From positions 1-64,000 of the IMG/VR virus record IMGVR_UViG_3300011472_000011: 64,000 nucleotides of DNA; one strand, written 5' to 3'. Source of the stretch: an uncultured virus (IMG/VR IMGVR_UViG_3300011472_000011). Taxonomy: Duplodnaviria > Heunggongvirae > Uroviricota > Caudoviricetes. The translations under genes were made by a program, and so were the position numbers. The notes under the pieces are model-generated. The model worked only from the letters and a program-made list of their open reading frames with translations, was not told the origin of the DNA and ran no database searches. This document shows, one piece after another, positions 1 to 64,000 of the stretch (positions are counted from its first letter, which is position 1; each line of letters opens with the position of its first letter).

Positions 1-98
1 ACAGAGGTATTGAAATTCCAACAAAAATTAACTTAGTACAAATTTATATAAACTATAAGTACATTTTTTAAGACTTAGAACACACTTGGTTTAAGTGG

Positions 99-127
99 AG
101 TCTACCTCATAATTTAAACCTTGTCAA
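99..127 (-). promoter_or_regulatory. sigma-A-type promoter pointing out of the window
   Basis: Minus strand TTGACA-17 bp-TAGACT. Confidence 0.55.
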
Positions 128-130
128 GTA

Positions 131-652
131 TTAAATTACATGTTCAATCATATCATATACATCATATTCAAAATGTATTATCTTCTTTCTTTGCTTAAGC
201 TGATAGCCTAAATGTTTACAATCATCTTCATTTATTGACGTTTTATTTGTCTTATTCTTAAAATTGACAAACCTTTTTATAGGTACAAAATATACTGAAT
301 TTTCTTTAGTATAAGGAAATTTTTTATACTGTCTTTCTCTAAAATTGAACAAGAACCCTGCTATAATTCCATTTACTTCAGAAGCTTCCATTAAGCTATC
401 AATCTGATGTTGTTTAATTATCTTTTCTGAAAAACTGAAGCTTGTTCCTTTTGTGCTTTTCATCTCAAGTAAAAATAAATTAGGATGCTTGTACATGATA
501 AAATCACAAGGATTTTGAGCAACTCTTACCTTTTCTATTTTTCCATGAAAAGCTGAATCTTTAAAACGTTCAATATATATATCAGGGTATAGTTCTGCAC
601 TATCTCTAAAATCTTTTTCAAATTGTTTACCTGTGTCATTACCTATTGTCAT
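131..652 (-). CDS. recU: Holliday junction resolvase, RecU family
   Basis: GKQFE...PCDF...LLEMKST...IKQHQI RecU-type motifs. Confidence 0.8.
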   Translation of the reverse strand: MTIGNDTGKQFEKDFRDSAELYPDIYIERFKDSAFHGKIEKVRVAQNPCDFIMYKHPNLFLLEMKSTKGTSFSFSEKIIKQHQIDSLMEASEVNGIIAGFLFNFRERQYKKFPYTKENSVYFVPIKRFVNFKNKTNKTSINEDDCKHLGYQLKQRKKIIHFEYDVYDMIEHVI

Positions 653-1084
653 TTAAACTCTCCTTATTGCAGTAGTAGCTTTAGGAGCTTGTACAGGATT
701 TAATAAATTGTTATAAAATCTCTCAAATTCCAAACTAATAAATGGGTTTATAGTAAATGGTATATCCCTAGCAAGGCAAAATCCTATTTCCATATTACAA
801 CCTTTGCTTTTTTCATAATCTCCAAATACCCACATTTCAGTACATTGATCTAATAACCACAAGCACATTTCAATTCCAGTAATATAATTAACTGCATCAT
901 AAGCATATGAAAAACAATGTACTGGACTTATGAATAAAAAGTTTGGAAATTCCTTTATCAATCTATTTATAATTTTTCCTATAATTTCTGTGTTTTCTGG
1001 TAAACCACCAGACGGATGACTTATATAAACTATTTTTTCATACTGCTTCATTTCTTCCTCCAATAACTTTATTTCAAGTTGCAA
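653..1084 (-). CDS. DUF4406/nucleoside 2-deoxyribosyltransferase-like protein
   Basis: YISHP...ISPVH...LLDQC.EMWVFGD..KSKGCNME pattern. Confidence 0.6.
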   Translation of the reverse strand: MQLEIKLLEEEMKQYEKIVYISHPSGGLPENTEIIGKIINRLIKEFPNFLFISPVHCFSYAYDAVNYITGIEMCLWLLDQCTEMWVFGDYEKSKGCNMEIGFCLARDIPFTINPFISLEFERFYNNLLNPVQAPKATTAIRRV

Positions 1085-1105
1085 TTAAGTTTAAGTAAGA
1101 TTGTA

Positions 1106-3070
1106 TTATATTATGTCCTCATGGATATATTCATCTTCTTCACCAATAAGTTCCTGTAAAAACCTACTTTTCTCCCATGTATAATCGTTATATATATCTG
1201 TCCAACTCATATAAAGCAACTTCTTTGCTCTTGTCATTCCGACATAGGCTAATCTACGTTCTTCTTCCAACTGAGACAACATATCCATAGACTTTGAATG
1301 AGGTAGTATTCCATCATTCATACCTATCAAAAATACTACCGGAAATTCCAATCCCTTACTTTTGTGAAGACTCATGAGCTTAACTTTTTCTCTATTGTCA
1401 GTTTCATTTTCTTTTACTGTTGAATTTTGCATATCTTCAACATAATCTAATAAGTCTTGTACGCTTTGAAATTTTATTGCTGTTGAGAGGAAACTATTCA
1501 ACCCTTCAAGAATTTCTTCATTAGCGTCATCTTCATCATATGTGCTTAAAAACCAATCATCGTATTCTACTTCTTGTCTTATATATCTAAGCAAAACACT
1601 AGGTTTCATATCTTTTCTACTTGCTAGGTCATTAATAAAAGCTTCTAAAAAATTAACCCCATTTTTATATTGCCAGCTAGATTTCAATTCTTTACATTCA
1701 CACATAGCCTGAAATAATGATAGGTTATTTTTATATGAATATGCTTTAACCTTTTCTATAAAAGCCTTTCCTAAGTATCTGTTAGGCTTGTTGTAAATTC
1801 TTTCAAAAGATTCTTCATTATCAGGATTTTGCGATAATTTCAAATAAGCTATCATATCTTGTATTTCTTTTCTGTTATAGAAATTAAATGAGCCTATAAC
1901 TTGATATAATATACTTTCCTTTGCTAAAGCTTCTTCTACAGCTTTTGATTGAACATTGGTTCTATAAAGTACAACAAAATCATTCTCTGTATAACCATTT
2001 TGCAACATGTGCCTTATTTGAATTGTTATATCTTGAGCCTCTTCCTCTGCATCTTCAAAATGTCGTACAAATGGCTCCTTGTATTTAGGTGCAAATGCTA
2101 CAGATGTTTTATCAAGTTGTTGTGTATTATACTTAACCAACTCATTAGACCATTCAACAATATCTGATGATGAACGATAATTAGTCTCAAGTATGATTTT
2201 CTTTACATTATCCCATTCATTTTCAAAGTTCAGAATTATACTTACATCTCCTGCTCTAAAACCGTAAATTGATTGTAAATCGTCACCTACTACAAATACA
2301 TTTTGATGTTGCTCACCTAGCATTTTAAGTATTTCATTTTGAGCTTTATTAGTATCCTGAAATTCATCAACTAAAATATATTCCCATTTGTTTTGATATC
2401 TTGCTCTTATTTTAGGATTATTCTTTAATAATGAATAACAAGCTGTCAGCATATCATCAAAATCTATATAGTTATTTTCTCTTTTAGCATATTCATATTG
2501 TCTATACACGCCTTGAAGCTTCCCTCTTAAGAAATCTATTGAAGAAGGTATTTTAAACTTGCTTTCATCTTCGTAATCTATAAGATTATTCTTCTGATAT
2601 CCTATGAATCCTAAAGCTTGTCTAGGTGTCCAGTTTAAGTTAACTCCATATGGATACTTATTACTTCTTGGTAGCATTGCTTCTTTTACAATTTTTGTTT
2701 GCCACCAGGAAGGAGCTACCTCCTTGAATCTCATTTGTGGAACTTCATCTCTTAACATAGCAAAGCAAATACTATGAAAGGTTCCCATATTAACACTATC
2801 TGCTTTGTCTCCAATGATATCTCTTAGTTTGCCTTGCATATCTTCTGCTGATTTTTTAGTAAATGTCACAGCTAATATTGCAGACGGTTCAACATTATGT
2901 TCTTCTATTAAATTAGCTATTCTATTAGTTAATACTGTACTTTTCCCAGAGCCTGCACTTGCAAGTACAAGACAAGCTCCATTTTTGTGTAGAATAGCTT
3001 CTTTTTGATTAGGATTAAATCTATCTAAATTTATTATATCGCTACCTCCGCAGCTCCTAATATTAAGCAT
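1106..3070 (-). CDS. pcrA: ATP-dependent DNA helicase, UvrD/PcrA family (true start probably ATA at 3037)
   Basis: ASAGSGKS Walker A, VDEFQDTN, VGDDLQSIYGFR, HKSKGLEF, EERRLAYVGMTRA. Confidence 0.93.
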   Translation of the reverse strand: MLNIRSCGGSDIINLDRFNPNQKEAILHKNGACLVLASAGSGKSTVLTNRIANLIEEHNVEPSAILAVTFTKKSAEDMQGKLRDIIGDKADSVNMGTFHSICFAMLRDEVPQMRFKEVAPSWWQTKIVKEAMLPRSNKYPYGVNLNWTPRQALGFIGYQKNNLIDYEDESKFKIPSSIDFLRGKLQGVYRQYEYAKRENNYIDFDDMLTACYSLLKNNPKIRARYQNKWEYILVDEFQDTNKAQNEILKMLGEQHQNVFVVGDDLQSIYGFRAGDVSIILNFENEWDNVKKIILETNYRSSSDIVEWSNELVKYNTQQLDKTSVAFAPKYKEPFVRHFEDAEEEAQDITIQIRHMLQNGYTENDFVVLYRTNVQSKAVEEALAKESILYQVIGSFNFYNRKEIQDMIAYLKLSQNPDNEESFERIYNKPNRYLGKAFIEKVKAYSYKNNLSLFQAMCECKELKSSWQYKNGVNFLEAFINDLASRKDMKPSVLLRYIRQEVEYDDWFLSTYDEDDANEEILEGLNSFLSTAIKFQSVQDLLDYVEDMQNSTVKENETDNREKVKLMSLHKSKGLEFPVVFLIGMNDGILPHSKSMDMLSQLEEERRLAYVGMTRAKKLLYMSWTDIYNDYTWEKSRFLQELIGEEDEYIHEDII

Positions 3071-6000
3071 TTTTCAGCTTGTTTTTGAGCCTTAATCTTA
3101 ACTATTTTCCCTTTTTCTAATCTACTGTGAATCCTTGAATATACATCTGGAAAGCATACTCCTTCTCTATTCCCCTCTGCTGTGAATATAGTTATAAATG
3201 CCATCTCTCTTCCTTTCTGTCTACCTTTTTTAATCTTAGTCTTACTTACAGAAAGAATAGCACCTTCAAACACTAATTCTGAATCTTCTTCGTAATCTTC
3301 CCATTTAGTTTCAACTTCTTGAAATGGCGATCCTTTTATAAAGAAAGACAATGTATCGAACTCCCAGATATATTCATTTCCTGTTAATACATCTTCTTCC
3401 CATTTTTGAGCATGTTTTTGTTTTCTCCAGTTGTTCATAGCTTCTAAGCATATTTCAGGATTTATTGATTCTTGTTTTGTAATTATTTTTTCTTCGATTA
3501 ATTGAGCTATATGATTCTTGTTGAGCTTATTAATTGGCTTAACATCATCTTTTCCTTCTATATATCTTAGATTTCCGTACTGTTTTAACAGTTCTTCTCT
3601 TGAAAGCTTTTCAATATTATCAAAACACCCTGACTTAATAAGATTAACTATTACTGTCTTATTTAAGTTAACTCCATTCTTTCCCATGAAATGACCAAAG
3701 CTTATATATGGTCTATTTTGAATGATTAGCTCTATGACATCTATACCTATTCCTTTTATTAAACTTAGCCCATAAAGTATTTCATTATTCATAGGAATAA
3801 ACTTAACGTATGAATAATTTACGTCAGGATTCTTTACGTTGATTCCCATTTCTTTTGTCTTTAGAATATATTTACCTACAGCTTCATAATCAGTTTGTCC
3901 ACTTTCTTTTCTTTGGTTTGATATTAACGAACTCATGTATTCAACTGAATGATTGGCTTTTAGGTATGCAGTCTTATATGAAGTTGTCCCATAGCCTGTA
4001 GCGTGTGATTTATTAAAGAGATATCCACCCATTGTTATAAATAAATCCCTTAATTTGGAACATACTTCTTCTGAATATCCACATTCTAATGCTCTTTTGT
4101 AGAATTTTTCAGCTTGATCTCTAACTATTTTTTTATCTTTTTTACCTAGACCTTTACGCAAATCATCAGCTTCAGCATCTGAGAAACCTGCAAACTTTTT
4201 AGCTATTTGCATAACTTGTTCTTGGTAAATCAAACTACCATATGTTTCTTTTAATATAGGTTCCAAGTCTGGATGTATATATGTTACTTTTTCTCTGCCA
4301 TGTTTTCTTTCTATGTAATGGTTAAGTTCTCTCATTGTATCTGGTCTATAAAGTGCCAGTATTGCGATTAAATCTTCCATATCTTTAGGCTCAACTCTTA
4401 TGCAAGTTTCTTTCATGCCATCACTTTCTATCTGGAAGATGCCATCTGTCTTACCTGACTGAATAAGTTTAAATGTTTTTTCATCACATAAATTATTTAA
4501 GTCAAAAATTCCATCATCTTTTCCTATTAAGTTTAAGCAATCTTGTATTGTGTCTAATACAATAACACCTAAACAGTCCATTTTTACCAATCCAACTTCT
4601 TCAACGTTGTGCATTTCAAATTGAGTTATTTCTTCTTTATCTTTAGATAAAGCTGTTGCTGTAAAATCTGACATATCCATATCAGATCTACATAGAACAA
4701 TTCCACCTGCATGTACACTTATATTCCTTGTTAATCCTTCTAGTTTTTTTGATATCGCAAACCATTCAGGATATTTGCTCTCATATTCCTTAAGCTTATC
4801 GCTGTTTTCGATAGCACTATTTAATGACGTTAAATCTGGTATTAATTTTTTAACATCTGTTACGGTTGAGTATGGAATTCCTAAAACTTTACCAACTGAT
4901 TCTATGGCTGCCTTTGCTTGCAATGTTCCAAAAGTACATATTTGAGCAACTTTATCATGTCCTAATTCATCTTTAAGTAAATTAATTAAATCTTGTTTTC
5001 TTGATGATTGAATATCAAGGTCAATATCTGGTAAGCTCTTTCTTTCTAATGTCAAGAACCTTGAGAAATTCAAGTTATATCTAATACTATCAATGTTTGT
5101 AATATGCATTAGATAGCAAATTAAACTTCCTCCTGCTGAACCTCTACCATCACCTGTAGCAATATTGTTTTCTCTCGCTATTTGAAGTATCCTTCTAACC
5201 CATAAGAAATAGCCACTAAAGCCTTTTTTTGATATTACATCGAATTCTTCTTTCGCTCTGTCTATATATGCTTTTTGGGTTTCTTTATCAAATTTATTTA
5301 TGTTTCTTGTTTTCCAACCCTGCTGAACAAGATACCATAAATATTGATCTTCAGGAGTTAATTCAATATCTTGAGCAGAAATAAAATCTTTAGGTAATGG
5401 ATAATCAGGCATATATGATTTTCCTAATTCTATTTCAACATTGCACATATCAGCTATTTTATGAGTATTTTCTATGGCTTCAAGGATATCATCAACATTC
5501 ATATACTCTGATAAAACTTCAATAACTTCATCTTCTGTTTTTAACCAACAATCTTTGTATAATTCATTTTCACTGTCTTTTGATATTTTAATAAATATAC
5601 CATGAGTATCAAAATCTTCTTTTTTAAGAAAATGAACATCTGATGTTACTATTAGGGGTACTCCTGTAATCTTTGATAATTCAATGATACTGCAATTGAT
5701 TCTCCTTTGTTCATCATTATCATGTGATTGTATTTCTAAATAAAAATCTTCAAAGGTTTCTTTATATTTGTTTATTGTATTTATAATATCTTGTTTACTG
5801 AATCCAGCTTTAATCATTCTTGGAATTCTTCCGGCTAAACAGGCACTTGATATTATTAATCCTTCTTTATATTTTTTTAACATTTCAAAGCTTATTCTTG
5901 GTTTATAATAAAAATTTTCTTTATTGAATCCTAAACTACTAAGTTTTTTAAGGTTTTTATATCCTATATTATTTTTAGCTATTACAATTATGTGATTATA

Positions 6001-6240
6001 TCTAGCAGAGGAATCTTTGCTAGATAAGTCCTCTGCTTCATATAATTCGCAACCTAATATGGGTTTTATATCTTGTTTTTTACATTCTTTATAAAAATCA
6101 ACCAAAGAGGAAACATATCCGTGATCTGTACATGATATAGCTTTCATTCCTAGTTCTTTTGCTCTTTTAGGAAGTTCCGGTATTTTTACCGTCGAATCTA
6201 GTATAGAACCACGTTCAGTATGTACATGTAAATGAATCAT
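3034..6240 (-). CDS. dnaE: DNA polymerase III alpha subunit (PHP + polymerase + OB), no intein
   Basis: HLHVHT, TDHG, GRGSAGGS, PDIDLD, KMDCLG, FNKSHA motifs. Confidence 0.95.
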   Translation of the reverse strand: MIHLHVHTERGSILDSTVKIPELPKRAKELGMKAISCTDHGYVSSLVDFYKECKKQDIKPILGCELYEAEDLSSKDSSARYNHIIVIAKNNIGYKNLKKLSSLGFNKENFYYKPRISFEMLKKYKEGLIISSACLAGRIPRMIKAGFSKQDIINTINKYKETFEDFYLEIQSHDNDEQRRINCSIIELSKITGVPLIVTSDVHFLKKEDFDTHGIFIKISKDSENELYKDCWLKTEDEVIEVLSEYMNVDDILEAIENTHKIADMCNVEIELGKSYMPDYPLPKDFISAQDIELTPEDQYLWYLVQQGWKTRNINKFDKETQKAYIDRAKEEFDVISKKGFSGYFLWVRRILQIARENNIATGDGRGSAGGSLICYLMHITNIDSIRYNLNFSRFLTLERKSLPDIDLDIQSSRKQDLINLLKDELGHDKVAQICTFGTLQAKAAIESVGKVLGIPYSTVTDVKKLIPDLTSLNSAIENSDKLKEYESKYPEWFAISKKLEGLTRNISVHAGGIVLCRSDMDMSDFTATALSKDKEEITQFEMHNVEEVGLVKMDCLGVIVLDTIQDCLNLIGKDDGIFDLNNLCDEKTFKLIQSGKTDGIFQIESDGMKETCIRVEPKDMEDLIAILALYRPDTMRELNHYIERKHGREKVTYIHPDLEPILKETYGSLIYQEQVMQIAKKFAGFSDAEADDLRKGLGKKDKKIVRDQAEKFYKRALECGYSEEVCSKLRDLFITMGGYLFNKSHATGYGTTSYKTAYLKANHSVEYMSSLISNQRKESGQTDYEAVGKYILKTKEMGINVKNPDVNYSYVKFIPMNNEILYGLSLIKGIGIDVIELIIQNRPYISFGHFMGKNGVNLNKTVIVNLIKSGCFDNIEKLSREELLKQYGNLRYIEGKDDVKPINKLNKNHIAQLIEEKIITKQESINPEICLEAMNNWRKQKHAQKWEEDVLTGNEYIWEFDTLSFFIKGSPFQEVETKWEDYEEDSELVFEGAILSVSKTKIKKGRQKGREMAFITIFTAEGNREGVCFPDVYSRIHSRLEKGKIVKIKAQKQAEKCLILGAAEVAI

Positions 6241-6413
6241 TTATCGTTCTCCTTGCCTATACTTTGTTCACAAATCCTACATATACTTAATTCTTTACAA
6301 CAATCGTTGCAAATGTCTGTTCCATTGATATAATTACTTGAAAACTTCCCGCACACTTTACATTTGAAAAATTTAATTCCTTTTGCTATCATACATTTTT
6401 TGTGTTTTTGCAT
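6237..6413 (-). CDS. 58-aa Cys-rich (zinc-finger-like) protein, not in ORF track
   Basis: MQKHKKC...CKVC...CNDCC...CRIC; its stop overlaps the dnaE start (ATGA); upstream GGGGA RBS. Confidence 0.65.
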   Translation of the reverse strand: MQKHKKCMIAKGIKFFKCKVCGKFSSNYINGTDICNDCCKELSICRICEQSIGKENDK

Positions 6414-6418
6414 AATGT

Positions 6419-7327
6419 TTATTTTTCCCCTTCATAATATACTGATAATAAATACATTAAATCTTCTATATGTTTTAAAGGAAACCCGGCAGCCTGTGCA
6501 TGTCCACCACCACCAAAGAATTCAGCATATTCAGAGCAATCCACATCTTTTCTACTTCTAATTGAAACTGCTTCATTTGTTAAATTTAATAACAAAGCAA
6601 TATCTATTTCTTCATTTTCTTGTAACATAAGTTCAGCTAAATCATTTATATTTCTATCAGCAATTACCATTCCAATTTTGTAATGTTTGTCCTTTATTTC
6701 ATCATCAAATATTCTAATCTTGCTTGCCATTTTCTTTATATATTTATTATTTTGATAATTAATAGTATCTATCAAAAATTTTTCTTCATCTATAAAGCTA
6801 GTATCTGAATTATTTAGAAATCTATCTATAAATATACTTCTTGGAATGTTCGAAAATAAAGTATTCAATTGTTTTGATTCTGGATATTTATGAACCCATA
6901 AATCATAGTCGTTAGCCAAAGTTGTTAATTGAATAAACTCTGGTAAAACATTTTTAAATGTTTCATATACCAACATTGAAGCTGAATAATTAATATCCAC
7001 TACTGCCCATAAATATTGATTTAAAAATATTGCTGTTTTATGATGATCTATCAAAAGCACCGAAGTATATAATCTGTAATAGCTTTCTAATAACTTTGCA
7101 GTCTCTAAATCTACAGATATGTCCGTTATTATTATAGGTCTATATCTTCTTTGCTCTTTTTCTGTCGAAAGAATTCTTCTAACCGTTTCATTTACATCTT
7201 TATAATCGCATACGTGAGTTTCTTCTATATTAACTGCTTTTTTTGCTAATATTTCACAAACAGCTCCATCTAAGTCATTGTGAGTTATTAATATTGCATT
7301 ATCATATTGATTTATATTTTTAATCAT
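6419..7327 (-). CDS. DHH/DHHA1 phosphoesterase (oligoribonuclease/RecJ-like family)
   Basis: HNDLDG, ITD, IDHH, GGGGHAQAAG. Confidence 0.85.
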   Translation of the reverse strand: MIKNINQYDNAILITHNDLDGAVCEILAKKAVNIEETHVCDYKDVNETVRRILSTEKEQRRYRPIIITDISVDLETAKLLESYYRLYTSVLLIDHHKTAIFLNQYLWAVVDINYSASMLVYETFKNVLPEFIQLTTLANDYDLWVHKYPESKQLNTLFSNIPRSIFIDRFLNNSDTSFIDEEKFLIDTINYQNNKYIKKMASKIRIFDDEIKDKHYKIGMVIADRNINDLAELMLQENEEIDIALLLNLTNEAVSIRSRKDVDCSEYAEFFGGGGHAQAAGFPLKHIEDLMYLLSVYYEGEK

Positions 7328-7346
7328 TAAATCACCTTACCTTTTT

Positions 7347-7378
7347 AAAAGTAAGTTGGGAGTATTTCATCCCAACTT
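7347..7378 (-). terminator. hairpin/weak intrinsic terminator
   Basis: AAGTTGGGA-8 nt-TCCCAACTT followed by ACTTTT on minus strand. Confidence 0.45.
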
Positions 7379-7379
7379 G

Positions 7380-7871
7380 TTATCTTATTCTTATATGTTT
7401 CCCTCTATTTAACTTAACACCATATATAGCTTGTCCTGAGTTTAAATCTTCTTTTAGCAGCGTACTATCAAGTTTTGTTATAGTCTCAGTTTTATAATAT
7501 TTTTCGGGAATTAAAGATTCATCAGCTACTTCTAATGATGGTTGACTATTATTGCATACACTAATACTGAACATGTCAGTTTTAATCTTATCCTTTTTTG
7601 TCGCTATCATTGCTTCTTTTAAATTATCTTTTAACCACTTAACCTTATTTTCAAGAGTATCTTTTCTATTCTGCATCCTCTTGATTTCACTTTCTAAGGC
7701 TTGAATGTTGTAATTTTGTTGAGTAATTATTCTTGCATAATTCTCAGCCTTAATATCTATTAAATCTTCAATACTTTCTATGGTATCTGCCAATTCTTCA
7801 ATAGTTGCTTCATCATTTTCAATAAGTTCTTGTAACTTTAAATAGCTATATTTTAATTCATATAAGTTCAT
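7380..7871 (-). CDS. Siphovirus Gp157 family protein
   Basis: MNLYEL...KAENY...EIKRMQ.RK...KIKTDMFSISV...IPEKY...G..L....HIRIR. Confidence 0.85.
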   Translation of the reverse strand: MNLYELKYSYLKLQELIENDEATIEELADTIESIEDLIDIKAENYARIITQQNYNIQALESEIKRMQNRKDTLENKVKWLKDNLKEAMIATKKDKIKTDMFSISVCNNSQPSLEVADESLIPEKYYKTETITKLDSTLLKEDLNSGQAIYGVKLNRGKHIRIR

Positions 7872-7881
7872 TGATTTTCTC

Positions 7882-8550
7882 CTATTTTTCAGGTGTAAGA
7901 ATATACTTCACATCTTTGTCAATTATTTCTCTGTCTTTTATTTCAGTGCAGTCTTTAATTTTGATGATTATACTTTCTTCCGAAATTCCATTTTTCCAAT
8001 TAGAATTATAGCTACCCATAACTTCATATTTTGATGTTCTATTATCTCTTACAACAGATGCTACACCAATGTGTTTTCCATTATCTTTGTCAAAAATATT
8101 AACTACATCTCCTACTTTTAACTTATTGCCAGCAATATCTACTAATGTAGTTTCTTCTCCAATATATCCTAAAAATTCTTTTTCAAAAATCCAACTATCA
8201 TTAAATACTAAATGTGGTTTAAATTCAGTTTGTTTAATTTTTTCAGTCATTCTGGCATAAGCTAAATCAGCACCAATTCTAAAATTAAACTCATCATCTG
8301 GATGGCATCTAGCAACACCTTTGATAATTGAACCATCTTTTTTGCAATATCTTGCAGTTGTTTTCTTACCATCATGAGTTATTTCAATTTTTTCAACAAC
8401 CTGTGTTGTTGTATTATTTTTCAGTTCAAAGTCACTAACTACTACACCATACATTTGTCCGCTTGGTATAAATCCTAAGACACTTTTGATTACATTCTCC
8501 ATGTCCTTTTTAGTTACATAAGTTGCTGCATACCTACAATTATTTTTCAT
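7882..8550 (-). CDS. hypothetical phage protein
   Basis: ORF with RBS; GVARCHPDDEFN...G..LA motif common in phage proteins. Confidence 0.6.
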   Translation of the reverse strand: MKNNCRYAATYVTKKDMENVIKSVLGFIPSGQMYGVVVSDFELKNNTTTQVVEKIEITHDGKKTTARYCKKDGSIIKGVARCHPDDEFNFRIGADLAYARMTEKIKQTEFKPHLVFNDSWIFEKEFLGYIGEETTLVDIAGNKLKVGDVVNIFDKDNGKHIGVASVVRDNRTSKYEVMGSYNSNWKNGISEESIIIKIKDCTEIKDREIIDKDVKYILTPEK

Positions 8551-8606
8551 AATTTTCTCCTAGTTTTTATTTTTTACTTTATTTCAATTTGAAATAAAGT
8601 TTAGTT

Positions 8607-9311
8607 TTAAGTAAGATTGTTTTTTAAGCTTAGCTCTTTAATCTCATCTATTGTATTAATTACTTTATTACTATATCCTGTTGAATATATACCACTATTG
8701 ATTTTCTTTCTTGCTCCGGCTTCACCCATATTGTAAGACATATATTTTTGGTGTCCTTCATATTTTAATGAATTGAGTATATATACTCCTGCTGTTATAT
8801 TTTGATATGGGTCTTTCAAGTCTGTTATACCTAAATCTTTTAACCAATTTATATTAACTGTATTAATTTGAAATAAACCAGTATCCACTGTTCCATTATC
8901 ATTATAATTTAAAGCTTTAGTATTAAAACTTGGATTTTCAGTCATCATTACAGCCAGTGCTTCTTCATAAGTTACATTCTCATATTTTAAGCATTCATCA
9001 TATAAAAACTCTTGCAATTCCTTAGATAAACTTATTTCTGAAATAAAATATTTATTCTGTTTATCAATAACCTCTAATAAGTTCTGTATTTCTCGTCTTT
9101 GATTCTCAATAGTCCAATTAGCTTCACTCATGTCATTGCTTAGCATATGATTAAACGCTACTTCTCTATAATATTTTTCTTGTGAAATATTTAAAGCATT
9201 CCTTACATCGCTTAGGTTTGTAAGCATCACATAAAAAGCTATAGAAAATCCAATAATGAATGAAGTCATTCCTACTACAAAATCTCTATCTCTCATTCTT
9301 TCATCATCCAT
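8607..9311 (-). CDS. membrane-anchored lytic transglycosylase (SLT domain)
   Basis: N-terminal TM helix and coiled coil; AVMMTE, D.GLFQIN, NITAG..IL, SYNMG. Confidence 0.8.
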   Translation of the reverse strand: MDDERMRDRDFVVGMTSFIIGFSIAFYVMLTNLSDVRNALNISQEKYYREVAFNHMLSNDMSEANWTIENQRREIQNLLEVIDKQNKYFISEISLSKELQEFLYDECLKYENVTYEEALAVMMTENPSFNTKALNYNDNGTVDTGLFQINTVNINWLKDLGITDLKDPYQNITAGVYILNSLKYEGHQKYMSYNMGEAGARKKINSGIYSTGYSNKVINTIDEIKELSLKNNLT

Positions 9312-9333
9312 AATTTTGTCCTCAATATTATTT

Positions 9334-9999
9334 TTACAGTCCCCAATTTCCTATAACTGCATCGGCATATATTTTGCTCCAATTTTCTAATGATTTATAT
9401 TTATTTATTACTTCATTTCTTGACATAAATATTGCCTCAAGTTTTTCAGTTTCTTTAATTTTAATAGGCTGTATTGATTTAATTTCAATATTAAACACTA
9501 GCCCTAAATGATCTTGGCTAACTTCGATACTATTGTCATTTATAAGTCCTAAAAAAGATATATCCATATCTGTTGCTGCTGAAATATCAATTTCTTCCTT
9601 CATTTCTCTTTTTAAAGCGTTACTGATAAATTCAATACTTATATCAGAATAATCTTCCGGAGATATATGTCCACCTACGCCTAATGATATTTGAGATCGA
9701 AGCCTCTCATCGCCTTTTAGTCTCTTTGTTGCAAGGTATTTATCGTTGTTAGTGATCACAGCATATGTAATTATTTGTTTGTAGTCTGGATTCATTTCCA
9801 CTTCACCTCTTAATTTAAAAAACCCTACCTTAGTTATTGAAGCAAAAATATTGTCACTACATGAGATAAATTGAGTTTCTTTTGTAATACATCTTGGAAC
9901 ATCATTAAAAGGAACTACAAAAACCTGTTCATCCCCATATTTTTCTTTTAATTGTGTTTTAATTATCTTTTCTTCTAATTTTGTCATAATGTCCTCCAT
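9334..9999 (-). CDS. NUDIX-family phosphoesterase
   Basis: YKQII.Y, SLGVGGHI, REMKEEI, HLGLVF, LENWS. Confidence 0.75.
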   Translation of the reverse strand: MEDIMTKLEEKIIKTQLKEKYGDEQVFVVPFNDVPRCITKETQFISCSDNIFASITKVGFFKLRGEVEMNPDYKQIITYAVITNNDKYLATKRLKGDERLRSQISLGVGGHISPEDYSDISIEFISNALKREMKEEIDISAATDMDISFLGLINDNSIEVSQDHLGLVFNIEIKSIQPIKIKETEKLEAIFMSRNEVINKYKSLENWSKIYADAVIGNWGL

Positions 10000-10018
10000 A
10001 TTTTTTTATATTAAACTG

Positions 10019-10522
10019 TTAATCAGTCCAATCTAATTCATTTTTTAGTTGTTTCTGTACTTTATCTACTATTCTTTTTAAAACATATCTCGACTTGCAA
10101 TATTTTGATTCAAGCTTTTTGTATGGAAGTTGATGAACATATCTATCAATAAAGATATCTGCTTCTGTTCTATCTGATATTATTCTTTTGATTTCATTTA
10201 TTAAAAGCCCATCCATAATGCTATCTTCAATACATTTTTCACTAAGCTCACATTCTGGTAAATATTCTCTTCCAACAGTTATTTTCATTTTTCTCAGCCA
10301 ATCTATTACATCGAATTTTATTTCTCTATATAAATAATTTATCTTTTTTACGCCCTCGACCTCTTTGTGTTTTTGTAAGGCTTGCCAAAGTGCTATTGTT
10401 ACAACCTGTTTTAGTTCATCTTTTTCTATATACTCTGGCACAAATTTAAAACTATTTGTTATTTTATAAATTAGCTTATCATACTGTCTAATTTCTTTTT
10501 CTATATCATTAATTTTACTCAC
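10019..10522 (-). CDS. phage sigma-70-family sigma factor-like protein
   Basis: Region 2-like DELKQ...ALWQA...YLYREI...DWLRK and C-terminal HTH-like region. Confidence 0.65.
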   Translation of the reverse strand: MSKINDIEKEIRQYDKLIYKITNSFKFVPEYIEKDELKQVVTIALWQALQKHKEVEGVKKINYLYREIKFDVIDWLRKMKITVGREYLPECELSEKCIEDSIMDGLLINEIKRIISDRTEADIFIDRYVHQLPYKKLESKYCKSRYVLKRIVDKVQKQLKNELDWTD

Positions 10523-10579
10523 CTGCTTTAATCTTAAGCAAGCTCGTGTTTTGCATTAAGTTAATAAACTTTATTATTT

Positions 10580-10609
10580 ATAATAACATACAAGCTTGCT
10601 TAAAGTCAA
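10580..10609 (-). promoter_or_regulatory. sigma-A promoter of the sigma gene, with an inverted copy of the repeated 14-bp element in its spacer
   Basis: TTGACT-18 bp-TATTAT with TG extension; element copies at 10590-10603 and 10534-10547. Confidence 0.6.
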
Positions 10610-10614
10610 CATTT

Positions 10615-10842
10615 TCAATTAAATAATTTTTTAAAATTAACTAACATTTTTTCATTTTTATTAATTTTTTCATCTACATCTGATATTGTTTTATTAAGTG
10701 TTCCAATTTCCTGTTCTATTTCTGTTTTTAGTGAAACATATTCTTGATTACTTTTTTCTAAATTCTGAATAGCTTTATCAAATACTTTAACTGCGTTTGA
10801 TACTTGTGTTTCTAATAACTTTAATTTTAAGTTATAGCTCAT
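10615..10842 (-). CDS. small coiled-coil protein
   Basis: Heptad-rich 75-aa ORF in operon. Confidence 0.6.
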   Translation of the reverse strand: MSYNLKLKLLETQVSNAVKVFDKAIQNLEKSNQEYVSLKTEIEQEIGTLNKTISDVDEKINKNEKMLVNFKKLFN

Positions 10843-10844
10843 TT

Positions 10845-11381
10845 TTATATCTCCCTTTTATTTAATAATTTTATAAATTTATCAACTTCATATTCCAATG
10901 ATTTTAAATCAGTTGCCCATAGGTAATAGTTGAAATTGTAATCATCTAATGCCGTTTCTGAAATATGTTGTTGTTGATCTTTGCTTAATGGACTTTCAAA
11001 ATTAAGTCTACCAACCCTCATAGAAATAACATCATCAAAATTATCTTTCATTGAATTTATTTCATTCGGAAACCTAGTATCAGGTATTAACACATAATCC
11101 CATTCACTATAAAATGCAGTTAATATTTTTCCTATAAAATCTATCCAAAAGTTAGGATACATTTTTCTTATCTTATCTGTGCCCACCTCTTGCAACAATG
11201 TTCTTCCATAATTATCTTTTACTCCATCCCAGTCAAAGAAAGTCTTACATACATATTTAACCAAGTCTCCATAATGAGCTATTAATACTTTTTTGCCATT
11301 TGTTTCAAATTTAGCTTTTAATAAGTTTGCTGTACTGTCTTTTCCTGAGAAAGCTTTGCCAGATATTAAAATTATCTTCAT
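10845..11381 (-). CDS. deoxynucleoside monophosphate kinase
   Basis: ISGKAFSGKD P-loop, R.LLQ.VGT, DTRFPNE, HISETALD. Confidence 0.8.
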   Translation of the reverse strand: MKIILISGKAFSGKDSTANLLKAKFETNGKKVLIAHYGDLVKYVCKTFFDWDGVKDNYGRTLLQEVGTDKIRKMYPNFWIDFIGKILTAFYSEWDYVLIPDTRFPNEINSMKDNFDDVISMRVGRLNFESPLSKDQQQHISETALDDYNFNYYLWATDLKSLEYEVDKFIKLLNKREI

Positions 11382-11426
11382 TTAATCCTCCATCATGTTT
11401 AAACTGCTTCTAATTATCTTACTTTC

Positions 11427-12350
11427 TTATTTCATAAACATTACTTCGAACATGCTTTCAAATATTGTAACTGGAATTGAATTTCCTGCTTGCGAATAAA
11501 GAGCGGTACTTCCATTAACTTCAGACGCTGCATAAAAATCAGTATCTGAATAGCCTTGTAATCTCCAACACTCCAATTCCGTAAGCAATCTATATTTACC
11601 ATTTCCTAAGTCAATAATTCCACTATTCGGACATCGCAACTGCTTTGTCGTAATAGTCTTACAATGGTCTTTTATTACTTCAAGTCTGCCACTAAACGCA
11701 CTTCCGTCATCGCCAATCTTTTTCAGCATACTTGGCTGTGTAATTGTATACTTTGGGTCAACTTCATTATTAGGTTGCAAAAATTCTTTAATATGTGGTG
11801 CTTGTCTTCTTTTAAGACTTTTAAAGTTAAACGTTGTTCCATTCAAATATGAAATAGTAAATACTCTTTCTCTTTTCTGTGGAAGTCCAAAATCCATTGC
11901 ATTCAGAATATCAAATGAATTGGTGTATCCAAGCTGGCTCATCTTCGTTAAATACTTATTAAAGTTATGAATCATGTGTTTTGAAAGAACATTTTTAACA
12001 TTTTCCCAAATTACAATTCTTGGCTTCCATACTCCCATTTGTTCAATAATATTCAGTGTTTCCCACATTAAACTTGATCTAGTTTCACTACCTTCATCAG
12101 CACCTTTTTGTTTACCTGCAATACTAAAATCCTGGCAAGGTGAACCATGAATTAAAATATCAGGTTTTAAGTTCCATCCAACAACTGTTTGAGTCTTGTA
12201 ACAAAGCTCATTTGTAAACATCGCATTATATGACCTTACTGCTTTTTCATCTATTTCAACATAATCTATTGATTTAACAGGCACTCCTATGTTCCTTAGA
12301 GCAACTCTTGGGCTTCCTATTCCACCAAACAATTCAAGGATTTGTAACAT
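11427..12350 (-). CDS. C5-cytosine DNA methyltransferase
   Basis: LFGGIG, GSPCQDFS, WENV, PQKRER, RLLT..ECWRLQG, QAGNSI. Confidence 0.93.
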   Translation of the reverse strand: MLQILELFGGIGSPRVALRNIGVPVKSIDYVEIDEKAVRSYNAMFTNELCYKTQTVVGWNLKPDILIHGSPCQDFSIAGKQKGADEGSETRSSLMWETLNIIEQMGVWKPRIVIWENVKNVLSKHMIHNFNKYLTKMSQLGYTNSFDILNAMDFGLPQKRERVFTISYLNGTTFNFKSLKRRQAPHIKEFLQPNNEVDPKYTITQPSMLKKIGDDGSAFSGRLEVIKDHCKTITTKQLRCPNSGIIDLGNGKYRLLTELECWRLQGYSDTDFYAASEVNGSTALYSQAGNSIPVTIFESMFEVMFMK

Positions 12351-12352
12351 AT

Positions 12353-13312
12353 TTACACAACTCCTTTCTTATCTTTAGGTGTCCAATAAGAACTCGCTTT
12401 GCAAATACCTGTATTGTGTTTTCCAAAATCACACCAATAGCACAGCGGACTAGGACAACCTTTTGGTTTTTTTTTATCTGTTTGATAATTAGCCATTTCA
12501 TTAAATACTTTTTGAATAGCTTTTTTTGCTTCTTCAGGAGGCAATGAATATATTTCTTTACTTCCCCTTTTGCTCATCTGCTCAGTTTGTTCACTTGTTA
12601 ATTCCTTTGTAAATAACACTCTTTGATAATCAAGTAGTTTTGAAAAAAAATAGTAATTTTCAACTGGATATTCACCATACTCTTGATTAATTGCCATTGA
12701 ATATATAGGAAACTGCAAGTTCTTTTTAAGTTTTAGTTTTTCAAACATTTTAGAGCTTGATTTATAATCTATCCCTATAATCCCTTTATCTGTTTGTATC
12801 ACTAAGTCTATTAAACCAGCTAAATTTACAATATCTAAATCAGTAATATCACCATTACTATCTAAGTATTTCTTGCTAGGTATCTCAATTTCTAATGAAA
12901 ATGGGACTTCTGCTCCTAATATTTCAGAGTTGAATAATAAGTTAGTAAAATAATCTTCTGTATAGTATAAATAATTAATCATTTCAAAAGCTTGATTATA
13001 ATACTCTTCTTTTTCATTCTCAGTAATAAAAGGAATATTTTTTTCATCTAACTTCTTTCTCATCACATCTAAGTAATCTTGAATAGCAGCTTCTTTGATA
13101 TTCCATTTTTCTTTAAAAATATCCTCATGTACCATCTTGGTATTAAACAACTCCTCTAAAAATTCATGTATAGCTAGTCCATAAAGTAAATGTTTGTTTG
13201 GAACATCCTCTTTTAGCTTCATGACTTTATCCAAATACCACTTCATGGGGCATTGTAAATAATTATCTATCTGTGAATAAGAGCTATAAAGCTTATCATC
13301 TCTCAAAATCAT
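12353..13312 (-). CDS. PD-(D/E)XK nuclease, Cas4/AddB-like with probable Fe-S cluster
   Basis: SYSQI...CP, G.IDL, IDYKS, Q..IY, C-terminal C.WC...C. Confidence 0.75.
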   Translation of the reverse strand: MILRDDKLYSSYSQIDNYLQCPMKWYLDKVMKLKEDVPNKHLLYGLAIHEFLEELFNTKMVHEDIFKEKWNIKEAAIQDYLDVMRKKLDEKNIPFITENEKEEYYNQAFEMINYLYYTEDYFTNLLFNSEILGAEVPFSLEIEIPSKKYLDSNGDITDLDIVNLAGLIDLVIQTDKGIIGIDYKSSSKMFEKLKLKKNLQFPIYSMAINQEYGEYPVENYYFFSKLLDYQRVLFTKELTSEQTEQMSKRGSKEIYSLPPEEAKKAIQKVFNEMANYQTDKKKPKGCPSPLCYWCDFGKHNTGICKASSYWTPKDKKGVV

Positions 13313-13313
13313 T

Positions 13314-13607
13314 TTATTCAGCTCCTGCTAGTTGTAATTCTTGAACGTCTTTTACGATCCCTAACATATATGCTACAATCGGTGTATCTTTTGATATTAA
13401 TTGATTCATAGCTTTTTCAAATTCCATAACATTTGTTACAAGTAATACACAATTTTCACCGGTTACTATTCCGTTTGGGAAAAAGCCGACAAGTGCAACT
13501 TCATAAAATTTGCTAGTGTGATTTATTGATGATAAATTTACAGTATTATCATCCTGTATATAAGTAATGTATTCATCAGTTTCTGTTGTAATTAAATAAC
13601 ATTTCAT
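13314..13607 (-). CDS. hypothetical protein (start likely ATG at 13607)
   Basis: ORF in operon; start overlaps upstream stop. Confidence 0.55.
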   Translation of the reverse strand: MKCYLITTETDEYITYIQDDNTVNLSSINHTSKFYEVALVGFFPNGIVTGENCVLLVTNVMEFEKAMNQLISKDTPIVAYMLGIVKDVQELQLAGAE

Positions 13608-13912
13608 TATACTGCCTTCTCTCTGAGCCCCATTGACATTCCGGCACAAACTTCTGACATTTCGTTAATTCTGCTATTTATATCATCAATTGTTCTTTTA
13701 ATATCTCTAAAATTTTCTGAGTAAAAATATCCACCTTGTTCAGCTATACATATTGGATAACCATTCTTTCTTAATTTTTCTATAGCTGCTCTTTCTGCTC
13801 TGTTATCTTTATGTCCAAAAGCTAAACCTAGTTGCCTACCTTTAACTGGAATCTCTGAATTTTTAATATAGCTTAAAACTGATAAATCATATTCTGTTAA
13901 TTGTGGTTTCAT
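13607..13912 (-). CDS. winged-helix HTH protein
   Basis: R..R.AIEKLR..GYPI......GGYF pattern. Confidence 0.6.
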   Translation of the reverse strand: MKPQLTEYDLSVLSYIKNSEIPVKGRQLGLAFGHKDNRAERAAIEKLRKNGYPICIAEQGGYFYSENFRDIKRTIDDINSRINEMSEVCAGMSMGLREKAV

Positions 13913-13935
13913 GTTATAAATCCTCCTATGATTAT

Positions 13936-14277
13936 TTATCTATCCCAATTCTTTATTTCATTAATGCCAAATCCATCTATTTCGCAAGCACCATCATCAG
14001 TTGGTGTATAATGTGCGTTTAAGTGCTGAGGATACATAAACTCAATCATTGCAAAATTAGCGATATCTGCAAGAAATTCTGTATTTCCCGTTTCTTCATA
14101 TTTTTTTAATCTTTTTTTTAAACTACCTATTGCATCAATTGTTTTATGTTGTTTATAATTGTCCTTCATAGAACCATATTTGTAATATGATACACACATC
14201 ATATTTTTTCTAATATCATCAAATTTTTCTGAATATTCTGTTGATAAAATCTTTTCTATATCCATAATTTCCTCCAT
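13936..14277 (-). CDS. hypothetical protein, possibly dNTP diphosphohydrolase-like
   Basis: KYG...N...L.D.ANFAM pattern; function is a weak inference. Confidence 0.45.
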   Translation of the reverse strand: MEEIMDIEKILSTEYSEKFDDIRKNMMCVSYYKYGSMKDNYKQHKTIDAIGSLKKRLKKYEETGNTEFLADIANFAMIEFMYPQHLNAHYTPTDDGACEIDGFGINEIKNWDR

Positions 14278-14340
14278 TTATAGTAGGCTACGAGATTTCT
14301 CTCGTAACCACTTTCTATTTTTAAGCAAGATTGTGTTTTA

Positions 14341-15255
14341 TTAATTTCTAGTATCAACTATTGGAGTGCCACCTTGAACAGTAACCCATCCCCACTTTAA
14401 TCTTGCTTGCATTTCCATTCTTTGAATAACCAGTGGTGTAACTGATTCAGCCATTTTTCTATTTACTTCTGCTTCTGCCTCAGCTTCTATATTCCTTATT
14501 TCTGCCTTTATGACAGCCGCTTCTCTTTCCGCTTTTGCTTCAACTACTGTTTTTTGAGCTTCAATTTCAGATTTTTGTCTTTGTTGTTCTGCTGTTTCAA
14601 CCGCTTGTTTTGCAACCGCTTGGTCTTGAATTGCTTTTTCTATTGCTTCACCTGCATCTGAATCTATAAAGTTAATTGATACAAATTCTATACCACTAGC
14701 TGAAAATCTTTGAGCCAGTTCAGCTTCTATACCTTGATAAGCTTCATTTCTCTTCTCTCCCAAAATATCCATTACATTATATTGAGTAGTTACACTCTCA
14801 ATACTTCTTTGTACTGTAGGTGGAATAAAGCTAGCAGCTACATTATCAAGATTTTTATATTGCTGAAACACCTGAAATGCTGTACCTTTATTAACCTTAT
14901 ACTTAACATCTATCGTCATGTTAACCCATTGAGAATCCTTCGTTTGTCCAGTTATATTTTGTAATTGTACTGTTTGAACTTCTGTGTTAATCTTGTAGAC
15001 TTTATCCAAAACTCCTTTTGTTCTAAAACCCTCATTAACAGTCTCTTCTTTAACTCCAGTAAAAGGACTGTATAAAATACCTACATGATTTGCCGGAACA
15101 ATAGTAAACAAATTAAGCAAAATTAACGACAATGGTAATATTGCTACAAGCTGTTTGCTATTTAACTTGAATTTGACTGAATAGTTGTCCTCTTTTAAAC
15201 CAAATAACACAAATAAGATTACTGATAAAACTGCACTAATAATTACTAATAACAT
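14341..15255 (-). CDS. SPFH/Band 7/prohibitin family membrane protein
   Basis: Two N-terminal TMs, TKDSQ.V..., C-terminal Ala/Glu coiled coil. Confidence 0.85.
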   Translation of the reverse strand: MLLVIISAVLSVILFVLFGLKEDNYSVKFKLNSKQLVAILPLSLILLNLFTIVPANHVGILYSPFTGVKEETVNEGFRTKGVLDKVYKINTEVQTVQLQNITGQTKDSQWVNMTIDVKYKVNKGTAFQVFQQYKNLDNVAASFIPPTVQRSIESVTTQYNVMDILGEKRNEAYQGIEAELAQRFSASGIEFVSINFIDSDAGEAIEKAIQDQAVAKQAVETAEQQRQKSEIEAQKTVVEAKAEREAAVIKAEIRNIEAEAEAEVNRKMAESVTPLVIQRMEMQARLKWGWVTVQGGTPIVDTRN

Positions 15256-15312
15256 TTCTTTTTCTCCTTATGTTTTATTATTTTTTTATATAAACGTTGT
15301 TTTCAACGATTA

Positions 15313-17646
15313 TTATTTTATTGGGCATATTCCACTACTACAATCAGATTCATCTAGTTCAAATTCCTCACCTTTTTCATATTTATAAAGTAAACTCGGA
15401 TTAAATTTAGGTGTTTCCGATAATACTTTAAAATATTGCTCTTCTGTTATTTCTTCAAATGGCATTAACTCATACATTGAATCATCCAGCGGTAGAAAAC
15501 TTATTGCAACTATATCATCCCAATTATCCCAAACCCATTGCTCAACTTCTTCCCACTCATGTTTTCTAACATGAACTGTAATTGATACATTATGATCAGC
15601 ATAATATTTCATAAACATTTTGTAGTTTTCAAGTTGCTCAATAGCTGATATATCAAATTTCGTTAATCCTTTTGGAGATTTAGCCGGAAAATCTATAACT
15701 ATTGTCTTAGCATTTTTTCTAGTTTGTCCTATCTCTGGATTCCAGTTATAACCTAGTTCTTTTAATACCATAGCTAAAGGATCAAAAGCATTTATTCTAA
15801 CTCTTCTAATGAAGTATTCACTATGACTATAATGAACTCCTGCTGATACATTTGCTAATAAACTAATCGTTCCGCTCGGTTTATTTGTTGTATGTAGAAC
15901 AGGAGCGTTAAATCCTAATTGTTTTGCTAAATCTTCAGTTGCTTTTATAGCCACTTCTTTTAAGTTACTCAATATTCTTATTTGTTCCTCTTTAGATAGA
16001 CTTAACTCATTTATAAAATCCTGCCATCCTGTTATAGAGCATCCTGTCAACCTATCTCTTTTGTTGATATAATCCCATCTATGAAGCTCAAAATCAACGC
16101 AAGTCATTCTATATCCCATTCTCGCAGACAAGTATTGTGCTTCATATAAAGCTTTTTCATCAAGAACTCCATCTATTACAAAAGCTAAAGGTACAATTTC
16201 TGTTAAGTTACACATTCCCTTGTCATCAAGCAATATTTCAAAGCATGGATTAACTCCATTAAAAGCTATTCTTCTTTTTCTTGCTTGTTCTGCATTTAAA
16301 AATCCTGGCTCCCCTGAATAACGCATTTGCTCAAGTTGCCAATGTAGTTGTTCCCTAGTAGGTTTTTGTTCATAGAATATTGAATTGTTACTCATTGTTC
16401 TATGAGCAATGTCTTTGTCAATAATCCATTTACCAGCTACAAGTTTATATAATCCTGTTTTAGCTTCAATAACCTGTTTTTCATTTACAGAACATAATGC
16501 ATTCTCTGCTGTTCTCCTGACTCCACCTGATACTACATTTTCACCTAATATATTTGATATATCTAAACAATCAATAGGTCTTAATTTTGCATAGTTTTTA
16601 TTTACTTTATTAGGACAATCCTTTATTACCTTTGAAATTTTATTTAGCATTATCTGTATTGATTCATGTCCACTTGCATAACCGCCAAATGTTTTTAATC
16701 TTTCACCTTTTGGTCTAATGTTGTCATAACATAACATTATAGTATCAATATGCTTATAAAAGCTTTCATAGTGCAATTTCAAAAATAAACTTAGAGCTTG
16801 AACCCATGCTTCTTTTGAATCTCCAATAGTTATCTTTGCTATCGAACCATTAAATGAAACTTCTGTTAACTCTTTTCTTTCACTCTTAGAAATAGGTTCA
16901 TAATATTTGTCTACAATCTCTATATCTGTTCTTATCGATGGTAATTTTTCTACATCTTCTGGAAGTATTCTTAACCCAACTCCGGAGCCAATAAGTAATA
17001 AATAGAAACATTCAACAAAGGAGCTAAAGTCATTTATTATTGAAAACGCACAACTAAAGTTTGACATTGGGTACTTCTTGCTAACTTCTGTTCCACCAAC
17101 CCATAAACTTCTACCGCTTGGAAACTGCCTTAAGTTATAGATATTGTCATATAATCTTTCGGCTTCTTTTACTGTGGTTGGTGCTAGATTACAATTATAC
17201 TCAACAACCCTAGCTACAACTTCCCACCATCGTTCCCTTCTATTTTCTTCCGGCAAATATCTGCTATATGTTCTATAAAAAACAAAGCTGTTCATATCAG
17301 TTTTAAAAGGGTCAGGCAAGTGTTTATATTTTGATAAAAATTCCTCAGATAATAATTTATAACCTTTTCTAAGTTCCCTTTTTTGATTCTTTTTATTTCT
17401 ATAATCATTGTATACCTTACCTAGTTCTCTATTTACTGTATACAATTCAGCTACAACAATCTCTTGAATTTCTTCAACTGTTATTGTATCTTTTTCTGAG
17501 TTTTTAATTTCAATTTCAATTTGTCTCAGTATATCCTTATGATTAATTGAGCAGCTAATTTCATCTATAGCATTAACTACCGCTCTCTCAATCTTAGTAA
17601 TATCAAAATCTACTACTTTACCATTTCTTTTGGTTACTTTAATCAT
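15313..17646 (-). CDS. nrdJ: class II (adenosylcobalamin-dependent) ribonucleotide reductase with N-terminal ATP cone
   Basis: VTKRNG ATP cone, RTYSR, VVSGGVRRTA, GVNPCFEI, CNLTE, KPSGT, C-terminal C..G.CP. Confidence 0.9.
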   Translation of the reverse strand: MIKVTKRNGKVVDFDITKIERAVVNAIDEISCSINHKDILRQIEIEIKNSEKDTITVEEIQEIVVAELYTVNRELGKVYNDYRNKKNQKRELRKGYKLLSEEFLSKYKHLPDPFKTDMNSFVFYRTYSRYLPEENRRERWWEVVARVVEYNCNLAPTTVKEAERLYDNIYNLRQFPSGRSLWVGGTEVSKKYPMSNFSCAFSIINDFSSFVECFYLLLIGSGVGLRILPEDVEKLPSIRTDIEIVDKYYEPISKSERKELTEVSFNGSIAKITIGDSKEAWVQALSLFLKLHYESFYKHIDTIMLCYDNIRPKGERLKTFGGYASGHESIQIMLNKISKVIKDCPNKVNKNYAKLRPIDCLDISNILGENVVSGGVRRTAENALCSVNEKQVIEAKTGLYKLVAGKWIIDKDIAHRTMSNNSIFYEQKPTREQLHWQLEQMRYSGEPGFLNAEQARKRRIAFNGVNPCFEILLDDKGMCNLTEIVPLAFVIDGVLDEKALYEAQYLSARMGYRMTCVDFELHRWDYINKRDRLTGCSITGWQDFINELSLSKEEQIRILSNLKEVAIKATEDLAKQLGFNAPVLHTTNKPSGTISLLANVSAGVHYSHSEYFIRRVRINAFDPLAMVLKELGYNWNPEIGQTRKNAKTIVIDFPAKSPKGLTKFDISAIEQLENYKMFMKYYADHNVSITVHVRKHEWEEVEQWVWDNWDDIVAISFLPLDDSMYELMPFEEITEEQYFKVLSETPKFNPSLLYKYEKGEEFELDESDCSSGICPIK

Positions 17647-17706
17647 TAATTTTCCTTTCTGACTTCATTTCATGTTGTAATAAAGTGATTATTATAGGTT
17701 CTTAAA

Positions 17707-18396
17707 TCATATAATATCATCTAAACTAAAATTATCTGATTTTAAGCTTGCTTCAAATAACCTTTCGTTTGATATGTCAAACCACTCTTTATTTAACTCT
17801 ACACCAATAAAACTTCTATTGTTTTCAAGTGCTACAATTCCATGACTTCCACTTCCCATACAAGGATCAAATATTGTATCACCTTCTTTACTATTATCAA
17901 AAATCAACTCTTTTAATAATTCATGGTTCTTTTCAGTTGGATGTACCTTACTTCTACCACATGGATAAGTAAAAACAGTATTTTTACAATGTGCATTAAA
18001 TGTTCCACCACGTTTTTTAAACCATATAGCATTTTCAATCCCAGATAAATATATGTATTTACCATTCATAGGGCTAGGATTAGTTTTCTGCCAAATTAAT
18101 TGTCTAATTGTGCCTTGATTATTATTTTGTTTAGATTGAAAAAAGATCTTAATTTCACTTAATTGATGTTGTCCACAGAAGATAATGACTGTGCTTTTAG
18201 TAACTCTATAAATTTCATTTAAAAATTCTTCTAAATTAAATGTCATTACATCTGCATCTTCTTTATCAAGATTTCTTAAACCATTACTGTCTCTATTCAC
18301 TTCTCCATATGGAATATCAGTTAAAGTCATATTAACTGAATTTTCTTTCATAACTTTCATTACATTAATACAGTCATCATTAAAAACGTTAAACAA
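17707..18396 (-). CDS. DNA methyltransferase, N4-C/N6-A beta class
   Basis: TDIPY catalytic motif precedes HPTEK...FDPCMGSG. Confidence 0.85.
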   Translation of the reverse strand: MFNVFNDDCINVMKVMKENSVNMTLTDIPYGEVNRDSNGLRNLDKEDADVMTFNLEEFLNEIYRVTKSTVIIFCGQHQLSEIKIFFQSKQNNNQGTIRQLIWQKTNPSPMNGKYIYLSGIENAIWFKKRGGTFNAHCKNTVFTYPCGRSKVHPTEKNHELLKELIFDNSKEGDTIFDPCMGSGSHGIVALENNRSFIGVELNKEWFDISNERLFEASLKSDNFSLDDII

Positions 18397-18421
18397 ATCA
18401 TCGTTTCCTCCTTATTTAGTT

Positions 18422-19063
18422 TTAAGCAAGATTGTTTTGTATATTATTTAAAAATTTTTCATTGTATACTTTCTTATTATATCTAATCCAATCTATTATA
18501 GGCAGACCTTCATATCCTTTTTCCCAAACATACCATGCATAGCATTGGGCACCTTGATTGNNNNNNNNNNTCCAACAATCTATTCTATCTGAGAATATAT
18601 AAACCTTTTTCGGTGGATGATTCTTAAATAAATTTTCGTATCTGCTTTGACTTTCTAAAAATAACAGTTTTAAAAACATATAAACTCTGCCGTTTTCTCT
18701 AACATCATCTATCGCTTTTAAAATCATCTGTTGTGTATTTCTCTGATACGGTGGATTAGTAATAATAATATCATATTTATCTTTAAAATTAGTTTGTAAG
18801 TAGTCCGTGTTTCCTACACCATATCCTCTATCAACCAAGTCATAACTATCAACTTTTTGACCTGTTAATTTCTCTAATCTTTTTGAAAGATTGCCCTCAC
18901 CTGCCATTGGTTCTAATATTGATTTTCCAATGAAGTTTATGCCCTCTCTTTCAAGTAGCAAATCAATTGCTATTGGATTAGAAGCATAATAATTATATTC
19001 TTCTCTTTCATGTTCGGTATGATTAGAAGCTCCTAGTGTTTTATATACCCTATCTAATGTCAT
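18422..19063 (-). CDS. DNA methyltransferase (NPPY type); contains an assembly gap
   Basis: LEPMAGEG and IITNPPY; start likely ATG at 19063; 10 N at 18561-18570. Confidence 0.8.
   Translation of the reverse strand: MTLDRVYKTLGASNHTEHEREEYNYYASNPIAIDLLLEREGINFIGKSILEPMAGEGNLSKRLEKLTGQKVDSYDLVDRGYGVGNTDYLQTNFKDKYDIIITNPPYQRNTQQMILKAIDDVRENGRVYMFLKLLFLESQSRYENLFKNHPPKKVYIFSDRIDCWXXXXNQGAQCYAWYVWEKGYEGLPIIDWIRYNKKVYNEKFLNNIQNNLA
18561..18570. other. scaffold gap (10 N)
   Basis: nnnnnnnnnn in sequence. Confidence 1.
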
Positions 19064-19067
19064 AAAT

Positions 19068-19151
19068 TTACCACCTATATCTATCTGATAGACTACCAAG
19101 CAGCACCCCTAGAAGCCAACCTAGCATTATCAACAATGTTTTATCTTCCAT
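19068..19151 (-). CDS. 27-aa hydrophobic micropeptide, not in ORF track
   Basis: MEDKTLLIMLGWLLGVLLGSLSDRYRW fills the gap between primase and MTase exactly. Confidence 0.5.
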   Translation of the reverse strand: MEDKTLLIMLGWLLGVLLGSLSDRYRW

Positions 19152-19153
19152 AA

Positions 19154-20194
19154 TTACATTACTGCCTTTCTACTATTATATAAATATTCCCATTGCTCCT
19201 TAGTGATATCTGAAGGACTTGATTTTTCAGGAATATTTATTATAGACATATCTATATAAGATATATCTGCAAACTTTTTTGTTTTTTCTATCACCATTTT
19301 GTTTAATTTCCTTCCAGCTTCATCATTATCACCACATACAATTATCTTAGCTCCGGTCTTTAACAATATATAAATCTGATTATCACTTATCGAACTTCCC
19401 ATTGTTGCAACTGTATTATCAATTCCCCATTGGTGTAATCTCCAAATACTTTTAAAACCTTCAAATAATATAACTTCGTTAAATAAATCAATAAACGGAT
19501 CAGCTCTACTAATGTTGTATAATGTTTTAGTCTTATCTATTCCTGGGTACAATAAATATTTCTGTAAATTTTCAAACTCTATATCTTCATCAGACTTAAT
19601 GCTTCTACCTGACACAGTCAATATGCTGCCATCTGGATTATCAATAGGTATTGTTATTCTATCTGCAAAATAGCCGTCAAAAGTAAAACTAAGACTGAAA
19701 TATTCTCTTGTTTCATTGTCAAATCTCTCTTGTCTTAATACCGTATGAAGCTTAGGAATAAATGTATTTAATATTCTGTTGTCAAAGACCGCAATTTCTT
19801 CGTTTTTCTTTTTGTTTCTAATTTGTTTTACTTGTTTTAAAAAGTTCAAGTTATCAGCATTTACGGCAGCACTTTTACTTTTAAAACCAATTTCCTTACC
19901 TATCAAATCTGATATAAATTCTATAGCTTCTGTGAAATCACAGCTCTTTGCTGCCATAATAATATTGTATATATCATAGCTTTTGTGGCATTTAGTAAAA
20001 CAATAGCCTGTGCCTTGAGAAACTTTAAAACTAAACGCATTAGGATTGTCTGCTCCCTCATGAAATGGGCATATTGATGTTATCCTATCACCAATTTTAT
20101 TAACTTCCTTCAATCCTAGTTGTTTAAATAAGGTCTCTATTCCTATTTTTTCATCAATATTTTGTGATATTGTTGATTTATCAGTAGATAACAA
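19154..20194 (-). CDS. dnaG: DNA primase (CHC2 zinc finger + TOPRIM)
   Basis: CPFH...C...C, RITIPI, LFEG..S, DNDEAG. Confidence 0.88.
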   Translation of the reverse strand: MLSTDKSTISQNIDEKIGIETLFKQLGLKEVNKIGDRITSICPFHEGADNPNAFSFKVSQGTGYCFTKCHKSYDIYNIIMAAKSCDFTEAIEFISDLIGKEIGFKSKSAAVNADNLNFLKQVKQIRNKKKNEEIAVFDNRILNTFIPKLHTVLRQERFDNETREYFSLSFTFDGYFADRITIPIDNPDGSILTVSGRSIKSDEDIEFENLQKYLLYPGIDKTKTLYNISRADPFIDLFNEVILFEGFKSIWRLHQWGIDNTVATMGSSISDNQIYILLKTGAKIIVCGDNDEAGRKLNKMVIEKTKKFADISYIDMSIINIPEKSSPSDITKEQWEYLYNSRKAVM

Positions 20195-20210
20195 TATTAA
20201 TCACACCTAT

Positions 20211-21563
20211 CTATTGATATTCATCTTCTAATATTTGATTTGGTGCTTGTCCAAAGGTTACTGTAGGTCTATCGTACAATAAATTGATTCCTTTCCCTTC
20301 TTCCTGCATAGAAGCACCATTTCTATTGTAATCAACAAACATATAATCTAATCCACCTGCTATACCACCATCTCTGGCAATTTGTTCTTTTGTCTTAGGA
20401 AGAAGATAAGCTATTGTTGAAGCATAACGATTTAATTTGTCACTGTCCGCTAATCTCGTTTCATGAGGTGACATCTGACCAAAAGTCAAAATTGGTATAT
20501 CAAGCTCTCCTGCTAAGTCTTTTAGGAATATTGTCCAGTTGCCAAGCTCATTATGTTCTTTAATACTGTTATCGCCTACCTCTTTTACTTTTATGTAATC
20601 ATAAATAAGCATCTGTATTCCAAACTTGGCTTTAAGTAAAAGTGATAAGTCTCTAATCTTTGCTTTTGTCCAATCATATTCATATCTATGAATTATTGGT
20701 GCTTCCTTAATTCTTGTTTTAGCTTTTTCAACTTTCTCTATTTTTATTGGATCATTTAAATATGTTCCTTTTTCTATTTCTTTTATTGCTATCCCTGAAT
20801 CAATTGCAACCATTCTTGTTATAAAGGTTTCCGTTTTCATTTCTCCGTCAAAGTAGGCTATGGGTATTCCTTTTTTAACCGAAAGATAATGTATTTCATT
20901 CGCAGCAAATGCACTCTTTCCGTATTTTGCCCTTGCTCCAATTATGACAAGTTCGCTTTTTCTGTGAGTAAAAAATTCATTAACCATAGGAATTTTAGAC
21001 GGTAAACCTACTATTCCATCTTCACTCCTATTATTCTCAATATTTTCCCATGTTTCGTCAAAAATATCTTTTATTAAGCTAACATCAGAGCCTATAGAAA
21101 ATTTAGTCTGCAATTCAAATTGTTTTGTTTGCAGCCATTCGTTTATGTCTTCCGTAGTCCATTGCTCATTAGTTTTAATTAATTCTAAAAATTCTTCTTT
21201 TTGTTTAATTTGTTCTCTCTTATAAGCACATTCAATTACAATAATTGCATGTGTTTTTAAGTCAGCTCTAGTATAATCCTCGCCAAGATATTTAATATTT
21301 TCAAGATATTCATATCCTCCAGAGCCTTCAATAATATCAACCGCTTCTTTAAATTTTTCAGCTCTTGATAATATTACTAAGCTATCTATTGTAGGAGCAT
21401 TTTCTTGTATCAATTTATTAATAAGAAAATATATCCATTTATGAACTTTATCAAAGAAATATTCTGCTCTTAGTCCTACATTATCAATTATCCAATTAGG
21501 ATTATTTAGTAATATTCCTATAATAATTCTTTCTGATGTTTTATTCTTTATTGCTATTTCCAA
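20211..21563 (-). CDS. dnaB: replicative DNA helicase, DnaB-like
   Basis: GARAKYGKS Walker A, IYDYIK, LKDLA.EL.IPI...Q. Confidence 0.85.
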   Translation of the reverse strand: MEIAIKNKTSERIIIGILLNNPNWIIDNVGLRAEYFFDKVHKWIYFLINKLIQENAPTIDSLVILSRAEKFKEAVDIIEGSGGYEYLENIKYLGEDYTRADLKTHAIIVIECAYKREQIKQKEEFLELIKTNEQWTTEDINEWLQTKQFELQTKFSIGSDVSLIKDIFDETWENIENNRSEDGIVGLPSKIPMVNEFFTHRKSELVIIGARAKYGKSAFAANEIHYLSVKKGIPIAYFDGEMKTETFITRMVAIDSGIAIKEIEKGTYLNDPIKIEKVEKAKTRIKEAPIIHRYEYDWTKAKIRDLSLLLKAKFGIQMLIYDYIKVKEVGDNSIKEHNELGNWTIFLKDLAGELDIPILTFGQMSPHETRLADSDKLNRYASTIAYLLPKTKEQIARDGGIAGGLDYMFVDYNRNGASMQEEGKGINLLYDRPTVTFGQAPNQILEDEYQ

Positions 21564-21580
21564 AGAATATCACTCCTTTT

Positions 21581-22039
21581 TTACCGTTGTTTATCTAACA
21601 TTTCTTTAATAGATAGACTTGAATTATTATTGATTATTTTATTAAACTTCTTCTCTTTCTCCATCTCAGCAACTTCTTTTTCAATCACATATAGCATAAT
21701 TCCATAACCTTTAAATTCCTTACCTTTATCAAAGTAGTGTTTAAAGGCTTCTAACTGAACATCATAGCTATATCCTTGCTGTGCTAATTTAGCTATTTGT
21801 ATACATATAAGCCTAGTCTGTTCTTCTGTTAATTTATCAATCTCAGGATTTTGTTCTTTCATTTTAAACAATACTGCATTAAGTATTGCTTCTTTACCCT
21901 GTTTTAACTCAATCTTCTTTGTATCTTGACGCTGTTTTTTTACACATTTCGTATGAAAAGCTGTTCCGTTAACAATAGTACAACTGGGCTTACCCGTTAA
22001 AACACCTTTTTTACATAATGGGCAAATTTCTCTTGCCAT
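21581..22039 (-). CDS. zinc-finger replication-module protein
   Basis: CPLC...HTKC N-terminus; lies directly upstream of the helicase. Confidence 0.55.
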   Translation of the reverse strand: MAREICPLCKKGVLTGKPSCTIVNGTAFHTKCVKKQRQDTKKIELKQGKEAILNAVLFKMKEQNPEIDKLTEEQTRLICIQIAKLAQQGYSYDVQLEAFKHYFDKGKEFKGYGIMLYVIEKEVAEMEKEKKFNKIINNNSSLSIKEMLDKQR

Positions 22040-22054
22040 TTAATCACCTCATAG

Positions 22055-22402
22055 TTATCTTACTCCTAATACTCTCATAAGCCTTCCTTCTGCAATTAGC
22101 ATTTCTAATTTATTTAGCTTACCAATCTTAAAATCTAATCTTTTTTTTGATATAGTTTTTATTTGCTCTAGTTGAACAAATGATGGTTTGCTCAATTTTA
22201 CAGGCATATGACAGTAGTTTTCATTTTTTATCTGTGAAGTTATAGTTGCAACAATGATTGTAGCAAGCCTCTTATTTAAGTCATTGTTTTGTAGTATCAA
22301 AACAGGTCTACTACCCTTTTGTTCACTACCAACTGTTTCATCTTCAAAATTTGCATACCATATTTCACATCGTTCAACATCTAAATTTTTCTTCTCTGTC
22401 AT
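22055..22402 (-). CDS. mazF: PemK/MazF family endoribonuclease, no adjacent antitoxin
   Basis: GSEQ.G.RPVLILQN, ITS, LEQI.TISK.RL. Confidence 0.85.
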   Translation of the reverse strand: MTEKKNLDVERCEIWYANFEDETVGSEQKGSRPVLILQNNDLNKRLATIIVATITSQIKNENYCHMPVKLSKPSFVQLEQIKTISKKRLDFKIGKLNKLEMLIAEGRLMRVLGVR

Positions 22403-22459
22403 AGCATTTCACCTTTGAACTTGGTATAGATGATATAAAACCATCTATACCAATTAATA

Positions 22460-23620
22460 TTATTGCAAACTCTTTGCGTAAACTAATAATTCCTTTGCTT
22501 TTTCTATATCTTCAATTTGTCCGAATTTAGAACATCCAACATGTTCTTTTAATGTACTTACTATCTTTTGAGCTGTTATTTGTTTATCCTTTAATAATTG
22601 AGTAAAGATTTCCTGTATCTCATTAACCACTACTTCTAAGTCATTGTTATTTGACTCTTCAGGAGCAGGATCTTCATGGAATTCAGACCTTTCTTGCTCT
22701 GGAATTTTCTCTGCCTCATTATTTTTCTTTTTATCTTTTTCTTCTTTAGACTTATCTTTTGTAGTAGTGTTTTTAGTTGACTTAACCTTTTCTTTGTTAG
22801 ATACACCTGTAAATTTACTTGCAAAAGGCAACTTGCCAACATTATCAACTACAATATTGAATTCTTTAAAGATTGCTTCATCAAATGCCTTTCTGATGTT
22901 ATAAGCTGCCTCTTCAGGGCTATCTCCGTACTCTATAAATTCAGGGAAGAAAAGCAATCTTGCTTTTGCTTCAAAATCTCCATCACTTCTAAAGTAGATT
23001 CTTCTTACTATTTTTTCATTTCCATCTTCATCTTTTATTTTTTCAAACACGCAATATCCAACAAAATCTACTCTTCCAACAATAGTGTCCATAGCAGAAT
23101 TCGCAATAGATGGCATGATTTTGTCATACTTTTCCCCACGCTTAGGTTTTATTTCTTTGTCTTTTATATGAGAAACATATACCGGAGACAAGCCTAAATC
23201 TTCAAGGTTTTTCATTTTAAGTTCAAATTCTCCACGAACTGCATTCCAACCTTTACCCCATTCACCTTCTGAGGGATCTGTCCATCCATTATCTAAACAC
23301 ACCTTGTCCTTACAGCAATCAAATGCTACATCCGCTGTATCCATTATTGGAGTCTTAAATGGCATTTGTTTACCTGCCTTAGCTCCTGCCTGCAACACTT
23401 TAATATCAGTTCCAAATGTTCTCCAATCAGGTGCTCTCCATTTCTTAGCTCTTAATGCATTTTGTCCTTTTTCCCACTGAAAAAATGTAGGATCGTCGAA
23501 TAAAACAGCACACAAACTACTTTTACCAAAGCCATAATGTCCATAAAATGACCATGTATAATCATTAATATTAACTTTAGGTTCCTCTATCTCTATATCA
23601 AAAATACTTTTTTCTGCCAT
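22460..23620 (-). CDS. AAA_24/Sak4-like ATPase
   Basis: YGHYGFGKS, IMDTAD, G.GW, SH...K; Lys/Glu-rich tail. Confidence 0.75.
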   Translation of the reverse strand: MAEKSIFDIEIEEPKVNINDYTWSFYGHYGFGKSSLCAVLFDDPTFFQWEKGQNALRAKKWRAPDWRTFGTDIKVLQAGAKAGKQMPFKTPIMDTADVAFDCCKDKVCLDNGWTDPSEGEWGKGWNAVRGEFELKMKNLEDLGLSPVYVSHIKDKEIKPKRGEKYDKIMPSIANSAMDTIVGRVDFVGYCVFEKIKDEDGNEKIVRRIYFRSDGDFEAKARLLFFPEFIEYGDSPEEAAYNIRKAFDEAIFKEFNIVVDNVGKLPFASKFTGVSNKEKVKSTKNTTTKDKSKEEKDKKKNNEAEKIPEQERSEFHEDPAPEESNNNDLEVVVNEIQEIFTQLLKDKQITAQKIVSTLKEHVGCSKFGQIEDIEKAKELLVYAKSLQ

Positions 23621-23669
23621 ATAATTAACTCCTTCATTTAATTTTAAATAAGATTGTATTGTGTGCTAT

Positions 23670-24347
23670 TTAAAAAGGTGACTCTTCCAAATCATCATCA
23701 TTAGTTAAATCATCAGCCAGCACTACACTGTCAATTTTCTCAACTTTAAACATTTGAGATCTTCCAACTATATCTCCATAATCATCATATTCAATCTCAT
23801 TAAGAATCTGACCTTTAAATTTAGCATTACAGCCTTTCTCAATTCCGCTCTCAAATACTAAATCTTCTGTAGCCTGAATATTAAATATAGAAGGTTCCTT
23901 TTCAACTAAATTACCTTCTTTATCAGTATAATTTTCATCATGACTGATTTTAATTAATGCTCCATCAGGTATTTGTCTTATTTGTTCAACAATTCCCTGA
24001 AGAATGAATGTTACATTATAACGGTCATCTTTAACATAAGCTTCAACCTTATTAGCTGAAATACTTCTGTCAATACCTTTTTGTCCTGTTCTAGTCTCGA
24101 ATTCATTCTCAACAACTTTTCCTACAGCTTCAACTATAGAGCCAATAGGAAATAATTCTTTGATATTCTTATCTTTATTTGGTTCACTCTCAGTTGGGAA
24201 TAATGTTATTTTAGCCTTATTTCCCTGCAACGTGTCCACTTCCATTGATAAGAAATGCCCTTTCTTTTTACCTTCATACTCAACAATCTCTACTCTTGTT
24301 ACTTTACCTCTTGCCGTACCTTTGTTAAAAAACTTTGCTTTTGCCAT
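23670..24347 (-). CDS. single-stranded DNA-binding protein-like (two OB folds, acidic tail)
   Basis: Ends DDDLEESPF; AGGAGG RBS before ATG at 24347; first gene of replication operon. Confidence 0.65.
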   Translation of the reverse strand: MAKAKFFNKGTARGKVTRVEIVEYEGKKKGHFLSMEVDTLQGNKAKITLFPTESEPNKDKNIKELFPIGSIVEAVGKVVENEFETRTGQKGIDRSISANKVEAYVKDDRYNVTFILQGIVEQIRQIPDGALIKISHDENYTDKEGNLVEKEPSIFNIQATEDLVFESGIEKGCNAKFKGQILNEIEYDDYGDIVGRSQMFKVEKIDSVVLADDLTNDDDLEESPF

Positions 24348-24422
24348 TATTTGTCCTCCTATTATTTTATAATTAAGCAAGCTTGTTTTATGTATAAAAA
24401 CTAAAAACGCTACTGCCATATA

Positions 24423-24451
24423 ATTTTATCATGTCATGCGTCTTTTGTCAA
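24423..24451 (-). promoter_or_regulatory. sigma-A promoter of replication operon; repeated element downstream at 24373-24386
   Basis: TTGACA-17 bp-TAAAAT with TG extension. Confidence 0.75.
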
Positions 24452-24479
24452 TACCTTAAAAAAATATTTTTTATTATTT

Positions 24480-24683
24480 TTAGCAATAACAATAAAATTT
24501 ATCACTGTAAAAACTAACTAAACTTATTAAACGAATATCATTAACTCCATTTTCATTAATTAAATTTTCAATTATACCTATCCCCGTTTTGGGGTTTATA
24601 ATTCCAGATATTATTTCATCTTCTATGTATTGCAGCATACCTTCCAAAACGTTTTCTTCCATTATTATTGTGTTTTTTTGCAT
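24480..24683 (-). CDS. small acidic hypothetical protein
   Basis: 67 aa, AAGGAG RBS. Confidence 0.55.
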   Translation of the reverse strand: MQKNTIIMEENVLEGMLQYIEDEIISGIINPKTGIGIIENLINENGVNDIRLISLVSFYSDKFYCYC

Positions 24684-24745
24684 GATAATACTCCTTTTCT
24701 AAAATATGTAGTTGATTTTTATAAAAGAGTATGTTAATATTAGTT

Positions 24746-24833
24746 TATAGAATGTATGTTTGTTAGCATACTCTTTTTAAATAGGAAACTGGTTGCTCCC
24801 GCTCAAAGTTGCTACCATGTTTCTTATTTTTTT
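24746..24833 (+). ncRNA. putative cis-antisense sRNA (about 90 nt)
   Basis: Plus-strand promoter TTGATT-17-TAATAT (24712-24740) and terminator stem AATAGGAAAC.../GTTTCTTATT-T run; antisense to the leader of 24480..24683. Confidence 0.5.
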
Positions 24834-24843
24834 AAGCTTTGTT

Positions 24844-25260
24844 TTATGAGTAAGGACTTATTGGTTGTAAGTTTAAACCTACAGCTCCTAAAGCAACTTC
24901 TACATCTTCTTTATTTTGCCATTGAGGTTCAACGGATATAATATCTGAATATCCTACATTTAACTCATCAGGATATATTCTATTTACTCCGTATGTTAAA
25001 AAGTCATACCAATATTTTACCATATATTTATTAATATCTTCTTCATTCATATCCTTAAAAGCTGCTATTGAACTAGAAATAGACAAATAAATATTTCTAT
25101 AATTGTATCCATAAGGAAAGCTCGTCCTTCTTGTATAGTGAGTAATCCAACTCTGTATTATAATAATACTCTTTCTTCCAAGAATAGGATCAAACCCAAC
25201 ATTACTTAACATGCAAGCAGAATTTTTAAATGCTCTAGTCCGACAATCTGTATTATCCAT
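24844..25260 (-). CDS. hypothetical protein
   Basis: 138-aa ORF with RBS and own promoter. Confidence 0.6.
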   Translation of the reverse strand: MDNTDCRTRAFKNSACMLSNVGFDPILGRKSIIIIQSWITHYTRRTSFPYGYNYRNIYLSISSSIAAFKDMNEEDINKYMVKYWYDFLTYGVNRIYPDELNVGYSDIISVEPQWQNKEDVEVALGAVGLNLQPISPYS

Positions 25261-25295
25261 TTTACCACTTCCTTTTGTTCAAATAGTTTAAATAT

Positions 25296-25324
25296 ATTGT
25301 AACATCTTGAAAGAAGCTTGTCAA
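25296..25324 (-). promoter_or_regulatory. sigma-A promoter
   Basis: TTGACA-17 bp-TACAAT with TG extension. Confidence 0.7.
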
Positions 25325-25484
25325 CCCCGAACTTTTATAAATTCCGTTAATTTCACTTATATTCTTTAATTAACAGTTACTTATTTATTTCACTTCAATT
25401 AGTTTAATTCATTTCATTTCTTTTCATTTATTTTCATTTATTTTAATAGTTTAACATTTAAAAACACTATTCAATACAAACCTT

Positions 25485-25498
25485 CGAACAATAGTTCG
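25485..25498. promoter_or_regulatory. LexA (SOS/Cheo) box
   Basis: CGAACAATAGTTCG = CGAAC-N4-GTTCG, just downstream of a promoter. Confidence 0.7.
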
Positions 25499-25513
25499 AT
25501 TCTTATATGGTCA

Positions 25514-25542
25514 ATTTTAACATATGATTTTGATAAAGTCAA
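25514..25542 (-). promoter_or_regulatory. sigma-A promoter, probably LexA-repressed
   Basis: TTGACT-17 bp-TAAAAT with TG extension. Confidence 0.65.
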
Positions 25543-25600
25543 TAATAACTAATTGGGATTTTTTATAATATATTGAATCCAATTTATTATTCAAATTTCA

Positions 25601-26719
25601 TCATATTTTAAACTTTTCAGGATATAAAAATTGAGCAATTTTAATATATCTCCTAGTTACTGTAATATTAGTATCACCCATAATTGCCATAACTTTAGCT
25701 TCTGGTATTCCATCTGCTAATAATTTAACTCTTCTGCTGTCTCTTATAGTTTCTGTTGTTATTTTCTTTTCTTTTTCATTAACAGCCTTGTTTAACTCAT
25801 TCTCATTGTTAAATTCCTTCGCGAGCTCGTTTAAATAATACTCTTTTACAGCTTTACTAAGTATTGTATTTATAGTTGCAGGATTAATCCTTTCATCATT
25901 CACATGCCTGTAAGTCTGAAATAGATATTCAGATCTCTGTATTGGATCATACGGCTCTCCAGTTCTATCAGACCTCCTTTTCCTAGTTTCATTTGTTTCA
26001 TTTATTAAATCTGTTTTCTCTGTTAAAAATTCATTTATTAATACAATTAAATCAGGAGTTAATTCTGCTATTCTATCTATTTCACCATCATTATTATAAA
26101 TCTTTAAATACGTTTTTTCGAAATCTATTGCTTTTTCTTTTAAATTTCTTAATTCAATTCTCTTTAAACCAAACCTATATAGTAAAGTAATTAAAAGCTC
26201 ATCTTGTTTTCTGCTTGTTGAATTAATTATGCCGATAATTTCTTCTTCTCTTAAGGCTACTTCTTCTATATTTTTACTTTCCATAGGTATCTTCAAAGAT
26301 TCAATATTTGGAAAATAATCATAATATTTAGCATTAACATAATTAAATAATTGTTGTAATGCTGTTTTATATATTCTTTTAGTTGATTGAGTAACACTAT
26401 CAGATAAGTCTTTAATCCAATTCTCAACATCTTGATATGTTATTTGTTTTGCATTATTTTCCTTATATAAATCAAAGACATCATTAATGTTATCCTTCTT
26501 ATATACAAAGTTAAAAAACGAATGAATCGCATACTTATATGTATTTTTTGTTCCATAGCTGAAACCTTCGATTTCTTTCATGTAATCATCATATAAATAT
26601 GGTATTAAAATATCAACATTATCTGTATTTTCCAATACCTTTTCTTTAAATTCATTTTCATCTAACAAACCTAAATCAATTAATTTTTTTACAGTATCAG
26701 CATCAAATTTATTACTCAC
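25601..26719 (-). CDS. tyrosine-recombinase-fold protein with degenerate active site (candidate repressor)
   Basis: Integrase architecture, but FGLKRIEL (R to K), TETIRDS (HxxR lost its H), MGDTN (H to D); Tyr retained in TRRY. Confidence 0.75.
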   Translation of the reverse strand: MSNKFDADTVKKLIDLGLLDENEFKEKVLENTDNVDILIPYLYDDYMKEIEGFSYGTKNTYKYAIHSFFNFVYKKDNINDVFDLYKENNAKQITYQDVENWIKDLSDSVTQSTKRIYKTALQQLFNYVNAKYYDYFPNIESLKIPMESKNIEEVALREEEIIGIINSTSRKQDELLITLLYRFGLKRIELRNLKEKAIDFEKTYLKIYNNDGEIDRIAELTPDLIVLINEFLTEKTDLINETNETRKRRSDRTGEPYDPIQRSEYLFQTYRHVNDERINPATINTILSKAVKEYYLNELAKEFNNENELNKAVNEKEKKITTETIRDSRRVKLLADGIPEAKVMAIMGDTNITVTRRYIKIAQFLYPEKFKI

Positions 26720-26733
26720 CTTTTCACCCTTTC

Positions 26734-27064
26734 TTATTTTATTAATCCCTTTTTCTTTGCTTTTTCTAATTTAATATTTGCATTAAAAAGTTCATTTTCT
26801 ATTTTTCTTTTGTTATTTTCTTTTTCTAAACTCCATTTCCATTCAAGAATACTACATATTAATTTAGCCATCTTTCCAATTAGCGATTTATTTTTTAATT
26901 CTACAAAAACTGGTCTATCATTTATTATTATCTTGTTAAGTTGATTTTCTGCTTTTCTTTTTTGCTCCTCTGCCTTAGCTACTTGCAATTCAGCAGCAAC
27001 TAAATTCCTTATTTGTTTTTCTGATAAAACATATACCTTTTCATTTTTATCATTGATATTTCAT
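26734..27064 (-). CDS. small coiled-coil protein; the RBS-linked ATG at 27064 is out of frame by one base
   Basis: GAGGAGG-ATG AAA TAT CAA TGA; removing one A gives MNINDKNEKVYVLSEKQIRNL... continuous with ORF 26734..26988. Confidence 0.5.
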
Positions 27065-27096
27065 AAACCTCCTCTTCATTAATAATTTATAAGACC

Positions 27097-27126
27097 ATTT
27101 TAATATTAAATAATATCGTTTGTCAA
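27097..27126 (-). promoter_or_regulatory. sigma-A promoter for the repressor-like operon
   Basis: TTGACA-18 bp-TAAAAT. Confidence 0.55.
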
Positions 27127-27155
27127 CACATTATTTGTACTAGTTTTTTATTAAA

Positions 27156-28349
27156 CTAGTATTTAATTAACCCTTTTGCCATTTTCTCTAATACACCAAT
27201 AAACCAATTAGGGTCTTGGTTGATATTGCCTTCAACAAAATCTTTTAGTTCCTCCGAAGCATCTTCTGGAATAACTATGTTCACTCTAACTTTTCGCTCC
27301 TGCTCTACTACATTAAATAGCTCCTTTATTTCTGTTTTATTTAATGGCTGCACATTTGTTTTATTATCTTTATTTTTATCATTAAAAGCTTTTTTAACAA
27401 CTTTAGCAGCTTTAGATTTTAATAATTCTGCCGGTTCAGATGACTTTTCAATAATATCTAATAAGTTTCTTTGTGTTTTTTCATCTACAAGACCAAGTTC
27501 AAAACCTGTATTTGGTGCTATTTCTTCATTATCAAGTTTTTCTTTAAACTCAGGGATAAGATTATTTAATCTAAGATATCTACTTACAGTCACACCAGAA
27601 ACTTTAAATTCTTCTCCAACCTTTTCTAAATAGTTGAATTTTTCACCGCTTTCAGACTTTTGCCCTTGTCTTTTTCCAATTTGCCTTGCTTTTATTTCAT
27701 ATGCCTTAGCTATTTCCAATGGTTTTAAATCATCTCTTTGAGCAACATTTGTATCAGAAATTATTTCTTCTGCATCATCATCATTGACGTTCTTAATTAT
27801 AGAAGGCACTTTAAGTAATCCTAAATCTTTACAAGCATCAACCCTATTTCTTCCTGCTAGTATATCAAACCTTCCGTTATTAGGTCTTACAAGTATAGGA
27901 TTTAAGACTCCTAAATCTGCAATGCTTGATTTTAATTCGTTGAACTTAGAATCACTTAGTTTTGAAAAGAAATTCAATGGTGAATTGTCTAATAAGTCAA
28001 TATCAAGTTCTTTTACCTGTCCTGATTTCATAGCTACATCAATATCACTAACCAATTCCACGTCACTATTAACTTCAGTGTCATCATTTGGAAGCATATC
28101 ATCTAAGCTGCATAACTCCATCTTATCTTCTGTACAGTTTAATCCAGGTGTATCTTCTGTATTATTTATTTCCAGATTGTCCTCAATTATACCAAGCTCA
28201 ATATCTGCCACTGGATTATTAGTGTAATAATCTACCAAAGCATTCACTATCTCTTGTTTCTTTAATCCTGAAAAATCAACACCTACTTTTACAGCCTCAT
28301 CTCTTAATTCAAATAAATTCATTTTTTGTATTTGTTCTATTTTACTCAT
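27156..28349 (-). CDS. parB: ParB/Spo0J-like protein with N-terminal Rho-N-like helical domain
   Basis: L..SI...GVLNPILVRP, ILAGRNR..A, N..QRDDL.P.E.A, HTH VSRYLRL. Confidence 0.85.
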   Translation of the reverse strand: MSKIEQIQKMNLFELRDEAVKVGVDFSGLKKQEIVNALVDYYTNNPVADIELGIIEDNLEINNTEDTPGLNCTEDKMELCSLDDMLPNDDTEVNSDVELVSDIDVAMKSGQVKELDIDLLDNSPLNFFSKLSDSKFNELKSSIADLGVLNPILVRPNNGRFDILAGRNRVDACKDLGLLKVPSIIKNVNDDDAEEIISDTNVAQRDDLKPLEIAKAYEIKARQIGKRQGQKSESGEKFNYLEKVGEEFKVSGVTVSRYLRLNNLIPEFKEKLDNEEIAPNTGFELGLVDEKTQRNLLDIIEKSSEPAELLKSKAAKVVKKAFNDKNKDNKTNVQPLNKTEIKELFNVVEQERKVRVNIVIPEDASEELKDFVEGNINQDPNWFIGVLEKMAKGLIKY

Positions 28350-28374
28350 ATTTTCTCTCCTCTTATTTTTTAAT

Positions 28375-28671
28375 TTAATTTTTTATTAAGCTAAATATAT
28401 CTTCCCATGTTTCATATTTATCTAAATCTTCTTGTAATACTAACAGTGCATATTTACCTTCTATTTCTTCTGATGTACCATAACTATTAAAACTTGGGCA
28501 TGAACCATATCCACCCATCATAGGTTGTATATGTGAATACACAATTACCATTTTCTCATGGTTTTCCATATGAGTAGCAAAACTGTCTATCTGTATAATA
28601 CTATCAGATGCTTTACTTTTATAAATATCACCTATTTTCATTTCGTGAACCTTCCTTTTACTTTTCATCAC
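28375..28671 (-). CDS. hypothetical protein
   Basis: ORF in operon. Confidence 0.55.
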   Translation of the reverse strand: MMKSKRKVHEMKIGDIYKSKASDSIIQIDSFATHMENHEKMVIVYSHIQPMMGGYGSCPSFNSYGTSEEIEGKYALLVLQEDLDKYETWEDIFSLIKN

Positions 28672-28700
28672 TTAAAATCAATATAATATAATTAACCTTA

Positions 28701-28886
28701 TTAATATTTATTAACTCCAATATTAATATACATGCTATTCCTATATCCTTGTTCTAGCTTTACAAATTTTCCTATTCCAATCTCATGCGGTTCTGCATCA
28801 TCGTATTCATAATCGTATATATATGGAATTACCTCCGTTTCATCATTAATATCTTTAAATAAATCCTTCCATTCTTTAGCTTTCAT
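28701..28886 (-). CDS. hypothetical protein
   Basis: ATG at 28886 overlaps the integrase stop; GAGGAG RBS. Confidence 0.55.
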   Translation of the reverse strand: MKAKEWKDLFKDINDETEVIPYIYDYEYDDAEPHEIGIGKFVKLEQGYRNSMYINIGVNKY

Positions 28887-29887
28887 ACATCCAACTCCTC
28901 TGCCCATTCATTTGCTGGATTATCTTTAGTTATTTTATTTGTATGGTCATATCTTCTTGTTGTACTTGATGAAATATGACTAACTCTATCTTGAACAACT
29001 TCCATAGGTATACCCGCATCTAAAGATTCAGTTATATATGTGTGCCTTAAACAGTGTGGGTGAATGCTACTTGCATCTAATCCAGCTTTTTTAGCTACCG
29101 CCTTAACAACTCTATAAACAGTTTGTGTTGTTATGGGTCTAGTTTCTTTATAACTTCTTGAATATGTAACTAATGTATGAGATACAAACAAATACCTATT
29201 TTTACTTTGCAAAGTCAATCCTCTCATACTTAGATATTCTTCTATATACTTCATAATAATATCAGCTACAACAACCATCCTGTCTTTCATACCTTTACCG
29301 ATAAATTCAATCACATGATTTTCATTGTATATTCCAAAATCACTTAGTTTTATATTTGCAATCTCTTCCCTTCTCATGCCAGTTGTTGCTAACAAAAGTA
29401 TGATTATTTTATTTCTTAACCCAATAATTGATTTATCTTCATTTAGAGCCTCCATCATCTTTTTAACTTCATCCTTAGTTAAAGCCCTGGTATTAGAGTA
29501 ATTCCTTGTTTTAAACCTCACAGCTCCTTCTTCTGTAGATACAGGGTTGTAGTCCATAATACCTACGTTTTTTCTACATAAATATTTATAGAATTTAGAT
29601 AGTGCTTGTAGTTTTCTGTTAACAGTTGAAGTTGATGCTCCATCAACAACTAATTTTTTAGCATATTTGTTTATCATAGCCGGGCTAACACTTCTAACCA
29701 TGTCTATTGTTACCTCGTAAACACTTTCGACATTAAAAAAAGACCTTATATCTGATAAATAAGCTCTCTTAGTTTCATCTGCTAATTGTCCTGCAAATTC
29801 TGCAATATACGGTTTAAAATATTTAATAGGTTGGCTTTCACTTTTTTCTAAAGCAAAGTCATAAGTTTCATTTAGGTTTTCAAACAA
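28883..29887 (-). CDS. tyrosine recombinase/integrase (XerC/D-like), intact active site
   Basis: TGMRREE, HPHCLRH, VSH, TTRRY. Confidence 0.9.
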   Translation of the reverse strand: MFENLNETYDFALEKSESQPIKYFKPYIAEFAGQLADETKRAYLSDIRSFFNVESVYEVTIDMVRSVSPAMINKYAKKLVVDGASTSTVNRKLQALSKFYKYLCRKNVGIMDYNPVSTEEGAVRFKTRNYSNTRALTKDEVKKMMEALNEDKSIIGLRNKIIILLLATTGMRREEIANIKLSDFGIYNENHVIEFIGKGMKDRMVVVADIIMKYIEEYLSMRGLTLQSKNRYLFVSHTLVTYSRSYKETRPITTQTVYRVVKAVAKKAGLDASSIHPHCLRHTYITESLDAGIPMEVVQDRVSHISSSTTRRYDHTNKITKDNPANEWAEELDV

Positions 29888-29911
29888 TTATTATCACCTC
29901 CATTGAATTTA

Positions 29912-30280
29912 TCAAGTGATTGAATAGCCATTCTCATTAAGTTCAAAACCTAATTCTTTCAATCTTCTTACATGTTCAGCAACAAACTCTTTTCCTGCTA
30001 TTTCTGCTTCTTTTTTCGTTTCAAACACTTTAGTTTTCCACTTTCCTAATATCAAGTCTAAATTATTAATATTTACTATTATAGGCTCAATCTCTGAAAA
30101 CCTTGTGTGACATAACATATCTTGGCTGCATCTTCCTTCAAATGCTTTAGGATATAGCTTATCAAATTTTTCTTTTTGGAATAAGCAAGCATCACAGCAG
30201 TCTGTATGAAATCTATAAACAATAGTTCCTAAAGGAACAGGTAAGTTTATTATTTTCTTGTCTTGACTTATAAAACTCAT
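29912..30280 (-). CDS. hypothetical phage protein
   Basis: LPVP.G..VY...VFETK.EAE phage pattern. Confidence 0.6.
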   Translation of the reverse strand: MSFISQDKKIINLPVPLGTIVYRFHTDCCDACLFQKEKFDKLYPKAFEGRCSQDMLCHTRFSEIEPIIVNINNLDLILGKWKTKVFETKKEAEIAGKEFVAEHVRRLKELGFELNENGYSIT

Positions 30281-30304
30281 ATTTATATATTCTCCTTACT
30301 TACT

Positions 30305-30673
30305 TTACTTTTCAAACTCTTCCTTTAATTTCCGATACGCTTCGTATCGCTCTTGTTTTAAACGTTCCTGTAATTTTAATTCTTTATCTTTTATCTCTTC
30401 TTTCTTTTCTTCAAGAAAATCATTTAAAGCTGCATCTGATGTTAAACATAATTTAGGTACAGACAAAGTATTAAGTATATCTCCTTCAAAATCTATAAGC
30501 TGCATTTTCACCTCATCACCATAAAATTCAAAATTAATCGTATCTTGTGACCAACATTTAGTCTCAAATTTAGTAAAAATTTGAATCCCCCTGTTTTGAA
30601 GTTTAAATGATAGAACTTTCAAATGTTCAGTCATCTCACAATACTGATCTAATTCCTTTTCTGTTAATATCAT
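30305..30673 (-). CDS. hypothetical protein
   Basis: ORF with RBS; ends Y.KLKEEFE. Confidence 0.6.
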   Translation of the reverse strand: MILTEKELDQYCEMTEHLKVLSFKLQNRGIQIFTKFETKCWSQDTINFEFYGDEVKMQLIDFEGDILNTLSVPKLCLTSDAALNDFLEEKKEEIKDKELKLQERLKQERYEAYRKLKEEFEK

Positions 30674-31032
30674 TTTAAATTCTCCTTATATTTTCTGTTC
30701 CAGCAATCTATACAACCGCCAATTTCCGAATAACCGCATTCCTCAAATTTAGCCTTATCGCCGTATAATACATCTGGGCAAATAATAGACTTACTACCTC
30801 TAAAGGTATTCATTGGTAGACCCTCCGTGGTCTTGCGTATAGTAGGATATTTTTCCAGCAGCACCGACAAATAAGTCTTGACCGGATTTTCTTTCGCCCA
30901 CTGCTCGACGATTGCGACGGCTTGTTCGGGGTGTAGCGTTTCATTTAATTCACAACCTAATGAACATGTCTTACAATCACTATTACAGTTAGCCATCCTT
31001 ACGTACTCTTTCAAATACTCAACTGCATCCAT
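30670..31032 (-). CDS. Cys-rich hypothetical phage protein
   Basis: MDAVEYLKE..RM...VE.WAKENP.KT...C..CWN family pattern. Confidence 0.65.
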   Translation of the reverse strand: MDAVEYLKEYVRMANCNSDCKTCSLGCELNETLHPEQAVAIVEQWAKENPVKTYLSVLLEKYPTIRKTTEGLPMNTFRGSKSIICPDVLYGDKAKFEECGYSEIGGCIDCWNRKYKENLK

Positions 31033-31054
31033 TGTTTTCTCCTTTTATATTAAT

Positions 31055-31081
31055 AAAAAAGCACCTTTATTCAGATGCTTT
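31055..31081 (-). terminator. intrinsic terminator after rtcB
   Basis: AAAGCATCT-GAATAA-AGGTGCTTT then T run. Confidence 0.6.
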
Positions 31082-32290
31082 AAAGTTATATATTGGTTTA
31101 ATTATATCGATGATTTCAACTGTATCTTTAATGTTTTCTATTATCTCCTCTATTGGTTTATAAGCCATAGGAGCTTCATCTAAAGTTGATTGATTTACAG
31201 ATGTTGTATAAATTCCATCCATTTGATTCTTAAAATCATCTAAAGAGATACTCTCCTTTGCTTTCGCTCGACTCATTAGTCTCCCCGCTCCATGTGGAGC
31301 TGAATAGTTCCAGTCATCATTGCCTTTGCCAACACATATAAGACTTCCATCTCTCATATTAATAGGTATAATGACTTTTTCTCCTTTGTATGCACTTATA
31401 CTTCCTTTTCTGATTATATTATCCTTGAAATTTATATAGTTATGAATTGTTTCAAAGTTACTATAGTCATCTATAGTCTTTTCAAACATTTTATCTAAAA
31501 TAATATTTGCCATAGTACGTCTATTTAATGTCGCATATTCTTGACAAATTTTCATATCAGCCAGGTATCTATCTCTCCATATGCCTTCTAAAAAACATAG
31601 TGCTGGAGGATAATCAGGAGTTGTTGTTTTATATTCCTTTTCCAATTCCTTTAAAACTTTTTGTATCTCTTTTCTCCTACCAGTTTCTTTGTATTCTTTG
31701 ATTATTTCTTCTCTATTGACGTAATATTCTTCTCTCCCACTTCTAAGCTCTATAGCCATTCTTTGGTAATATTCAGCCACCTGTTTACCTAAGTTTCTGC
31801 TCCCTGAATGGATTACCAGATATTGGTTGCCTTTGCTATCCTTGTTAATTTCGATGAAGTGATTACCACCACCTAAAGTTCCTACACTTTTCTTGATTCT
31901 TTTTGTATCTTTTAGTTCTCTATAGCAATACAATTCCTCAAATTTCTTAAATTCAGTAATTACGCTCTCATGTGTATTCTTGCCACTTGGCACATATTCA
32001 TTAATTACATTATCAAGCTTTTTGAGGTCCACATATGTGTCTTTCAGCTCTATAACTTGCATTCCGCACCCAATATCGACACCTACGATGTTTGGAATAA
32101 CTTTGTTTCCTAAATCCGCTGTAAATCCTATTACACATCCTGCTCCTGCATGAGTGTCCGGCATTATTCTGATTTTACATTCATTTGTAAAATCTTGATT
32201 GCATAAATTAATAATTTGAGAGATAGTTTCTTCATCTATGTTATTAGTAAATACTTTTGCTGTATTATATCTGCCTTGAATTTCTATCAT
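31067..32290 (-). CDS. rtcB: RtcB family RNA ligase
   Basis: MPDTHAG, VGVDIGCG, GTLGGGNHFIE, HSGSR, HN, RKG, SAPHGAGR, DEAPMAYK. Confidence 0.93.
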   Translation of the reverse strand: MIEIQGRYNTAKVFTNNIDEETISQIINLCNQDFTNECKIRIMPDTHAGAGCVIGFTADLGNKVIPNIVGVDIGCGMQVIELKDTYVDLKKLDNVINEYVPSGKNTHESVITEFKKFEELYCYRELKDTKRIKKSVGTLGGGNHFIEINKDSKGNQYLVIHSGSRNLGKQVAEYYQRMAIELRSGREEYYVNREEIIKEYKETGRRKEIQKVLKELEKEYKTTTPDYPPALCFLEGIWRDRYLADMKICQEYATLNRRTMANIILDKMFEKTIDDYSNFETIHNYINFKDNIIRKGSISAYKGEKVIIPINMRDGSLICVGKGNDDWNYSAPHGAGRLMSRAKAKESISLDDFKNQMDGIYTTSVNQSTLDEAPMAYKPIEEIIENIKDTVEIIDIIKPIYNFKASE

Positions 32291-32317
32291 ATATTTGCTC
32301 CTTATCTCATTATGGAC

Positions 32318-32673
32318 TTATTCTTGCACTTCAAACTCTCTTATTATAGCGTCCCATTCTTCCCATCTTTTTGCTCCTTCGATTTTTAAAACTTCGTTAT
32401 ATTTATCTCTAAATTCTTTAACCTTCTTTTCATTAAAAGATACCATCTCTATATTTTCAGAATAATCATCTCCAGAACCTTTAGAAGATACAACCATAAA
32501 AACCTTTGTAGCTACTGATTGTCCCTCTGGAACATACTTTTTAAGTATTATTTCACCTTCTCTATCAGTAAATATTTCTAAAGGATCTCCTTCCCTAATT
32601 CTCAACGTTCTTCTTTAGGGATAACCACTCTTCCCAAGTCATCAATTCTTCTGACAATTCCAGTTGCTTTCAT
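32318..32673 (-). pseudogene. AbrB/SpoVT-family regulator, frameshifted near 32608
   Basis: MKATGIVRRIDDLGRVVIPKE in one frame continues as TLRIREGDPLEIF.DR.GEIILKKY in another. Confidence 0.8.
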
Positions 32674-33665
32674 AACTTATGTTCCTCCGTATTTATAAAA
32701 TATTCTGTTTCTTCTCTATTCCAGCTCAGAGATAATTCACTATTTACTAACAGCTTCAGATTATTTATTTTATTTTCTTTTATTACTTTTTCCCTGAGCT
32801 TACCATGTTGGTTATAATTTATAATAATAGGCTTATCTAATAAAATCATTGAATATTCTACAAATCCAAAAGTTTCCTTGTTTCTTATAATTGGATAGTC
32901 TGCAAAATTATTTTCTATATTGTACCATAGATAATCATAATCTTCATCAGATAAAATATGTTCTCTATTAAATTCTGTAACTTCGTTAACTGTGCTAAAG
33001 CTATCCGTTTTAAGTAAAGGACTGATTTTTACGCTATTACAATAATCTTTAACTTGATTATAAAAGTACAAAATATCATCAAGATTATCATTGTTTCCTT
33101 TGAAACAATTATTGTTAATTCTTATTGACACATTATATTCATTAGCTATTTTCTTAAATTCTTTCAAATGTTCTAAGCTTACATATGTAACACTTCCTGA
33201 TATAAATTTCTGCTTATCTTCATCTAAAGTCATTACCGAAATATTCATATGAGTAATTCCTGACGACATCAATTTACGGCAATAATCCAAATCTTTACTT
33301 ATTCTGTGACCGTTTGTCGTTATACAAATTTTGCTCAAATCAAATTGCCTTAAGTATTTTATTATCTCAAAGATATCATTATTTATTGTAGGCTCTCCAC
33401 CAAGTAACAAAACTTCCTTAACACCCATATTTTCTATAGCATATTTTATTTTTGGTTTATGTTTTTCAATATCACATATTTCTTTTTTATGAATCAAATG
33501 AGAGATACAAAATTTACATTGTGCATTGCAGTAATCATTAAACACTATATCAAGGTAAGGATATGTACTTAGTAAAAAGTTTTTTCCGTTGTTATCAAAA
33601 TCTTTATAATCAACTTTTCTGCATATTTCATATTCGTTAAAATTAGTAACCTTTATGTTATTCAT
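32670..33665 (-). CDS. radical SAM protein
   Basis: CNAQCKFC, GGEPT, TTNG. Confidence 0.85.
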   Translation of the reverse strand: MNNIKVTNFNEYEICRKVDYKDFDNNGKNFLLSTYPYLDIVFNDYCNAQCKFCISHLIHKKEICDIEKHKPKIKYAIENMGVKEVLLLGGEPTINNDIFEIIKYLRQFDLSKICITTNGHRISKDLDYCRKLMSSGITHMNISVMTLDEDKQKFISGSVTYVSLEHLKEFKKIANEYNVSIRINNNCFKGNNDNLDDILYFYNQVKDYCNSVKISPLLKTDSFSTVNEVTEFNREHILSDEDYDYLWYNIENNFADYPIIRNKETFGFVEYSMILLDKPIIINYNQHGKLREKVIKENKINNLKLLVNSELSLSWNREETEYFINTEEHKL

Positions 33666-34357
33666 TATTTATCACCAACCTTATACTGTGGCAATAAAAC
33701 ACCATTAACCTTAAATATATTAGCATATTGTTTTGGTATTTCTGGATATTCTTCTTTAAATAGATGTTCATAAGCTTTCTTTCTACCTTCGATATATTGA
33801 TATGCTTTATTTTTATCCGTATATCGCTTTCTATATTGTCCTGCTAAAGAAGTATTCCGATTACTCAAAGGGCTGTTTGTATATAAATTCCATGTCACAT
33901 ACCATGCTACAGGTTCGCTTTCTTCAGTTTTTCTATTATATTTTGTATCTTCATATATATCATAAGTCATTTTATAAACGGCATTTGATATTTCAAAATA
34001 ATTATTATATTGACCTGTTTGCCATTTATTATTAGTATGTTTTACTTTTGGCGCATTTAAGTATTCGATAGCCATTTTAGCTATTTTAGTTTGTTCAGCT
34101 GCTGCTGCCCATTCATTTAAAGAATATCTTAATTTTTCATATATCTTTTGTTCTTCATTAATTCGATTTTTTAGTATTATATCTATTTCTCTTTGATTAA
34201 GAACTTTATCAATTTTATTTTTAGATATCAAATACTTAATATCTTCTGTGTTCTTATCAGTCTTAGGATAAATGCTGCAATTGAGCTTTATTTCTCTACC
34301 ATGATTGATACCACATCCATAGTCATAAACACTAAATCTTTCATCATCTTTAAACAT
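33665..34357 (-). CDS. hypothetical protein
   Basis: 230-aa ORF coupled to neighbours. Confidence 0.6.
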   Translation of the reverse strand: MFKDDERFSVYDYGCGINHGREIKLNCSIYPKTDKNTEDIKYLISKNKIDKVLNQREIDIILKNRINEEQKIYEKLRYSLNEWAAAAEQTKIAKMAIEYLNAPKVKHTNNKWQTGQYNNYFEISNAVYKMTYDIYEDTKYNRKTEESEPVAWYVTWNLYTNSPLSNRNTSLAGQYRKRYTDKNKAYQYIEGRKKAYEHLFKEEYPEIPKQYANIFKVNGVLLPQYKVGDK

Positions 34358-34358
34358 A

Positions 34359-35000
34359 TTAAATCACTTCCTTTGTTGGGATTTCAAAAGGATATTCATC
34401 TTCCCACGAAACTAAATCTTTTAAATATTTATATATTTCTTTATGTATTCCTACTTCTGCCCAATTACCAGATATAAACCATCCCAACGGTTTTTTTGTG
34501 GGCTTATTTACAGATATATACATATAACCATTTTCCTCCATAAATAAATAATCAACCCCACACAATTTAAGACTTTCAAAAATTAACCATTGTTCATTAG
34601 TATATTCCTGAATTATTTCGATCAATGATGGTGTATTGATAATTTTGGATAAATTAACCGAACCTAATAATACTTCATTCTCAGCTTTAATACTTCCTTC
34701 GTTGGTTACTCGCCATTTCACATTGCTTTTTAAACCTTTAATTTTAAACAGCTGTCCCACTTCAACACCCAATATTTCACAGATTCGCGGTTTAATATAG
34801 ACAGGTTTAAGCATTTCTTCAGAAAACATCCACTTTTCCACATCTTCAGCCAATGTATAACCATTTTTCATAACTTCATCAATTGTCAAGGTTTTATTTT
34901 TCCACCCGTACATATACTCTTCAAATCTTAATCCACCGTAAATACAATTTACAACTAAGCTATTTTTAACTTTTACCTTGTCTCCAGTTTTATATTTCAT
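34359..35000 (-). CDS. hypothetical phage protein (MKYK.GDKVKV N-terminal beta domain)
   Basis: Common phage modular motifs. Confidence 0.6.
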   Translation of the reverse strand: MKYKTGDKVKVKNSLVVNCIYGGLRFEEYMYGWKNKTLTIDEVMKNGYTLAEDVEKWMFSEEMLKPVYIKPRICEILGVEVGQLFKIKGLKSNVKWRVTNEGSIKAENEVLLGSVNLSKIINTPSLIEIIQEYTNEQWLIFESLKLCGVDYLFMEENGYMYISVNKPTKKPLGWFISGNWAEVGIHKEIYKYLKDLVSWEDEYPFEIPTKEVI

Positions 35001-35014
35001 TTTTGCCCTCCATT

Positions 35015-35338
35015 TTAATATTTTCTTGGTATTAACATTTTAAAATATATTTCTTTTTGTTTATCTTCATTAACAACCTCAATTTCTTCAATAAAAATAC
35101 CACCTATTTTTAGGTAGTAATCTTTAAAATCCTTTGTTATCAGTAATTCTTCCATATTCTCAAGTTTTTGTTTTTCATTAAGATTATTGATATATCTGCA
35201 TTTATCTTTCCTGTTGCATTGATTTTCACAGTATTCCAATGTTATAGGAGTTTCTTTTGACTTGTCACAATCAAATAGTAGCTCCCTTGTATTTTTATCT
35301 TTATTAAATCTGGTTTCAAATATATATATCTTTACCAC
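35015..35338 (-). CDS. hypothetical protein
   Basis: ORF with RBS. Confidence 0.5.
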   Translation of the reverse strand: MVKIYIFETRFNKDKNTRELLFDCDKSKETPITLEYCENQCNRKDKCRYINNLNEKQKLENMEELLITKDFKDYYLKIGGIFIEEIEVVNEDKQKEIYFKMLIPRKY

Positions 35339-35344
35339 TTCCTT

Positions 35345-35626
35345 TCAAGTTGTAATAAAGTCTTTGTAAAAAACAATATCAAATCCATCAATTTCTAGTG
35401 TTACGTCAGCTATCTGCTTGTTTTTAGACAACTCTATCTCTGTCATTTCATATATTTTTTCTTCAATCTCGTCAGCAAACTGTCCTTGAATATATGCATA
35501 ACCTATTTTTGTTTGAAAGTCATCATCGCAAAGTTGTTCTTTACCTTGTTCAATAACATATTCAGCTATTCTTTTAATCAGCTCATTCATTATAAAATTC
35601 TCCTTATATAAAACCCTGCATTTCAT
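35345..35626 (-). CDS. hypothetical protein
   Basis: ORF with RBS. Confidence 0.5.
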   Translation of the reverse strand: MKCRVLYKENFIMNELIKRIAEYVIEQGKEQLCDDDFQTKIGYAYIQGQFADEIEEKIYEMTEIELSKNKQIADVTLEIDGFDIVFYKDFITT

Positions 35627-35673
35627 ATCTCAGTATAAATTTAATGCAGGGAAAACTATGGCTTAATATAAAA

Positions 35674-36627
35674 TTAGTAACATTTAACAACACAGAAATC
35701 AGCCTTACTATCATCAAATTTGATTAGTTCACCTTCAGGTGTAAATGCCGCAACATCGTCAACCATCACGTAAATACCATATTTATTTTCAGTATAAATA
35801 GTACCTTCCATATCAACATAGTATCCTCCGGCTTCAATTACATCACCGTTAGTGTTTACAATAAATCCATCTGTGTCATACAACTCCATTAAGTATTCAT
35901 CGTAATATGATGATTTTAGAAAGTCATCTTTAATATCATAATATTTGGAGTAATATCTGCATTCTATATACTCATAAAATGCTCCATTTTCACTACGAAT
36001 TATATTTTTTACTTTCTCAATATTTCTTTTAACATCATTCATGTCAACATATTCATGTTTAGTGTGAGCATTATAATAACCACTACTGATATTTACTGCT
36101 GCTACTCCTAAATACGGAGCTATTTCAGATATATCCGAAAAGCTTCCCCACTCTTCCTGAAATCCAAAGCTGGTTATATGATCTGTAAAATCAGGATTAT
36201 CACAGTCATAGAATACAGCATCATTTGCTCCCATTCTGTCAAGTTCTATAATGAAATTAACTTCTGGTTTAATTCCTGATTTACAGAACTTTCCGGCTCC
36301 AACCATGCCTATTTCTTCATCTTCACAAAATAAAACATGACACTTAAGTTCTTCAATAACTTTAAGTATCATGTACACACCACATCTATCATCTCCACCT
36401 ATTCCTTGTGGAGACATTATTTTTCCGTCTTTCGAATAACATATTATTTTTACTTTTTCTTTATGAACTGTATCTAAGTGAGCTACTAACAGTATTGGGA
36501 TTTCACCAATTCCATATAAGTAACCTTCTCCAGATTGCGTTTGATACCCCATTTTACGTATCTCTTTTTTTAATTTATGTTTTAACTCTTTTTGGCTCGC
36601 TCTGAAGATTTCTTCAAATTTTATCAT
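35674..36627 (-). CDS. M28/M42-like zinc peptidase
   Basis: AHLDTVH, GGDDRCG, EEIG..G, ELDR, YYNAH. Confidence 0.75.
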   Translation of the reverse strand: MIKFEEIFRASQKELKHKLKKEIRKMGYQTQSGEGYLYGIGEIPILLVAHLDTVHKEKVKIICYSKDGKIMSPQGIGGDDRCGVYMILKVIEELKCHVLFCEDEEIGMVGAGKFCKSGIKPEVNFIIELDRMGANDAVFYDCDNPDFTDHITSFGFQEEWGSFSDISEIAPYLGVAAVNISSGYYNAHTKHEYVDMNDVKRNIEKVKNIIRSENGAFYEYIECRYYSKYYDIKDDFLKSSYYDEYLMELYDTDGFIVNTNGDVIEAGGYYVDMEGTIYTENKYGIYVMVDDVAAFTPEGELIKFDDSKADFCVVKCY

Positions 36628-38426
36628 TATGCCACCTCATGTCTTGTCTTATATCTATTTGCTATTTCTTTGTTTACTTTTACAAAATATTCTGAATTAA
36701 CCCAATGTCTACTTCCTATATCGCTTGGATATATATTATGATCAATAACTTCAACACGAATATCATCCGAATTACAATAACTGTTTCTTTCTATATCTAC
36801 GATTATCATGATTGCATCACATGTTGTAATACCATAACGATACCCTTTACCTGTTATAATATCGCCGATTCTGAATTTCCTTGAACTGCATATTTCACAA
36901 TCTTCATCTTCGCAGGTTTGTATATAGTGACATGTTTCGCAAAGCACCATACCGTTATCATCAAGATGCACATCCTCATCTCTTAAATAACGCCCACACG
37001 CTCTACATATTTTCAGGGTTTTCTTTATATAATATATCCCTTCAATCTTAACAACTTCACTATTTAAGTAATAATCCTCTTCATCTTCAATCCACATAAC
37101 ATCACAATCACGATAATATTCATTATTGTGTTCTGAATATCTATAATAACTATCTAAACAATCTTGGCAAACAAAACCATTATATGTATTTGTCATGTTA
37201 TCTGTAAGATGATAACTATTGCATTCCGGGCAGTAGGTCACACAGTTAGAACAATAAAGCTCATCGTCAATCCAGTGTCCACTATCTTCTGGAAATTCTT
37301 CGCCACAATGAGAACAAGTTTGATAGTTTCTGTCACAGTGGTCACATAATAAACTTTCATGATCATCTAATTGTTCTCCGCATTTTATGCAATAACAAGC
37401 ACTTCCTATGTTTATGTGACCTACTGGTTCGTAATCTTTTAAAGTAGATAAATTGACACCATAATCATCACAATTATAATCTCTATAGTGCATACTATTA
37501 TCATCAGTGTTCAATCTATTTTTAAACTTATAATGTTCTTTTTCAAGACTCCATAAGTTCGGTACACCTAATCCTTCTGCAAAAATACTTTGAACTAAAT
37601 TTCTTAAGTTTGTGTACTTATTTTCTGAAGTAGATGAGTCGTATCTATCTTCATCAGGATATAATCTGCTCTGTAGAATCATGTTATCAGAGTAACAGAA
37701 TACCTGCCTATTAATCTTAGGTTGTGAAAAATATTTGTCACCACTATATTCTTTATCAATGGTGTATAAAATCATAGAAGTCTCATCACCCATATAAGAT
37801 AAGGTTCCAGTCATATAGCAGCCATTCTCTATGTTGTGACATGACTCCCAACTATTTCCTTTACTCATAAGTAAAAAATCGCATGGATGAATTGATAAAA
37901 GGACTTGTCTTTCTATGATAATAGGAGACAAAACATCTGCTAATTTAGCAAAATATTTATTCCATTCAGGTAAAGCTTCTATATAAGTTCCTTTTACAAT
38001 CTTAGCAATTACTCTACTTGTTTTTTGTCCAATATTAGCTTTATATCCTAATTGACTTAAAGTGCTTTTATGATTTTCATCTATATTTGTTGCTCTAACA
38101 TAATATCTAATATTTTTTAAATTCTGATATAATTTTTGTTGTTCTTGATCGAGATTGTAATAATTAACACTACTATAAATATAATCTATAAGCTCTTGGA
38201 ACCTGTCAAGATATTCATCTTTATCAAACCTTCTTTCATCCTTGTATGTCAGAATTACAGCTTGAGCATCATCGTTCCAATTTGGATGCTTACTTAAAAT
38301 ATTTCTCAATGTATCTTTCGCTACTGCCCACCTATCCACTAAATTATCAATTTCATTAGAACTGTAGTTCCATTCATAATCATTAAGTACTTCCATAACT
38401 TCTTGTGCTATTTTTTGTTTATTCAT
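36627..38426 (-). CDS. large phage protein with tandem CxxC zinc-ribbon repeats
   Basis: S.HP.D...MS...WESCH domain followed by many CxxC pairs. Confidence 0.65.
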   Translation of the reverse strand: MNKQKIAQEVMEVLNDYEWNYSSNEIDNLVDRWAVAKDTLRNILSKHPNWNDDAQAVILTYKDERRFDKDEYLDRFQELIDYIYSSVNYYNLDQEQQKLYQNLKNIRYYVRATNIDENHKSTLSQLGYKANIGQKTSRVIAKIVKGTYIEALPEWNKYFAKLADVLSPIIIERQVLLSIHPCDFLLMSKGNSWESCHNIENGCYMTGTLSYMGDETSMILYTIDKEYSGDKYFSQPKINRQVFCYSDNMILQSRLYPDEDRYDSSTSENKYTNLRNLVQSIFAEGLGVPNLWSLEKEHYKFKNRLNTDDNSMHYRDYNCDDYGVNLSTLKDYEPVGHINIGSACYCIKCGEQLDDHESLLCDHCDRNYQTCSHCGEEFPEDSGHWIDDELYCSNCVTYCPECNSYHLTDNMTNTYNGFVCQDCLDSYYRYSEHNNEYYRDCDVMWIEDEEDYYLNSEVVKIEGIYYIKKTLKICRACGRYLRDEDVHLDDNGMVLCETCHYIQTCEDEDCEICSSRKFRIGDIITGKGYRYGITTCDAIMIIVDIERNSYCNSDDIRVEVIDHNIYPSDIGSRHWVNSEYFVKVNKEIANRYKTRHEVA

Positions 38427-38551
38427 TTTATTCCTCCATAGTTTTAATAATTTTTATTTGTTTTTTGTCATTGCTTTACAGCTTAAAAAAGGACACTCTC
38501 AACGAATGTCCTCATGTTAAACCGTAAAACTTTTAATTTTAAGTAAGCTTA

Positions 38552-38800
38552 TTACTTGCGAACTGGTTTATAAATATTTAAACCAATCTTGGCAGATGGA
38601 TATCCCGAAATAGCTACATTACCACTTGTTGAAGCTATAATTTGAGATTTTCCTGAGCCGGATAAGCCAAAATTTTGACTTAGATCAACCGTAATTGTAA
38701 GTATATTATCTTTTACTTCCATTTTTACATTATCACTTGGTTCTAGCATTGTATTCACCTCCACGCTTGTATTTTGATTGTTTGAATTAGTTTTTGACAT
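38552..38800 (-). CDS. small conserved hypothetical protein
   Basis: LTITVDLS...G.S.SGKS..IAST.GN...IGLN.YK. Confidence 0.65.
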   Translation of the reverse strand: MSKTNSNNQNTSVEVNTMLEPSDNVKMEVKDNILTITVDLSQNFGLSGSGKSQIIASTSGNVAISGYPSAKIGLNIYKPVRK

Positions 38801-38892
38801 TTATATGTCCTCCTTAGTTTTATTTTTTTATAATTATGGCTAGTGCCAAATTTAGTTTATTTCAAGTTGTAATGAAGTTAAGTAAAATTGCA

Positions 38893-39474
38893 TTAAGTTC
38901 GCTTGTTCCATATTTTGATTACATCTTCTATTTTACCTTGAACTGTATGTATCCCACAATTTGGACACTGTATATATACTGTGTCATCATAACAATCATC
39001 ATTGTATATATAACTTTTACTTCCACAAAATGGACACGGTAAAAGTTCGTTTAGCTTCATTTCCTTGTCAATCTCATATCTAAAATTATGAACAATTTCA
39101 TGAATCAAAGATAAAAATAAATTCTGACTGTCTTTATCAGCGATATAATGTAAATAACTCGGCATTTCATTAACCATTCTCTCAAGTGAATCTAATGTTT
39201 TAGTTTTTTCTTCTTTGTACCTTACCATTCTTATCTCTCTGAGTATTTCGTCTTCTTTGTCCATGATATTTTCAATCAATTTATCAAATAATATCTTTAT
39301 CATCTCTTCTTCACTCTCACTGAGATATGAAAATATATCATATTTCAATGATTCATTCATTACATTATGGGCTACCTGAAAGTCAAGCATGTTGTTAAAT
39401 AATTTAGTCTGACCTGTGAGATTATTGACTTCCATATGCTTTTTTATAGTTTCTATTTCTTTAGAAAAATCCAT
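38893..39474 (-). CDS. protein with C-terminal Lar (restriction alleviation)-like zinc domain
   Basis: LLPCPFCG...IQCPNCG...WNKR. Confidence 0.6.
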   Translation of the reverse strand: MDFSKEIETIKKHMEVNNLTGQTKLFNNMLDFQVAHNVMNESLKYDIFSYLSESEEEMIKILFDKLIENIMDKEDEILREIRMVRYKEEKTKTLDSLERMVNEMPSYLHYIADKDSQNLFLSLIHEIVHNFRYEIDKEMKLNELLPCPFCGSKSYIYNDDCYDDTVYIQCPNCGIHTVQGKIEDVIKIWNKRT

Positions 39475-39517
39475 TTACTTTCCTCCTTATATTCAACATT
39501 CGCGATATCATCACACT

Positions 39518-39715
39518 CTATACAGTTGCATACCAGTACAATTCCATTGCTGATTTAATTGTTTCAAGATTTGTAAATATTAAATCCCAATTTTTCTTAG
39601 GAATTTCCCAACAAATCCTGCTTACCAATCCATTGAAATACACAAGGTACCTATTTCCACGTTTAACAAGCTCTATTTTTAAATTTTCTTCTTTGAGTTT
39701 TATGCCCTTGCACAT
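39518..39715 (-). CDS. hypothetical protein
   Basis: AAGGAGG RBS, 65 aa. Confidence 0.5.
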   Translation of the reverse strand: MCKGIKLKEENLKIELVKRGNRYLVYFNGLVSRICWEIPKKNWDLIFTNLETIKSAMELYWYATV

Positions 39716-39797
39716 ATTTTTCCTCCTTAAAAGTTAAAGTACCGAGTTTTATACATATGAAACCAACTAACATTGCAAGAATAACATCCATCTATTA

Positions 39798-40536
39798 TTA
39801 AACCTCAATTCCAGTAATTTCTTTGAATATACGAGCATCAAAGTTCGGTAAATCTTTTACAGCTTGTCTATCCGATTCGGTAAGATTTGCCCACATTATT
39901 TTACAAGCTTCTTTGTAGCTTACTGTTTTCAAATATCCACCTGTTATAGAATAATCAGGATGTGCAGCCTTTTCCTTTTCTGTCATATTCTCAGACCATA
40001 TCCACCAATTATTTTCAAAATTCCAATTCAATACTTTCATACCTTTTAGATTTTGAATTTCCTCGTATATTAAATCTACTGGTTTTTCGAACATAGTCAT
40101 TTGTGGAGTTGTAGTATTGAAAAATCCTGTATTGCCAACTACCAGAGTTCTCATTACCAGAGTTCTCATTACCAGAGTTCCTATTACCAGAGTTCTCATT
40201 ACCAGAGTTCCCGATTCCGGTACAATCTTTTCCAGTATTTACAAGCTCAAGAACCTCATGCCATGTTAATTCCCTTATAATTTCAAGCTTATTTGTGCAG
40301 CATTTGTCTCCTTCTTCAACAGTATCACCATAAGCAATAATTTCTGCGACTTTGTTGTTAGAATCAAAATCATAATAATTGAAACAATCAACTGCTCTTC
40401 TGCAAAAATGCATTCCTGTTCCACATCTAACTGGTATTACATCTTCCTCAAACTTCCCTGGACAACTATATTGCTTTGTATTTCCATTTGGTGAGCATGT
40501 CCAATTTGAATTAAATACTTTATAACCTATTATCAT
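39798..40536 (-). pseudogene. phage pentapeptide-repeat (NSGNx) protein, frameshifted just after the repeats
   Basis: N-part GYKVF...GMHFC...NTG..(NSGNE)n in one frame; C-part NTGFFNT...LPNFDA.IF.EITGI in another. Confidence 0.7.
40141..40210. repeat. 15-bp tandem repeat, about 4.7 copies (ACCAGAGTTCTCATT)
   Basis: Direct reading; encodes NSGNE/NSGNR. Confidence 0.9.
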
Positions 40537-40568
40537 TTTTATTTCCTCCTCTTTATTTGTAATTTTAT

Positions 40569-40673
40569 TCATATTAGTTTAGTCATTTGACCAATAGCAT
40601 ATAAGTGACCATATCTTTCATCTGTATTCAAATCTTCTCTTACTTTAACTTTATCGCCTATTTTGTATTTCAT
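40569..40673 (-). pseudogene. 34-aa truncated ORF resembling the N-terminus of 34359..35000
   Basis: AGGAGG RBS; MKYKIGDKVKVREDL...YG. Confidence 0.5.
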
Positions 40674-40683
40674 TTTTATCCTC

Positions 40684-40791
40684 CTAATATAAATCAAATA
40701 CTGTACACAGAATACTTGGCAAAATAAAAAGCATAAATATAACAAACATGCCTTGAATTAGATATATAATTTTATCTTTAAGATTTTCCAT
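40684..40791 (-). CDS. 35-aa membrane peptide, not in ORF track
   Basis: MENLKDKIIYLIQGMFVIFMLFILPSILCTVFDLY; AGGT RBS. Confidence 0.5.
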   Translation of the reverse strand: MENLKDKIIYLIQGMFVIFMLFILPSILCTVFDLY

Positions 40792-40800
40792 TTTGTTTAC

Positions 40801-40992
40801 CTACTTTATAAACTTAATGAAAGCTATTATAATAATAACTAACACAATTAATAATGTTATCCAAATTGGAGACAATACCCACACCCATGACCACGTAATT
40901 TTATTTAGTAGTTTCAGTGCTATAAATATAATTGTCAATAGTCCTACAAATCCTATACCTCCGCTTGAACTTGAATTATTTTTATTATTCAT
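40801..40992 (-). CDS. small two-TM phage membrane protein
   Basis: SSGGIGF.GLLTIIFIALKL...I.WSW.WVLSP.W family pattern. Confidence 0.7.
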   Translation of the reverse strand: MNNKNNSSSSGGIGFVGLLTIIFIALKLLNKITWSWVWVLSPIWITLLIVLVIIIIAFIKFIK

Positions 40993-41025
40993 CTCTACCT
41001 TCCTATCCTCCGTTTTATCTCCAAT

Positions 41026-41054
41026 AAAAAAGTAGATTCCATGCAAGAACCTAC
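41026..41054 (-). terminator. intrinsic terminator
   Basis: GTAGGTTC-TTGCATG-GAATCTAC-TTTTTT. Confidence 0.65.
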
Positions 41055-41255
41055 CTTAAAAGGAGTATTATGTTTGGCATTGTTATGCTATCGCATAGCA
41101 TTTTCATACCATTTAAAGACACAATTTAAGCCGGAATTTAAAGCAGAATTATATCCTTAAATTTTATGAAAATTTGGGCAGATTCCAAGCTGGAGATTCT
41201 GCCCTGTAAGTATTATACGGAACCTCCTCTCGCTATTTAATTTTAAGTAAGATTG

Positions 41256-41930
41256 TTATTCGTATAATTCAGCTAATTTATTTTCAGATTCAGCTTTTTT
41301 ACTCTTATTCTCTGTAATCTTGGCATTTATAATTGCTTTATCCTCATCATTATTTACCAATTTTAATGCAGATTCTAATTCCGCAATTTTGTCTTGTAAA
41401 GTATTAACCTTTTTAGTCAAATTACGTTTGGCCCTGATAATCCTTGCTTCTTCTTCTGTTAATACTTCTTTATTTGCAAGTTTTATTCCTAGCATTATTT
41501 CAATATTCTTTCTGAACATATTTACGCTATTTATGGCATTATTTTTTAAGCCATCCTCATCATTCATGAACTTACTTGTAAAGGATACAATATCCTCAAC
41601 ATCTTTGTTGCATACGAAAATAGTTTCGTCTTCTGCCTTAGTATAGTCAATTACTATTTTGTAATATGTAAATATCTTACTACTTAAAGTATTAAGTTTT
41701 TTACTGTCAACTTCCTTTGAGTGCTTATAAGTAACATATTCAACTGCTGAATTGTAAAGTTTTTCAATGTCTTTTTTATAAGTGTTAAATATTACTTCAC
41801 TTATTCCGGCTTCTTTAAAGCTCTTTAATGATAATGCATTCTTATTTCCGTTTTCCCTTGCTATCAATAACATTTGCTGTAATTTCTCAAAGTTTCTTTC
41901 TGATTTAAAGTTGTTTAATATTTTTTCCAT
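41256..41930 (-). CDS. hypothetical protein, first gene of the leftward early arm
   Basis: 224 aa, AAGGAG RBS, C-terminal coiled coil. Confidence 0.65.
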   Translation of the reverse strand: MEKILNNFKSERNFEKLQQMLLIARENGNKNALSLKSFKEAGISEVIFNTYKKDIEKLYNSAVEYVTYKHSKEVDSKKLNTLSSKIFTYYKIVIDYTKAEDETIFVCNKDVEDIVSFTSKFMNDEDGLKNNAINSVNMFRKNIEIMLGIKLANKEVLTEEEARIIRAKRNLTKKVNTLQDKIAELESALKLVNNDEDKAIINAKITENKSKKAESENKLAELYE

Positions 41931-41944
41931 AGTTTTTAATACTC

Positions 41945-42395
41945 CTTTTTTATTTAATTAAGCATTTTAAATGCTTTATAAAGGATATAAACAGTATTTA
42001 ATTTATATCCTTGAAAAACACTTAAAAGTGTCTAAATCGTCCGGATATAGTATAAGTTAATTACTTATACATGGTATTTTAAATCGTTCACGTGTTCACC
42101 TTTTAACACTTCGGGAATAGTCAGCTTTTAATTAACAGTTTCGACACTGTAACGTTCATTATTGATTAAAAGTCTAGAAATCAGACTTAAACGCTTTATC
42201 TGCCTATATTCTATAATTCATCTACCACATGAATTATAAGTCTTGCCTTGTCCGGCAAAATATCAGTTTATAACGTGTTTTATTGTTCCACGTTCTGCAA
42301 GGTCACTATATAGATATACTATACTTACAGATACATATGTGATTGTCAATGTTCAGCTTTGATTGAGCTAATGTAGTTAAGCATCACTCACTCTA
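41945..42395 (-). ncRNA. putative long structured leader RNA with boxA-like motif
   Basis: ORF-free, about 10 inverted repeats; GAACATTGACAATCACAT at 42354-42337. Confidence 0.45.
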
Positions 42396-43463
42396 TTAAT
42401 ATTATATAAGCTTGTGTTTTACTCAATTAAGAGTAATTTACTTGACTGTAGCGCTGTCGGCGGTAATCGGTGAAAACTGATTACATTAACAGTATAAAGC
42501 TTTATAAAAATAATGCACTCACGAAATAAGTTCATTTAATATTATATAAGCTTGTTATTTAAAATGTATGTAATACAATCTTATGTAATCTTAAAATTGC
42601 TTCAAATATCTCTTAATTACTCTGTTTTTCTAATTTAATATCTAAAAAACGTTGAAATTTCAACATAAAATAATTTGATAGATTTTTTAAATATTTTTAA
42701 GTTTTTCTTTATTACAGATTGAAATAAGGACAAATCATTGAAATATCAATGTAAAATAGAATTAAGAATGTCTTGAATAAAATAATTGTTTTATTATTAT
42801 GTGTAATAAGATTAAGTTAAGAGTTTATATAAGCAGCATTAATGTATATTTGTGTATAATGTAGTAATTGCAATATATTGGATAGTGTTTTTTAGTCTAG
42901 AATAGGTATGTTATTTACTTATCTGAATAAAATTGAATAGATATACATTACTTGATGCATATTTATTAAATATTGCTTGATACAGGTTTGAATGTATTGG
43001 TGTAATAGTTTATTAGTATACTGGTTGGAGGTGCAAAATTATTTGCACTTGTTTGTGTATTATTCAAAATAGTACAGTTTCTGATTCAATACTCTATCTG
43101 ATATGAAGTATTGTCTGCTGCAAATATCATGCAATAATTTGCACATGTATCATAATCGTTATTATCATACATTGACAGGGGGCATTAAACTTCGAACGCT
43201 TATTTGTCTCTGACTCCAAATCGGCGGGGGTACCCATCAATCAAAATGTTCCATTTTCATATCTCTCCTATCCCCTTTTCTATATTAAATTCCAACGATT
43301 TTTTATAACACTATATTTTAAATCGCCTAACCTTTTTGTTAATCTTATCAACTTATAATATTTGTTCTTATATTCTAAACTTTTATTTATTATTGACCGC
43401 ATATCAAAATCATCTATTGTATTTTATCACACAACTTTAACTAAATAATGACAATTTTTCAAT

Positions 43464-43489
43464 AAAAAAGACTACATTTAAGTAGTCTT
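43464..43489 (-). terminator. intrinsic terminator of the moron cassette
   Basis: AAGACTAC-TTAAAT-GTAGTCTT-TTTT. Confidence 0.65.
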
Positions 43490-43498
43490 AAAAATAAT

Positions 43499-43765
43499 TT
43501 AATATTCAGTATTCCTTCTTCGCTTAATTTGTGCTGCTGATCCTGTTAGCCTTCTTGATTGATTTCTTTTTGGTCTACGTATTATTGGCATAGGAGGCAC
43601 ATCAGGCTGAATAGGTGCTGTAAGTTTAGATACAGCTTCATGGTCACTGCTTTCTTTGACATAGAAAGCACCTTCCTGTAATTCTTCACATGTTAACTCA
43701 TTGTAACTTGATCTTTTTGACCTATATTGTGATTTATTAGGCTTCTTCGGATACTTCTTTGGCAT
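43499..43765 (-). CDS. small basic hypothetical protein
   Basis: 88 aa, K/R/P-rich, overlaps the upstream gene. Confidence 0.45.
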   Translation of the reverse strand: MPKKYPKKPNKSQYRSKRSSYNELTCEELQEGAFYVKESSDHEAVSKLTAPIQPDVPPMPIIRRPKRNQSRRLTGSAAQIKRRRNTEY

Positions 43766-44267
43766 AATCCCACTCTACTCCCTTGTTTAGATTTTTAAAA
43801 TAAGCATCTCTTTTCTTTTTAGCTATATTATTTATTTCTTCATTTTCTTGTTCTAAATCATCTTTCTTTAGATATCTGTCAGTACAATCTAACCATTTTT
43901 TTTCATATTCTGAACATTTATTATTTATTTCATCTTCTGTTGTCTCATCATTGAACGAAAAAAAAGTATTCTCCATATCTTCATAAATAATATCTAGTCT
44001 ACTAATAGCTTCATTCAATTCTGTAATTCTATTTTGAAATGGCAAGTATGGCTGAACTACTTTCACTATTTCCGAAATAACAATTATAGAAGCATATACC
44101 TTAGCATAATTATTATCTATAAACCATACGGCAAGTGATCCAGATGCGGCTAATGCAGTACATAAATTAATCCACCATTCAATAGAAAGACATCTCCTTC
44201 GGTGTTCTTCAAAAAAATATATTTCGTATTTCTTTTGTGTTAACGAAGTCCAAAATCTACCTTTCAT
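43737..44267 (-). CDS. two-TM protein, SLATT-like
   Basis: Basic helix, two adjacent TMs, then helical tail (SLATT architecture). Confidence 0.5.
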   Translation of the reverse strand: MKGRFWTSLTQKKYEIYFFEEHRRRCLSIEWWINLCTALAASGSLAVWFIDNNYAKVYASIIVISEIVKVVQPYLPFQNRITELNEAISRLDIIYEDMENTFFSFNDETTEDEINNKCSEYEKKWLDCTDRYLKKDDLEQENEEINNIAKKKRDAYFKNLNKGVEWDYAKEVSEEA

Positions 44268-44275
44268 GCATCCCC

Positions 44276-45016
44276 CTAAAAAACCTTATCAAAAGAATAA
44301 TAATTAATATAATTCTCCATATATTTGTCCACAAACTCATTAGAACATTCTCTCAAATACTCTTCAAGAGTTAATCCGCTACTTTCTGTATACAAATCTG
44401 TTTTATTATCTATATAATCATAGTAGTTATCTATAACTTTATTCATTATTTCATCGGTTGGTATGCTGCTACCAAGTATTGTATTTTGTATATTGACATC
44501 TTTCGCTATGACCCACTCATTATTAACTTTATTAAGCGTTATATTTAATGAAGTGCTTCTTATATTATCAATATTTCTATTAACTATATATGTAGTTAAC
44601 TCTTTGGCTTTATCTTCATTAATGTCATCATTCATTATCATAAAATTAAGGAACATCTCCATTTCATAATAAGATTTAGCCATATCAACACCTGTTATTT
44701 CTATTTCAGCGAATGCTTTGTCTTTAGTATCATTTACAGTAATATCATATACCTGATAATCAACTCTTTTAGCTATTAATTTACTACTCTCGTCTGTAGG
44801 ATATTTGATTTCTCCTAATAAAAAATCACCACCAAAATATTTATCAATATCATTTTTATTATACTCTGAAATAGCTGTAAAGGTTTGCTTTATAGCTTCA
44901 TATACTTCATTTTCGTCTGCTGATTTATGTTTCTGCTCTGTTAAAGAATCTACTGCTGACGAGCATGATGTCAAAATGGTTATCAATGCGATAAGTAATA
45001 TTAGTATTTTTTTCAA
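44276..45016 (-). CDS. lipoprotein
   Basis: MKK + hydrophobic stretch + LTSC lipobox; NTF2-like ending L.K.N.EWVI. Confidence 0.75.
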   Translation of the reverse strand: MKKILILLIALITILTSCSSAVDSLTEQKHKSADENEVYEAIKQTFTAISEYNKNDIDKYFGGDFLLGEIKYPTDESSKLIAKRVDYQVYDITVNDTKDKAFAEIEITGVDMAKSYYEMEMFLNFMIMNDDINEDKAKELTTYIVNRNIDNIRSTSLNITLNKVNNEWVIAKDVNIQNTILGSSIPTDEIMNKVIDNYYDYIDNKTDLYTESSGLTLEEYLRECSNEFVDKYMENYINYYSFDKVF

Positions 45017-45046
45017 TTATATTTCCTCCATACTCCCTTTTTGGTA

Positions 45047-45075
45047 ATTATAGTATAGCAATTATTCACAGTCAA
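45047..45075 (-). promoter_or_regulatory. sigma-A promoter of the moron cassette
   Basis: TTGACT-17 bp-TATAAT. Confidence 0.7.
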
Positions 45076-45808
45076 ATCAATGTATTTTTCAATATACTAC
45101 TTAACATATCCTTTTGCATTTACTTTTGTACAAACTCATATTTTCATTGAAATTTCAATAGATAGGTCAATTTAAGACATCATATATAAAAAACATTGAA
45201 AAATGGACATTCCTTACTTTATTTCATGTTGAAATACCATAAATTCACAAAGTTATTTTTACGGTCGATTAAATATACGACCACATATTAACTTTCGTTA
45301 AAATGCATTTAAACGTGTGACATAGGAACAAGAAAACTTAAGAATGATATAATTTATGACAGAGTTTTTTTTAGCACAGGTATATGTAATATTGTGAAGT
45401 GGCACAGTTTTAATTTTTTAATTATGTATTGCTTTATATGTTTTATTTATGCTTAATACTATTATTACTTTTAAGCTTACCTTTAGTGGGTGCTATGTAT
45501 GTATTACTTATATAACTTCCCTGGAGCTGAAGGCTCTCAAAGATATAAACGATATAAGTTAACCGAAATGTGCGGCTTTTTAAAAAATTTTTTAGTTATA
45601 AATTTTAGTCAAAAATGTTTATCTGCAATTTTCAATGAAAGTCCAAATATTGTTACAAAACCTTAACATTATTAACTGCACATTTGTTTTATATTACGAT
45701 TTTTATAAATTAATAAAAATCTAATAAAATTCGCACACTTTTTCATACTTATATCGTTTATATATATAGAAGGATTATTTATATAATATTATATATAAGG
45801 AGATATTT

Positions 45809-46018
45809 ATGACACTAACAGAAATTATAAAAAGATTAGAAGCGAATTTAATGTGCAGAGGAAATTGTGACAAATGTTATTTATCAAAATATGAAAGTTG
45901 TTCAAGTGCTTATGAAGCAGCTGAAGAAGCAGCTATAAAAGTTATGAAAGATGTTATAAAATTTAACCATTGCGAATCAGCTTGTTCAGATTGTGTCATA
46001 TTAGATAAATATATATAA
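45809..46018 (+). CDS. small Cys-rich protein, first gene of the rightward arm
   Basis: AAGGAG RBS; C...C..C motifs. Confidence 0.6.
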   Translation: MTLTEIIKRLEANLMCRGNCDKCYLSKYESCSSAYEAAEEAAIKVMKDVIKFNHCESACSDCVILDKYI

Positions 46019-46057
46019 AACGCAATCTTATTTAAACTTAAATTATAAAGAGGGCAA

Positions 46058-46222
46058 ATGAAAAATATAATTGAAGAAAATAAAAATGAATTATGTATAG
46101 TCTGTAAACGTAAATGCTGGCAAAAAAATAATATTGTTATTACTTCATGTTCATATATAAAAGAGAATTCTGAAGGGTCAAAATTGGCAAATAAACTATT
46201 CAAGGAATACGTGAAGAAATAA
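46058..46222 (+). CDS. 54-aa Cys-containing protein, not in ORF track
   Basis: GAGGG RBS; MKNIIEENKNELCIVCKRKCWQ... Confidence 0.5.
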   Translation: MKNIIEENKNELCIVCKRKCWQKNNIVITSCSYIKENSEGSKLANKLFKEYVKK

Positions 46223-46233
46223 CTCACATAGAG

Positions 46234-46590
46234 GTGGCAGATATGAAATATAAAATTGATTATGATTATGAATATGAAAATGAAAAGTTTATCCAATGTA
46301 TGATAAGGGGATTTGCTGATTTAAAAGCACAGTCAGAAGCTAAATCAGATTATGAAATGCTCAGTAAGCTTATAGATATTGAAGATGCAATATATAATAG
46401 CGGGTTTAGTAAAAGAATAATTAGGATATTAGAGCTTTATACCGGTGGCTTTTTAGAAAGAGAAATAGCTGAAATTATGGGTGTATCTCAACAGGCAGTC
46501 AATCTAAATGTTAAAGAAGCATGTAAGATGATATCAAAATACTTAGTAAAAAGAAAAGTTAATGAATTGGAGAAACAATATGCGACTTAA
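46234..46590 (+). CDS. sigma-70 region 4-like HTH regulator (candidate late activator)
   Basis: L....GF.EREIAEIMGVSQQAVN. Confidence 0.7.
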   Translation: MADMKYKIDYDYEYENEKFIQCMIRGFADLKAQSEAKSDYEMLSKLIDIEDAIYNSGFSKRIIRILELYTGGFLEREIAEIMGVSQQAVNLNVKEACKMISKYLVKRKVNELEKQYAT

Positions 46591-46933
46591 ATTACATGAA
46601 TGCACTGTTGATCTGCCTAGCGGATTAAGCGTAGAAGAAAGAAATAATTTTGTAAAAAATATATTAGAAGAATATCCAGGTAATTTTATCACAACTGGAG
46701 ATTTAGGAATAGATAAATTGCCGAATATAAGACTTGATATTTTAGCTACTTACATTTTACAAGGGGTTAAAGATATAAGAAAGGATAAAACGATTATGAG
46801 CCGATATAAGGAAAAACGTAGACCTTTTCAAGAGACAGTTATTAGCAATTTATCAAATAAGCAAAAGAGCGGAAATTTAGGATTAAAAAATAAATATTAT
46901 AGCATTAATGATGAAATATATAAAAATTATTGA
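46562..46933 (+). CDS. hypothetical protein
   Basis: ORF coupled to the regulator. Confidence 0.55.
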   Translation: MNWRNNMRLKLHECTVDLPSGLSVEERNNFVKNILEEYPGNFITTGDLGIDKLPNIRLDILATYILQGVKDIRKDKTIMSRYKEKRRPFQETVISNLSNKQKSGNLGLKNKYYSINDEIYKNY

Positions 46934-46994
46934 TATTTTACTTGTAAAATAGCTTTTTTATGGACTTATATTAATATACGATACAAAGTTTTGT

Positions 46995-47071
46995 CTGGGT
47001 GTAGTGAAGTCAGGTATCACGGATGATTTGGGATCATCAGGTCGCAGGTTCAAATCCTGCCACTCAGACCA
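46995..47071 (+). tRNA. tRNA-Pro (TGG)
   Basis: Acceptor CTGGGTG/CACTCAG, anticodon stem GATGA/TCATC with loop TTTGGGA, GGTTCAAATCC, encoded CCA. Confidence 0.92.
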
Positions 47072-47114
47072 TAACGATCAGGCTCATGTTCCTTACGAGG
47101 ACTGGGCTAATTAT

Positions 47115-47190
47115 ATACGGGTAGCTCAGTTGGTAGAGCGTTGGTTTGAAGAGCCAAGCGTCGTGGGTTCGAGCCCCACCCTGTATGCCA
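47115..47190 (+). tRNA. tRNA-Phe (GAA), atypical identity elements
   Basis: Acceptor ATACGGG/CCTGTAT, D-arm TAGCTCAGTTGGTAGAGC, loop TTGAAGA, GGTTCGAGCCC, encoded CCA. Confidence 0.85.
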
Positions 47191-47257
47191 TGAGATATAC
47201 TCTTTTTGGATTCCAAATCCTTTTGAGAGATACAGTTATCAAAATGTTAAAACTTGG

Positions 47258-47340
47258 TTGCTATGTCTGTTTGATTTTTTTGTTTATAGTGTCTGTACTT
47301 TTAATTACCTCCTATGTTTTTTTGCAAGCAGGCATAGCAA
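47258..47340 (+). ncRNA. putative sRNA hairpin with anti-Shine-Dalgarno loop
   Basis: 16-bp stem (2 G-U) enclosing a 51-nt U-rich loop with ACCTCCT at 47307-47313. Confidence 0.5.
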
Positions 47341-47370
47341 TATATAATACGGAAAGGAAAGGTTTAATAG

Positions 47371-48165
47371 TTGACTGGATATAAGAATAAAGAAAAAGTT
47401 TTAATACTATCTGATTTACATTGTCCTTTTCATAACGAGAAAATGATTTTAGATATTATAAATAAACACAGGTTTAGTATAGATACTATAATCTTTGGTG
47501 GAGATATTATTGATTGTGAATCAGTTAGCTTCTTTCCTAAAGAGAATAGAAAATCATTAGTCGAAGAAATGGTAATAACATACAATTTGCTAAATAAGAT
47601 AGATAAGTTAACACCTGATGCTAAAAAGATTTTAATTAAAGGTAATCATGAACATAGGTTTGATAGGTTTTTAGCTGAAAATAAATCTGAATTAAATATA
47701 TTTCATAGTAATAACATTCTTGAAAATATAGTTAACGGATTTTCAGTTCATAACAGGGATACGGAAAATAAAACAGTATATTCAAAACTTTCAGATAATT
47801 TTATTGTTATAAATAAATGGTTTGTTCAGTATGGAGACATTATTGTATCTCACCCAACAAATTATTCAAAAATACCACTCAAGACTGCTACTATGGCAGT
47901 TGAACATTTTGTAAAGCGAGGAATGATTTTCAATACTATGTTTATTGGACATACTCATAAATGGGGTGATACATTCTTTTATAGCAAATGGATTGGTGAG
48001 TTAGGATGTTTATGTATGCCTATGGAATATTCTGATAATGGTAATGTTAATTACACTCCTCAGATTTATGGTTACGCTGTTATTACTTTAGTAAATGGTA
48101 TTACAGATTATGATAATAGTAAGCTGTATAGAGTGGAAGAAAAGGGTGATAACAATAGCTGCTAA
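47371..48165 (+). CDS. calcineurin-like metallophosphoesterase
   Basis: SDLH, GGD.ID, GNHE, GHTH. Confidence 0.85.
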   Translation: MTGYKNKEKVLILSDLHCPFHNEKMILDIINKHRFSIDTIIFGGDIIDCESVSFFPKENRKSLVEEMVITYNLLNKIDKLTPDAKKILIKGNHEHRFDRFLAENKSELNIFHSNNILENIVNGFSVHNRDTENKTVYSKLSDNFIVINKWFVQYGDIIVSHPTNYSKIPLKTATMAVEHFVKRGMIFNTMFIGHTHKWGDTFFYSKWIGELGCLCMPMEYSDNGNVNYTPQIYGYAVITLVNGITDYDNSKLYRVEEKGDNNSC

Positions 48166-48979
48166 GAAGAATAGACCTAAGATGGAGACAAAAAAAGAAT
48201 TAATGTCTTATCTTAGAAGAAACAAAGATATAGAATTACCTTTTGTTCAAGAAGTATGGGACTTAGCTGTTGAGCAAACAGCAGGAAAAGTAGCTGGAAC
48301 TAAGGCTGTTGAGACTACTGATATAAATGGTGATATTAAAATAATAAAGATACCAGATATTATTGATAATCCTGTTTCTAAGTATTTTCAACTAATGGCT
48401 TTAAAACGAAACAAAGAAAAAGGTGAAGCTTTAAGAGATAAAAATAAAGATAAAACTTCTAATCAAGTTGAAATAAAGAATGATGAAAACCTTGAAACAA
48501 AAATTGACGAAGATGATGATATTTTAGATGTTGAAAAAAACTCATTTATAACTGGACTTATAAATATATATTTTTCTAAAGTTAATGATGAAGATTTAGA
48601 TTTTGTAGTTAGTAGATTATCAGAATATTATACTAATTATGAGTTTAATGAAGGTTCAGATAAATTTTTAGTTGTTTCCGTTGTAAGTGATGAATTGTCT
48701 CTCCGAGAACTATATTCAAAAAGAGTAAAAGGCTCGGATAATGAAAAAAGAATAAAAGATGTTCAGGATGGTTATTTAAAAAAACTAGACAGTTTAAAAG
48801 TTTTGAAAAAACAAGGTAGTGCAATAGATGAAGGTAAAAACAAGTTTACAGTATTTGTTGATGAATTAGAAAAAGCAGGAGAGTTGAAATTTAAAACTCC
48901 GGAAATTGATAATGATATTATTGGCGAATTAGTAAAAGCCATTAATAATTCTGTAATAAGGGCATTTAGTGATGGCTAA
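48095..48979 (+). CDS. hypothetical protein upstream of terminase (small-subunit candidate; start possibly ATA at 48155)
   Basis: Position and translational coupling to terminase. Confidence 0.5.
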   Translation: MVLQIMIIVSCIEWKKRVITIAAKKNRPKMETKKELMSYLRRNKDIELPFVQEVWDLAVEQTAGKVAGTKAVETTDINGDIKIIKIPDIIDNPVSKYFQLMALKRNKEKGEALRDKNKDKTSNQVEIKNDENLETKIDEDDDILDVEKNSFITGLINIYFSKVNDEDLDFVVSRLSEYYTNYEFNEGSDKFLVVSVVSDELSLRELYSKRVKGSDNEKRIKDVQDGYLKKLDSLKVLKKQGSAIDEGKNKFTVFVDELEKAGELKFKTPEIDNDIIGELVKAINNSVIRAFSDG

Positions 48980-50609
48980 TAAAAAGCTAAAACAACAGAT
49001 TAGAAACAAATATGCTAAACGAAGATTACTAATTGCACAATCCATTTGCTTTTTTAGAAAATATCCTGAAATTTTTATAGAAGAAATGCTTGAAATTAAG
49101 TTGAATATTTATCAAAAGGCTTTAGTTAGAGCCTTTTTTGATTGCAAATATTCATTATGGATTCTATCAAGAGGGTTAGGAAAGACCTGGCTTGGAGCTT
49201 TGTGTATCATAACTTATTGTATGTTGTACAGAGGCACTTTTGCAGGTGTTATAGCCCCTTCATTCAGACAATCTAAAATGGTTATTGAAGATAAGATTGT
49301 TAAGGACATTATGGATAGAAGCCCATTCTTGAGAAGCGAAATAAGCAGAGTTATTATTTCACAAGCTGAAGCAAAAATTGAATTTTACAACGGTTCAAGA
49401 ATACTAGCCGTACCAACTGGTGATGGTAATAAAATCAGAGGTTATAGATTTCATATTCTATTTTGCGATGAATATGCTCAAATTCCAAAGGAAATTCTTG
49501 ATTTAGTTGTAAACCCCATGATGAACGTTAAGCGAGGGTATGAAGTTGGCAAAACGGATTACGATGATGCCGTTGGTAATAGATTATTAGCTACATCCTC
49601 TGCCTATTATCAACATAATCATTTATACGATTTAACTGTTCAATATATTAAAGAAGTTTCTAATGGAAATTTAAAATATTTTGTTTCCATAATGGATTAT
49701 ACAGTTGGTCTTTCTGTAGGATTATTCGACGAAGATCATATTGAAAAAGAAAAAAAACGCCTCTCCCCTATTGATTTTGATATGGAATATGGATGTAAAT
49801 TCCCTAACCTATCAGACAATGGCTGGATTAGTCCTGATGATTTACAGAAATGTTCGGTATTAAAGAATTTTCAACTTAAAGGAATTAAAGATTATGAGTA
49901 TGTTATAGGTCTTGACGTTGCTAGAATTGAAGGAAATGACAATAGTATAGCTCATGTCTTTAAACTAATACATCGCAAAGGAAGTATGGAAAAACATTTA
50001 GTCTATACAAAATCAATGAACGGACTAAAGTTTGAAGATCAGGCAAAAGAGGTTAGAACTCTCCTAAAAAGGTATCCAAACACAATAAGAATTTTTATGG
50101 ATACTAATGGTCTTGGTGTTGGTTTATCAGATGAACTAAGTAAGCCGTATTGGGATTTTGAAGAACAAAAAGAATATCCTCCATTAATTGATATAAATGA
50201 TGAACAAGCTGTCAAAGACATACCTAACGGCGTTCCTATTATTTATGGTTTTAAGCCTACTCCAGAGATTAATCATAAATGTGGTATGGCTGTTAAAACC
50301 GCTACTCAAAAAGGATTACTTAAGATGTATAGCTTGGATGCAGGAGATATAGAAGGTAAATTTAGTGATAAACCTCTTACTGATGAAGAGGAAATGCAAA
50401 TACTTGAAGCTGAAGCAACCAGGAGAGAAGTTATGGCTATTGTTGCCGAACCTCAAGGTACATATTTGAAATTTCATCCTGTAAGTAAAAAATATAGAAA
50501 AGATAGATGGTCTGCTCTTGGTTTTGGATTGTATGGAGCTGAAATTATAGAACAAGAAAGAAATAAAAGTGATGATATACCTCTAGTTGGATGTGTATCA
50601 AGTAGATAG
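48969..50609 (+). CDS. terL: terminase large subunit
   Basis: SRGLGKT Walker A, RG.RFH.L.CDE Walker B, GLDVAR and KDRWSA nuclease motifs. Confidence 0.9.
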   Translation: MMANKKLKQQIRNKYAKRRLLIAQSICFFRKYPEIFIEEMLEIKLNIYQKALVRAFFDCKYSLWILSRGLGKTWLGALCIITYCMLYRGTFAGVIAPSFRQSKMVIEDKIVKDIMDRSPFLRSEISRVIISQAEAKIEFYNGSRILAVPTGDGNKIRGYRFHILFCDEYAQIPKEILDLVVNPMMNVKRGYEVGKTDYDDAVGNRLLATSSAYYQHNHLYDLTVQYIKEVSNGNLKYFVSIMDYTVGLSVGLFDEDHIEKEKKRLSPIDFDMEYGCKFPNLSDNGWISPDDLQKCSVLKNFQLKGIKDYEYVIGLDVARIEGNDNSIAHVFKLIHRKGSMEKHLVYTKSMNGLKFEDQAKEVRTLLKRYPNTIRIFMDTNGLGVGLSDELSKPYWDFEEQKEYPPLIDINDEQAVKDIPNGVPIIYGFKPTPEINHKCGMAVKTATQKGLLKMYSLDAGDIEGKFSDKPLTDEEEMQILEAEATRREVMAIVAEPQGTYLKFHPVSKKYRKDRWSALGFGLYGAEIIEQERNKSDDIPLVGCVSSR

Positions 50610-50618
50610 GAGTATTTA

Positions 50619-50849
50619 ATGGAATTAAAAAATTTAGAAGATTTAATAACTGTATTTAAGGCAGCAATTTTAACAAAACAAAATTTAGGTATTATAATTG
50701 AAATGCCTGATTTTGAATCTCCTGAAATAATAGTAAATCCTACAGAAAATTTATCAAAGAAATTAGAATATTACCAAAATACTTATGATGAGAATTTAGA
50801 ACATAAACATGCTAAAGGAATTAAAATCATAGGCTATACTTTCTGTTAA
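50619..50849 (+). CDS. hypothetical phage protein
   Basis: IEMPDF..PE.I.N..EN...KL.YY..TYD.NL. Confidence 0.6.
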   Translation: MELKNLEDLITVFKAAILTKQNLGIIIEMPDFESPEIIVNPTENLSKKLEYYQNTYDENLEHKHAKGIKIIGYTFC

Positions 50850-50861
50850 GGTGGTGTTTAA

Positions 50862-52301
50862 GTGGATGAAATAAAAAACAGTGAAATTTTAGAAGCTGCC
50901 GGAACAATCAAAGAAGTTTCTTATGGTAAATTCTATTCTTCCAATTATGAATTGAACGGAAACCCAAAAGGTTATAATTTGGAAATTTTAGTTAAAAACC
51001 CACAAGAAAATATTGAAAAGATTATATTATTAGCAAAGTATTACTATCATAAAAACGGCATGATAATGCGTGTTGTAAATATCATAAGAGACTTTGGCTC
51101 TGATAATCTTAATCTTGAGTATCCAACTAAGGACAGAAAAACTAAAAGAATAATTGAGAATTTTAATAAAAGAATTAATATTAATGAGGTTACTAAAGAT
51201 ATAATTTTTGAAGTAGCTCTAACCGGAAACTGTGCAGGTTATAATAGAGATGGAAAAAGAATTGATATTTACCCAATATCAAGGATAAAAGTATCTCCCT
51301 TAATAATAAACAATAAACCAGTTGTATGTTACAAAGCAGACGAATTGCTTTATGATTTTAACTATACCTCTTATACTGACATCCCCGATGAAATTATTGA
51401 ACAAATAAAATTAGCTTATCCAAGTGAAATAGCAGATGGGTTCGAAAATAATAAAAATATTGTAGTTCTTGATACCAAGAATTCTTTTTTTTGTAAAGTA
51501 AATTCTTCAAGATATGAACCTTATGGAGTTACTTTTCTCCTTCCTGCCTTTGATGAATTAGCTCATAAAAATGTATTAAAAGAAGCTGAAACATCAACAG
51601 CTAATGCAATAATAGAAAAAATACTTAGGATAAGTGTTGGTGATAAAGATAATAAGCCTAATGATACTGCTGTTGAATTTTATGATAATTTGATAAATGG
51701 CAAAAAGGGTTCAATTAAGGCTACTGTTCCTTACTATGTTGATATGAAATGGATAGAACCTGATAGCTCAATCTTTGGTGAAAATAAATTTATTCAAGTT
51801 GATAAGGATTTATTGTCCGCTTTAGGGGTTAGTTTGACACTTATCAGAGGTGAGGGCGGTGGTAACTATTCAGATGGAATTATTAATGTCGCCGGACTTA
51901 TTAAGACTATTGAAAATATTAGAAACAGTATAATTAGTGTTATTGAAGATTGGTATGCTCAAGAATTGATAAGAAACGGCATAAATGTGTCGCATTGTCC
52001 AAAGGTTAGTTTTCCAAAAATCAATATTGATGATAACTCAAGAATTGAATTAGTTCAGTGGTTATTTGAACATGCCGGACTTCCCTACTCTGTTTTATAC
52101 AATGAAAGTGGATATGATTATACTTCTGTTAAATTATTAAGAGAAGAAGAAAATGAAGAAAATGTTGAAGATATATTTGAACTTAGAGATCAACCTTTTC
52201 AGGGTCCAGCTAAATCAGAAGGACAACCTGAAAAAAGTTTAAGCAAAAGAAAAACAGATAAATCAAAGTCAAATAATGATCAACCTAGACCTTCAGATTA
52301 G
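50862..52301 (+). CDS. portal protein
   Basis: 479 aa after terminase; RYEPYG, acidic/basic disordered tail. Confidence 0.7.
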   Translation: MDEIKNSEILEAAGTIKEVSYGKFYSSNYELNGNPKGYNLEILVKNPQENIEKIILLAKYYYHKNGMIMRVVNIIRDFGSDNLNLEYPTKDRKTKRIIENFNKRININEVTKDIIFEVALTGNCAGYNRDGKRIDIYPISRIKVSPLIINNKPVVCYKADELLYDFNYTSYTDIPDEIIEQIKLAYPSEIADGFENNKNIVVLDTKNSFFCKVNSSRYEPYGVTFLLPAFDELAHKNVLKEAETSTANAIIEKILRISVGDKDNKPNDTAVEFYDNLINGKKGSIKATVPYYVDMKWIEPDSSIFGENKFIQVDKDLLSALGVSLTLIRGEGGGNYSDGIINVAGLIKTIENIRNSIISVIEDWYAQELIRNGINVSHCPKVSFPKINIDDNSRIELVQWLFEHAGLPYSVLYNESGYDYTSVKLLREEENEENVEDIFELRDQPFQGPAKSEGQPEKSLSKRKTDKSKSNNDQPRPSD

Positions 52302-52310
52302 GAGGTATAA

Positions 52311-53420
52311 ATGCAAAAAGAAAAAATAACGTTGGAATTTACAGGCTCTGTATTAGAATCAATAACTGAAAATATGGAGTTGGCTGGCTATAACGATAAG
52401 GATATTATGGCTATAAGGGGTGTGGCTTGTTATGAGGGTATTAATAAAAATGGTGCTCTCCTTGAACGTGCTGATTTGCAAAAATCGGTTGATTCTTTGT
52501 CATGCAAGCCGGTTAAAATTCGTTTTGTAGACAATAATCCTACAGGTCATGGCTTGAATTTAAAAACTGGTAAATTTGATAAATTAGTTCAAAGAATTGG
52601 TTTCATAAATTACGCTTGGGGAAGTTTGAATACCGATGATCTCTCTGATGAGGAAATAAGGGCTGATTTTGATAAAGATTTTTCTGAACGCAAGGGTATT
52701 TATGAGATTAAATTTGAAGCCGTTATATGGCAGAAGGATTTCCCTAACATTTGCAAAAGGCTAAGAGAGCTGCATGATAATGGTAATCTTAAATTTTCTT
52801 TTGAAATGGAACGTGATTTTATAATCACTGATGAAGGGTATAAAAAATGTTTTAATATACACTTTACTGGTATTGCAATTGTTGATAATCCTGCTTTCCC
52901 TGAAGCTAAGAGCTTAATGGTTGCAGAAATTTTAAATAAAGGAGATAAGATTGAAATGGATGAATTAAAGAAATTGATTGAAGCTATGAGTGCCAATATG
53001 AGTACAGAAATAGCTGAACAGTTTAATCAGAATCTTGGTGCTTTAAATAATAGTATAGAGACTTTAAAGAGTGAAAATGCTGATTTGAAAGTTGAGGTTG
53101 CCGAAAAAACTGGTGAGTTAGCCGATGCTAAGGCTGAACTTGATAATGTAAAGACAGAACTGGCTGAATTTAAGTCTAAAGAAGAGAAAGCTGAAAAACA
53201 AAAGGTTGGTACTGAAAGATATGAAAAATTAAAGAAATATGGTGAACCCATAAAAACTGTTGATGAAATAGCTGAACTTACAAAAGAGGAATTTGCAGAT
53301 TTGCTTTGTGAAATGGTTGATAGTTATGTACCAGATGAAATGAGTTCTATAGGTGTTCCATTTACTAAACAAAAAAGTGAAACTTCGAGTAAAGAAAAGT
53401 TACTAGGCTTATTAATATAA
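52311..53420 (+). CDS. prohead protease/scaffold fusion
   Basis: INKNG, FSFEM, F.G.A.V..PA protease motifs plus coiled-coil C-terminus. Confidence 0.7.
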   Translation: MQKEKITLEFTGSVLESITENMELAGYNDKDIMAIRGVACYEGINKNGALLERADLQKSVDSLSCKPVKIRFVDNNPTGHGLNLKTGKFDKLVQRIGFINYAWGSLNTDDLSDEEIRADFDKDFSERKGIYEIKFEAVIWQKDFPNICKRLRELHDNGNLKFSFEMERDFIITDEGYKKCFNIHFTGIAIVDNPAFPEAKSLMVAEILNKGDKIEMDELKKLIEAMSANMSTEIAEQFNQNLGALNNSIETLKSENADLKVEVAEKTGELADAKAELDNVKTELAEFKSKEEKAEKQKVGTERYEKLKKYGEPIKTVDEIAELTKEEFADLLCEMVDSYVPDEMSSIGVPFTKQKSETSSKEKLLGLLI

Positions 53421-53436
53421 TTTAGGAGGATTTATA

Positions 53437-53856
53437 ATGATAATTAGAAGAATTGGTAAAGGTAGTATAGATTTAGGTTTGTACGAAGCTGGTGAAGATT
53501 TAGTTAAAGGCAGAGCTGTTTGTTTAAAAAACAGAAAAATTGTTTATCCAACTGCTACTACTGATATAATATTAGGCTTTGTAAATGGAGCTATTGACTC
53601 TAACGAAGGTTCTGATAAAGATCATGACGTTATTAAGAAGGGTAAAAGAGTTGCCGTTCAAACATTAGCTAAAAACAATATGTTTGCTACAACTGAATAT
53701 TCAGGAAATTTAGCTGCCGACGATGTTTTAACTTTTGAAGTTGGGACGGGAAAAGTAATTAAGTGTATTGAAGGAACAACTGCCGATGCTTTATTTACAT
53801 GCGATAGCATTTCAAAAGCTGGCGGACACAATTTTTGCGAACTTTTTATAATATAA
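53437..53856 (+). CDS. head decoration/cement protein
   Basis: Small beta-rich protein just upstream of the capsid gene. Confidence 0.55.
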   Translation: MIIRRIGKGSIDLGLYEAGEDLVKGRAVCLKNRKIVYPTATTDIILGFVNGAIDSNEGSDKDHDVIKKGKRVAVQTLAKNNMFATTEYSGNLAADDVLTFEVGTGKVIKCIEGTTADALFTCDSISKAGGHNFCELFII

Positions 53857-53897
53857 ATAACAATCTTGTTTAATATTAAATTTTAGGAGGACGAATA

Positions 53898-54833
53898 ATG
53901 GCAAAATTAAATATAATGGAAATTGCCGAACAAATAGCAAATGGGCAATTATCAATGGAAGATAGCAAGGTTAAAGAAGCTGAAGCTATATTAAAAGAAC
54001 TTGCATCTACTGTTGATGGAAAAAATGAAATTGCATCTGTAATAGGTATTTATATAGATAGGACTTTTAATAAGTTTGATATTGCTCCTTATCTTTGCGA
54101 ATACAGAAACTTTAGTTTGGGTGATAGCCCTGAGTTCAGATTAAAGAAAAAAGGTATTAAGGCTTATTGGATAGCTCCAAATTCTACAACTCCAAAGTCA
54201 AGAAACTTTCAAGAAACACTTACTATGGAATTTGAGACTATTTCTGCTAGACCAGAGGTTTACTTAGATGAAATAGAAGCTGGAAGAATTCAAGGTTTTG
54301 TTGAGTTAGTTAGAGATACTCAGGAAGCTATTAAAAATGGAATTAGCGGTAAGGTATTTACTTTATTGGGACAATTCTATAACTTAACTAAAAATGCTGA
54401 TTTTTATGCACAAGATACTACTTCATTAACTGCTGATACACTAGATGAAGCTATTGACAAGATTTTCTATGAAACTGGAAAGAAACCTACTATTATAGCT
54501 GACTATATGTTATCACAGCAAATTACTAAGTTTGAAGGATTTACAGATGAAGCCCTTGAAGAAATCAGAAACAATGGAAAGCTTGGTACTTACAGGGGTG
54601 CAACTATAATGGGATTACCTCAGATACTTGACCCTGTTACTGAAGAAAATGTTGTTCCTACTAACAAATTATTTGTATGCTCTCAGAAAATTGGTTATGC
54701 AGGTACTTATGGTAATTCAAAAACTGGACAAGAAGTTGATATTGATAACTGGACTTGGAATGTAAGACTTGATAAAAACTGGGGTATGACTGTTACTGAA
54801 CCGAAAGGTTTGTATGTAATTGAGATAGTATAA
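53898..54833 (+). CDS. major capsid protein (HK97-like)
   Basis: 311 aa, position, strong RBS, G.YRG..I..LP and terminal G.......G..VI motifs. Confidence 0.75.
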   Translation: MAKLNIMEIAEQIANGQLSMEDSKVKEAEAILKELASTVDGKNEIASVIGIYIDRTFNKFDIAPYLCEYRNFSLGDSPEFRLKKKGIKAYWIAPNSTTPKSRNFQETLTMEFETISARPEVYLDEIEAGRIQGFVELVRDTQEAIKNGISGKVFTLLGQFYNLTKNADFYAQDTTSLTADTLDEAIDKIFYETGKKPTIIADYMLSQQITKFEGFTDEALEEIRNNGKLGTYRGATIMGLPQILDPVTEENVVPTNKLFVCSQKIGYAGTYGNSKTGQEVDIDNWTWNVRLDKNWGMTVTEPKGLYVIEIV

Positions 54834-54844
54834 GACAAATTTAG

Positions 54845-54970
54845 CTGCTCGTAGGAGCAGTATATTAATTAGATATGCTGATAACGAAAGTTATAAAAAC
54901 TAAGGTAGACGTACCTTGCTGTCAAGTTAACAGTTAGAGATAGCAATTATACAAATAGGCGTAAGGCTAT
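54845..54970 (+). ncRNA. putative structured RNA downstream of the capsid gene
   Basis: Five to six adjacent or overlapping hairpins with GAAA, GTAA and GACG loops. Confidence 0.35.
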
Positions 54971-54994
54971 AAAAAATAATAAGGTGAGGTTAAT

Positions 54995-55420
54995 ATGGAA
55001 AAAAAAAATGTAAAAATACAAAATTTAAACGCTTCAAAAATCAGACTTAATTTCATAAAACTTAATGGTAGAACTGTTCCTATAGCCGGAAATGGTATAG
55101 CTAAAATAACTGAAGATGAGTTGCTTTATTTAATGAACAATTCTCAAGCAATTAAAAAAGGAAGCATCAAAGTTATTAACGAAGATGAATTATCAAATGA
55201 CATTGATAAAGAAGATTTATTATCTCCAAATGTATTGACAGAAGATGAAATTGTTGAATTACTTAAAAAATCTCAAGCGACCGTCAAAAAAGAAATAGCT
55301 GAAATTGACAGTTTGGAAGTTATTGAAAGAATATTTAATAAGGCTAATGAGTTAGATAAATCAGTTAAGTTGATAGCTATTATTGAAGAAAGATTAGAAG
55401 AATTAAGACAAATAATCTAG
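54995..55420 (+). CDS. hypothetical virion-assembly protein
   Basis: Position after capsid; helical C-terminus. Confidence 0.5.
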   Translation: MEKKNVKIQNLNASKIRLNFIKLNGRTVPIAGNGIAKITEDELLYLMNNSQAIKKGSIKVINEDELSNDIDKEDLLSPNVLTEDEIVELLKKSQATVKKEIAEIDSLEVIERIFNKANELDKSVKLIAIIEERLEELRQII

Positions 55421-55433
55421 TGGAGGTGGTTTA

Positions 55434-55871
55434 ATGGCAACTCCATTAAAAGATATAGAAAACATTTTAGACTTATTAAAATCTCAAAGTGAAATATTTA
55501 ACGATGCCACTATTCCAGAAAGATATTGTTCATTAGGATTGATACAAACTGGACTTCAATTAAATAAAGATTATGAAATTATATCAGTTGAAGAAAATGG
55601 TACTACTGTTAAATATGTTGAGAATATAAATAGCAGAGAATGTTATTTAACTGCTCTTTATGCTTATAGAACCTATGCTTTGCAGAAGCATGATGAATTT
55701 GCAAGTAAAGCCGTAGGAGTTAAAACAATATCATTTGCTGTTACGGGGCTTATTGACAGAGCTAGACAAACAATGAAAGTTGTTGAATGGTGTGATATAG
55801 AAATTTCAAAAACATTACAACAACTTGTCTCCCCTTCTGGATTTTCTTCTGAAATGACTGGAGGATATTGA
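55434..55871 (+). CDS. head-tail adaptor (putative)
   Basis: Size and position; MATP start typical of such adaptors. Confidence 0.5.
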   Translation: MATPLKDIENILDLLKSQSEIFNDATIPERYCSLGLIQTGLQLNKDYEIISVEENGTTVKYVENINSRECYLTALYAYRTYALQKHDEFASKAVGVKTISFAVTGLIDRARQTMKVVEWCDIEISKTLQQLVSPSGFSSEMTGGY

Positions 55872-55872
55872 A

Positions 55873-56073
55873 ATGACTTTATTACAAGTTGAAACAAAGT
55901 ATAAGAACATTGATGAATATGAAAGCCTTTCAAAAAGAATATTTTCTTTAATTGAGCTTATTGAACTTGCCGGGGTTAAGGGTGAAGAATTTAAAATTTT
56001 AAGGCGAAGAATTTTAAATGCTGGAAATGATGTACTCAGATTAATGGATGGTGATGGCGATGGCATTAACTGA
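55873..56073 (+). CDS. small hypothetical protein
   Basis: FK..R..IL..GND..R motif seen in neck regions of large Firmicute phages. Confidence 0.5.
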   Translation: MTLLQVETKYKNIDEYESLSKRIFSLIELIELAGVKGEEFKILRRRILNAGNDVLRLMDGDGDGIN

Positions 56074-56677
56074 TAATAACAGTCTAGGTATACCGGTATC
56101 CGATATAAGAGATATTATTTCTGATGTTATGGAAACTCTCGGTGAACCTATTGAGATAAATGGACTTACTACTGTAGCGACTATTGTTGATGCTAAAGAA
56201 GCTATTACTGTATTTCGGCAGAATTTGAAGCAGATCGTTGTTTTATATAACATTCCTATTGAACGTGGGGATTTAGTATATTTCAGAACTGATAAAATTG
56301 GAATTATTTATAATATTCCTAATGAAGACATTGTTAGCTATAACGCTGAAATGCTTGTTTTTAATAGTTCAATAGATATTCATAAAGATGAAGTGGTGTA
56401 TGACGAAGATATTAACTCCTCTACATATGGTTCAATTATAAGTTCAGGCGAAAATTTTCAATTTACGCAAAAAGGGTATATCGAAAGATTAACTACAAGT
56501 GAACAATTAACTGATATGGGTTATAGAATATTTACTTCTTTTAAGTTTATTACTGATGTTAGTTTTGTACCGGATTATGCAGATATAATTTATTTCAAAG
56601 GTAAAAGATTCAAGATAAATGATATTGATACAGTTACAAGAGGTCTGGTTACGATTGAAATTGTGGAGATGATTTAA
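56048..56677 (+). CDS. head closure/stopper-like protein (putative)
   Basis: Position; duplicated beta domains. Confidence 0.45.
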   Translation: MVMAMALTDNNSLGIPVSDIRDIISDVMETLGEPIEINGLTTVATIVDAKEAITVFRQNLKQIVVLYNIPIERGDLVYFRTDKIGIIYNIPNEDIVSYNAEMLVFNSSIDIHKDEVVYDEDINSSTYGSIISSGENFQFTQKGYIERLTTSEQLTDMGYRIFTSFKFITDVSFVPDYADIIYFKGKRFKINDIDTVTRGLVTIEIVEMI

Positions 56678-57309
56678 TGGGTAAGATTAATCAGCTATCA
56701 ATAGAATTTAATGAAGAAAAATTCATTTATGATTTATGTGATAAATTAATAAATTGTGTAACTGAAACGCTTGGGCGAATAGAAGCTGAAATGAGATTTT
56801 TGGCTAAATCAAATACTGTAAAAAGCAGTATAAAATCTGAATTTGATAGTTATAGACATGATTTAGTTAATTATGGATTTTCTTTAATAGAAGGTAAAGT
56901 TGGAAGCACATCTTGGAAATCTTTTATTGAACAGTATGGTACTGGTTCTAAAATGAATCCTGTAATGAATGTGGATTTTGAATGGTATCGTAGTAGCATA
57001 TATTGGAATCCTGCAAGACAAGGAAAAGCCGTTGTTGGTAGACCCGAAGGCGAATATGATACTTTAGATTGGGAAAGTGTCGATGGTGGAACAGTTACCA
57101 AATATTCAAGTGGTAATTACGAAGGGCAAAATTTAGAAGAGCTTAAAACTAAAATGCCTAACGGTGGTATGGCAAGAATGTTTACACCTCAAGAACCTAA
57201 TGAGTTTATGAGTAATGCTATGATAAGAGTTCATAGTGATTTTGAAAAATCATTAGTAAATATAATGAAGTCAATTAATTTAAATAAATACCTTATTACA
57301 GGAAAGTAG
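56677..57309 (+). CDS. neck/tail completion protein (HK97 gp10-like, putative)
   Basis: EQYGTG motif and P..FM..A terminus. Confidence 0.55.
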   Translation: MGKINQLSIEFNEEKFIYDLCDKLINCVTETLGRIEAEMRFLAKSNTVKSSIKSEFDSYRHDLVNYGFSLIEGKVGSTSWKSFIEQYGTGSKMNPVMNVDFEWYRSSIYWNPARQGKAVVGRPEGEYDTLDWESVDGGTVTKYSSGNYEGQNLEELKTKMPNGGMARMFTPQEPNEFMSNAMIRVHSDFEKSLVNIMKSINLNKYLITGK

Positions 57310-57317
57310 GTGGTCAC

Positions 57318-57752
57318 ATGAGGTTTGTTGATATATCGGGATTAGCTTTTTTAAAATTAATTAAAGACAAAGAATTGCTTGATTTATTAGATATTCCTGA
57401 GCCTAGAGACGTTAAAACAATAAGAAAACATATATTAAATGAAGCATATCCTACTGACTTAATAGAAAGTGATATATCAAGATTATGTGTTTATGAAATT
57501 ACATCATCTACTAAATCTCGTAATTCATTAGAAACTTGCTACTTAGAATTTGATATATATGTTCACAAAAGAATAAATCAAGCAGATAAGAGAGCTTCTC
57601 TTATTGCTAATAAAATAAATAAATTATTTAATGAACAATACCTTGATGGTTATAAATTAAGTTACTTTCATAGAATGGCTAGTCCTAAGACAAGCTCTGA
57701 AGATTGGGTTAAATATGGAGTGATTTTTAGATACGATAATATCGTAATTTAA
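57318..57752 (+). CDS. tail terminator (putative)
   Basis: Position before tail tube; FDIYV...R. Confidence 0.5.
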   Translation: MRFVDISGLAFLKLIKDKELLDLLDIPEPRDVKTIRKHILNEAYPTDLIESDISRLCVYEITSSTKSRNSLETCYLEFDIYVHKRINQADKRASLIANKINKLFNEQYLDGYKLSYFHRMASPKTSSEDWVKYGVIFRYDNIVI

Positions 57753-57770
57753 TAAGGAGGAAATCGCAAT

Positions 57771-58511
57771 ATGAAACAAATATTATATGGTGTTGGTAAA
57801 TCTCTTTTAAAGAAATATACTGATCCAACTAAAATAATTGCAATGTCAGAATTGAAAGATTTAACAGTACAATTTTCTGGCGATGAAGAAGAAGTTACAG
57901 GTGGAGATGGTTTATATCCTTTAGCTTATTTTCCAAAAGCAAAGTCAATAACAATTAGTGCTACGAATGCTACTTTTGATATAGGTATGCTTGAAATGTC
58001 TCAAAATACTGTTTCTTCTACTGGTGCTGTTGAAATGACAGAAATTTTTAATTATGAAATACCTTCCGGCGGAGTTGTAGAGCTTGAACATGAGCCTAAT
58101 GTCAATAGTATTGTAGTTAATGGCTATACTGCGTACACAGGAAGTAACCCTATCCCAGCAGGACAGTACAAAGCTGATATTGACTCTATAACATTCTCAA
58201 CGGAAGATATAGGCAAAGAAATTACAGGATATTATGAAAGACAAACTTCTTCAAAAGCTACAAGTGTAGCAGGATTAAAGGATGGTATGAGTCAGACCGC
58301 TATATTTATCCACAGAATCCCTATATATGATGATAATACAACAATTGTTGGACAAGGACAATTGACAATATTCAAGTGTAAATCAGATGGTAATTTTGAA
58401 TTTAACTTTGCTGAGAAAACTGCTTACGCTCCTAAATTTTCACTAAAGGCTTTAGACCCTAAAAGAGCTGATAAGAAACTTTGGGATTTTGTAATTGATC
58501 CGGTTGCTTAA
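57771..58511 (+). CDS. major tail tube protein
   Basis: Position, size, beta-rich; strong RBS and downstream terminator. Confidence 0.65.
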   Translation: MKQILYGVGKSLLKKYTDPTKIIAMSELKDLTVQFSGDEEEVTGGDGLYPLAYFPKAKSITISATNATFDIGMLEMSQNTVSSTGAVEMTEIFNYEIPSGGVVELEHEPNVNSIVVNGYTAYTGSNPIPAGQYKADIDSITFSTEDIGKEITGYYERQTSSKATSVAGLKDGMSQTAIFIHRIPIYDDNTTIVGQGQLTIFKCKSDGNFEFNFAEKTAYAPKFSLKALDPKRADKKLWDFVIDPVA

Positions 58512-58516
58512 AACAT

Positions 58517-58537
58517 GGGGGTAATATTCCCCCTTTT
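58517..58537 (+). terminator. intrinsic terminator after the tail tube gene
   Basis: GGGGG-TAATATT-CCCCC-TTTT. Confidence 0.6.
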
Positions 58538-58566
58538 AATACTTTTAAAACAAAAGGAGTGGTAAA

Positions 58567-58944
58567 ATGAAAGATACGGATAAGATTGATAAAGATTTTA
58601 ATGAACTAGATATAGCTTTGGGAAATCCCAAAGTGGTCGATTCTTTCGCGGATGGCAAAAACAGAAGTTTAAATTTTGTACCAATGAGTAAATTTTCAGA
58701 ATTCATGAAATGTGTTAATTCCATAGATTATAAAAATTTATGGATTAATTATATGAATGAGGATATGCAAGAAAGTTTAATTAAAGTCTTAAAAATGTCT
58801 TTTATAGAAAATGAATTAGATGAAATACTGGAACAAATTAATGCTGAAAATTATCCTGAAATAATTACTAAAATATTAAAAATTAATGGAATTGAATTAA
58901 AAACTAATGAAGGAATTGGTGAAAGTCAAGCAAAAAAGGAATAG
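58567..58944 (+). CDS. tail assembly chaperone (gpG-like)
   Basis: Between tube and tape measure; ends in slippery A AAA AAG. Confidence 0.75.
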   Translation: MKDTDKIDKDFNELDIALGNPKVVDSFADGKNRSLNFVPMSKFSEFMKCVNSIDYKNLWINYMNEDMQESLIKVLKMSFIENELDEILEQINAENYPEIITKILKINGIELKTNEGIGESQAKKE

Positions 58945-59201
58945 GCTTTCGTCAGGGTATTAATTTAATATATGCATTTACATCTCTTACTCCTGACGAT
59001 GTTAAAAATATGGGAAATGTGCAATATCAAGATTTAATATCTTCGATTAGCAGAAAATTAAATTGGGATTTGCAAACTAATATAATTGCAGTAACTGGAA
59101 AGTTAGAAAATGAAGATAATCCTCTTTTCCCAATTGAACAAGAAGAAGATAAAGTTTTTAGATTAAAAGATGCTTTGGCTTTACAAGAACAATGTAAATA
59201 A
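58932..59201 (+). CDS. -1 frameshift extension of the tail chaperone (gpGT-like)
   Basis: -1 frame is open from the slippery site 58932-58938 to TAA at 59201 (includes ORF 59010..59201). Confidence 0.75.
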   Translation, partial: KKGIGFRQGINLIYAFTSLTPDDVKNMGNVQYQDLISSISRKLNWDLQTNIIAVTGKLENEDNPLFPIEQEEDKVFRLKDALALQEQCK

Positions 59202-59208
59202 GAAAATT

Positions 59209-59238
59209 AATAAGGTAGGTATCCCCTGCCTTATTTTT
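59209..59238 (+). terminator. terminator-like hairpin before the tape measure gene
   Basis: AATAAGGTAGG-TATCC-CCTGCCTTATT-TTT. Confidence 0.5.
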
Positions 59239-59255
59239 ATATAAGGAGGTTTTAT

Positions 59256-62200
59256 ATGGCTGATGATTTAAAATTATTTGGTTCTGTCGGTCTTGATATA
59301 TCTACTCTAAAGAAAGATATAGAAGCTTTAAAAAGTGAAATTAAAAAAGGCAATAAAAGTGTCAATGAACTAGGTAAGGTTTTCGATGATGTTAATGTTA
59401 AATTAAATAATACTTTTAAGAATGTTAACATAAGCGATATGGCTAAAATATTTTCTTCTATGGAAGCTTTGCAAACTAAACATAACACGAAACAATTAAA
59501 TAGCATTACAGTAAATAATGCCAAAATACTTCAAAACCAACAAAAAACTGATGCTAAAATTCTTTCAGATAAATTAAAAAATGAAGCAAGAATTTCTGAA
59601 ATAAATTCAAGAACCACAAGTAATGGACTTAAGCAAATAGGCATAGATGCACAAAATAGAACAAAAGCTATAAATTCTGAGACAGCAGCAATTAAACAAC
59701 AAATAGCTCAATACAAGCTTCTTGAAGCTCAAAAGAAATATACTTCAACAAGCAGCTATAACAGTTTTTCCAATAGATTCAACAGTTTAGCAGACTACTT
59801 ATTAGCCAGTACAGGTATGTATTCTGCTATTTCTGCGTTTAATAAAGTATTAGATGTAAATAAGGACTTTGAAGTTCAACAAATATCACTTCAAAGAGTT
59901 CTTGATGGTACTGTCGTACAAATGGAGAGACTTAAAGGTATTACTTTTGAAGTTGCTACTGAAACTGGTAATCTAGTAAATGATATTCAAACTATTGAAA
60001 ACTTATGGATAAGAACTGGTGTTGAAACTTCTGATGCTATTAAGGAATTAAGTAAAGTTACAGCTATGGGGTTAAATGTTGCTGAATTTGATAATGCAGA
60101 ACAGAGTGTCAGTTTTTTAAATGCAGCTATCAATCAGATGGTCAACGGCGATTGGAAACAAGCAGAAAACATTTTAAGTAGTTGGGCAAAAGTATCAGAT
60201 TACACTGCTGTTAAGACTACTAAAGATTTAGCTGAAGTTGTTGCACGTTCTGGTTCTTATGCTAAACAATTAGGAATGAGCTACCATGAGCTTAATGCAA
60301 TGTCTGCTATTGTATCTGAAAGAATGGCTAAATCAGGTGAAGAAATCGGTACAGCATTCAAAAGCATTTTTTCCAGAATACAGGATGAAAATTATTATAA
60401 AATAATTGAAAGCTATGGTGTTAAAGTTACCGAAGTTGGAAAATATGGATATGAAACTTTTAGAAGCTTCACCGATATTATGGATGACTTGAATGCTAAA
60501 TTTAAACAATTGTCAGAAGCAGATTATGATGTTGCTATAGCTGAAATTACTAAGGCTCTTGGTGGAACAAGGCAAGGTAATTATATTCAAAATTTGATTG
60601 CAGGTTGGGACACTTTCGATGAAAAAGTTAAAATTTCAACTGAGAGTGCTGGATATGTTGCTGAGCAAAACGAAAAAATAATGGAATCTTTTGATAAACA
60701 ATTGAAACAACTTCAAGCAAGTCTTACTGAATTAGCTGTAATTCTTGGTGATGCTGGAATAATGGACTTTTTAGAAGGATTAGTAAGTGGTGCAACATGG
60801 GCTGTTGATGCTTTCAATAGTATGGATGCACCTTTAAGAAATACCATTGCCTCAGTTTCAGAATTACTTATAGCTCTTGGCTTATTAGGAGCAATTAAAA
60901 ATAAAGTATTTGGAGATCATATAATAAACAAAATGTATGAATCTTTGAAGAGACTTTATTACGGAACTCTTGATATGACTATGGCACAAGAATTACTTAA
61001 TAAAGGACTAGCTGATGGCTCTCTTGAACAAAAAGATTACAATGATATTGTTGACGCTTTAAACGGTAAACGAAAATTAGAAACCCTAAATACCAATGCT
61101 CAAACTGTAGCTGAAAACATACAAACAGCGGCAACCACAAAATTAGTTACCGTAAAAACTCTCTTACATGGTGTTTTGAAATCATTAATCTTTATAATTC
61201 CGATGGTTATAGTTGCATATAATACATGGAAAAATTCACAAGAAGAGCTATATAGGCAGCAAGTTGAAAATCTTAAAAAACATAAAGAAGAGCTACAAAC
61301 AGCTGAAACCTTAATTCAAAGATATGAACATTTAACAAAAGCTTATAAAACTAATGCTGATGGAATCGCAGTTCTTGGCGAAAAAACAGAATACACCAAC
61401 GAGGAAAAAGCCGAGTTAAAAAATATTACTGAACAGTTAATAGAATTATTTCCTGAATCAGCTAATTTGATAGATACTGAGACAAATGCTTATGGTAGGC
61501 AATTAGAAGTTTTGAAAACATTAAATGCCGAAAAGAAAAAAGATATTTTAGATGATTCTAAATTGTTCTTAATTCAAAATAAAAGTTCTTATGATAAAGC
61601 TTTGAAAGAAAGAAACCAAAAACAAAATGCATATGATTTAAGAAGAGCACAACTAGATAGATATATTGTTGATGGTAATATTAATCCTAATTGGTCTGCA
61701 AATGAAGCAAAAAATTTATCAAAATTAAAAAAAGAAATAGAAGGACTTAATGATGTTATTGAAGAATATAATAACAACATTAAAATTGTTGGTAATATTG
61801 AACGTGAATTAAATCCAACTGATCTTTCAGAAGCAGAACAAGAAAAACGGTTACTTCGTCAGAAGAAAGGCAATGCTATTATTCCTACAGACGATGACGA
61901 GGACATGGATTATTCAGGGTTAGAACCTTTAGAAGATAGTAAGAAAAAGAAATATAAGCCTTTTGAAATTGACTATAGAGATTTTAATAATTCAATTAAG
62001 GCTTTAGAATATGAGCTTAATTTACTTGACCGTAAAGAAAAGTTTTTAGAGGCAACTGGTTATAAGAATCAGGAAGATGTCGATGTACAAAATCTAATCA
62101 AAAAGTACAAGGAGCTAAAAAGTGTTCGTGAAGCTTTGCCTTCGAAATATTCTGGAAATGTTGATTTAACACATAGAAATATTGTTTTCGATGACGAAGG

Positions 62201-64000
62201 TTATTATAACACTTTATTAGGTGAAACTTACGAGTATAAAGATTTTGGCATAAATAAGGCTGGTGCTTTTAATGTCACTCCAATATTACCAGATGGAACA
62301 TTAATAGAAAATCTTGAAGATTATATATGGAATCAACTAGATAACGGAAAAGCTCTTGAAGATTTAGATATTTTTATGGGCGGAGATTATTCTTCTATTA
62401 ATGAAGCTGTTAAAGCGGCTATAAAACTCCATGATGAACAGGCAGAGATTTATAATGAGGAAGCGAATTTATTAAGCCTAATAAATGATTTAGCCGATAA
62501 AAATAATATGTCTGTTCAGGAATATATAGATAATATTACAAACTTAGATAAAATAACAAGAATATATAATCTGTATATGGAGCAAATTCAAGCTCATAAC
62601 AATAAAATTAATGAACTGAATAAACAACATGGTGAGTATAAGAGTCTTCTTGTAGATGTTGAAAGACGACTCAATTCCCTATCCCCTACTTCTGAAAATT
62701 ATGAAGCAGATTTAGAAGCATTAACAAAAGCTCATGATGAATTGTCAGATAAAATTAGACAAACCGTTCTTGATATAAAAGATGAGCAACTAGCCATAGA
62801 AGATATAAATAATTCTATAACACAGATGATTATTGATAATTTGTCTAGTGGCTTAAATACTCAGAAAGATATTGCATCAAAGAAATTACAATTACAGCAA
62901 GAAAAAGAAATAGCTAAGCTTCAAAAGCAGAATTATAGTGGTAAGTCTCAAGATGAATATAATTCATACATGGACAATAAAATAAATAAGCTTGAAAAGG
63001 AATTAAAAATACTTAATGAGCAAGCTGAAGCTCAAGAAAAATTAAATAGACTTAAAAAGATACAGGAAGAAATTGATGCTGTTAAGGCTGATACACGATT
63101 TGCCTACATTGATGAAACTACTGGCAGAGAAATTTATACTTACGATAGAGGCAAGGTAAAAGAGCTTGAAAAACAGTATCAAGATGAACTCCAGAAGCAA
63201 CGTGAAGATGATAATAAGCAAAAAATACAAGACGAAATTGATTCTTTAAAAGAACAGCAAAAAGTTGCCAATGATGCTTACAATAAAGCTTTGAAGGATT
63301 TAGAAAAATCTCATAAGAATCAGATTGAAGCTTTGAATGAATATTGGGAACGGAAATTAAGATCTGAAAACATTAAGCAACAAGCATTAAGTCTGATACA
63401 AAGCATTGGTTATAAAAATGCTCTTGGTGCTACTAATCAGTTTAATCTTAATATGTCATCATTATATGATGAACAAGCCTTTCAATCTTATATAGATGGT
63501 AAAAAGATTACTGATAGCTTGTTTGACGGCTTATTTAGCGATTTGGATTCTTATATTGCTGAATATATGTCAAAAATTAATTCTCTGAATGGCTCTAGTA
63601 GTAAAAGTTCGGGTTCATCTAGTAGTGGTAGTTCTGGCTCTAATAGTTCAAATAGCTCCAATCAAAATAATGCTACTGCTACTATACCTGGAGTGGGTAC
63701 TGTTCCTGTTCATATTGACAACAATGGAAAAACTACTACAAGTGGATTGCCAGCAGGAACTGTTGTACATACTGGCGGTGGAGACTATGAAATTACTGGT
63801 GGAACTGGTGGTAATTATACAGCTAAGAAAAAATATGCTCTTGGTGGAGTTAATGATTTTACTGGGTTAGCACAACTTGATGGTACTCCTGCTACTGTTG
63901 AGACTATATTTAATGCAACTGATGGCAAGAAATTGTATGATTTAGTTCATGACACAAGTAATCTATCACAATTGGTTGCTAACAATATATCTAAAAATGT
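59256..64000 (+). CDS. tail tape measure protein (TP901-like), incomplete at window end
   Basis: AAGGAGG RBS, MADDLKLFGSVGLD..., TMP core (SGEEIGTAFKSIFSRI); more than 1580 codons; missing from the ORF track, presumably because it has no stop in the window. Confidence 0.85.
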   Translation, partial: MADDLKLFGSVGLDISTLKKDIEALKSEIKKGNKSVNELGKVFDDVNVKLNNTFKNVNISDMAKIFSSMEALQTKHNTKQLNSITVNNAKILQNQQKTDAKILSDKLKNEARISEINSRTTSNGLKQIGIDAQNRTKAINSETAAIKQQIAQYKLLEAQKKYTSTSSYNSFSNRFNSLADYLLASTGMYSAISAFNKVLDVNKDFEVQQISLQRVLDGTVVQMERLKGITFEVATETGNLVNDIQTIENLWIRTGVETSDAIKELSKVTAMGLNVAEFDNAEQSVSFLNAAINQMVNGDWKQAENILSSWAKVSDYTAVKTTKDLAEVVARSGSYAKQLGMSYHELNAMSAIVSERMAKSGEEIGTAFKSIFSRIQDENYYKIIESYGVKVTEVGKYGYETFRSFTDIMDDLNAKFKQLSEADYDVAIAEITKALGGTRQGNYIQNLIAGWDTFDEKVKISTESAGYVAEQNEKIMESFDKQLKQLQASLTELAVILGDAGIMDFLEGLVSGATWAVDAFNSMDAPLRNTIASVSELLIALGLLGAIKNKVFGDHIINKMYESLKRLYYGTLDMTMAQELLNKGLADGSLEQKDYNDIVDALNGKRKLETLNTNAQTVAENIQTAATTKLVTVKTLLHGVLKSLIFIIPMVIVAYNTWKNSQEELYRQQVENLKKHKEELQTAETLIQRYEHLTKAYKTNADGIAVLGEKTEYTNEEKAELKNITEQLIELFPESANLIDTETNAYGRQLEVLKTLNAEKKKDILDDSKLFLIQNKSSYDKALKERNQKQNAYDLRRAQLDRYIVDGNINPNWSANEAKNLSKLKKEIEGLNDVIEEYNNNIKIVGNIERELNPTDLSEAEQEKRLLRQKKGNAIIPTDDDEDMDYSGLEPLEDSKKKKYKPFEIDYRDFNNSIKALEYELNLLDRKEKFLEATGYKNQEDVDVQNLIKKYKELKSVREALPSKYSGNVDLTHRNIVFDDEGYYNTLLGETYEYKDFGINKAGAFNVTPILPDGTLIENLEDYIWNQLDNGKALEDLDIFMGGDYSSINEAVKAAIKLHDEQAEIYNEEANLLSLINDLADKNNMSVQEYIDNITNLDKITRIYNLYMEQIQAHNNKINELNKQHGEYKSLLVDVERRLNSLSPTSENYEADLEALTKAHDELSDKIRQTVLDIKDEQLAIEDINNSITQMIIDNLSSGLNTQKDIASKKLQLQQEKEIAKLQKQNYSGKSQDEYNSYMDNKINKLEKELKILNEQAEAQEKLNRLKKIQEEIDAVKADTRFAYIDETTGREIYTYDRGKVKELEKQYQDELQKQREDDNKQKIQDEIDSLKEQQKVANDAYNKALKDLEKSHKNQIEALNEYWERKLRSENIKQQALSLIQSIGYKNALGATNQFNLNMSSLYDEQAFQSYIDGKKITDSLFDGLFSDLDSYIAEYMSKINSLNGSSSKSSGSSSSGSSGSNSSNSSNQNNATATIPGVGTVPVHIDNNGKTTTSGLPAGTVVHTGGGDYEITGGTGGNYTAKKKYALGGVNDFTGLAQLDGTPATVETIFNATDGKKLYDLVHDTSNLSQLVANNISKN

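Follow-up and report, generated by a model that had tools for sequence, protein, structure and literature searches.

Which proteins might hold an uncultured, low-GC (about 29%) phage in lysogeny, and which release it after DNA damage, when neither a CI/Cro-type HTH repressor nor an S24 peptidase domain was found among the contig ORFs scanned? The window analyzed here, a 64,000-nt stretch of the full 76.5-kb contig, holds a candidate region for such control, and a preliminary description had proposed that it encodes an undescribed lysis-lysogeny circuit composed of an SOS promoter, an antisense-gated small protein and a replication operon. All the ORFs that it listed are present, and the order that it gave for the minus strand is the one seen in the ORF listing: integrase, ParB/Noc-like gene, consensus promoter, small ORF, degenerate recombinase, LexA-boxed promoter, 138-aa gene, a structured spacer that carries a terminator on the plus strand, an acidic ORF of 67 aa, a consensus promoter, and an SSB/Sak4/DnaB/primase operon. 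A synteny survey, which had been suggested as a check, recovered no related locus in any collection searched.

Near one end of the contig, a second intact integrase (75380-76339) adjoins the lysis cassette, and a 12-bp direct repeat is present at both contig ends. The contig-end integrase and lysis cassette support temperate integration; they also leave the internal recombinase genes free for another role, and the internal integrase (28883-29887) is therefore probably not the prophage integrase. The absence of arbitrium genes, remarked on earlier, was borne out by Pfam and PHROG scans of the contig ORFs, which gave no AimR-like match.

Recombinase homologues and the ParB-like protein

The upstream half of the locus comprises the following features:

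28883..29887, minus strand: Xer-type tyrosine recombinase, 334 aa, with a TTG start and a GGAGGTG ribosome-binding site
28701..28886, minus strand: small acidic ORF, its probable start codon sharing the sequence ATGA with the stop of the integrase gene; no family match
28375..28671, minus strand: 98-aa ORF of no known family (profile searches)
27156..28349, minus strand: ParB/Noc-like DNA-binding protein, 397 aa, with a ParB_N domain and an HTH region
26734..26988, minus strand: basic, Lys-rich ORF, 84 aa, pI 9.9, with a TTG start; no family match
25601..26719, minus strand: catalytically degenerate Xer-like tyrosine-recombinase homologue, 372 aa (PF00589)

The first gene had been called an active integrase, and its catalytic set is indeed intact: the sequence has GMRREE, GKGMKDR, HCLRH, SHISS and RRY at the R, K, HxxR, H and Y motifs. 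Profile searches returned PF00589 (5.6e-34) plus a SAM-like N-terminal domain, while the matches to the XerC/XerD/XerA models (1e-40 to 1e-42) stayed under their equivalog cut-offs. The ATGA overlap of its stop with the ATG of the small acidic ORF, for which the ORF listing has a longer 68-aa form (28701-28907), suggests that the two are translationally coupled. For the 84-aa ORF, both the start and its status as a gene are uncertain, since the TTG start lacks a clear ribosome-binding site; its codon score (0.42) is typical for small ORFs here.

The assignment of the second larger gene of this half to ParB stands as well: ParB_N was matched at 2.2e-15, and the protein aligns to Spo0J and Noc through the HTH region (Spo0J 1vz0: 2.2e-15, residues 124-321 aligned), with further matches to HTH_ParB (5e-4), Rho_N (7e-4) and TIGR00180 (70.6 bits, exceeding the model cut-off). 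It thus resembles the CTP-dependent DNA clamps ParB, Noc and KorB in combining ParB_N with an HTH, and differs from them in that the CTP-binding GERRxR motif is degenerate (GRNRVD), in the extra N-terminal SAP/Rho_N-like segment, and in that no ParA was found.

The gene previously described as a dead recombinase matches PF00589 (2.7e-11), PF13495 (2.9e-4) and a XerA model (7e-22) in profile searches. Alignments to 4a8e and to the neighboring integrase indicate that four of its six catalytic residues are replaced (R1 by K, the beta-hairpin K by I/D, H by E, and H/W by D), R2 and Y being kept. Its sole known homologue (P0002, 65% identity) has the same substitution pattern. Because the residue loss is conserved at this level of identity and the domains are retained, the protein fits selection for a non-catalytic role, and it is a candidate repressor with an integrase fold. 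A precomputed table lists PF22823.3 for it, which the local Pfam scan did not reproduce; neither PF22822 nor PF22823 was listed there even at E ≤ 10.

The same genes could instead serve maintenance rather than immunity, the intact Xer-type recombinase resolving multimers or concatemers with its degenerate paralogue as an architectural subunit, and the ParB-like protein marking or segregating phage DNA as in plasmid prophages, in which case the LexA-associated genes would be unrelated SOS accessories. For both recombinase homologues the best-scoring models are indeed XerC/XerD/XerA, the ParB-like protein comes nearest to partition-type proteins of the Spo0J/Noc kind, and the role of prophage integrase is already filled by the 75380-76339 gene. 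We nevertheless regard this as unlikely, given that no ParA or ParM partner occurs among the ORFs scanned in the 76.5 kb, that no repeated GC-containing palindrome fit for parS or dif was found on the contig, that the CTP-binding motif is degraded, that the integrase by the lysis cassette and the 12-bp end repeat point to integration and not to plasmid carriage, and that the degenerate protein is conserved despite the loss of four catalytic residues.

Promoters, LexA box and replication operon

The following features lie between the ParB-like gene and the replication genes:

27097..27126, minus strand: consensus sigma-A-type promoter TTGACA-18-TAAAAT (11/12), at the head of the 84-aa ORF and of the gene for the degenerate recombinase
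25514..25542, minus strand: distal promoter TTGACT-17-TAAAAT with TG (10/12), just upstream of the LexA box
25485..25498, no strand assigned: LexA (Cheo) box in the perfect Firmicute form CGAAC-N4-GTTCG (exact match)
25394..25444, no strand assigned: A-tract array with a 10-bp period, 5.2 copies, AATAAATGAA on the minus strand (repeat scan)
25296..25324, minus strand: proximal consensus promoter TTGACA-17-TACAAT with TG (11/12), directly 5' of the 138-aa gene
24423..24451, minus strand: consensus promoter TTGACA-17-TAAAAT with TG (11/12) of the replication operon
24365..24394, minus strand: copy of a repeated element (core ACAAGCTTGCTTAA, 24386-24373) between the preceding promoter and the SSB start codon
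23670..24347, minus strand: SSB-like protein with an OB fold (profile search), 225 aa counted from the ATG at 24347, its C terminus an acidic ...DDDLEESPF tail

The consensus sigma-A-like promoters claimed earlier were recovered, each with 11/12 matches (27126-27097, 25324-25296 and 24451-24423), and in a scan of the 76.5-kb contig three of the four intergenic promoters of this quality sit within this 3-kb stretch. Promoter-like sites overall are not enriched in the region (42 vs. 42.9 ± 7.0 in shuffles), and a search for an operator motif common to the four local promoters found none. Downstream of the promoter at 27126, a strong ribosome-binding site accompanies two mini-ORFs (27064-27050 and 27053-27009).

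The LexA-boxed promoter is likewise present: the box (CGAACAATAGTTCG) lies 15 nt downstream of the -10 of the distal promoter, at about +9 to +23. It is the single exact match in the window, none arose in 100 shuffles, and it is the only perfect intergenic box on the whole contig. LexA presumably binds at 25485-25498. Between the box and the proximal promoter lies the A-tract array, a candidate for bent DNA or a binding array. Since the strong, LexA-independent promoter at 25324 intervenes, SOS control of the 138-aa gene would need a second repressor input.

Downstream, the replication operon runs in the order SSB, Sak4-like, MazF-like, 152 aa, DnaB and primase, down to 19154. Its promoter had been described as operator-bearing; the consensus promoter is there, but the palindromic core of the element at 24365..24394, probably the supposed operator, is one of 16 sense-oriented copies across the contig, and a phage-specific promoter is the more likely identity of this 16-copy element.

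Could LexA itself be the switch, as in tectivirus GIL01? An early transcript from the boxed promoter would then pass through the 138-aa and 67-aa genes and run into the replication operon, and DNA damage would start replication directly, the small proteins being early host-takeover or accessory factors and no antirepressor being involved. The perfect and unique box is in keeping with this, as is the fact that every gene from the box through the primase is on the same strand and the gaps are short, and read-through is likely at the sense-strand hairpin described below (-10.1 kcal/mol, with a poor U run). With LexA-independent consensus promoters at 25324 and 24451 downstream of the box, however, replication would be constitutive unless another repressor acts, and the conserved degenerate recombinase next door would be left without a role, which makes this alternative quite unlikely.

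Small proteins and the structured spacer

Two candidate effectors flank a structured spacer:

24844..25260, minus strand: 138-aa protein with a conserved C-terminal PYS, the first gene downstream of the LexA box
24779..24836, plus strand: hairpin B with a U7 run, an intrinsic terminator in plus-strand orientation
24723..24777, plus strand: hairpin A with a 17-bp stem (-18.2 kcal/mol)
24677..24705, plus strand: weak promoter-like site TTTGCA-17-TAAAAT (9/12), of a kind found at chance frequency
24480..24683, minus strand: acidic ORF, 67 aa (pI 4.2, net charge -6.5), preceded by a good ribosome-binding site

The 138-aa gene belongs to a real, small, uncharacterized protein family, with seven relatives (E 2e-33 to 2.5e-4) among 1.84 billion representatives. 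Its AF2 model has a pLDDT of 91.3 and no PDB match at E ≤ 0.001 (best VIA, Z 5.5), and its position makes the protein a candidate SOS-induced effector or antirepressor. In the homology search the 67-aa ORF was an orphan, matching only itself, and may not be a gene; its model, of low confidence, is predicted to be all-helical with three helices. Neither small protein resembles YopT of SPbeta in sequence, and neither model is tied to the YopT/Sar fold among the matches listed.

The antisense switch postulated in the spacer was recovered in part. Two hairpins favored on the plus strand, with U7 3' of the second, are present, but the promoter that would drive the RNA is the 9/12 site, whose -35 shares positions with the 67-aa ORF's start codon. 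The spacer (24712-24840) folds at -34.5 kcal/mol on the plus strand, with a z score of -5.9. Hairpin B is stabler there (-16.2 kcal/mol) than on the minus strand (-14.4 kcal/mol, no U run), and we propose that with its U7 it forms the 3' end of a putative cis-antisense RNA of about 125 nt that would start near 24712. On the minus strand hairpin A is weaker (-10.1 kcal/mol), with UUUUAU directly 3' of it, and may thus terminate the 138-aa transcript leakily; an alternative pairing between its 3' arm and the 67-aa ORF's ribosome-binding site is predicted.

A further alternative does without any circuit. The locus might be an ordinary early region in which AT-rich DNA has by chance produced the LexA box, the promoter-like site on the plus strand and the pairing that sequesters the ribosome-binding site, with the hairpins serving simply as a bidirectional terminator 3' of the 138-aa gene. 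The chance-level count of promoter-like sites, the orphan status of the 67-aa ORF, small-ORF codon scores inside the range of spurious ORFs (95th percentile 0.61) and the lack of a related locus in the survey are all what such a region would give. Against it speak the exact 14-bp box, absent from all 100 shuffles and located at a promoter, the clustering of the 11/12 promoters, the hairpin pair, markedly stabler on the plus strand, and the catalytic-residue loss shared with P0002; overall we consider it very improbable.

Comparison with known systems

SPbeta and phi3T carry an sro operon of SroD/YopP, SroE/YopQ and SroF/YopR (= MrpR), plus Sar/YopT (PMC8612738; PMC10516654; bioRxiv 10.1101/2025.11.27.690993), where SroF/MrpR is an integrase-fold repressor (PMC10516654; bioRxiv 10.1101/2025.11.27.690993) and Sar/YopT a small acidic LexA-controlled antirepressor encoded one ORF downstream of sroF (bioRxiv 10.1101/2025.11.27.690993). 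The type of circuit can therefore not be called undescribed: SPbeta and phi3T use the same logic, with an SOS-induced Sar/YopT antirepressor acting on an integrase-fold repressor (bioRxiv 10.1101/2025.11.27.690993).

YopP belongs to the PF00589 integrase family, YopQ to the DndB family, and YopR is the MrpR integrase-fold repressor. We take DndB, and hence YopQ, to be in the ParB/Srx superfamily. The resemblance to yopP-yopQ-yopR suspected earlier holds for the architecture and not for the sequence (BLASTP, hhalign). The integrase shares 24% identity with YopP over the N-terminal part, as is usual between any two recombinases, the ParB-like protein has no BLASTP match to YopQ, and the degenerate recombinase has none to YopR (hhalign probability 0.1%).

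As in SPbeta, a single strand carries an integrase-family gene, a ParB-superfamily gene, a degenerate integrase-fold gene and an SOS box just 3' of a -10 (13 nt for the box 5' of yopT in the SPbeta sequence vs. 15 nt here), followed by one or more small genes, one of them acidic and of about 70 aa; the 67-aa ORF (pI 4.2) and YopT (72 aa, pI 4.3) are alike in size and charge. Both phages also have a separate recombinase for integration and no CI-type repressor. Unlike in SPbeta, the middle gene here encodes a true ParB/Noc protein and not a DndB-family one, the upstream integrase is catalytically intact, and the degenerate protein derives from Xer-like recombinases, with R2 and Y kept. AimR/AimP, a yopS-like divergent HTH gene and a YopO-like HTH gene are absent here, our phage has in addition two possible effectors, a second promoter independent of LexA and a putative antisense RNA, and the host lineage differs (29% GC). 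Brady et al., in Cell Host Microbe in 2023, reportedly dealt with the SPbeta/phi3T sro operon and Sar as well.

LexA-controlled antirepressors include Tum of coliphage 186, GfoA/GfhA of Salmonella Gifsy and AntC of N15. In these, as proposed here, a host LexA box gates a small protein that inactivates a non-cleavable repressor; their targets are HTH repressors, whereas the presumed target here has an integrase fold, and there is no sequence relationship. In the immI region of phage P22, where ant is accompanied by the antisense RNA sar, and in P1/P7 (c4-ant), a short structured cis-antisense RNA limits an antirepressor gene, as the candidate here may do. In P22 it is the ribosome-binding site of ant that sar covers, whereas the RNA predicted here covers the spacer and the 3' end of the 138-aa message and no ribosome-binding site. 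In tectivirus GIL01, LexA at a phage promoter governs the lytic switch together with a small phage protein (LexA-gp7 control). Host LexA at a phage promoter and a small phage protein are also proposed here; GIL01 has no integrase-fold repressor, and in our phage the box is followed downstream by strong promoters independent of LexA.

Proposed mechanism

The sequence itself shows the order of the genes, their domains, the lost catalytic residues, the LexA box with its placement, the promoters and the hairpins that differ between strands and end in U7; we infer the repressor and antirepressor functions, LexA binding, the antisense RNA and every regulatory link in what follows. In the lysogen, the promoter at 27126 would express the degenerate Xer-like protein (25601-26719), a DNA-binding repressor with an integrase fold, which may be assisted by the ParB/Noc-like protein encoded upstream and perhaps also by the Xer-type recombinase with its intact catalytic set, much as SroE and SroD help SroF, while host LexA on 25485-25498 would silence the distal promoter at 25542. 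DNA damage would remove LexA, so that the 138-aa protein is made and, through read-through of the leaky hairpin, the 67-aa acidic protein too. One of the two would inactivate the repressor, and its loss would open both the proximal promoter at 25324, creating positive feedback, and the one at 24451 that serves the replication operon. The convergent antisense RNA (about 24712-24835, plus strand, about 125 nt) would pair with the spacer that separates the 138-aa gene from the 67-aa one, damping leaky expression and thereby setting a threshold. It is plausible that an SOS-induced small protein serves as the antirepressor of a repressor derived from a recombinase, and we give a probability of roughly 0.45 to the reading that the locus is the lysogeny-control region of this phage, which would then be an analogue of the sro-sar switch built from different proteins.

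Gene order and resemblance to the sro-sar switch

The ORF listing bore out the gene order of the preliminary description, with the following features upstream of the promoter at 24451 and its SSB, Sak4-like, DnaB and primase operon:

28883-29887, minus strand: internal integrase, 334 aa
27156-28349, minus strand: ParB-like protein, 397 aa
26734-26988, minus strand: 84-aa ORF
25601-26719, minus strand: degenerate recombinase, 372 aa
25485-25498: LexA box
25394-25444: array of A-tracts with a 10-bp period, 5.2 copies, unique, between the LexA box and the promoter at 25324
24844-25260, minus strand: 138-aa gene
24480-24683, minus strand: 67-aa acidic ORF

This layout mirrors the sro-sar switch of SPbeta and phi3T. 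The master repressor of SPbeta, YopR/MrpR, is described as having a recombinase fold with lost catalytic residues and as binding a repeated element (SPBRE) in ten promoter regions (PMC8612738, PMC10516654). Its phi3T equivalent, SroF, acts according to the preprint's account as a monomer on a 26-bp non-palindromic box, while the antirepressor Sar (phi3T_99 in phi3T, the 72-aa YopT in SPbeta) is presented there as a small acidic dimeric protein that mimics DNA, is de-repressed by the SOS response and has its gene, itself preceded by a LexA box, one ORF downstream of sroF; the phi3T and SPbeta Sar proteins are given as less than 20% identical (bioRxiv 10.1101/2025.11.27.690993). In the locus studied here, both small genes likewise lie downstream of the degenerate recombinase gene, with the LexA box in between. 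We therefore favor, tentatively and with a probability of roughly 0.45, the reading that the locus is an analogue of the sro-sar switch, in which the degenerate Xer-like protein would act as repressor and LexA would gate a downstream antirepressor, either the 138-aa or the 67-aa protein.

The likeness to the SPbeta yopP-yopQ-yopR block that had been proposed earlier holds for the layout and fails at the level of sequence, where nothing specific was found for any of the proteins. The SPbeta proteins were classified as integrase-family (YopP), DndB-family (YopQ), MrpR families (YopR) and Pfam Yopt (YopT); the internal integrase shares just 24% identity with YopP, in the N-terminal half, and the ParB-like protein gave no match to YopQ.

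Genome setting

The window covers the first 64 kb of a 76,551-bp IMG/VR record, which is classed as linear and has a GC content of about 29% and a CheckV completeness estimate of 55%. Minus-strand genes for replication and nucleotide metabolism fill 1-45 kb (products: DnaE-type polymerase, helicases, ribonucleotide reductase, methyltransferases, sigma-like protein, RtcB), and the structural genes lie on the plus strand from about 48 kb onward. The contig ends with a holin and an M23 endolysin, followed on the opposite strand by a second intact tyrosine integrase:

contig 75380-76339, minus strand: third tyrosine-recombinase gene, an intact integrase (PF00589, 4.3e-33), adjoining the holin and M23 endolysin genes

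A 12-bp direct repeat, TTGAAATTCCAA, is found near both contig ends (10-21 and 76469-76480) and may be an att core. Given an integrase beside the lysis genes and this end repeat, the record may represent a nearly complete integrated prophage despite the 55% completeness estimate, which we regard only as a lead.

No close relative was found in the phage and plasmid collections: the region 22000-30000 had no megablast match among phages and plasmids, tblastn with the degenerate recombinase gave no match against phages, and the DnaE-type polymerase is at most 37% identical to that of any deposited phage. Searches of viral, metagenome and genome contigs confirmed no related locus; they used as queries the degenerate recombinase, the ParB-like and Sak4-like proteins, the 138-aa family, P0004 and a C-terminal alignment. 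Among the scanned contig ORFs of at least 35 aa outside the tail genes at 64-70 kb, neither a CI/Cro-type HTH repressor nor an S24 peptidase domain was found. The previously noted lack of arbitrium genes agrees with scans of contig ORFs of at least 35 aa, which gave no AimR-like or TPR match.

Several further genes were noticed on the contig. A MazF/PemK-like endoribonuclease (22055-22402, minus strand) is encoded within the replication operon with no adjoining MazE gene, and 10 kb upstream the N-terminus of an ORF (32318-32605, minus strand) matches the latter half of a domain of the AbrB/SpoVT/MazE type; host MazEF takes part in the lysis-lysogeny decision of SPbeta and phi3T. An RtcB RNA ligase is located at 31067-32290 and two tRNAs (Pro-TGG and Phe-GAA) at 46995-47190, where a sub-threshold match to the Y RNA-like YrlA (30.3 bits vs. 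69) probably reflects the tRNAs themselves. Ten consecutive N occur at 18561-18570, inside a methyltransferase gene (18422-19099).

The degenerate recombinase

The 372-aa protein has a tyrosine-recombinase architecture (PF00589, 2.7e-11; PF13495, 2.9e-4) and is matched by the XerA model over residues 48-361 at 7e-22. Based on alignments to a solved XerC-like protein and to the neighboring integrase, the first catalytic arginine (R1) is replaced by K, the beta-hairpin K by I/D, H by E and H/W by D, while R2 and Y are retained. The same substitution pattern is seen in P0002, its sole homologue among 5.8 billion proteins (65% identity). Two insertions relative to the neighboring integrase were also observed, one of them a basic stretch well kept in P0002 (INETN.TRKRRS.RTGE) that might provide extra contacts with DNA.

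The MrpR families PF22822 and PF22823 were absent from the local Pfam scan of this protein even at E ≤ 10, and the PF22823.3 entry listed for it in a precomputed table is not reproduced by that scan. Compared with YopR, BLASTP gave no match and hhalign a probability of 0.1%. Judged from these sequence comparisons, the degenerate recombinase is probably not a member of the MrpR/SroF families.

The internal integrase and the ParB-like protein

The internal integrase is Xer-like (PF00589, 5.6e-34; XerC, XerD and XerA models near 1e-41), with the full set of catalytic motifs readable in its sequence, and the ParB-like protein is a ParB/Noc homologue with a ParB_N domain and an HTH region. GERRxR is the nucleotide-binding motif of the ParB/Noc CTPase clamps; in the ParB-like protein GRNRVD aligns to GERRYR of Spo0J, so that the motif is degenerate. 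Xer-like proteins beside a ParB homologue could also constitute a Xer/ParB maintenance module, and the region would then be ordinary. On a possibly incomplete contig, no ParA partner was found among the scanned ORFs, and no repeated GC-containing palindrome that could serve as parS; we consider the maintenance module unlikely. A tblastn search with the ParB-like protein against phages returned 32 records with distant matches, and in none of the six ParB-bearing records that were compared with 20 window proteins was an integrase, a degenerate recombinase or another syntenic gene located near the ParB gene.

LexA box and promoters

The LexA box, CGAACAATAGTTCG, is the sole exact match in the window to CGAAC-N4-GTTCG, which we take to be the Firmicute LexA (Cheo-box) consensus, and the only perfect intergenic box of the whole contig; none of 100 shuffles gave any. 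The same consensus is used in the Sar preprint (bioRxiv 10.1101/2025.11.27.690993). The box lies 15 nt past the -10 element of a 10/12 TG promoter (25542-25514), compared with 13 nt for the box AGAACGCACGTTCC in SPbeta. The circuit had been put forward as a candidate undescribed one, a label that does not stand: the SOS-antirepressor mechanism inferred for it is the one already published for Sar and SroF (bioRxiv 10.1101/2025.11.27.690993).

Sigma-A-like promoters matching 11 of 12 positions are present at 27126, 25324 and 24451; across its 39 intergenic stretches the contig has just four such sites. Taken as a class, promoter-like sites show no enrichment in the region (42 vs. 42.9 in shuffles). 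The strong promoter at 25324 is LexA-independent and sits between the LexA box and the 138-aa gene, which weakens the sro-sar-like reading. A perfect and unique box would also suit direct LexA gating of early transcription, which would have to accommodate the same intervening promoter and which we hold to be quite unlikely. No 12-16-mer beyond AT-rich strings is common to the four local promoters; AAGCTT was discarded as a meaningful motif, its 64 sites being too common.

Downstream of the promoter at 27126 (27009-27074), a strong RBS (GAGGAGG) precedes two overlapping short ORFs, of 4 and 14 codons, and the 84-aa ORF begins at a TTG with no clear RBS. Such an arrangement may point to a leader peptide, or the 84-aa ORF may have a mis-called start.

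The two small proteins

Seven relatives of the 138-aa protein were found among 1.84 billion representative proteins (E 2e-33 to 2.5e-4), and a C-terminal PYS is conserved across the family. Its predicted fold is confident (pLDDT 91.3, with an alignment of the seven relatives); the model had no Foldseek match at E ≤ 0.001, and its best match in the VIA-align wide search (Z 5.5 to 2gpi, a DUF1488 protein) falls within the noise range stated for the tool. As modeled, the fold is without a clear solved counterpart. The 67-aa ORF has a good RBS and a pI of 4.2 and matches itself only; its single-sequence model consists of three helices (pLDDT 70) with no fold match. For the small proteins, the ESM Atlas returned only matches below 0.9. 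Sar/YopT antirepressors (PDB 2DLB) form intertwined alpha/beta dimers whose acidic surface mimics DNA; net charges are -2.4 for the 138-aa protein, -6.5 for the 67-aa protein and -8.5 for YopT.

Neither small protein matched the Pfam family Yopt (PF09467); hhalign gave a probability of 0.1% for the 138-aa family against YopT, and BLASTP no alignment of the 67-aa ORF with YopT. The sro-sar reading is weakened by the lack of any link to Sar or SroF in fold or sequence and by the orphan status of the 67-aa ORF, and LexA control of this ORF would need read-through of the spacer hairpin that precedes it. Codon scores of the small ORFs (0.40-0.53) are typical for annotated small ORFs of the contig, yet within the range of spurious ORFs, from which codon-usage scoring cannot separate them. 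Such scores would be compatible with there being no circuit at all, which we judge improbable for a region that also holds the contig's only perfect intergenic LexA box.

Spacer hairpins and a candidate antisense RNA

The spacer between the two small genes folds on the plus strand (24712-24840) into two hairpins followed by U7 (-34.5 kcal/mol, z -5.9). Hairpin A reaches -18.2 kcal/mol on the plus strand vs. -10.1 kcal/mol on the minus strand, hairpin B -16.2 vs. -14.4 kcal/mol, and the U run follows hairpin B on the plus strand only. This asymmetry favors a plus-strand RNA ending near 24835, in a spacer surrounded by minus-strand genes only. The sole candidate antisense promoter (24677-24705, plus strand) is a 9/12 match of chance quality. 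An alternative pairing predicted in the sense RNA joins the hairpin A 3' arm to the RBS of the 67-aa ORF (-8.7 kcal/mol, z -3.2), a pairing of a CUCUUUU arm with a Shine-Dalgarno sequence that arises readily by chance. Rfam had no match within 23500-30500. The candidate cis-antisense RNA may trim leakage.

A repeated element across the contig

An operator had been proposed at the replication promoter. A palindromic core is indeed present there, between the promoter at 24451 and the SSB start codon, and is better read as belonging to a repeated element, about 25 nt long, with the rough consensus aaACAAKCTTRCTTAAaatTAAAt. A weight matrix built on nine copies gave 16 contig sites with at least 12 bits, against 0-3 in 30 shuffles:

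Start positions of the 14-nt core of the repeated element
1091, 4533, 8607, 10534, 10590, 14321, 18422, 23644
24373, 38539, 41243, 42402, 42542, 42575, 46022, 53860

Twelve of the 16 copies lie sense-oriented in the minus-strand block; also sense-oriented are those at 42575, 46022 and 53860, located in the plus-strand block or beside it. The copy at 10590 is the palindromic core read in reverse, inside a sigma-A-like promoter. Most copies are located between a stop codon and the next RBS, including one before the major capsid gene, and strong hairpins follow the copies at 38539 and 41243. Its copies show no fixed arrangement relative to sigma-A-like promoters. An operator was rejected as the likeliest role of the element; we favor a promoter used by a phage-specified factor, an SPBRE-like operator or an RNA processing signal being less likely. 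One sigma-like gene is itself preceded by a copy:

10019-10522, with upstream sequence to 10614: sigma-like gene, 167 aa, only region 2 detected

The sigma-A-like promoter of this gene contains the reversed copy in its spacer, and a sense copy lies 26-39 nt past the predicted start. Together with the 10-bp A-tract array, the 16-copy element is a candidate for the putative binding sites of an integrase-fold repressor.

Three copies fall within 41931-43498, a stretch of 1.57 kb with no ORFs of at least 40 aa and no Rfam match. They comprise a divergent pair (42542 on the minus and 42575 on the plus strand) and two near-identical copies, 42402 and 42542, 140 bp apart. The stretch could serve as a regulatory hub or an origin, or it could carry a set of non-coding RNA genes.

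Significance

A broader reading would join these elements: a Xer-type recombinase domesticated as master repressor independently of MrpR/SroF, with a ParB/Noc partner and a new-fold antirepressor. The latter would be SOS-induced, being either the 138-aa protein of the PYS family or the 67-aa protein, and a cis-antisense RNA would set the threshold. We regard this combination as doubtful. In a full-text search of the literature, a LexA-gated, DNA-mimicking antirepressor paired with an integrase-fold repressor was so far found only for the SPbeta-like arbitrium phages of Bacillus. A second case unrelated to it in sequence, from an uncultured phage of 29% GC that lacks arbitrium genes, would imply that the design is widespread or convergent, and would provide a new repressor/antirepressor pair for structural study. 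It would also mean that annotation pipelines should not call every prophage "integrase" a recombinase. Should the joint reading hold, an integrase-fold repressor with a LexA-gated antirepressor would be a general solution among large Firmicute phages, independent of arbitrium signaling.

Follow-up and report, generated by a model that had tools for sequence, protein, structure and literature searches.

What does a tyrosine recombinase without a working active site do ahead of the replication genes of a large phage? The question is raised by a gene at 25601..26719 (-) in the window, the 64,000-nucleotide stretch of uncultured-virus DNA analysed here. The gene starts with GTG and encodes a catalytically degenerate protein of 372 aa with the tyrosine-recombinase fold, which matches the Pfam model Phage_integrase (PF00589) with 44.0 bits, the cutoff being 27.1. 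In the phmmer alignment to the archaeal XerA (4a8e) and in the family alignments, the Arg-I site is occupied by K186 ('GLK'), with R187 next to it, the His-II site by E323 ('TETIR') and the His/Trp-III site by D349 ('MGD'). The three catalytic substitutions claimed in the original prediction are hence real. Arg-II (R326) and the nucleophile Tyr (Y358) are kept. The column of the beta-hairpin Lys, which is gappy, holds D211, likely a fourth catalytic substitution beside the three named ones. The full R-K-H-R-H/W plus Tyr set of active tyrosine recombinases is not present.

This degeneration is shared by a whole family. An exhaustive HMMER search returned 22 full-length proteins, each representing a cluster, at E<=1e-10, 24-65% identical, beyond which the scores fall to those of generic recombinases. 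Conservation was counted over 23 aligned members, all of which match PF00589. The His-II residue is present in none (E in 21, G in one and Q in one), and neither is His/Trp-III (D in 19, E in two, V in one and I in one); the hairpin Lys is K in 3/23. The nucleophile column holds Y in 12 members and F, H, S, L or M in the other 11. Several basic residues are, by comparison, kept across the family: R187 in 23/23, R216 and R326 each in 22/23 and R357 in 21/23. Because the Tyr was lost in 11 of the 23 members while the rest of the protein was kept, selection does not act on catalysis, and the alignments indicate that the loss of catalysis is old and selected, not a one-off decay.

A recombinase or nickase that stays active through an unorthodox catalytic site, using Lys in place of Arg-I together with R187, R326 and Y358, is, then, very improbable. 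The window member does keep Arg-II and Tyr, and Arg-I is missing from some recombinases that are active, IntDOT for example, which counts for an active enzyme. Against this, acidic residues have replaced both His-II and His/Trp-III throughout the family, and 11 members have given up the Tyr but not the remainder of the protein. Moreover, MrpR, whose residue pattern is similar, showed no recombination (PMC10516654).

The original prediction had regarded the protein as a distant instance of the repurposing known from MrpR (YopR), the Bacillus phage SPbeta's master repressor. The predicted structure (pLDDT 88.2) shows the full recombinase fold, with core-binding and catalytic domains. The comparison with MrpR that had been proposed did not single out this repressor: among the Foldseek ranks, Xer, IntI and Cre proteins stand above SroF (47th) and YopR (49th). 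With VIA-align, the best fold matches are Xer-type proteins and IntI4, at Z 16.8-18.5 (XerA, 18.5), vs. 15.0 (9rd5), 14.2 (8bpz) and 13.7 (8a0a) for the SroF/MrpR structures; the DNA-bound SroF 9rd5 gives the lowest rmsd among the two-domain matches, 4.2 Å over 269 residues. At the sequence level, the best relatives are Xer proteins as well (profile match to XerA, E 1e-28). The hhalign scores are 108 for the family vs. MrpR, 123 for MrpR vs. an Xer-like set and 337 for the family vs. that set, the last one inflated by at least one distant family-like row (P0029) in the Xer-like set. BLAST found no similarity of the window protein to SroF. The two MrpR models, PF22822 and PF22823, are not matched by the window protein at E<=1, and neither is among the best 25 of the 47 families matched across the 23 members; SroF of phi3T scores 86 and 57 bits with them. 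PF22823.3, a model of a newer Pfam release, does appear, with the score absent, in a precomputed annotation of the window protein. In sequence as in fold, the protein stands closer to the Xer recombinases than to MrpR, so that membership in the MrpR family is not detectable.

The protein resembles MrpR and SroF (PDB 8A0A, 8BJ6, 9RD5; PF22822, PF22823) in architecture and in losses. Both groups have the two-domain tyrosine-recombinase fold and have lost Arg-I, His-II and His/Trp-III. Arg-II and, in the window member, Tyr are retained; the same two residues are retained in MrpR, of which a Y304F variant binds DNA more weakly (PMC10516654). The positions of the two His residues, on the contrary, are Asn and Val in MrpR, while they are a conserved Glu and Asp in the window family. 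The window protein also differs by an additional SHOCT-like N-terminal segment, found in 5/23 family members, and by an extended helical stretch inserted at residues 222-253. Its relatives come from Clostridia and Paenibacillus, not from Bacillus, and no arbitrium genes were seen in searches aimed at other features. With the Xer-type proteins (XerA 4A8E, 5HXY; XerD; XerH; IntI4), it shares the SAM-like core-binding domain and the catalytic domain, but it lacks their catalytic set and a dif-like inverted site and lies in a phage regulatory context. The gene product is best explained as a putative DNA-binding, non-catalytic descendant of an Xer-type tyrosine recombinase, most likely acting as the master repressor of lysogeny.

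The gene neighborhood is consistent with such a function. An intact tyrosine recombinase (334 aa; Pfam, 117.8 bits) is encoded at 28883..29887 (-), 2.2 kb upstream in the direction of transcription, in agreement with the distance of about 2 kb given before; GMRR, GKG, HCLRH, SH and RRY are all present in it. It occupies the position of YopP. The position of YopQ is taken by a 397-aa protein with ParB_N and HTH_ParB domains (27156..28349 (-)). The leader of the dead recombinase contains orf84 (26734..26988 (-)), a doubtful small ORF with a TTG start and no clear ribosome-binding site. Upstream of both lies a sigma-A-like promoter at 27097..27126 (-) (TTGACA-18-TAAAAT, 11/12), which overlaps a weak box-like site (PWM 16.3). 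The complete order is Int, 68 aa, 98 aa, ParB_N/HTH_ParB, orf84, dead Int, ..., AAA_24/Sak4, DnaB, primase, ..., DHH, DnaE. In phi3T (PMC8612738), the order is yopP (Int), yopQ (DndB/ParB-Srx), sroF, ..., yorG (AAA_24), yorI (DnaB), yorJ, yorK (RecJ) and yorL (DnaE). The window gene, thus, lies behind an integrase-domain and a ParB-superfamily gene, as in the sro operon, and the triad precedes a block of AAA_24, DnaB, primase, RecJ/DHH and DnaE, as yopP-yopQ-yopR does in SPbeta-type phages, although their middle gene is DndB-like and not of the ParB_N and HTH_ParB type. The dead-recombinase gene runs in the same direction as the early and replication genes instead of diverging from them, which counts against a repressor, but sroF is oriented likewise. 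The triad order ahead of the replication genes gives indirect support to a repressor role. The operon of MrpR/SroF is described as unique to arbitrium phages (PMC8612738). The same triad is also present in Geobacillus virus E3, and the order in a Paenibacillus relative (locus L002, from the cultured lysogen Paenibacillus sp. MMO-177) is ParB, 178 aa, family gene, Gam, Sak4, DnaB, primase. At a third locus with a full-length member (L003, from the cultured lysogen Clostridiaceae bacterium M8S5), two sigma-like genes stand on either side of the family member.

An intact recombinase so close by, in the same orientation, could also mean that the dead protein is its non-catalytic partner, comparable to one half of a XerC/XerD-like pair, helping synapsis or deciding which way integration, excision or dimer resolution runs. 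Among solved proteins, its nearest relatives are indeed Xer proteins, and in the Paenibacillus prophage, a second recombinase-like frame occurs 14 kb upstream of the family gene. We nevertheless judge this improbable: when all ORFs of at least 300 aa were scanned, no integrase was found within +-10 kb of the family genes of L002 and L003, the contig carries a third integrase at the usual place beside the lysis genes (contig 75380-76339) and the gene has no flanking inverted core-type site. A protelomerase or partition adaptor was set aside as well, as neither the size nor the residues suit such a role, the relatives belong to prophages in the integrated state and no ParB is encoded near the L003 gene.

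The 14-bp element proposed as the operator, ACAAKCTTRYTTAA, holds up: at one mismatch or less, 16 copies are present vs. 1.19 expected, and none of 100 shuffles reaches 16. It forms the core of a conserved region of ~26 bp that is contiguous, asymmetric and AT-rich. Most copies (14/16) point with the local transcription, and in nine of the 14 PWM-strong copies, a ribosome-binding site and a start codon follow 1-37 nt past the box. On the (-) strand, boxes occur at 1091..1104, 4533..4546 (within the DNA polymerase gene), 8607..8620, 14321..14334, 18422..18435, 23644..23657 (upstream of the Sak4-like AAA_24 gene), 38539..38552 and 41243..41256. Another one, at 24373..24386 (-), lies between the promoter 24451-24423 and the ribosome-binding site of an SSB-like gene. 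Two further copies, 42402..42415 (-) and 42542..42555 (-), are located in an ORF-free stretch, the second one paired with an inverted copy at 42575..42588 (+). On the rightward side, one box heads the late operon (46022..46035 (+)) and one lies upstream of the capsid-like gene 53898-54833 (53860..53873 (+)). The last two belong to a sigma-like gene, 10019-10522: a co-oriented box (10534..10547 (-)) ~26 nt downstream of its promoter and an inverted box (10590..10603 (+)) inside the spacer of this sigma-A-like promoter (10609-10580; TTGACT-18-TATTAT). The latter position, in the promoter spacer of a putative regulator, speaks for repression.

The layout resembles that of the SroF box, published as 26 bp in a preprint (bioRxiv 10.1101/2025.11.27.690993). 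Searching phi3T with the published box gave 17 copies at <=5 mismatches, all 17 in the same orientation relative to transcription, mostly in short gaps before genes and a few inside genes. The two boxes agree in number (14-17 oriented copies), asymmetry, orientation and position, and this dispersed, asymmetric and oriented design is a further argument for a repressor. The Paenibacillus locus L002 has its own, different box, AAAACATAACATA, in ~20 copies, with inverted pairs in TTGACA...TATCAT promoters, comparable to the inverted box at 10590 of the window. An exact 12-mer count over the 140 kb of the Clostridiaceae relative G001 did not reveal a comparable dispersed box.

The boxes could alternatively be read by another protein, either a sigma-like factor recognizing them as promoters or the neighboring protein with ParB_N and HTH_ParB domains as a KorB-like global regulator. 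The dead recombinase would then be a DNA-architectural member of an Int/ParB/dead-Int module, perhaps one that controls or scaffolds recombination or acts in prophage maintenance. Several features point that way: the boxes keep strictly to one orientation and lie right beside ribosome-binding sites, a -10-like hexamer (TAnnnT) lies within ~9/13 copies by eye, two sigma-like genes are encoded (10019-10522 and 46234-46590), two such genes also enclose the family gene in L003 and both the window and L002 have an HTH-bearing ParB next to the family gene. A sigma-A-like promoter occurs within 100 nt upstream of only 3/14 boxes. The equally strict orientation and position of the SroF boxes in phi3T, however, deprive the design of its value as an argument for promoters, and inverted boxes in sigma-A promoters, in the window and in L002, suit operators rather than promoters. 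The contiguous asymmetry over ~26 bp also matches neither a sigma promoter, which is bipartite, nor a palindromic parS/KorB site, and no ParB-like protein was found among the 18 ORFs scanned within +-10 kb in L003. We regard another reader of the boxes as unlikely, if clearly less so than a partner of the integrase. As for a YonO-type RNA polymerase in that role, the 599-aa ORF at 36627-38426 lacks similarity to YonO of phi3T and a solved relative.

Returning to the dead recombinase as repressor, a possible trigger for its release lies directly behind its gene. A LexA (SOS) box of the Cheo type, CGAAC-N4-GTTCG, is located at 25485..25498, 102 nt past the stop codon, and is the only perfect 14-mer in the 64 kb. 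It lies 15 nt downstream of the -10 hexamer of a sigma-A-like promoter (25514..25542 (-); TTGACT-17-TAAAAT, with TG), which begins 59 nt past the same stop codon. The hairpin 25484-25499, flagged as terminator-like in a scan, was, hence, no longer read as a terminator but as this LexA box. A second sigma-A-like promoter follows at 25296..25324 (-) (TTGACA-17-TACAAT), its -35 overlapping a box-like sequence with 3 mismatches. The first gene behind the SOS promoter, orf138 (24844..25260 (-)), encodes an orphan protein and is a candidate antirepressor; the small acidic protein of orf67 (24480..24683 (-)) is the second candidate for an SOS-induced factor.

A LexA-box promoter directly downstream of the dead-recombinase gene is found at all three full-length loci. 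L002 has two LexA boxes within or just past the promoter, 335-360 nt past the family gene, the only two in 21 kb. In L003, the consensus CGAACACATGTTCG is located 5 nt past TATAAT, ~40 nt past the family gene, and is the only one in 140 kb. The SOS box is absent from the two short metagenome contigs with relatives reduced to the CAT domain, and no similarity is detectable among the three SOS-driven downstream genes. A LexA-controlled antirepressor gene has been reported near sroF in SPbeta-like phages, in the preprint cited above (bioRxiv 10.1101/2025.11.27.690993), and the window repeats the arrangement of the Sar-SroF switch of phi3T and SPbeta: an SOS box within or just past the promoter behind the putative repressor gene, ahead of a small unrelated gene. 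The recurrence of a LexA box and promoter in this place, in the window and both full-length relatives, favors a repressor. A complex prediction for the dead recombinase (alignment A2) with orf138 gave a score of 0.00 and a mark of 0.32, the partner's own fold being uncertain, and speaks neither for nor against binding.

No competing repressor is visible among the ORFs scanned. The protein itself is not of the CI/LexA type, having neither an HTH_3/Xre domain nor an S24 peptidase. The 76.5-kb contig has 96 non-overlapping ORFs with a length of 45 aa or more, 62 of which were covered with Pfam and 70 with PHROGs; no Xre/HTH_3 domain, S24 peptidase or repressor-named PHROG occurs in the 92 of these 96 that were scanned, which bears out the reported absence of a CI-like repressor. 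The contig is estimated to be ~55% complete, and a conventional repressor may be encoded in the missing ~45% of the genome. The phage is most likely a large SPbeta-style temperate phage of Bacillota of ~140 kb.

The family is rare and was found in Clostridia-like and Paenibacillus prophages. A word-based protein search returned, besides the protein itself, a sole match, its closest relative P0002 (65% identical), on a 99.8-kb contig. Scans of viral contigs with the window protein, P0002 and alignment A3 gave no match. In tblastn against 50,697 deposited phage genomes with two family members, the window protein matched nothing and P0003 generic recombinases only, and megablast of 20000-32000 against deposited phages was also negative. 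Within a 400-genome sample from the class of G001, one genome of which is unscored, only G001 itself was positive. The metagenome scan yielded the two short contigs already mentioned, with CAT-domain-only forms of 246 and 207 aa.

These observations can be combined into a model of lysogeny control in which the dead recombinase acts as a master repressor comparable to MrpR and SroF; in its full form, we give this model about an even chance. Family-wide loss of catalysis, the triad, the SroF-like boxes and the LexA-box promoters all support the predicted repurposing, while kinship with MrpR itself is not detectable. The dead recombinase would be expressed from its own sigma-A-type promoter (27126-27097) and, by analogy with SroF, would wrap as a monomer around the ~26-bp box. 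Boxes are found in leaders of both early and middle genes, where the late operon begins and, in one case in inverted orientation, in a promoter spacer; their occupation would keep these genes off in the lysogen, above all the sigma-like gene with its two boxes. Upon DNA damage, LexA would leave 25485-25498 and the promoter behind the repressor gene would fire, after which the product of orf138 or orf67 might inactivate the repressor, as Sar does with SroF. The intact integrase and the ParB-fold protein upstream would correspond to YopP and YopQ.

Experiments have established recombinase-fold repressors from SPbeta-like Bacillus phages only; likewise, among the literature matches listed for such repressors, only papers on SPbeta and phi3T were relevant. 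Tentatively, and at less than even chance, the trio formed by integrase, ParB-fold protein and dead recombinase, with its oriented boxes and SOS-driven neighbor, may be a lysogeny module of great age and wide distribution among large temperate siphophages of Bacillota, not peculiar to the arbitrium-using Bacillus phages. In the lineage of the window, the repressor would have been separately recruited, or would have diverged far less, from an Xer-type enzyme, with a pocket rebuilt around a conserved Glu/Asp pair. If this is true, the family, which escapes the MrpR Pfam models, would form a second class, distinct in sequence, of master repressors with the recombinase fold and specificity pairs of their own, and the recombinase-fold switch would be broader than one phage genus. 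Annotators would gain a route to the repressor, the operators and the SOS trigger in large phages without a CI-type repressor, and the two lineages would be a natural pair for asking how an enzyme turns into a sequence-specific regulator.

The ORF at 25601-26719 (-) encodes a 372-aa protein that matches the Pfam Phage_integrase model at 44 bits (cutoff 27.1) and is predicted to adopt a complete two-domain recombinase fold (pLDDT 88.2). The three catalytic substitutions of the original prediction hold in alignments to XerA and to the protein's own family: K186 at Arg-I, E323 at His-II and D349 at His/Trp-III. R326 (Arg-II) and Y358 are retained, and D211 occupies the hairpin Lys position, where the alignment is less secure. 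The intact recombinase expected about 2 kb upstream was recovered 2.2 kb away, at 28883-29887, with all catalytic residues present. No Xre/S24-type repressor was found in the 92 of 96 contig ORFs scanned, in line with the predicted lack of a visible CI-like repressor in the window; another repressor could be encoded in the missing ~45% of the genome.

Scoring of 1.84 billion cluster representatives at a threshold of E<=1e-10 returned 22 proteins, every match being full-length (24-65% identity). Below these, scores drop to ordinary recombinases, mainly matching the first half of the query. Over the resulting 23 rows, the His-II column contains E in 21, G in 1 and Q in 1, and never His; His/Trp-III contains D (19), E (2), V (1) or I (1), neither His nor Trp. 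Lys occupies the hairpin column in three rows, and Arg-I is R in 11, K in 10, T in 1 and H in 1. The nucleophile column holds Tyr in only 12, being otherwise F (6), H (2), S, L or M. Basic residues are conserved, with R187 in 23, R216 in 22, R326 in 22 and R357 in 21; these four are expected to contact the DNA backbone. Conservation extends to motifs like YLFQ and YPEKF. As length and the putatively DNA-facing arginines are kept while the nucleophile drifts, selection acts on the family for something other than catalysis. With 22 full-length relatives that likewise lack His-II and His/Trp-III, this is not a lone decayed gene, and we are confident that the protein is a pseudo-recombinase, DNA-binding but non-catalytic, that is kept under selection.

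Beyond the shared superfamily, no sequence link to MrpR (YopR, SroF), the recombinase-fold master repressor of SPbeta-like phages, was detected (BLASTP against phi3T SroF, E 2.7). Searched against the PDB, the family profile retrieves XerA (1e-28), IntI4 and XerD, with no MrpR hit at E<=10. PF00589 is matched by 23/23 members; the MrpR models PF22823 and PF22822, which SroF itself matches at 86 and 57 bits, are absent among the families listed for the 23. Discordantly, the precomputed annotation of the window's own protein lists PF22823.3. With hhalign, the family scores 108 against the MrpR alignment and 337 against a Xer-like set that includes at least one distant family-like row, and MrpR scores 123 against this same set. 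Structural comparison did not favor MrpR either: Foldseek ranks SroF 47th and YopR 49th, and VIA-align gives Z scores of 18.5 for XerA, 17.8 for XerH, 16.8 for IntI4 and 15.4 for Cre, followed by DNA-bound SroF (15.0; rmsd 4.2 Å over 269 residues), YopR (14.2) and MrpR (13.7). Hence, on sequence, profile and fold, the dead recombinase is not filed in the MrpR family. What stands of the distant MrpR analogue originally predicted is the likeness in gene order, box design and SOS neighbor, without detectable family membership.

The last three genes of the SPbeta/phi3T repressor operon are yopP (integrase domain), yopQ (ParB_N_Srx/DndB) and yopR/sroF (PMC8612738). Downstream lie yorG (AAA_24), yorI (DnaB), yorJ, yorK (RecJ) and yorL (DnaE); the integrase/ParB-superfamily/recombinase-fold triad also occurs in Geobacillus virus E3. 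The window is organized likewise: integrase, two small ORFs, ParB_N/HTH_ParB, the small leader ORF orf84 and the dead recombinase, then an SSB-like protein, AAA_24/Sak4, DnaB, primase, DHH and DnaE. In the Paenibacillus prophage relative (L002), ParB, a 178-aa ORF and the family gene precede Gam, Sak4, DnaB and primase. The Clostridiaceae prophage relative (L003), unlike SPbeta, has a sigma-like gene on each side of the family gene at a divergent junction, and neither ParB nor integrase within 10 kb.

The 14-bp element of the original prediction has 16 copies of its core against 1.19 expected, and widens to ~26 conserved bases, asymmetric and AT-rich. On both arms, the direction of local transcription is shared by fourteen copies in all. 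Of the 14 PWM-strong boxes, 9 have a ribosome-binding site plus start codon 1-37 nt downstream (12 of the 14 trained the PWM; the core count is independent of it). The published 26-bp SroF box, mapped on phi3T with up to 5 mismatches, gives 17 copies (sequence matches, not all verified sites), 17/17 facing one way with respect to transcription, mostly in short pre-gene gaps and a few within genes. With this like orientation and placement, the box design matches the regulon of a known recombinase-fold repressor; our initial reading of strict orientation as a promoter sign was dropped, the SroF boxes being equally co-oriented. Alternatively, the boxes could be read by the two small sigma-like proteins, encoded at 10019-10522 (-) and 46234-46590 (+), the latter opening the late operon, or by the ParB HTH protein; a -10-like hexamer inside most copies and an obvious upstream promoter at only 3/14 speak for this. 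Some placements are operator-like: the sigma-like gene 10019-10522 has a near-consensus sigma-A promoter with one inverted box in its spacer, and a second, co-oriented box ~26 nt downstream of that promoter. L002 has the same arrangement with its own different box (AAAACATAACATA, ~20 copies); exact 12-mer counting over 140 kb of the Clostridiaceae relative (G001) found no comparable dispersed box.

A second dispersed element, the near-perfect palindrome ACTTTATTTCAAnTTGAAATAAAGT (1066-1093, 8576-8603, 17655-17686, 35337-35364, 38854-38881, 45209-45240 and 55876-55903), lies twice exactly between box and ribosome-binding site, and could be an RNA hairpin or a dimeric-protein site. An analogous palindrome, GAACACCGTGTTC, follows the Paenibacillus relative's own boxes. 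In that prophage, the promoter-like unit GCGTGTACAAA-N-TCTAGTACATAATGAGAGG also occurs twelve times over 976-7875, ahead of the ParB operon and of small early genes. Arrays of ~175-220-bp repeat units (L003 12297-12976 and 6881-7048; G001 ~1,077,400-1,078,100 and 988,500-991,400) lie a short way downstream of both the family gene and the sigma gene, and elsewhere in that region of the Clostridiaceae genome.

The viral contig, whose first 64 kb make up the window, measures 76,551 bp and is ~55% complete (CheckV), so the whole phage is probably ~140 kb. On the left arm, transcribed leftward to ~45 kb, the replication genes form a block in the style of SPbeta (DnaE-type polymerase, DHH/RecJ-like protein, helicases, primase, DnaB, ribonucleotide reductase, methylases); the right arm encodes terminase, portal, capsid, tape measure, holin and lysin. 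A third, intact tyrosine recombinase (-), outside the window at contig 75380-76339 (L004 12381-13340), immediately behind the holin and M23 lysin and 212 bp from the contig end, is likely the true integrase. The late operon is headed by tRNA-Pro(TGG) and tRNA-Phe(GAA) at 46995-47071 and 47115-47190 (+); the overlapping ORF 47004-47384 is probably spurious. An ORF-free (>=45 aa) 1.5-kb stretch, 41930-43499, with three boxes, two of which form an inverted pair spaced by 33 bp, may be a main control region or an origin. A MazF/PemK-like toxin gene (22055-22402, -) lies within the replication block, 10 kb from a MazE-like fragment (32318-32605, -); YopM, encoded in the SPbeta repressor operon, acts via host MazE/MazF (PMC10516654). 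RtcB-type RNA ligase, radical-SAM and LPD34-domain genes (31067-32290, 32670-33665 and 33665-34357, all -), upstream of the integrase, may form an RNA-repair or counter-defence set. At 39798-40572 (-), two overlapping ORFs match the N- and C-terminal parts of phrog_14105 across four 15-bp tandem repeats (40135-40210); this gene is frameshifted or repeat-variable. An assembly gap of 10 N (18561-18570) falls within the methyltransferase gene 18422-19099.

The window's only perfect SOS box, CGAAC-N4-GTTCG, lies 102 nt past the dead-recombinase stop codon and 15 nt past the -10 of a co-directional promoter. In L002, GAAC-N4-GTTC occurs only twice in 21 kb, within and just after a promoter, 335-360 nt past the family gene; in L003, a consensus SOS site, the sole one in 140 kb, follows TATAAT ~40 nt past it. 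The joint chance of these three coincidences is, by our own arithmetic and assuming uniform placement, of the order of 1e-6. Two CAT-only relatives have no SOS box. The small, putatively SOS-driven genes of the three loci show no detectable homology to one another, and orf138, the first gene after the window's SOS promoter and candidate antirepressor, is an orphan. The arrangement resembles phi3T, where sar (phi3T_99) lies ~600 bp downstream of sroF; SOS boxes near sar-like antirepressor genes are reported in bioRxiv 10.1101/2025.11.27.690993 for all SPbeta-like genomes analysed there. Because of gene order, box design, operator-like placements and the adjacent putative SOS trigger, the dead recombinase, by analogy, probably functions like MrpR/SroF. 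It would hold the oriented boxes as master repressor, and the SOS-induced neighbor gene would relieve this repression, a complete scheme to which we give roughly an even chance.
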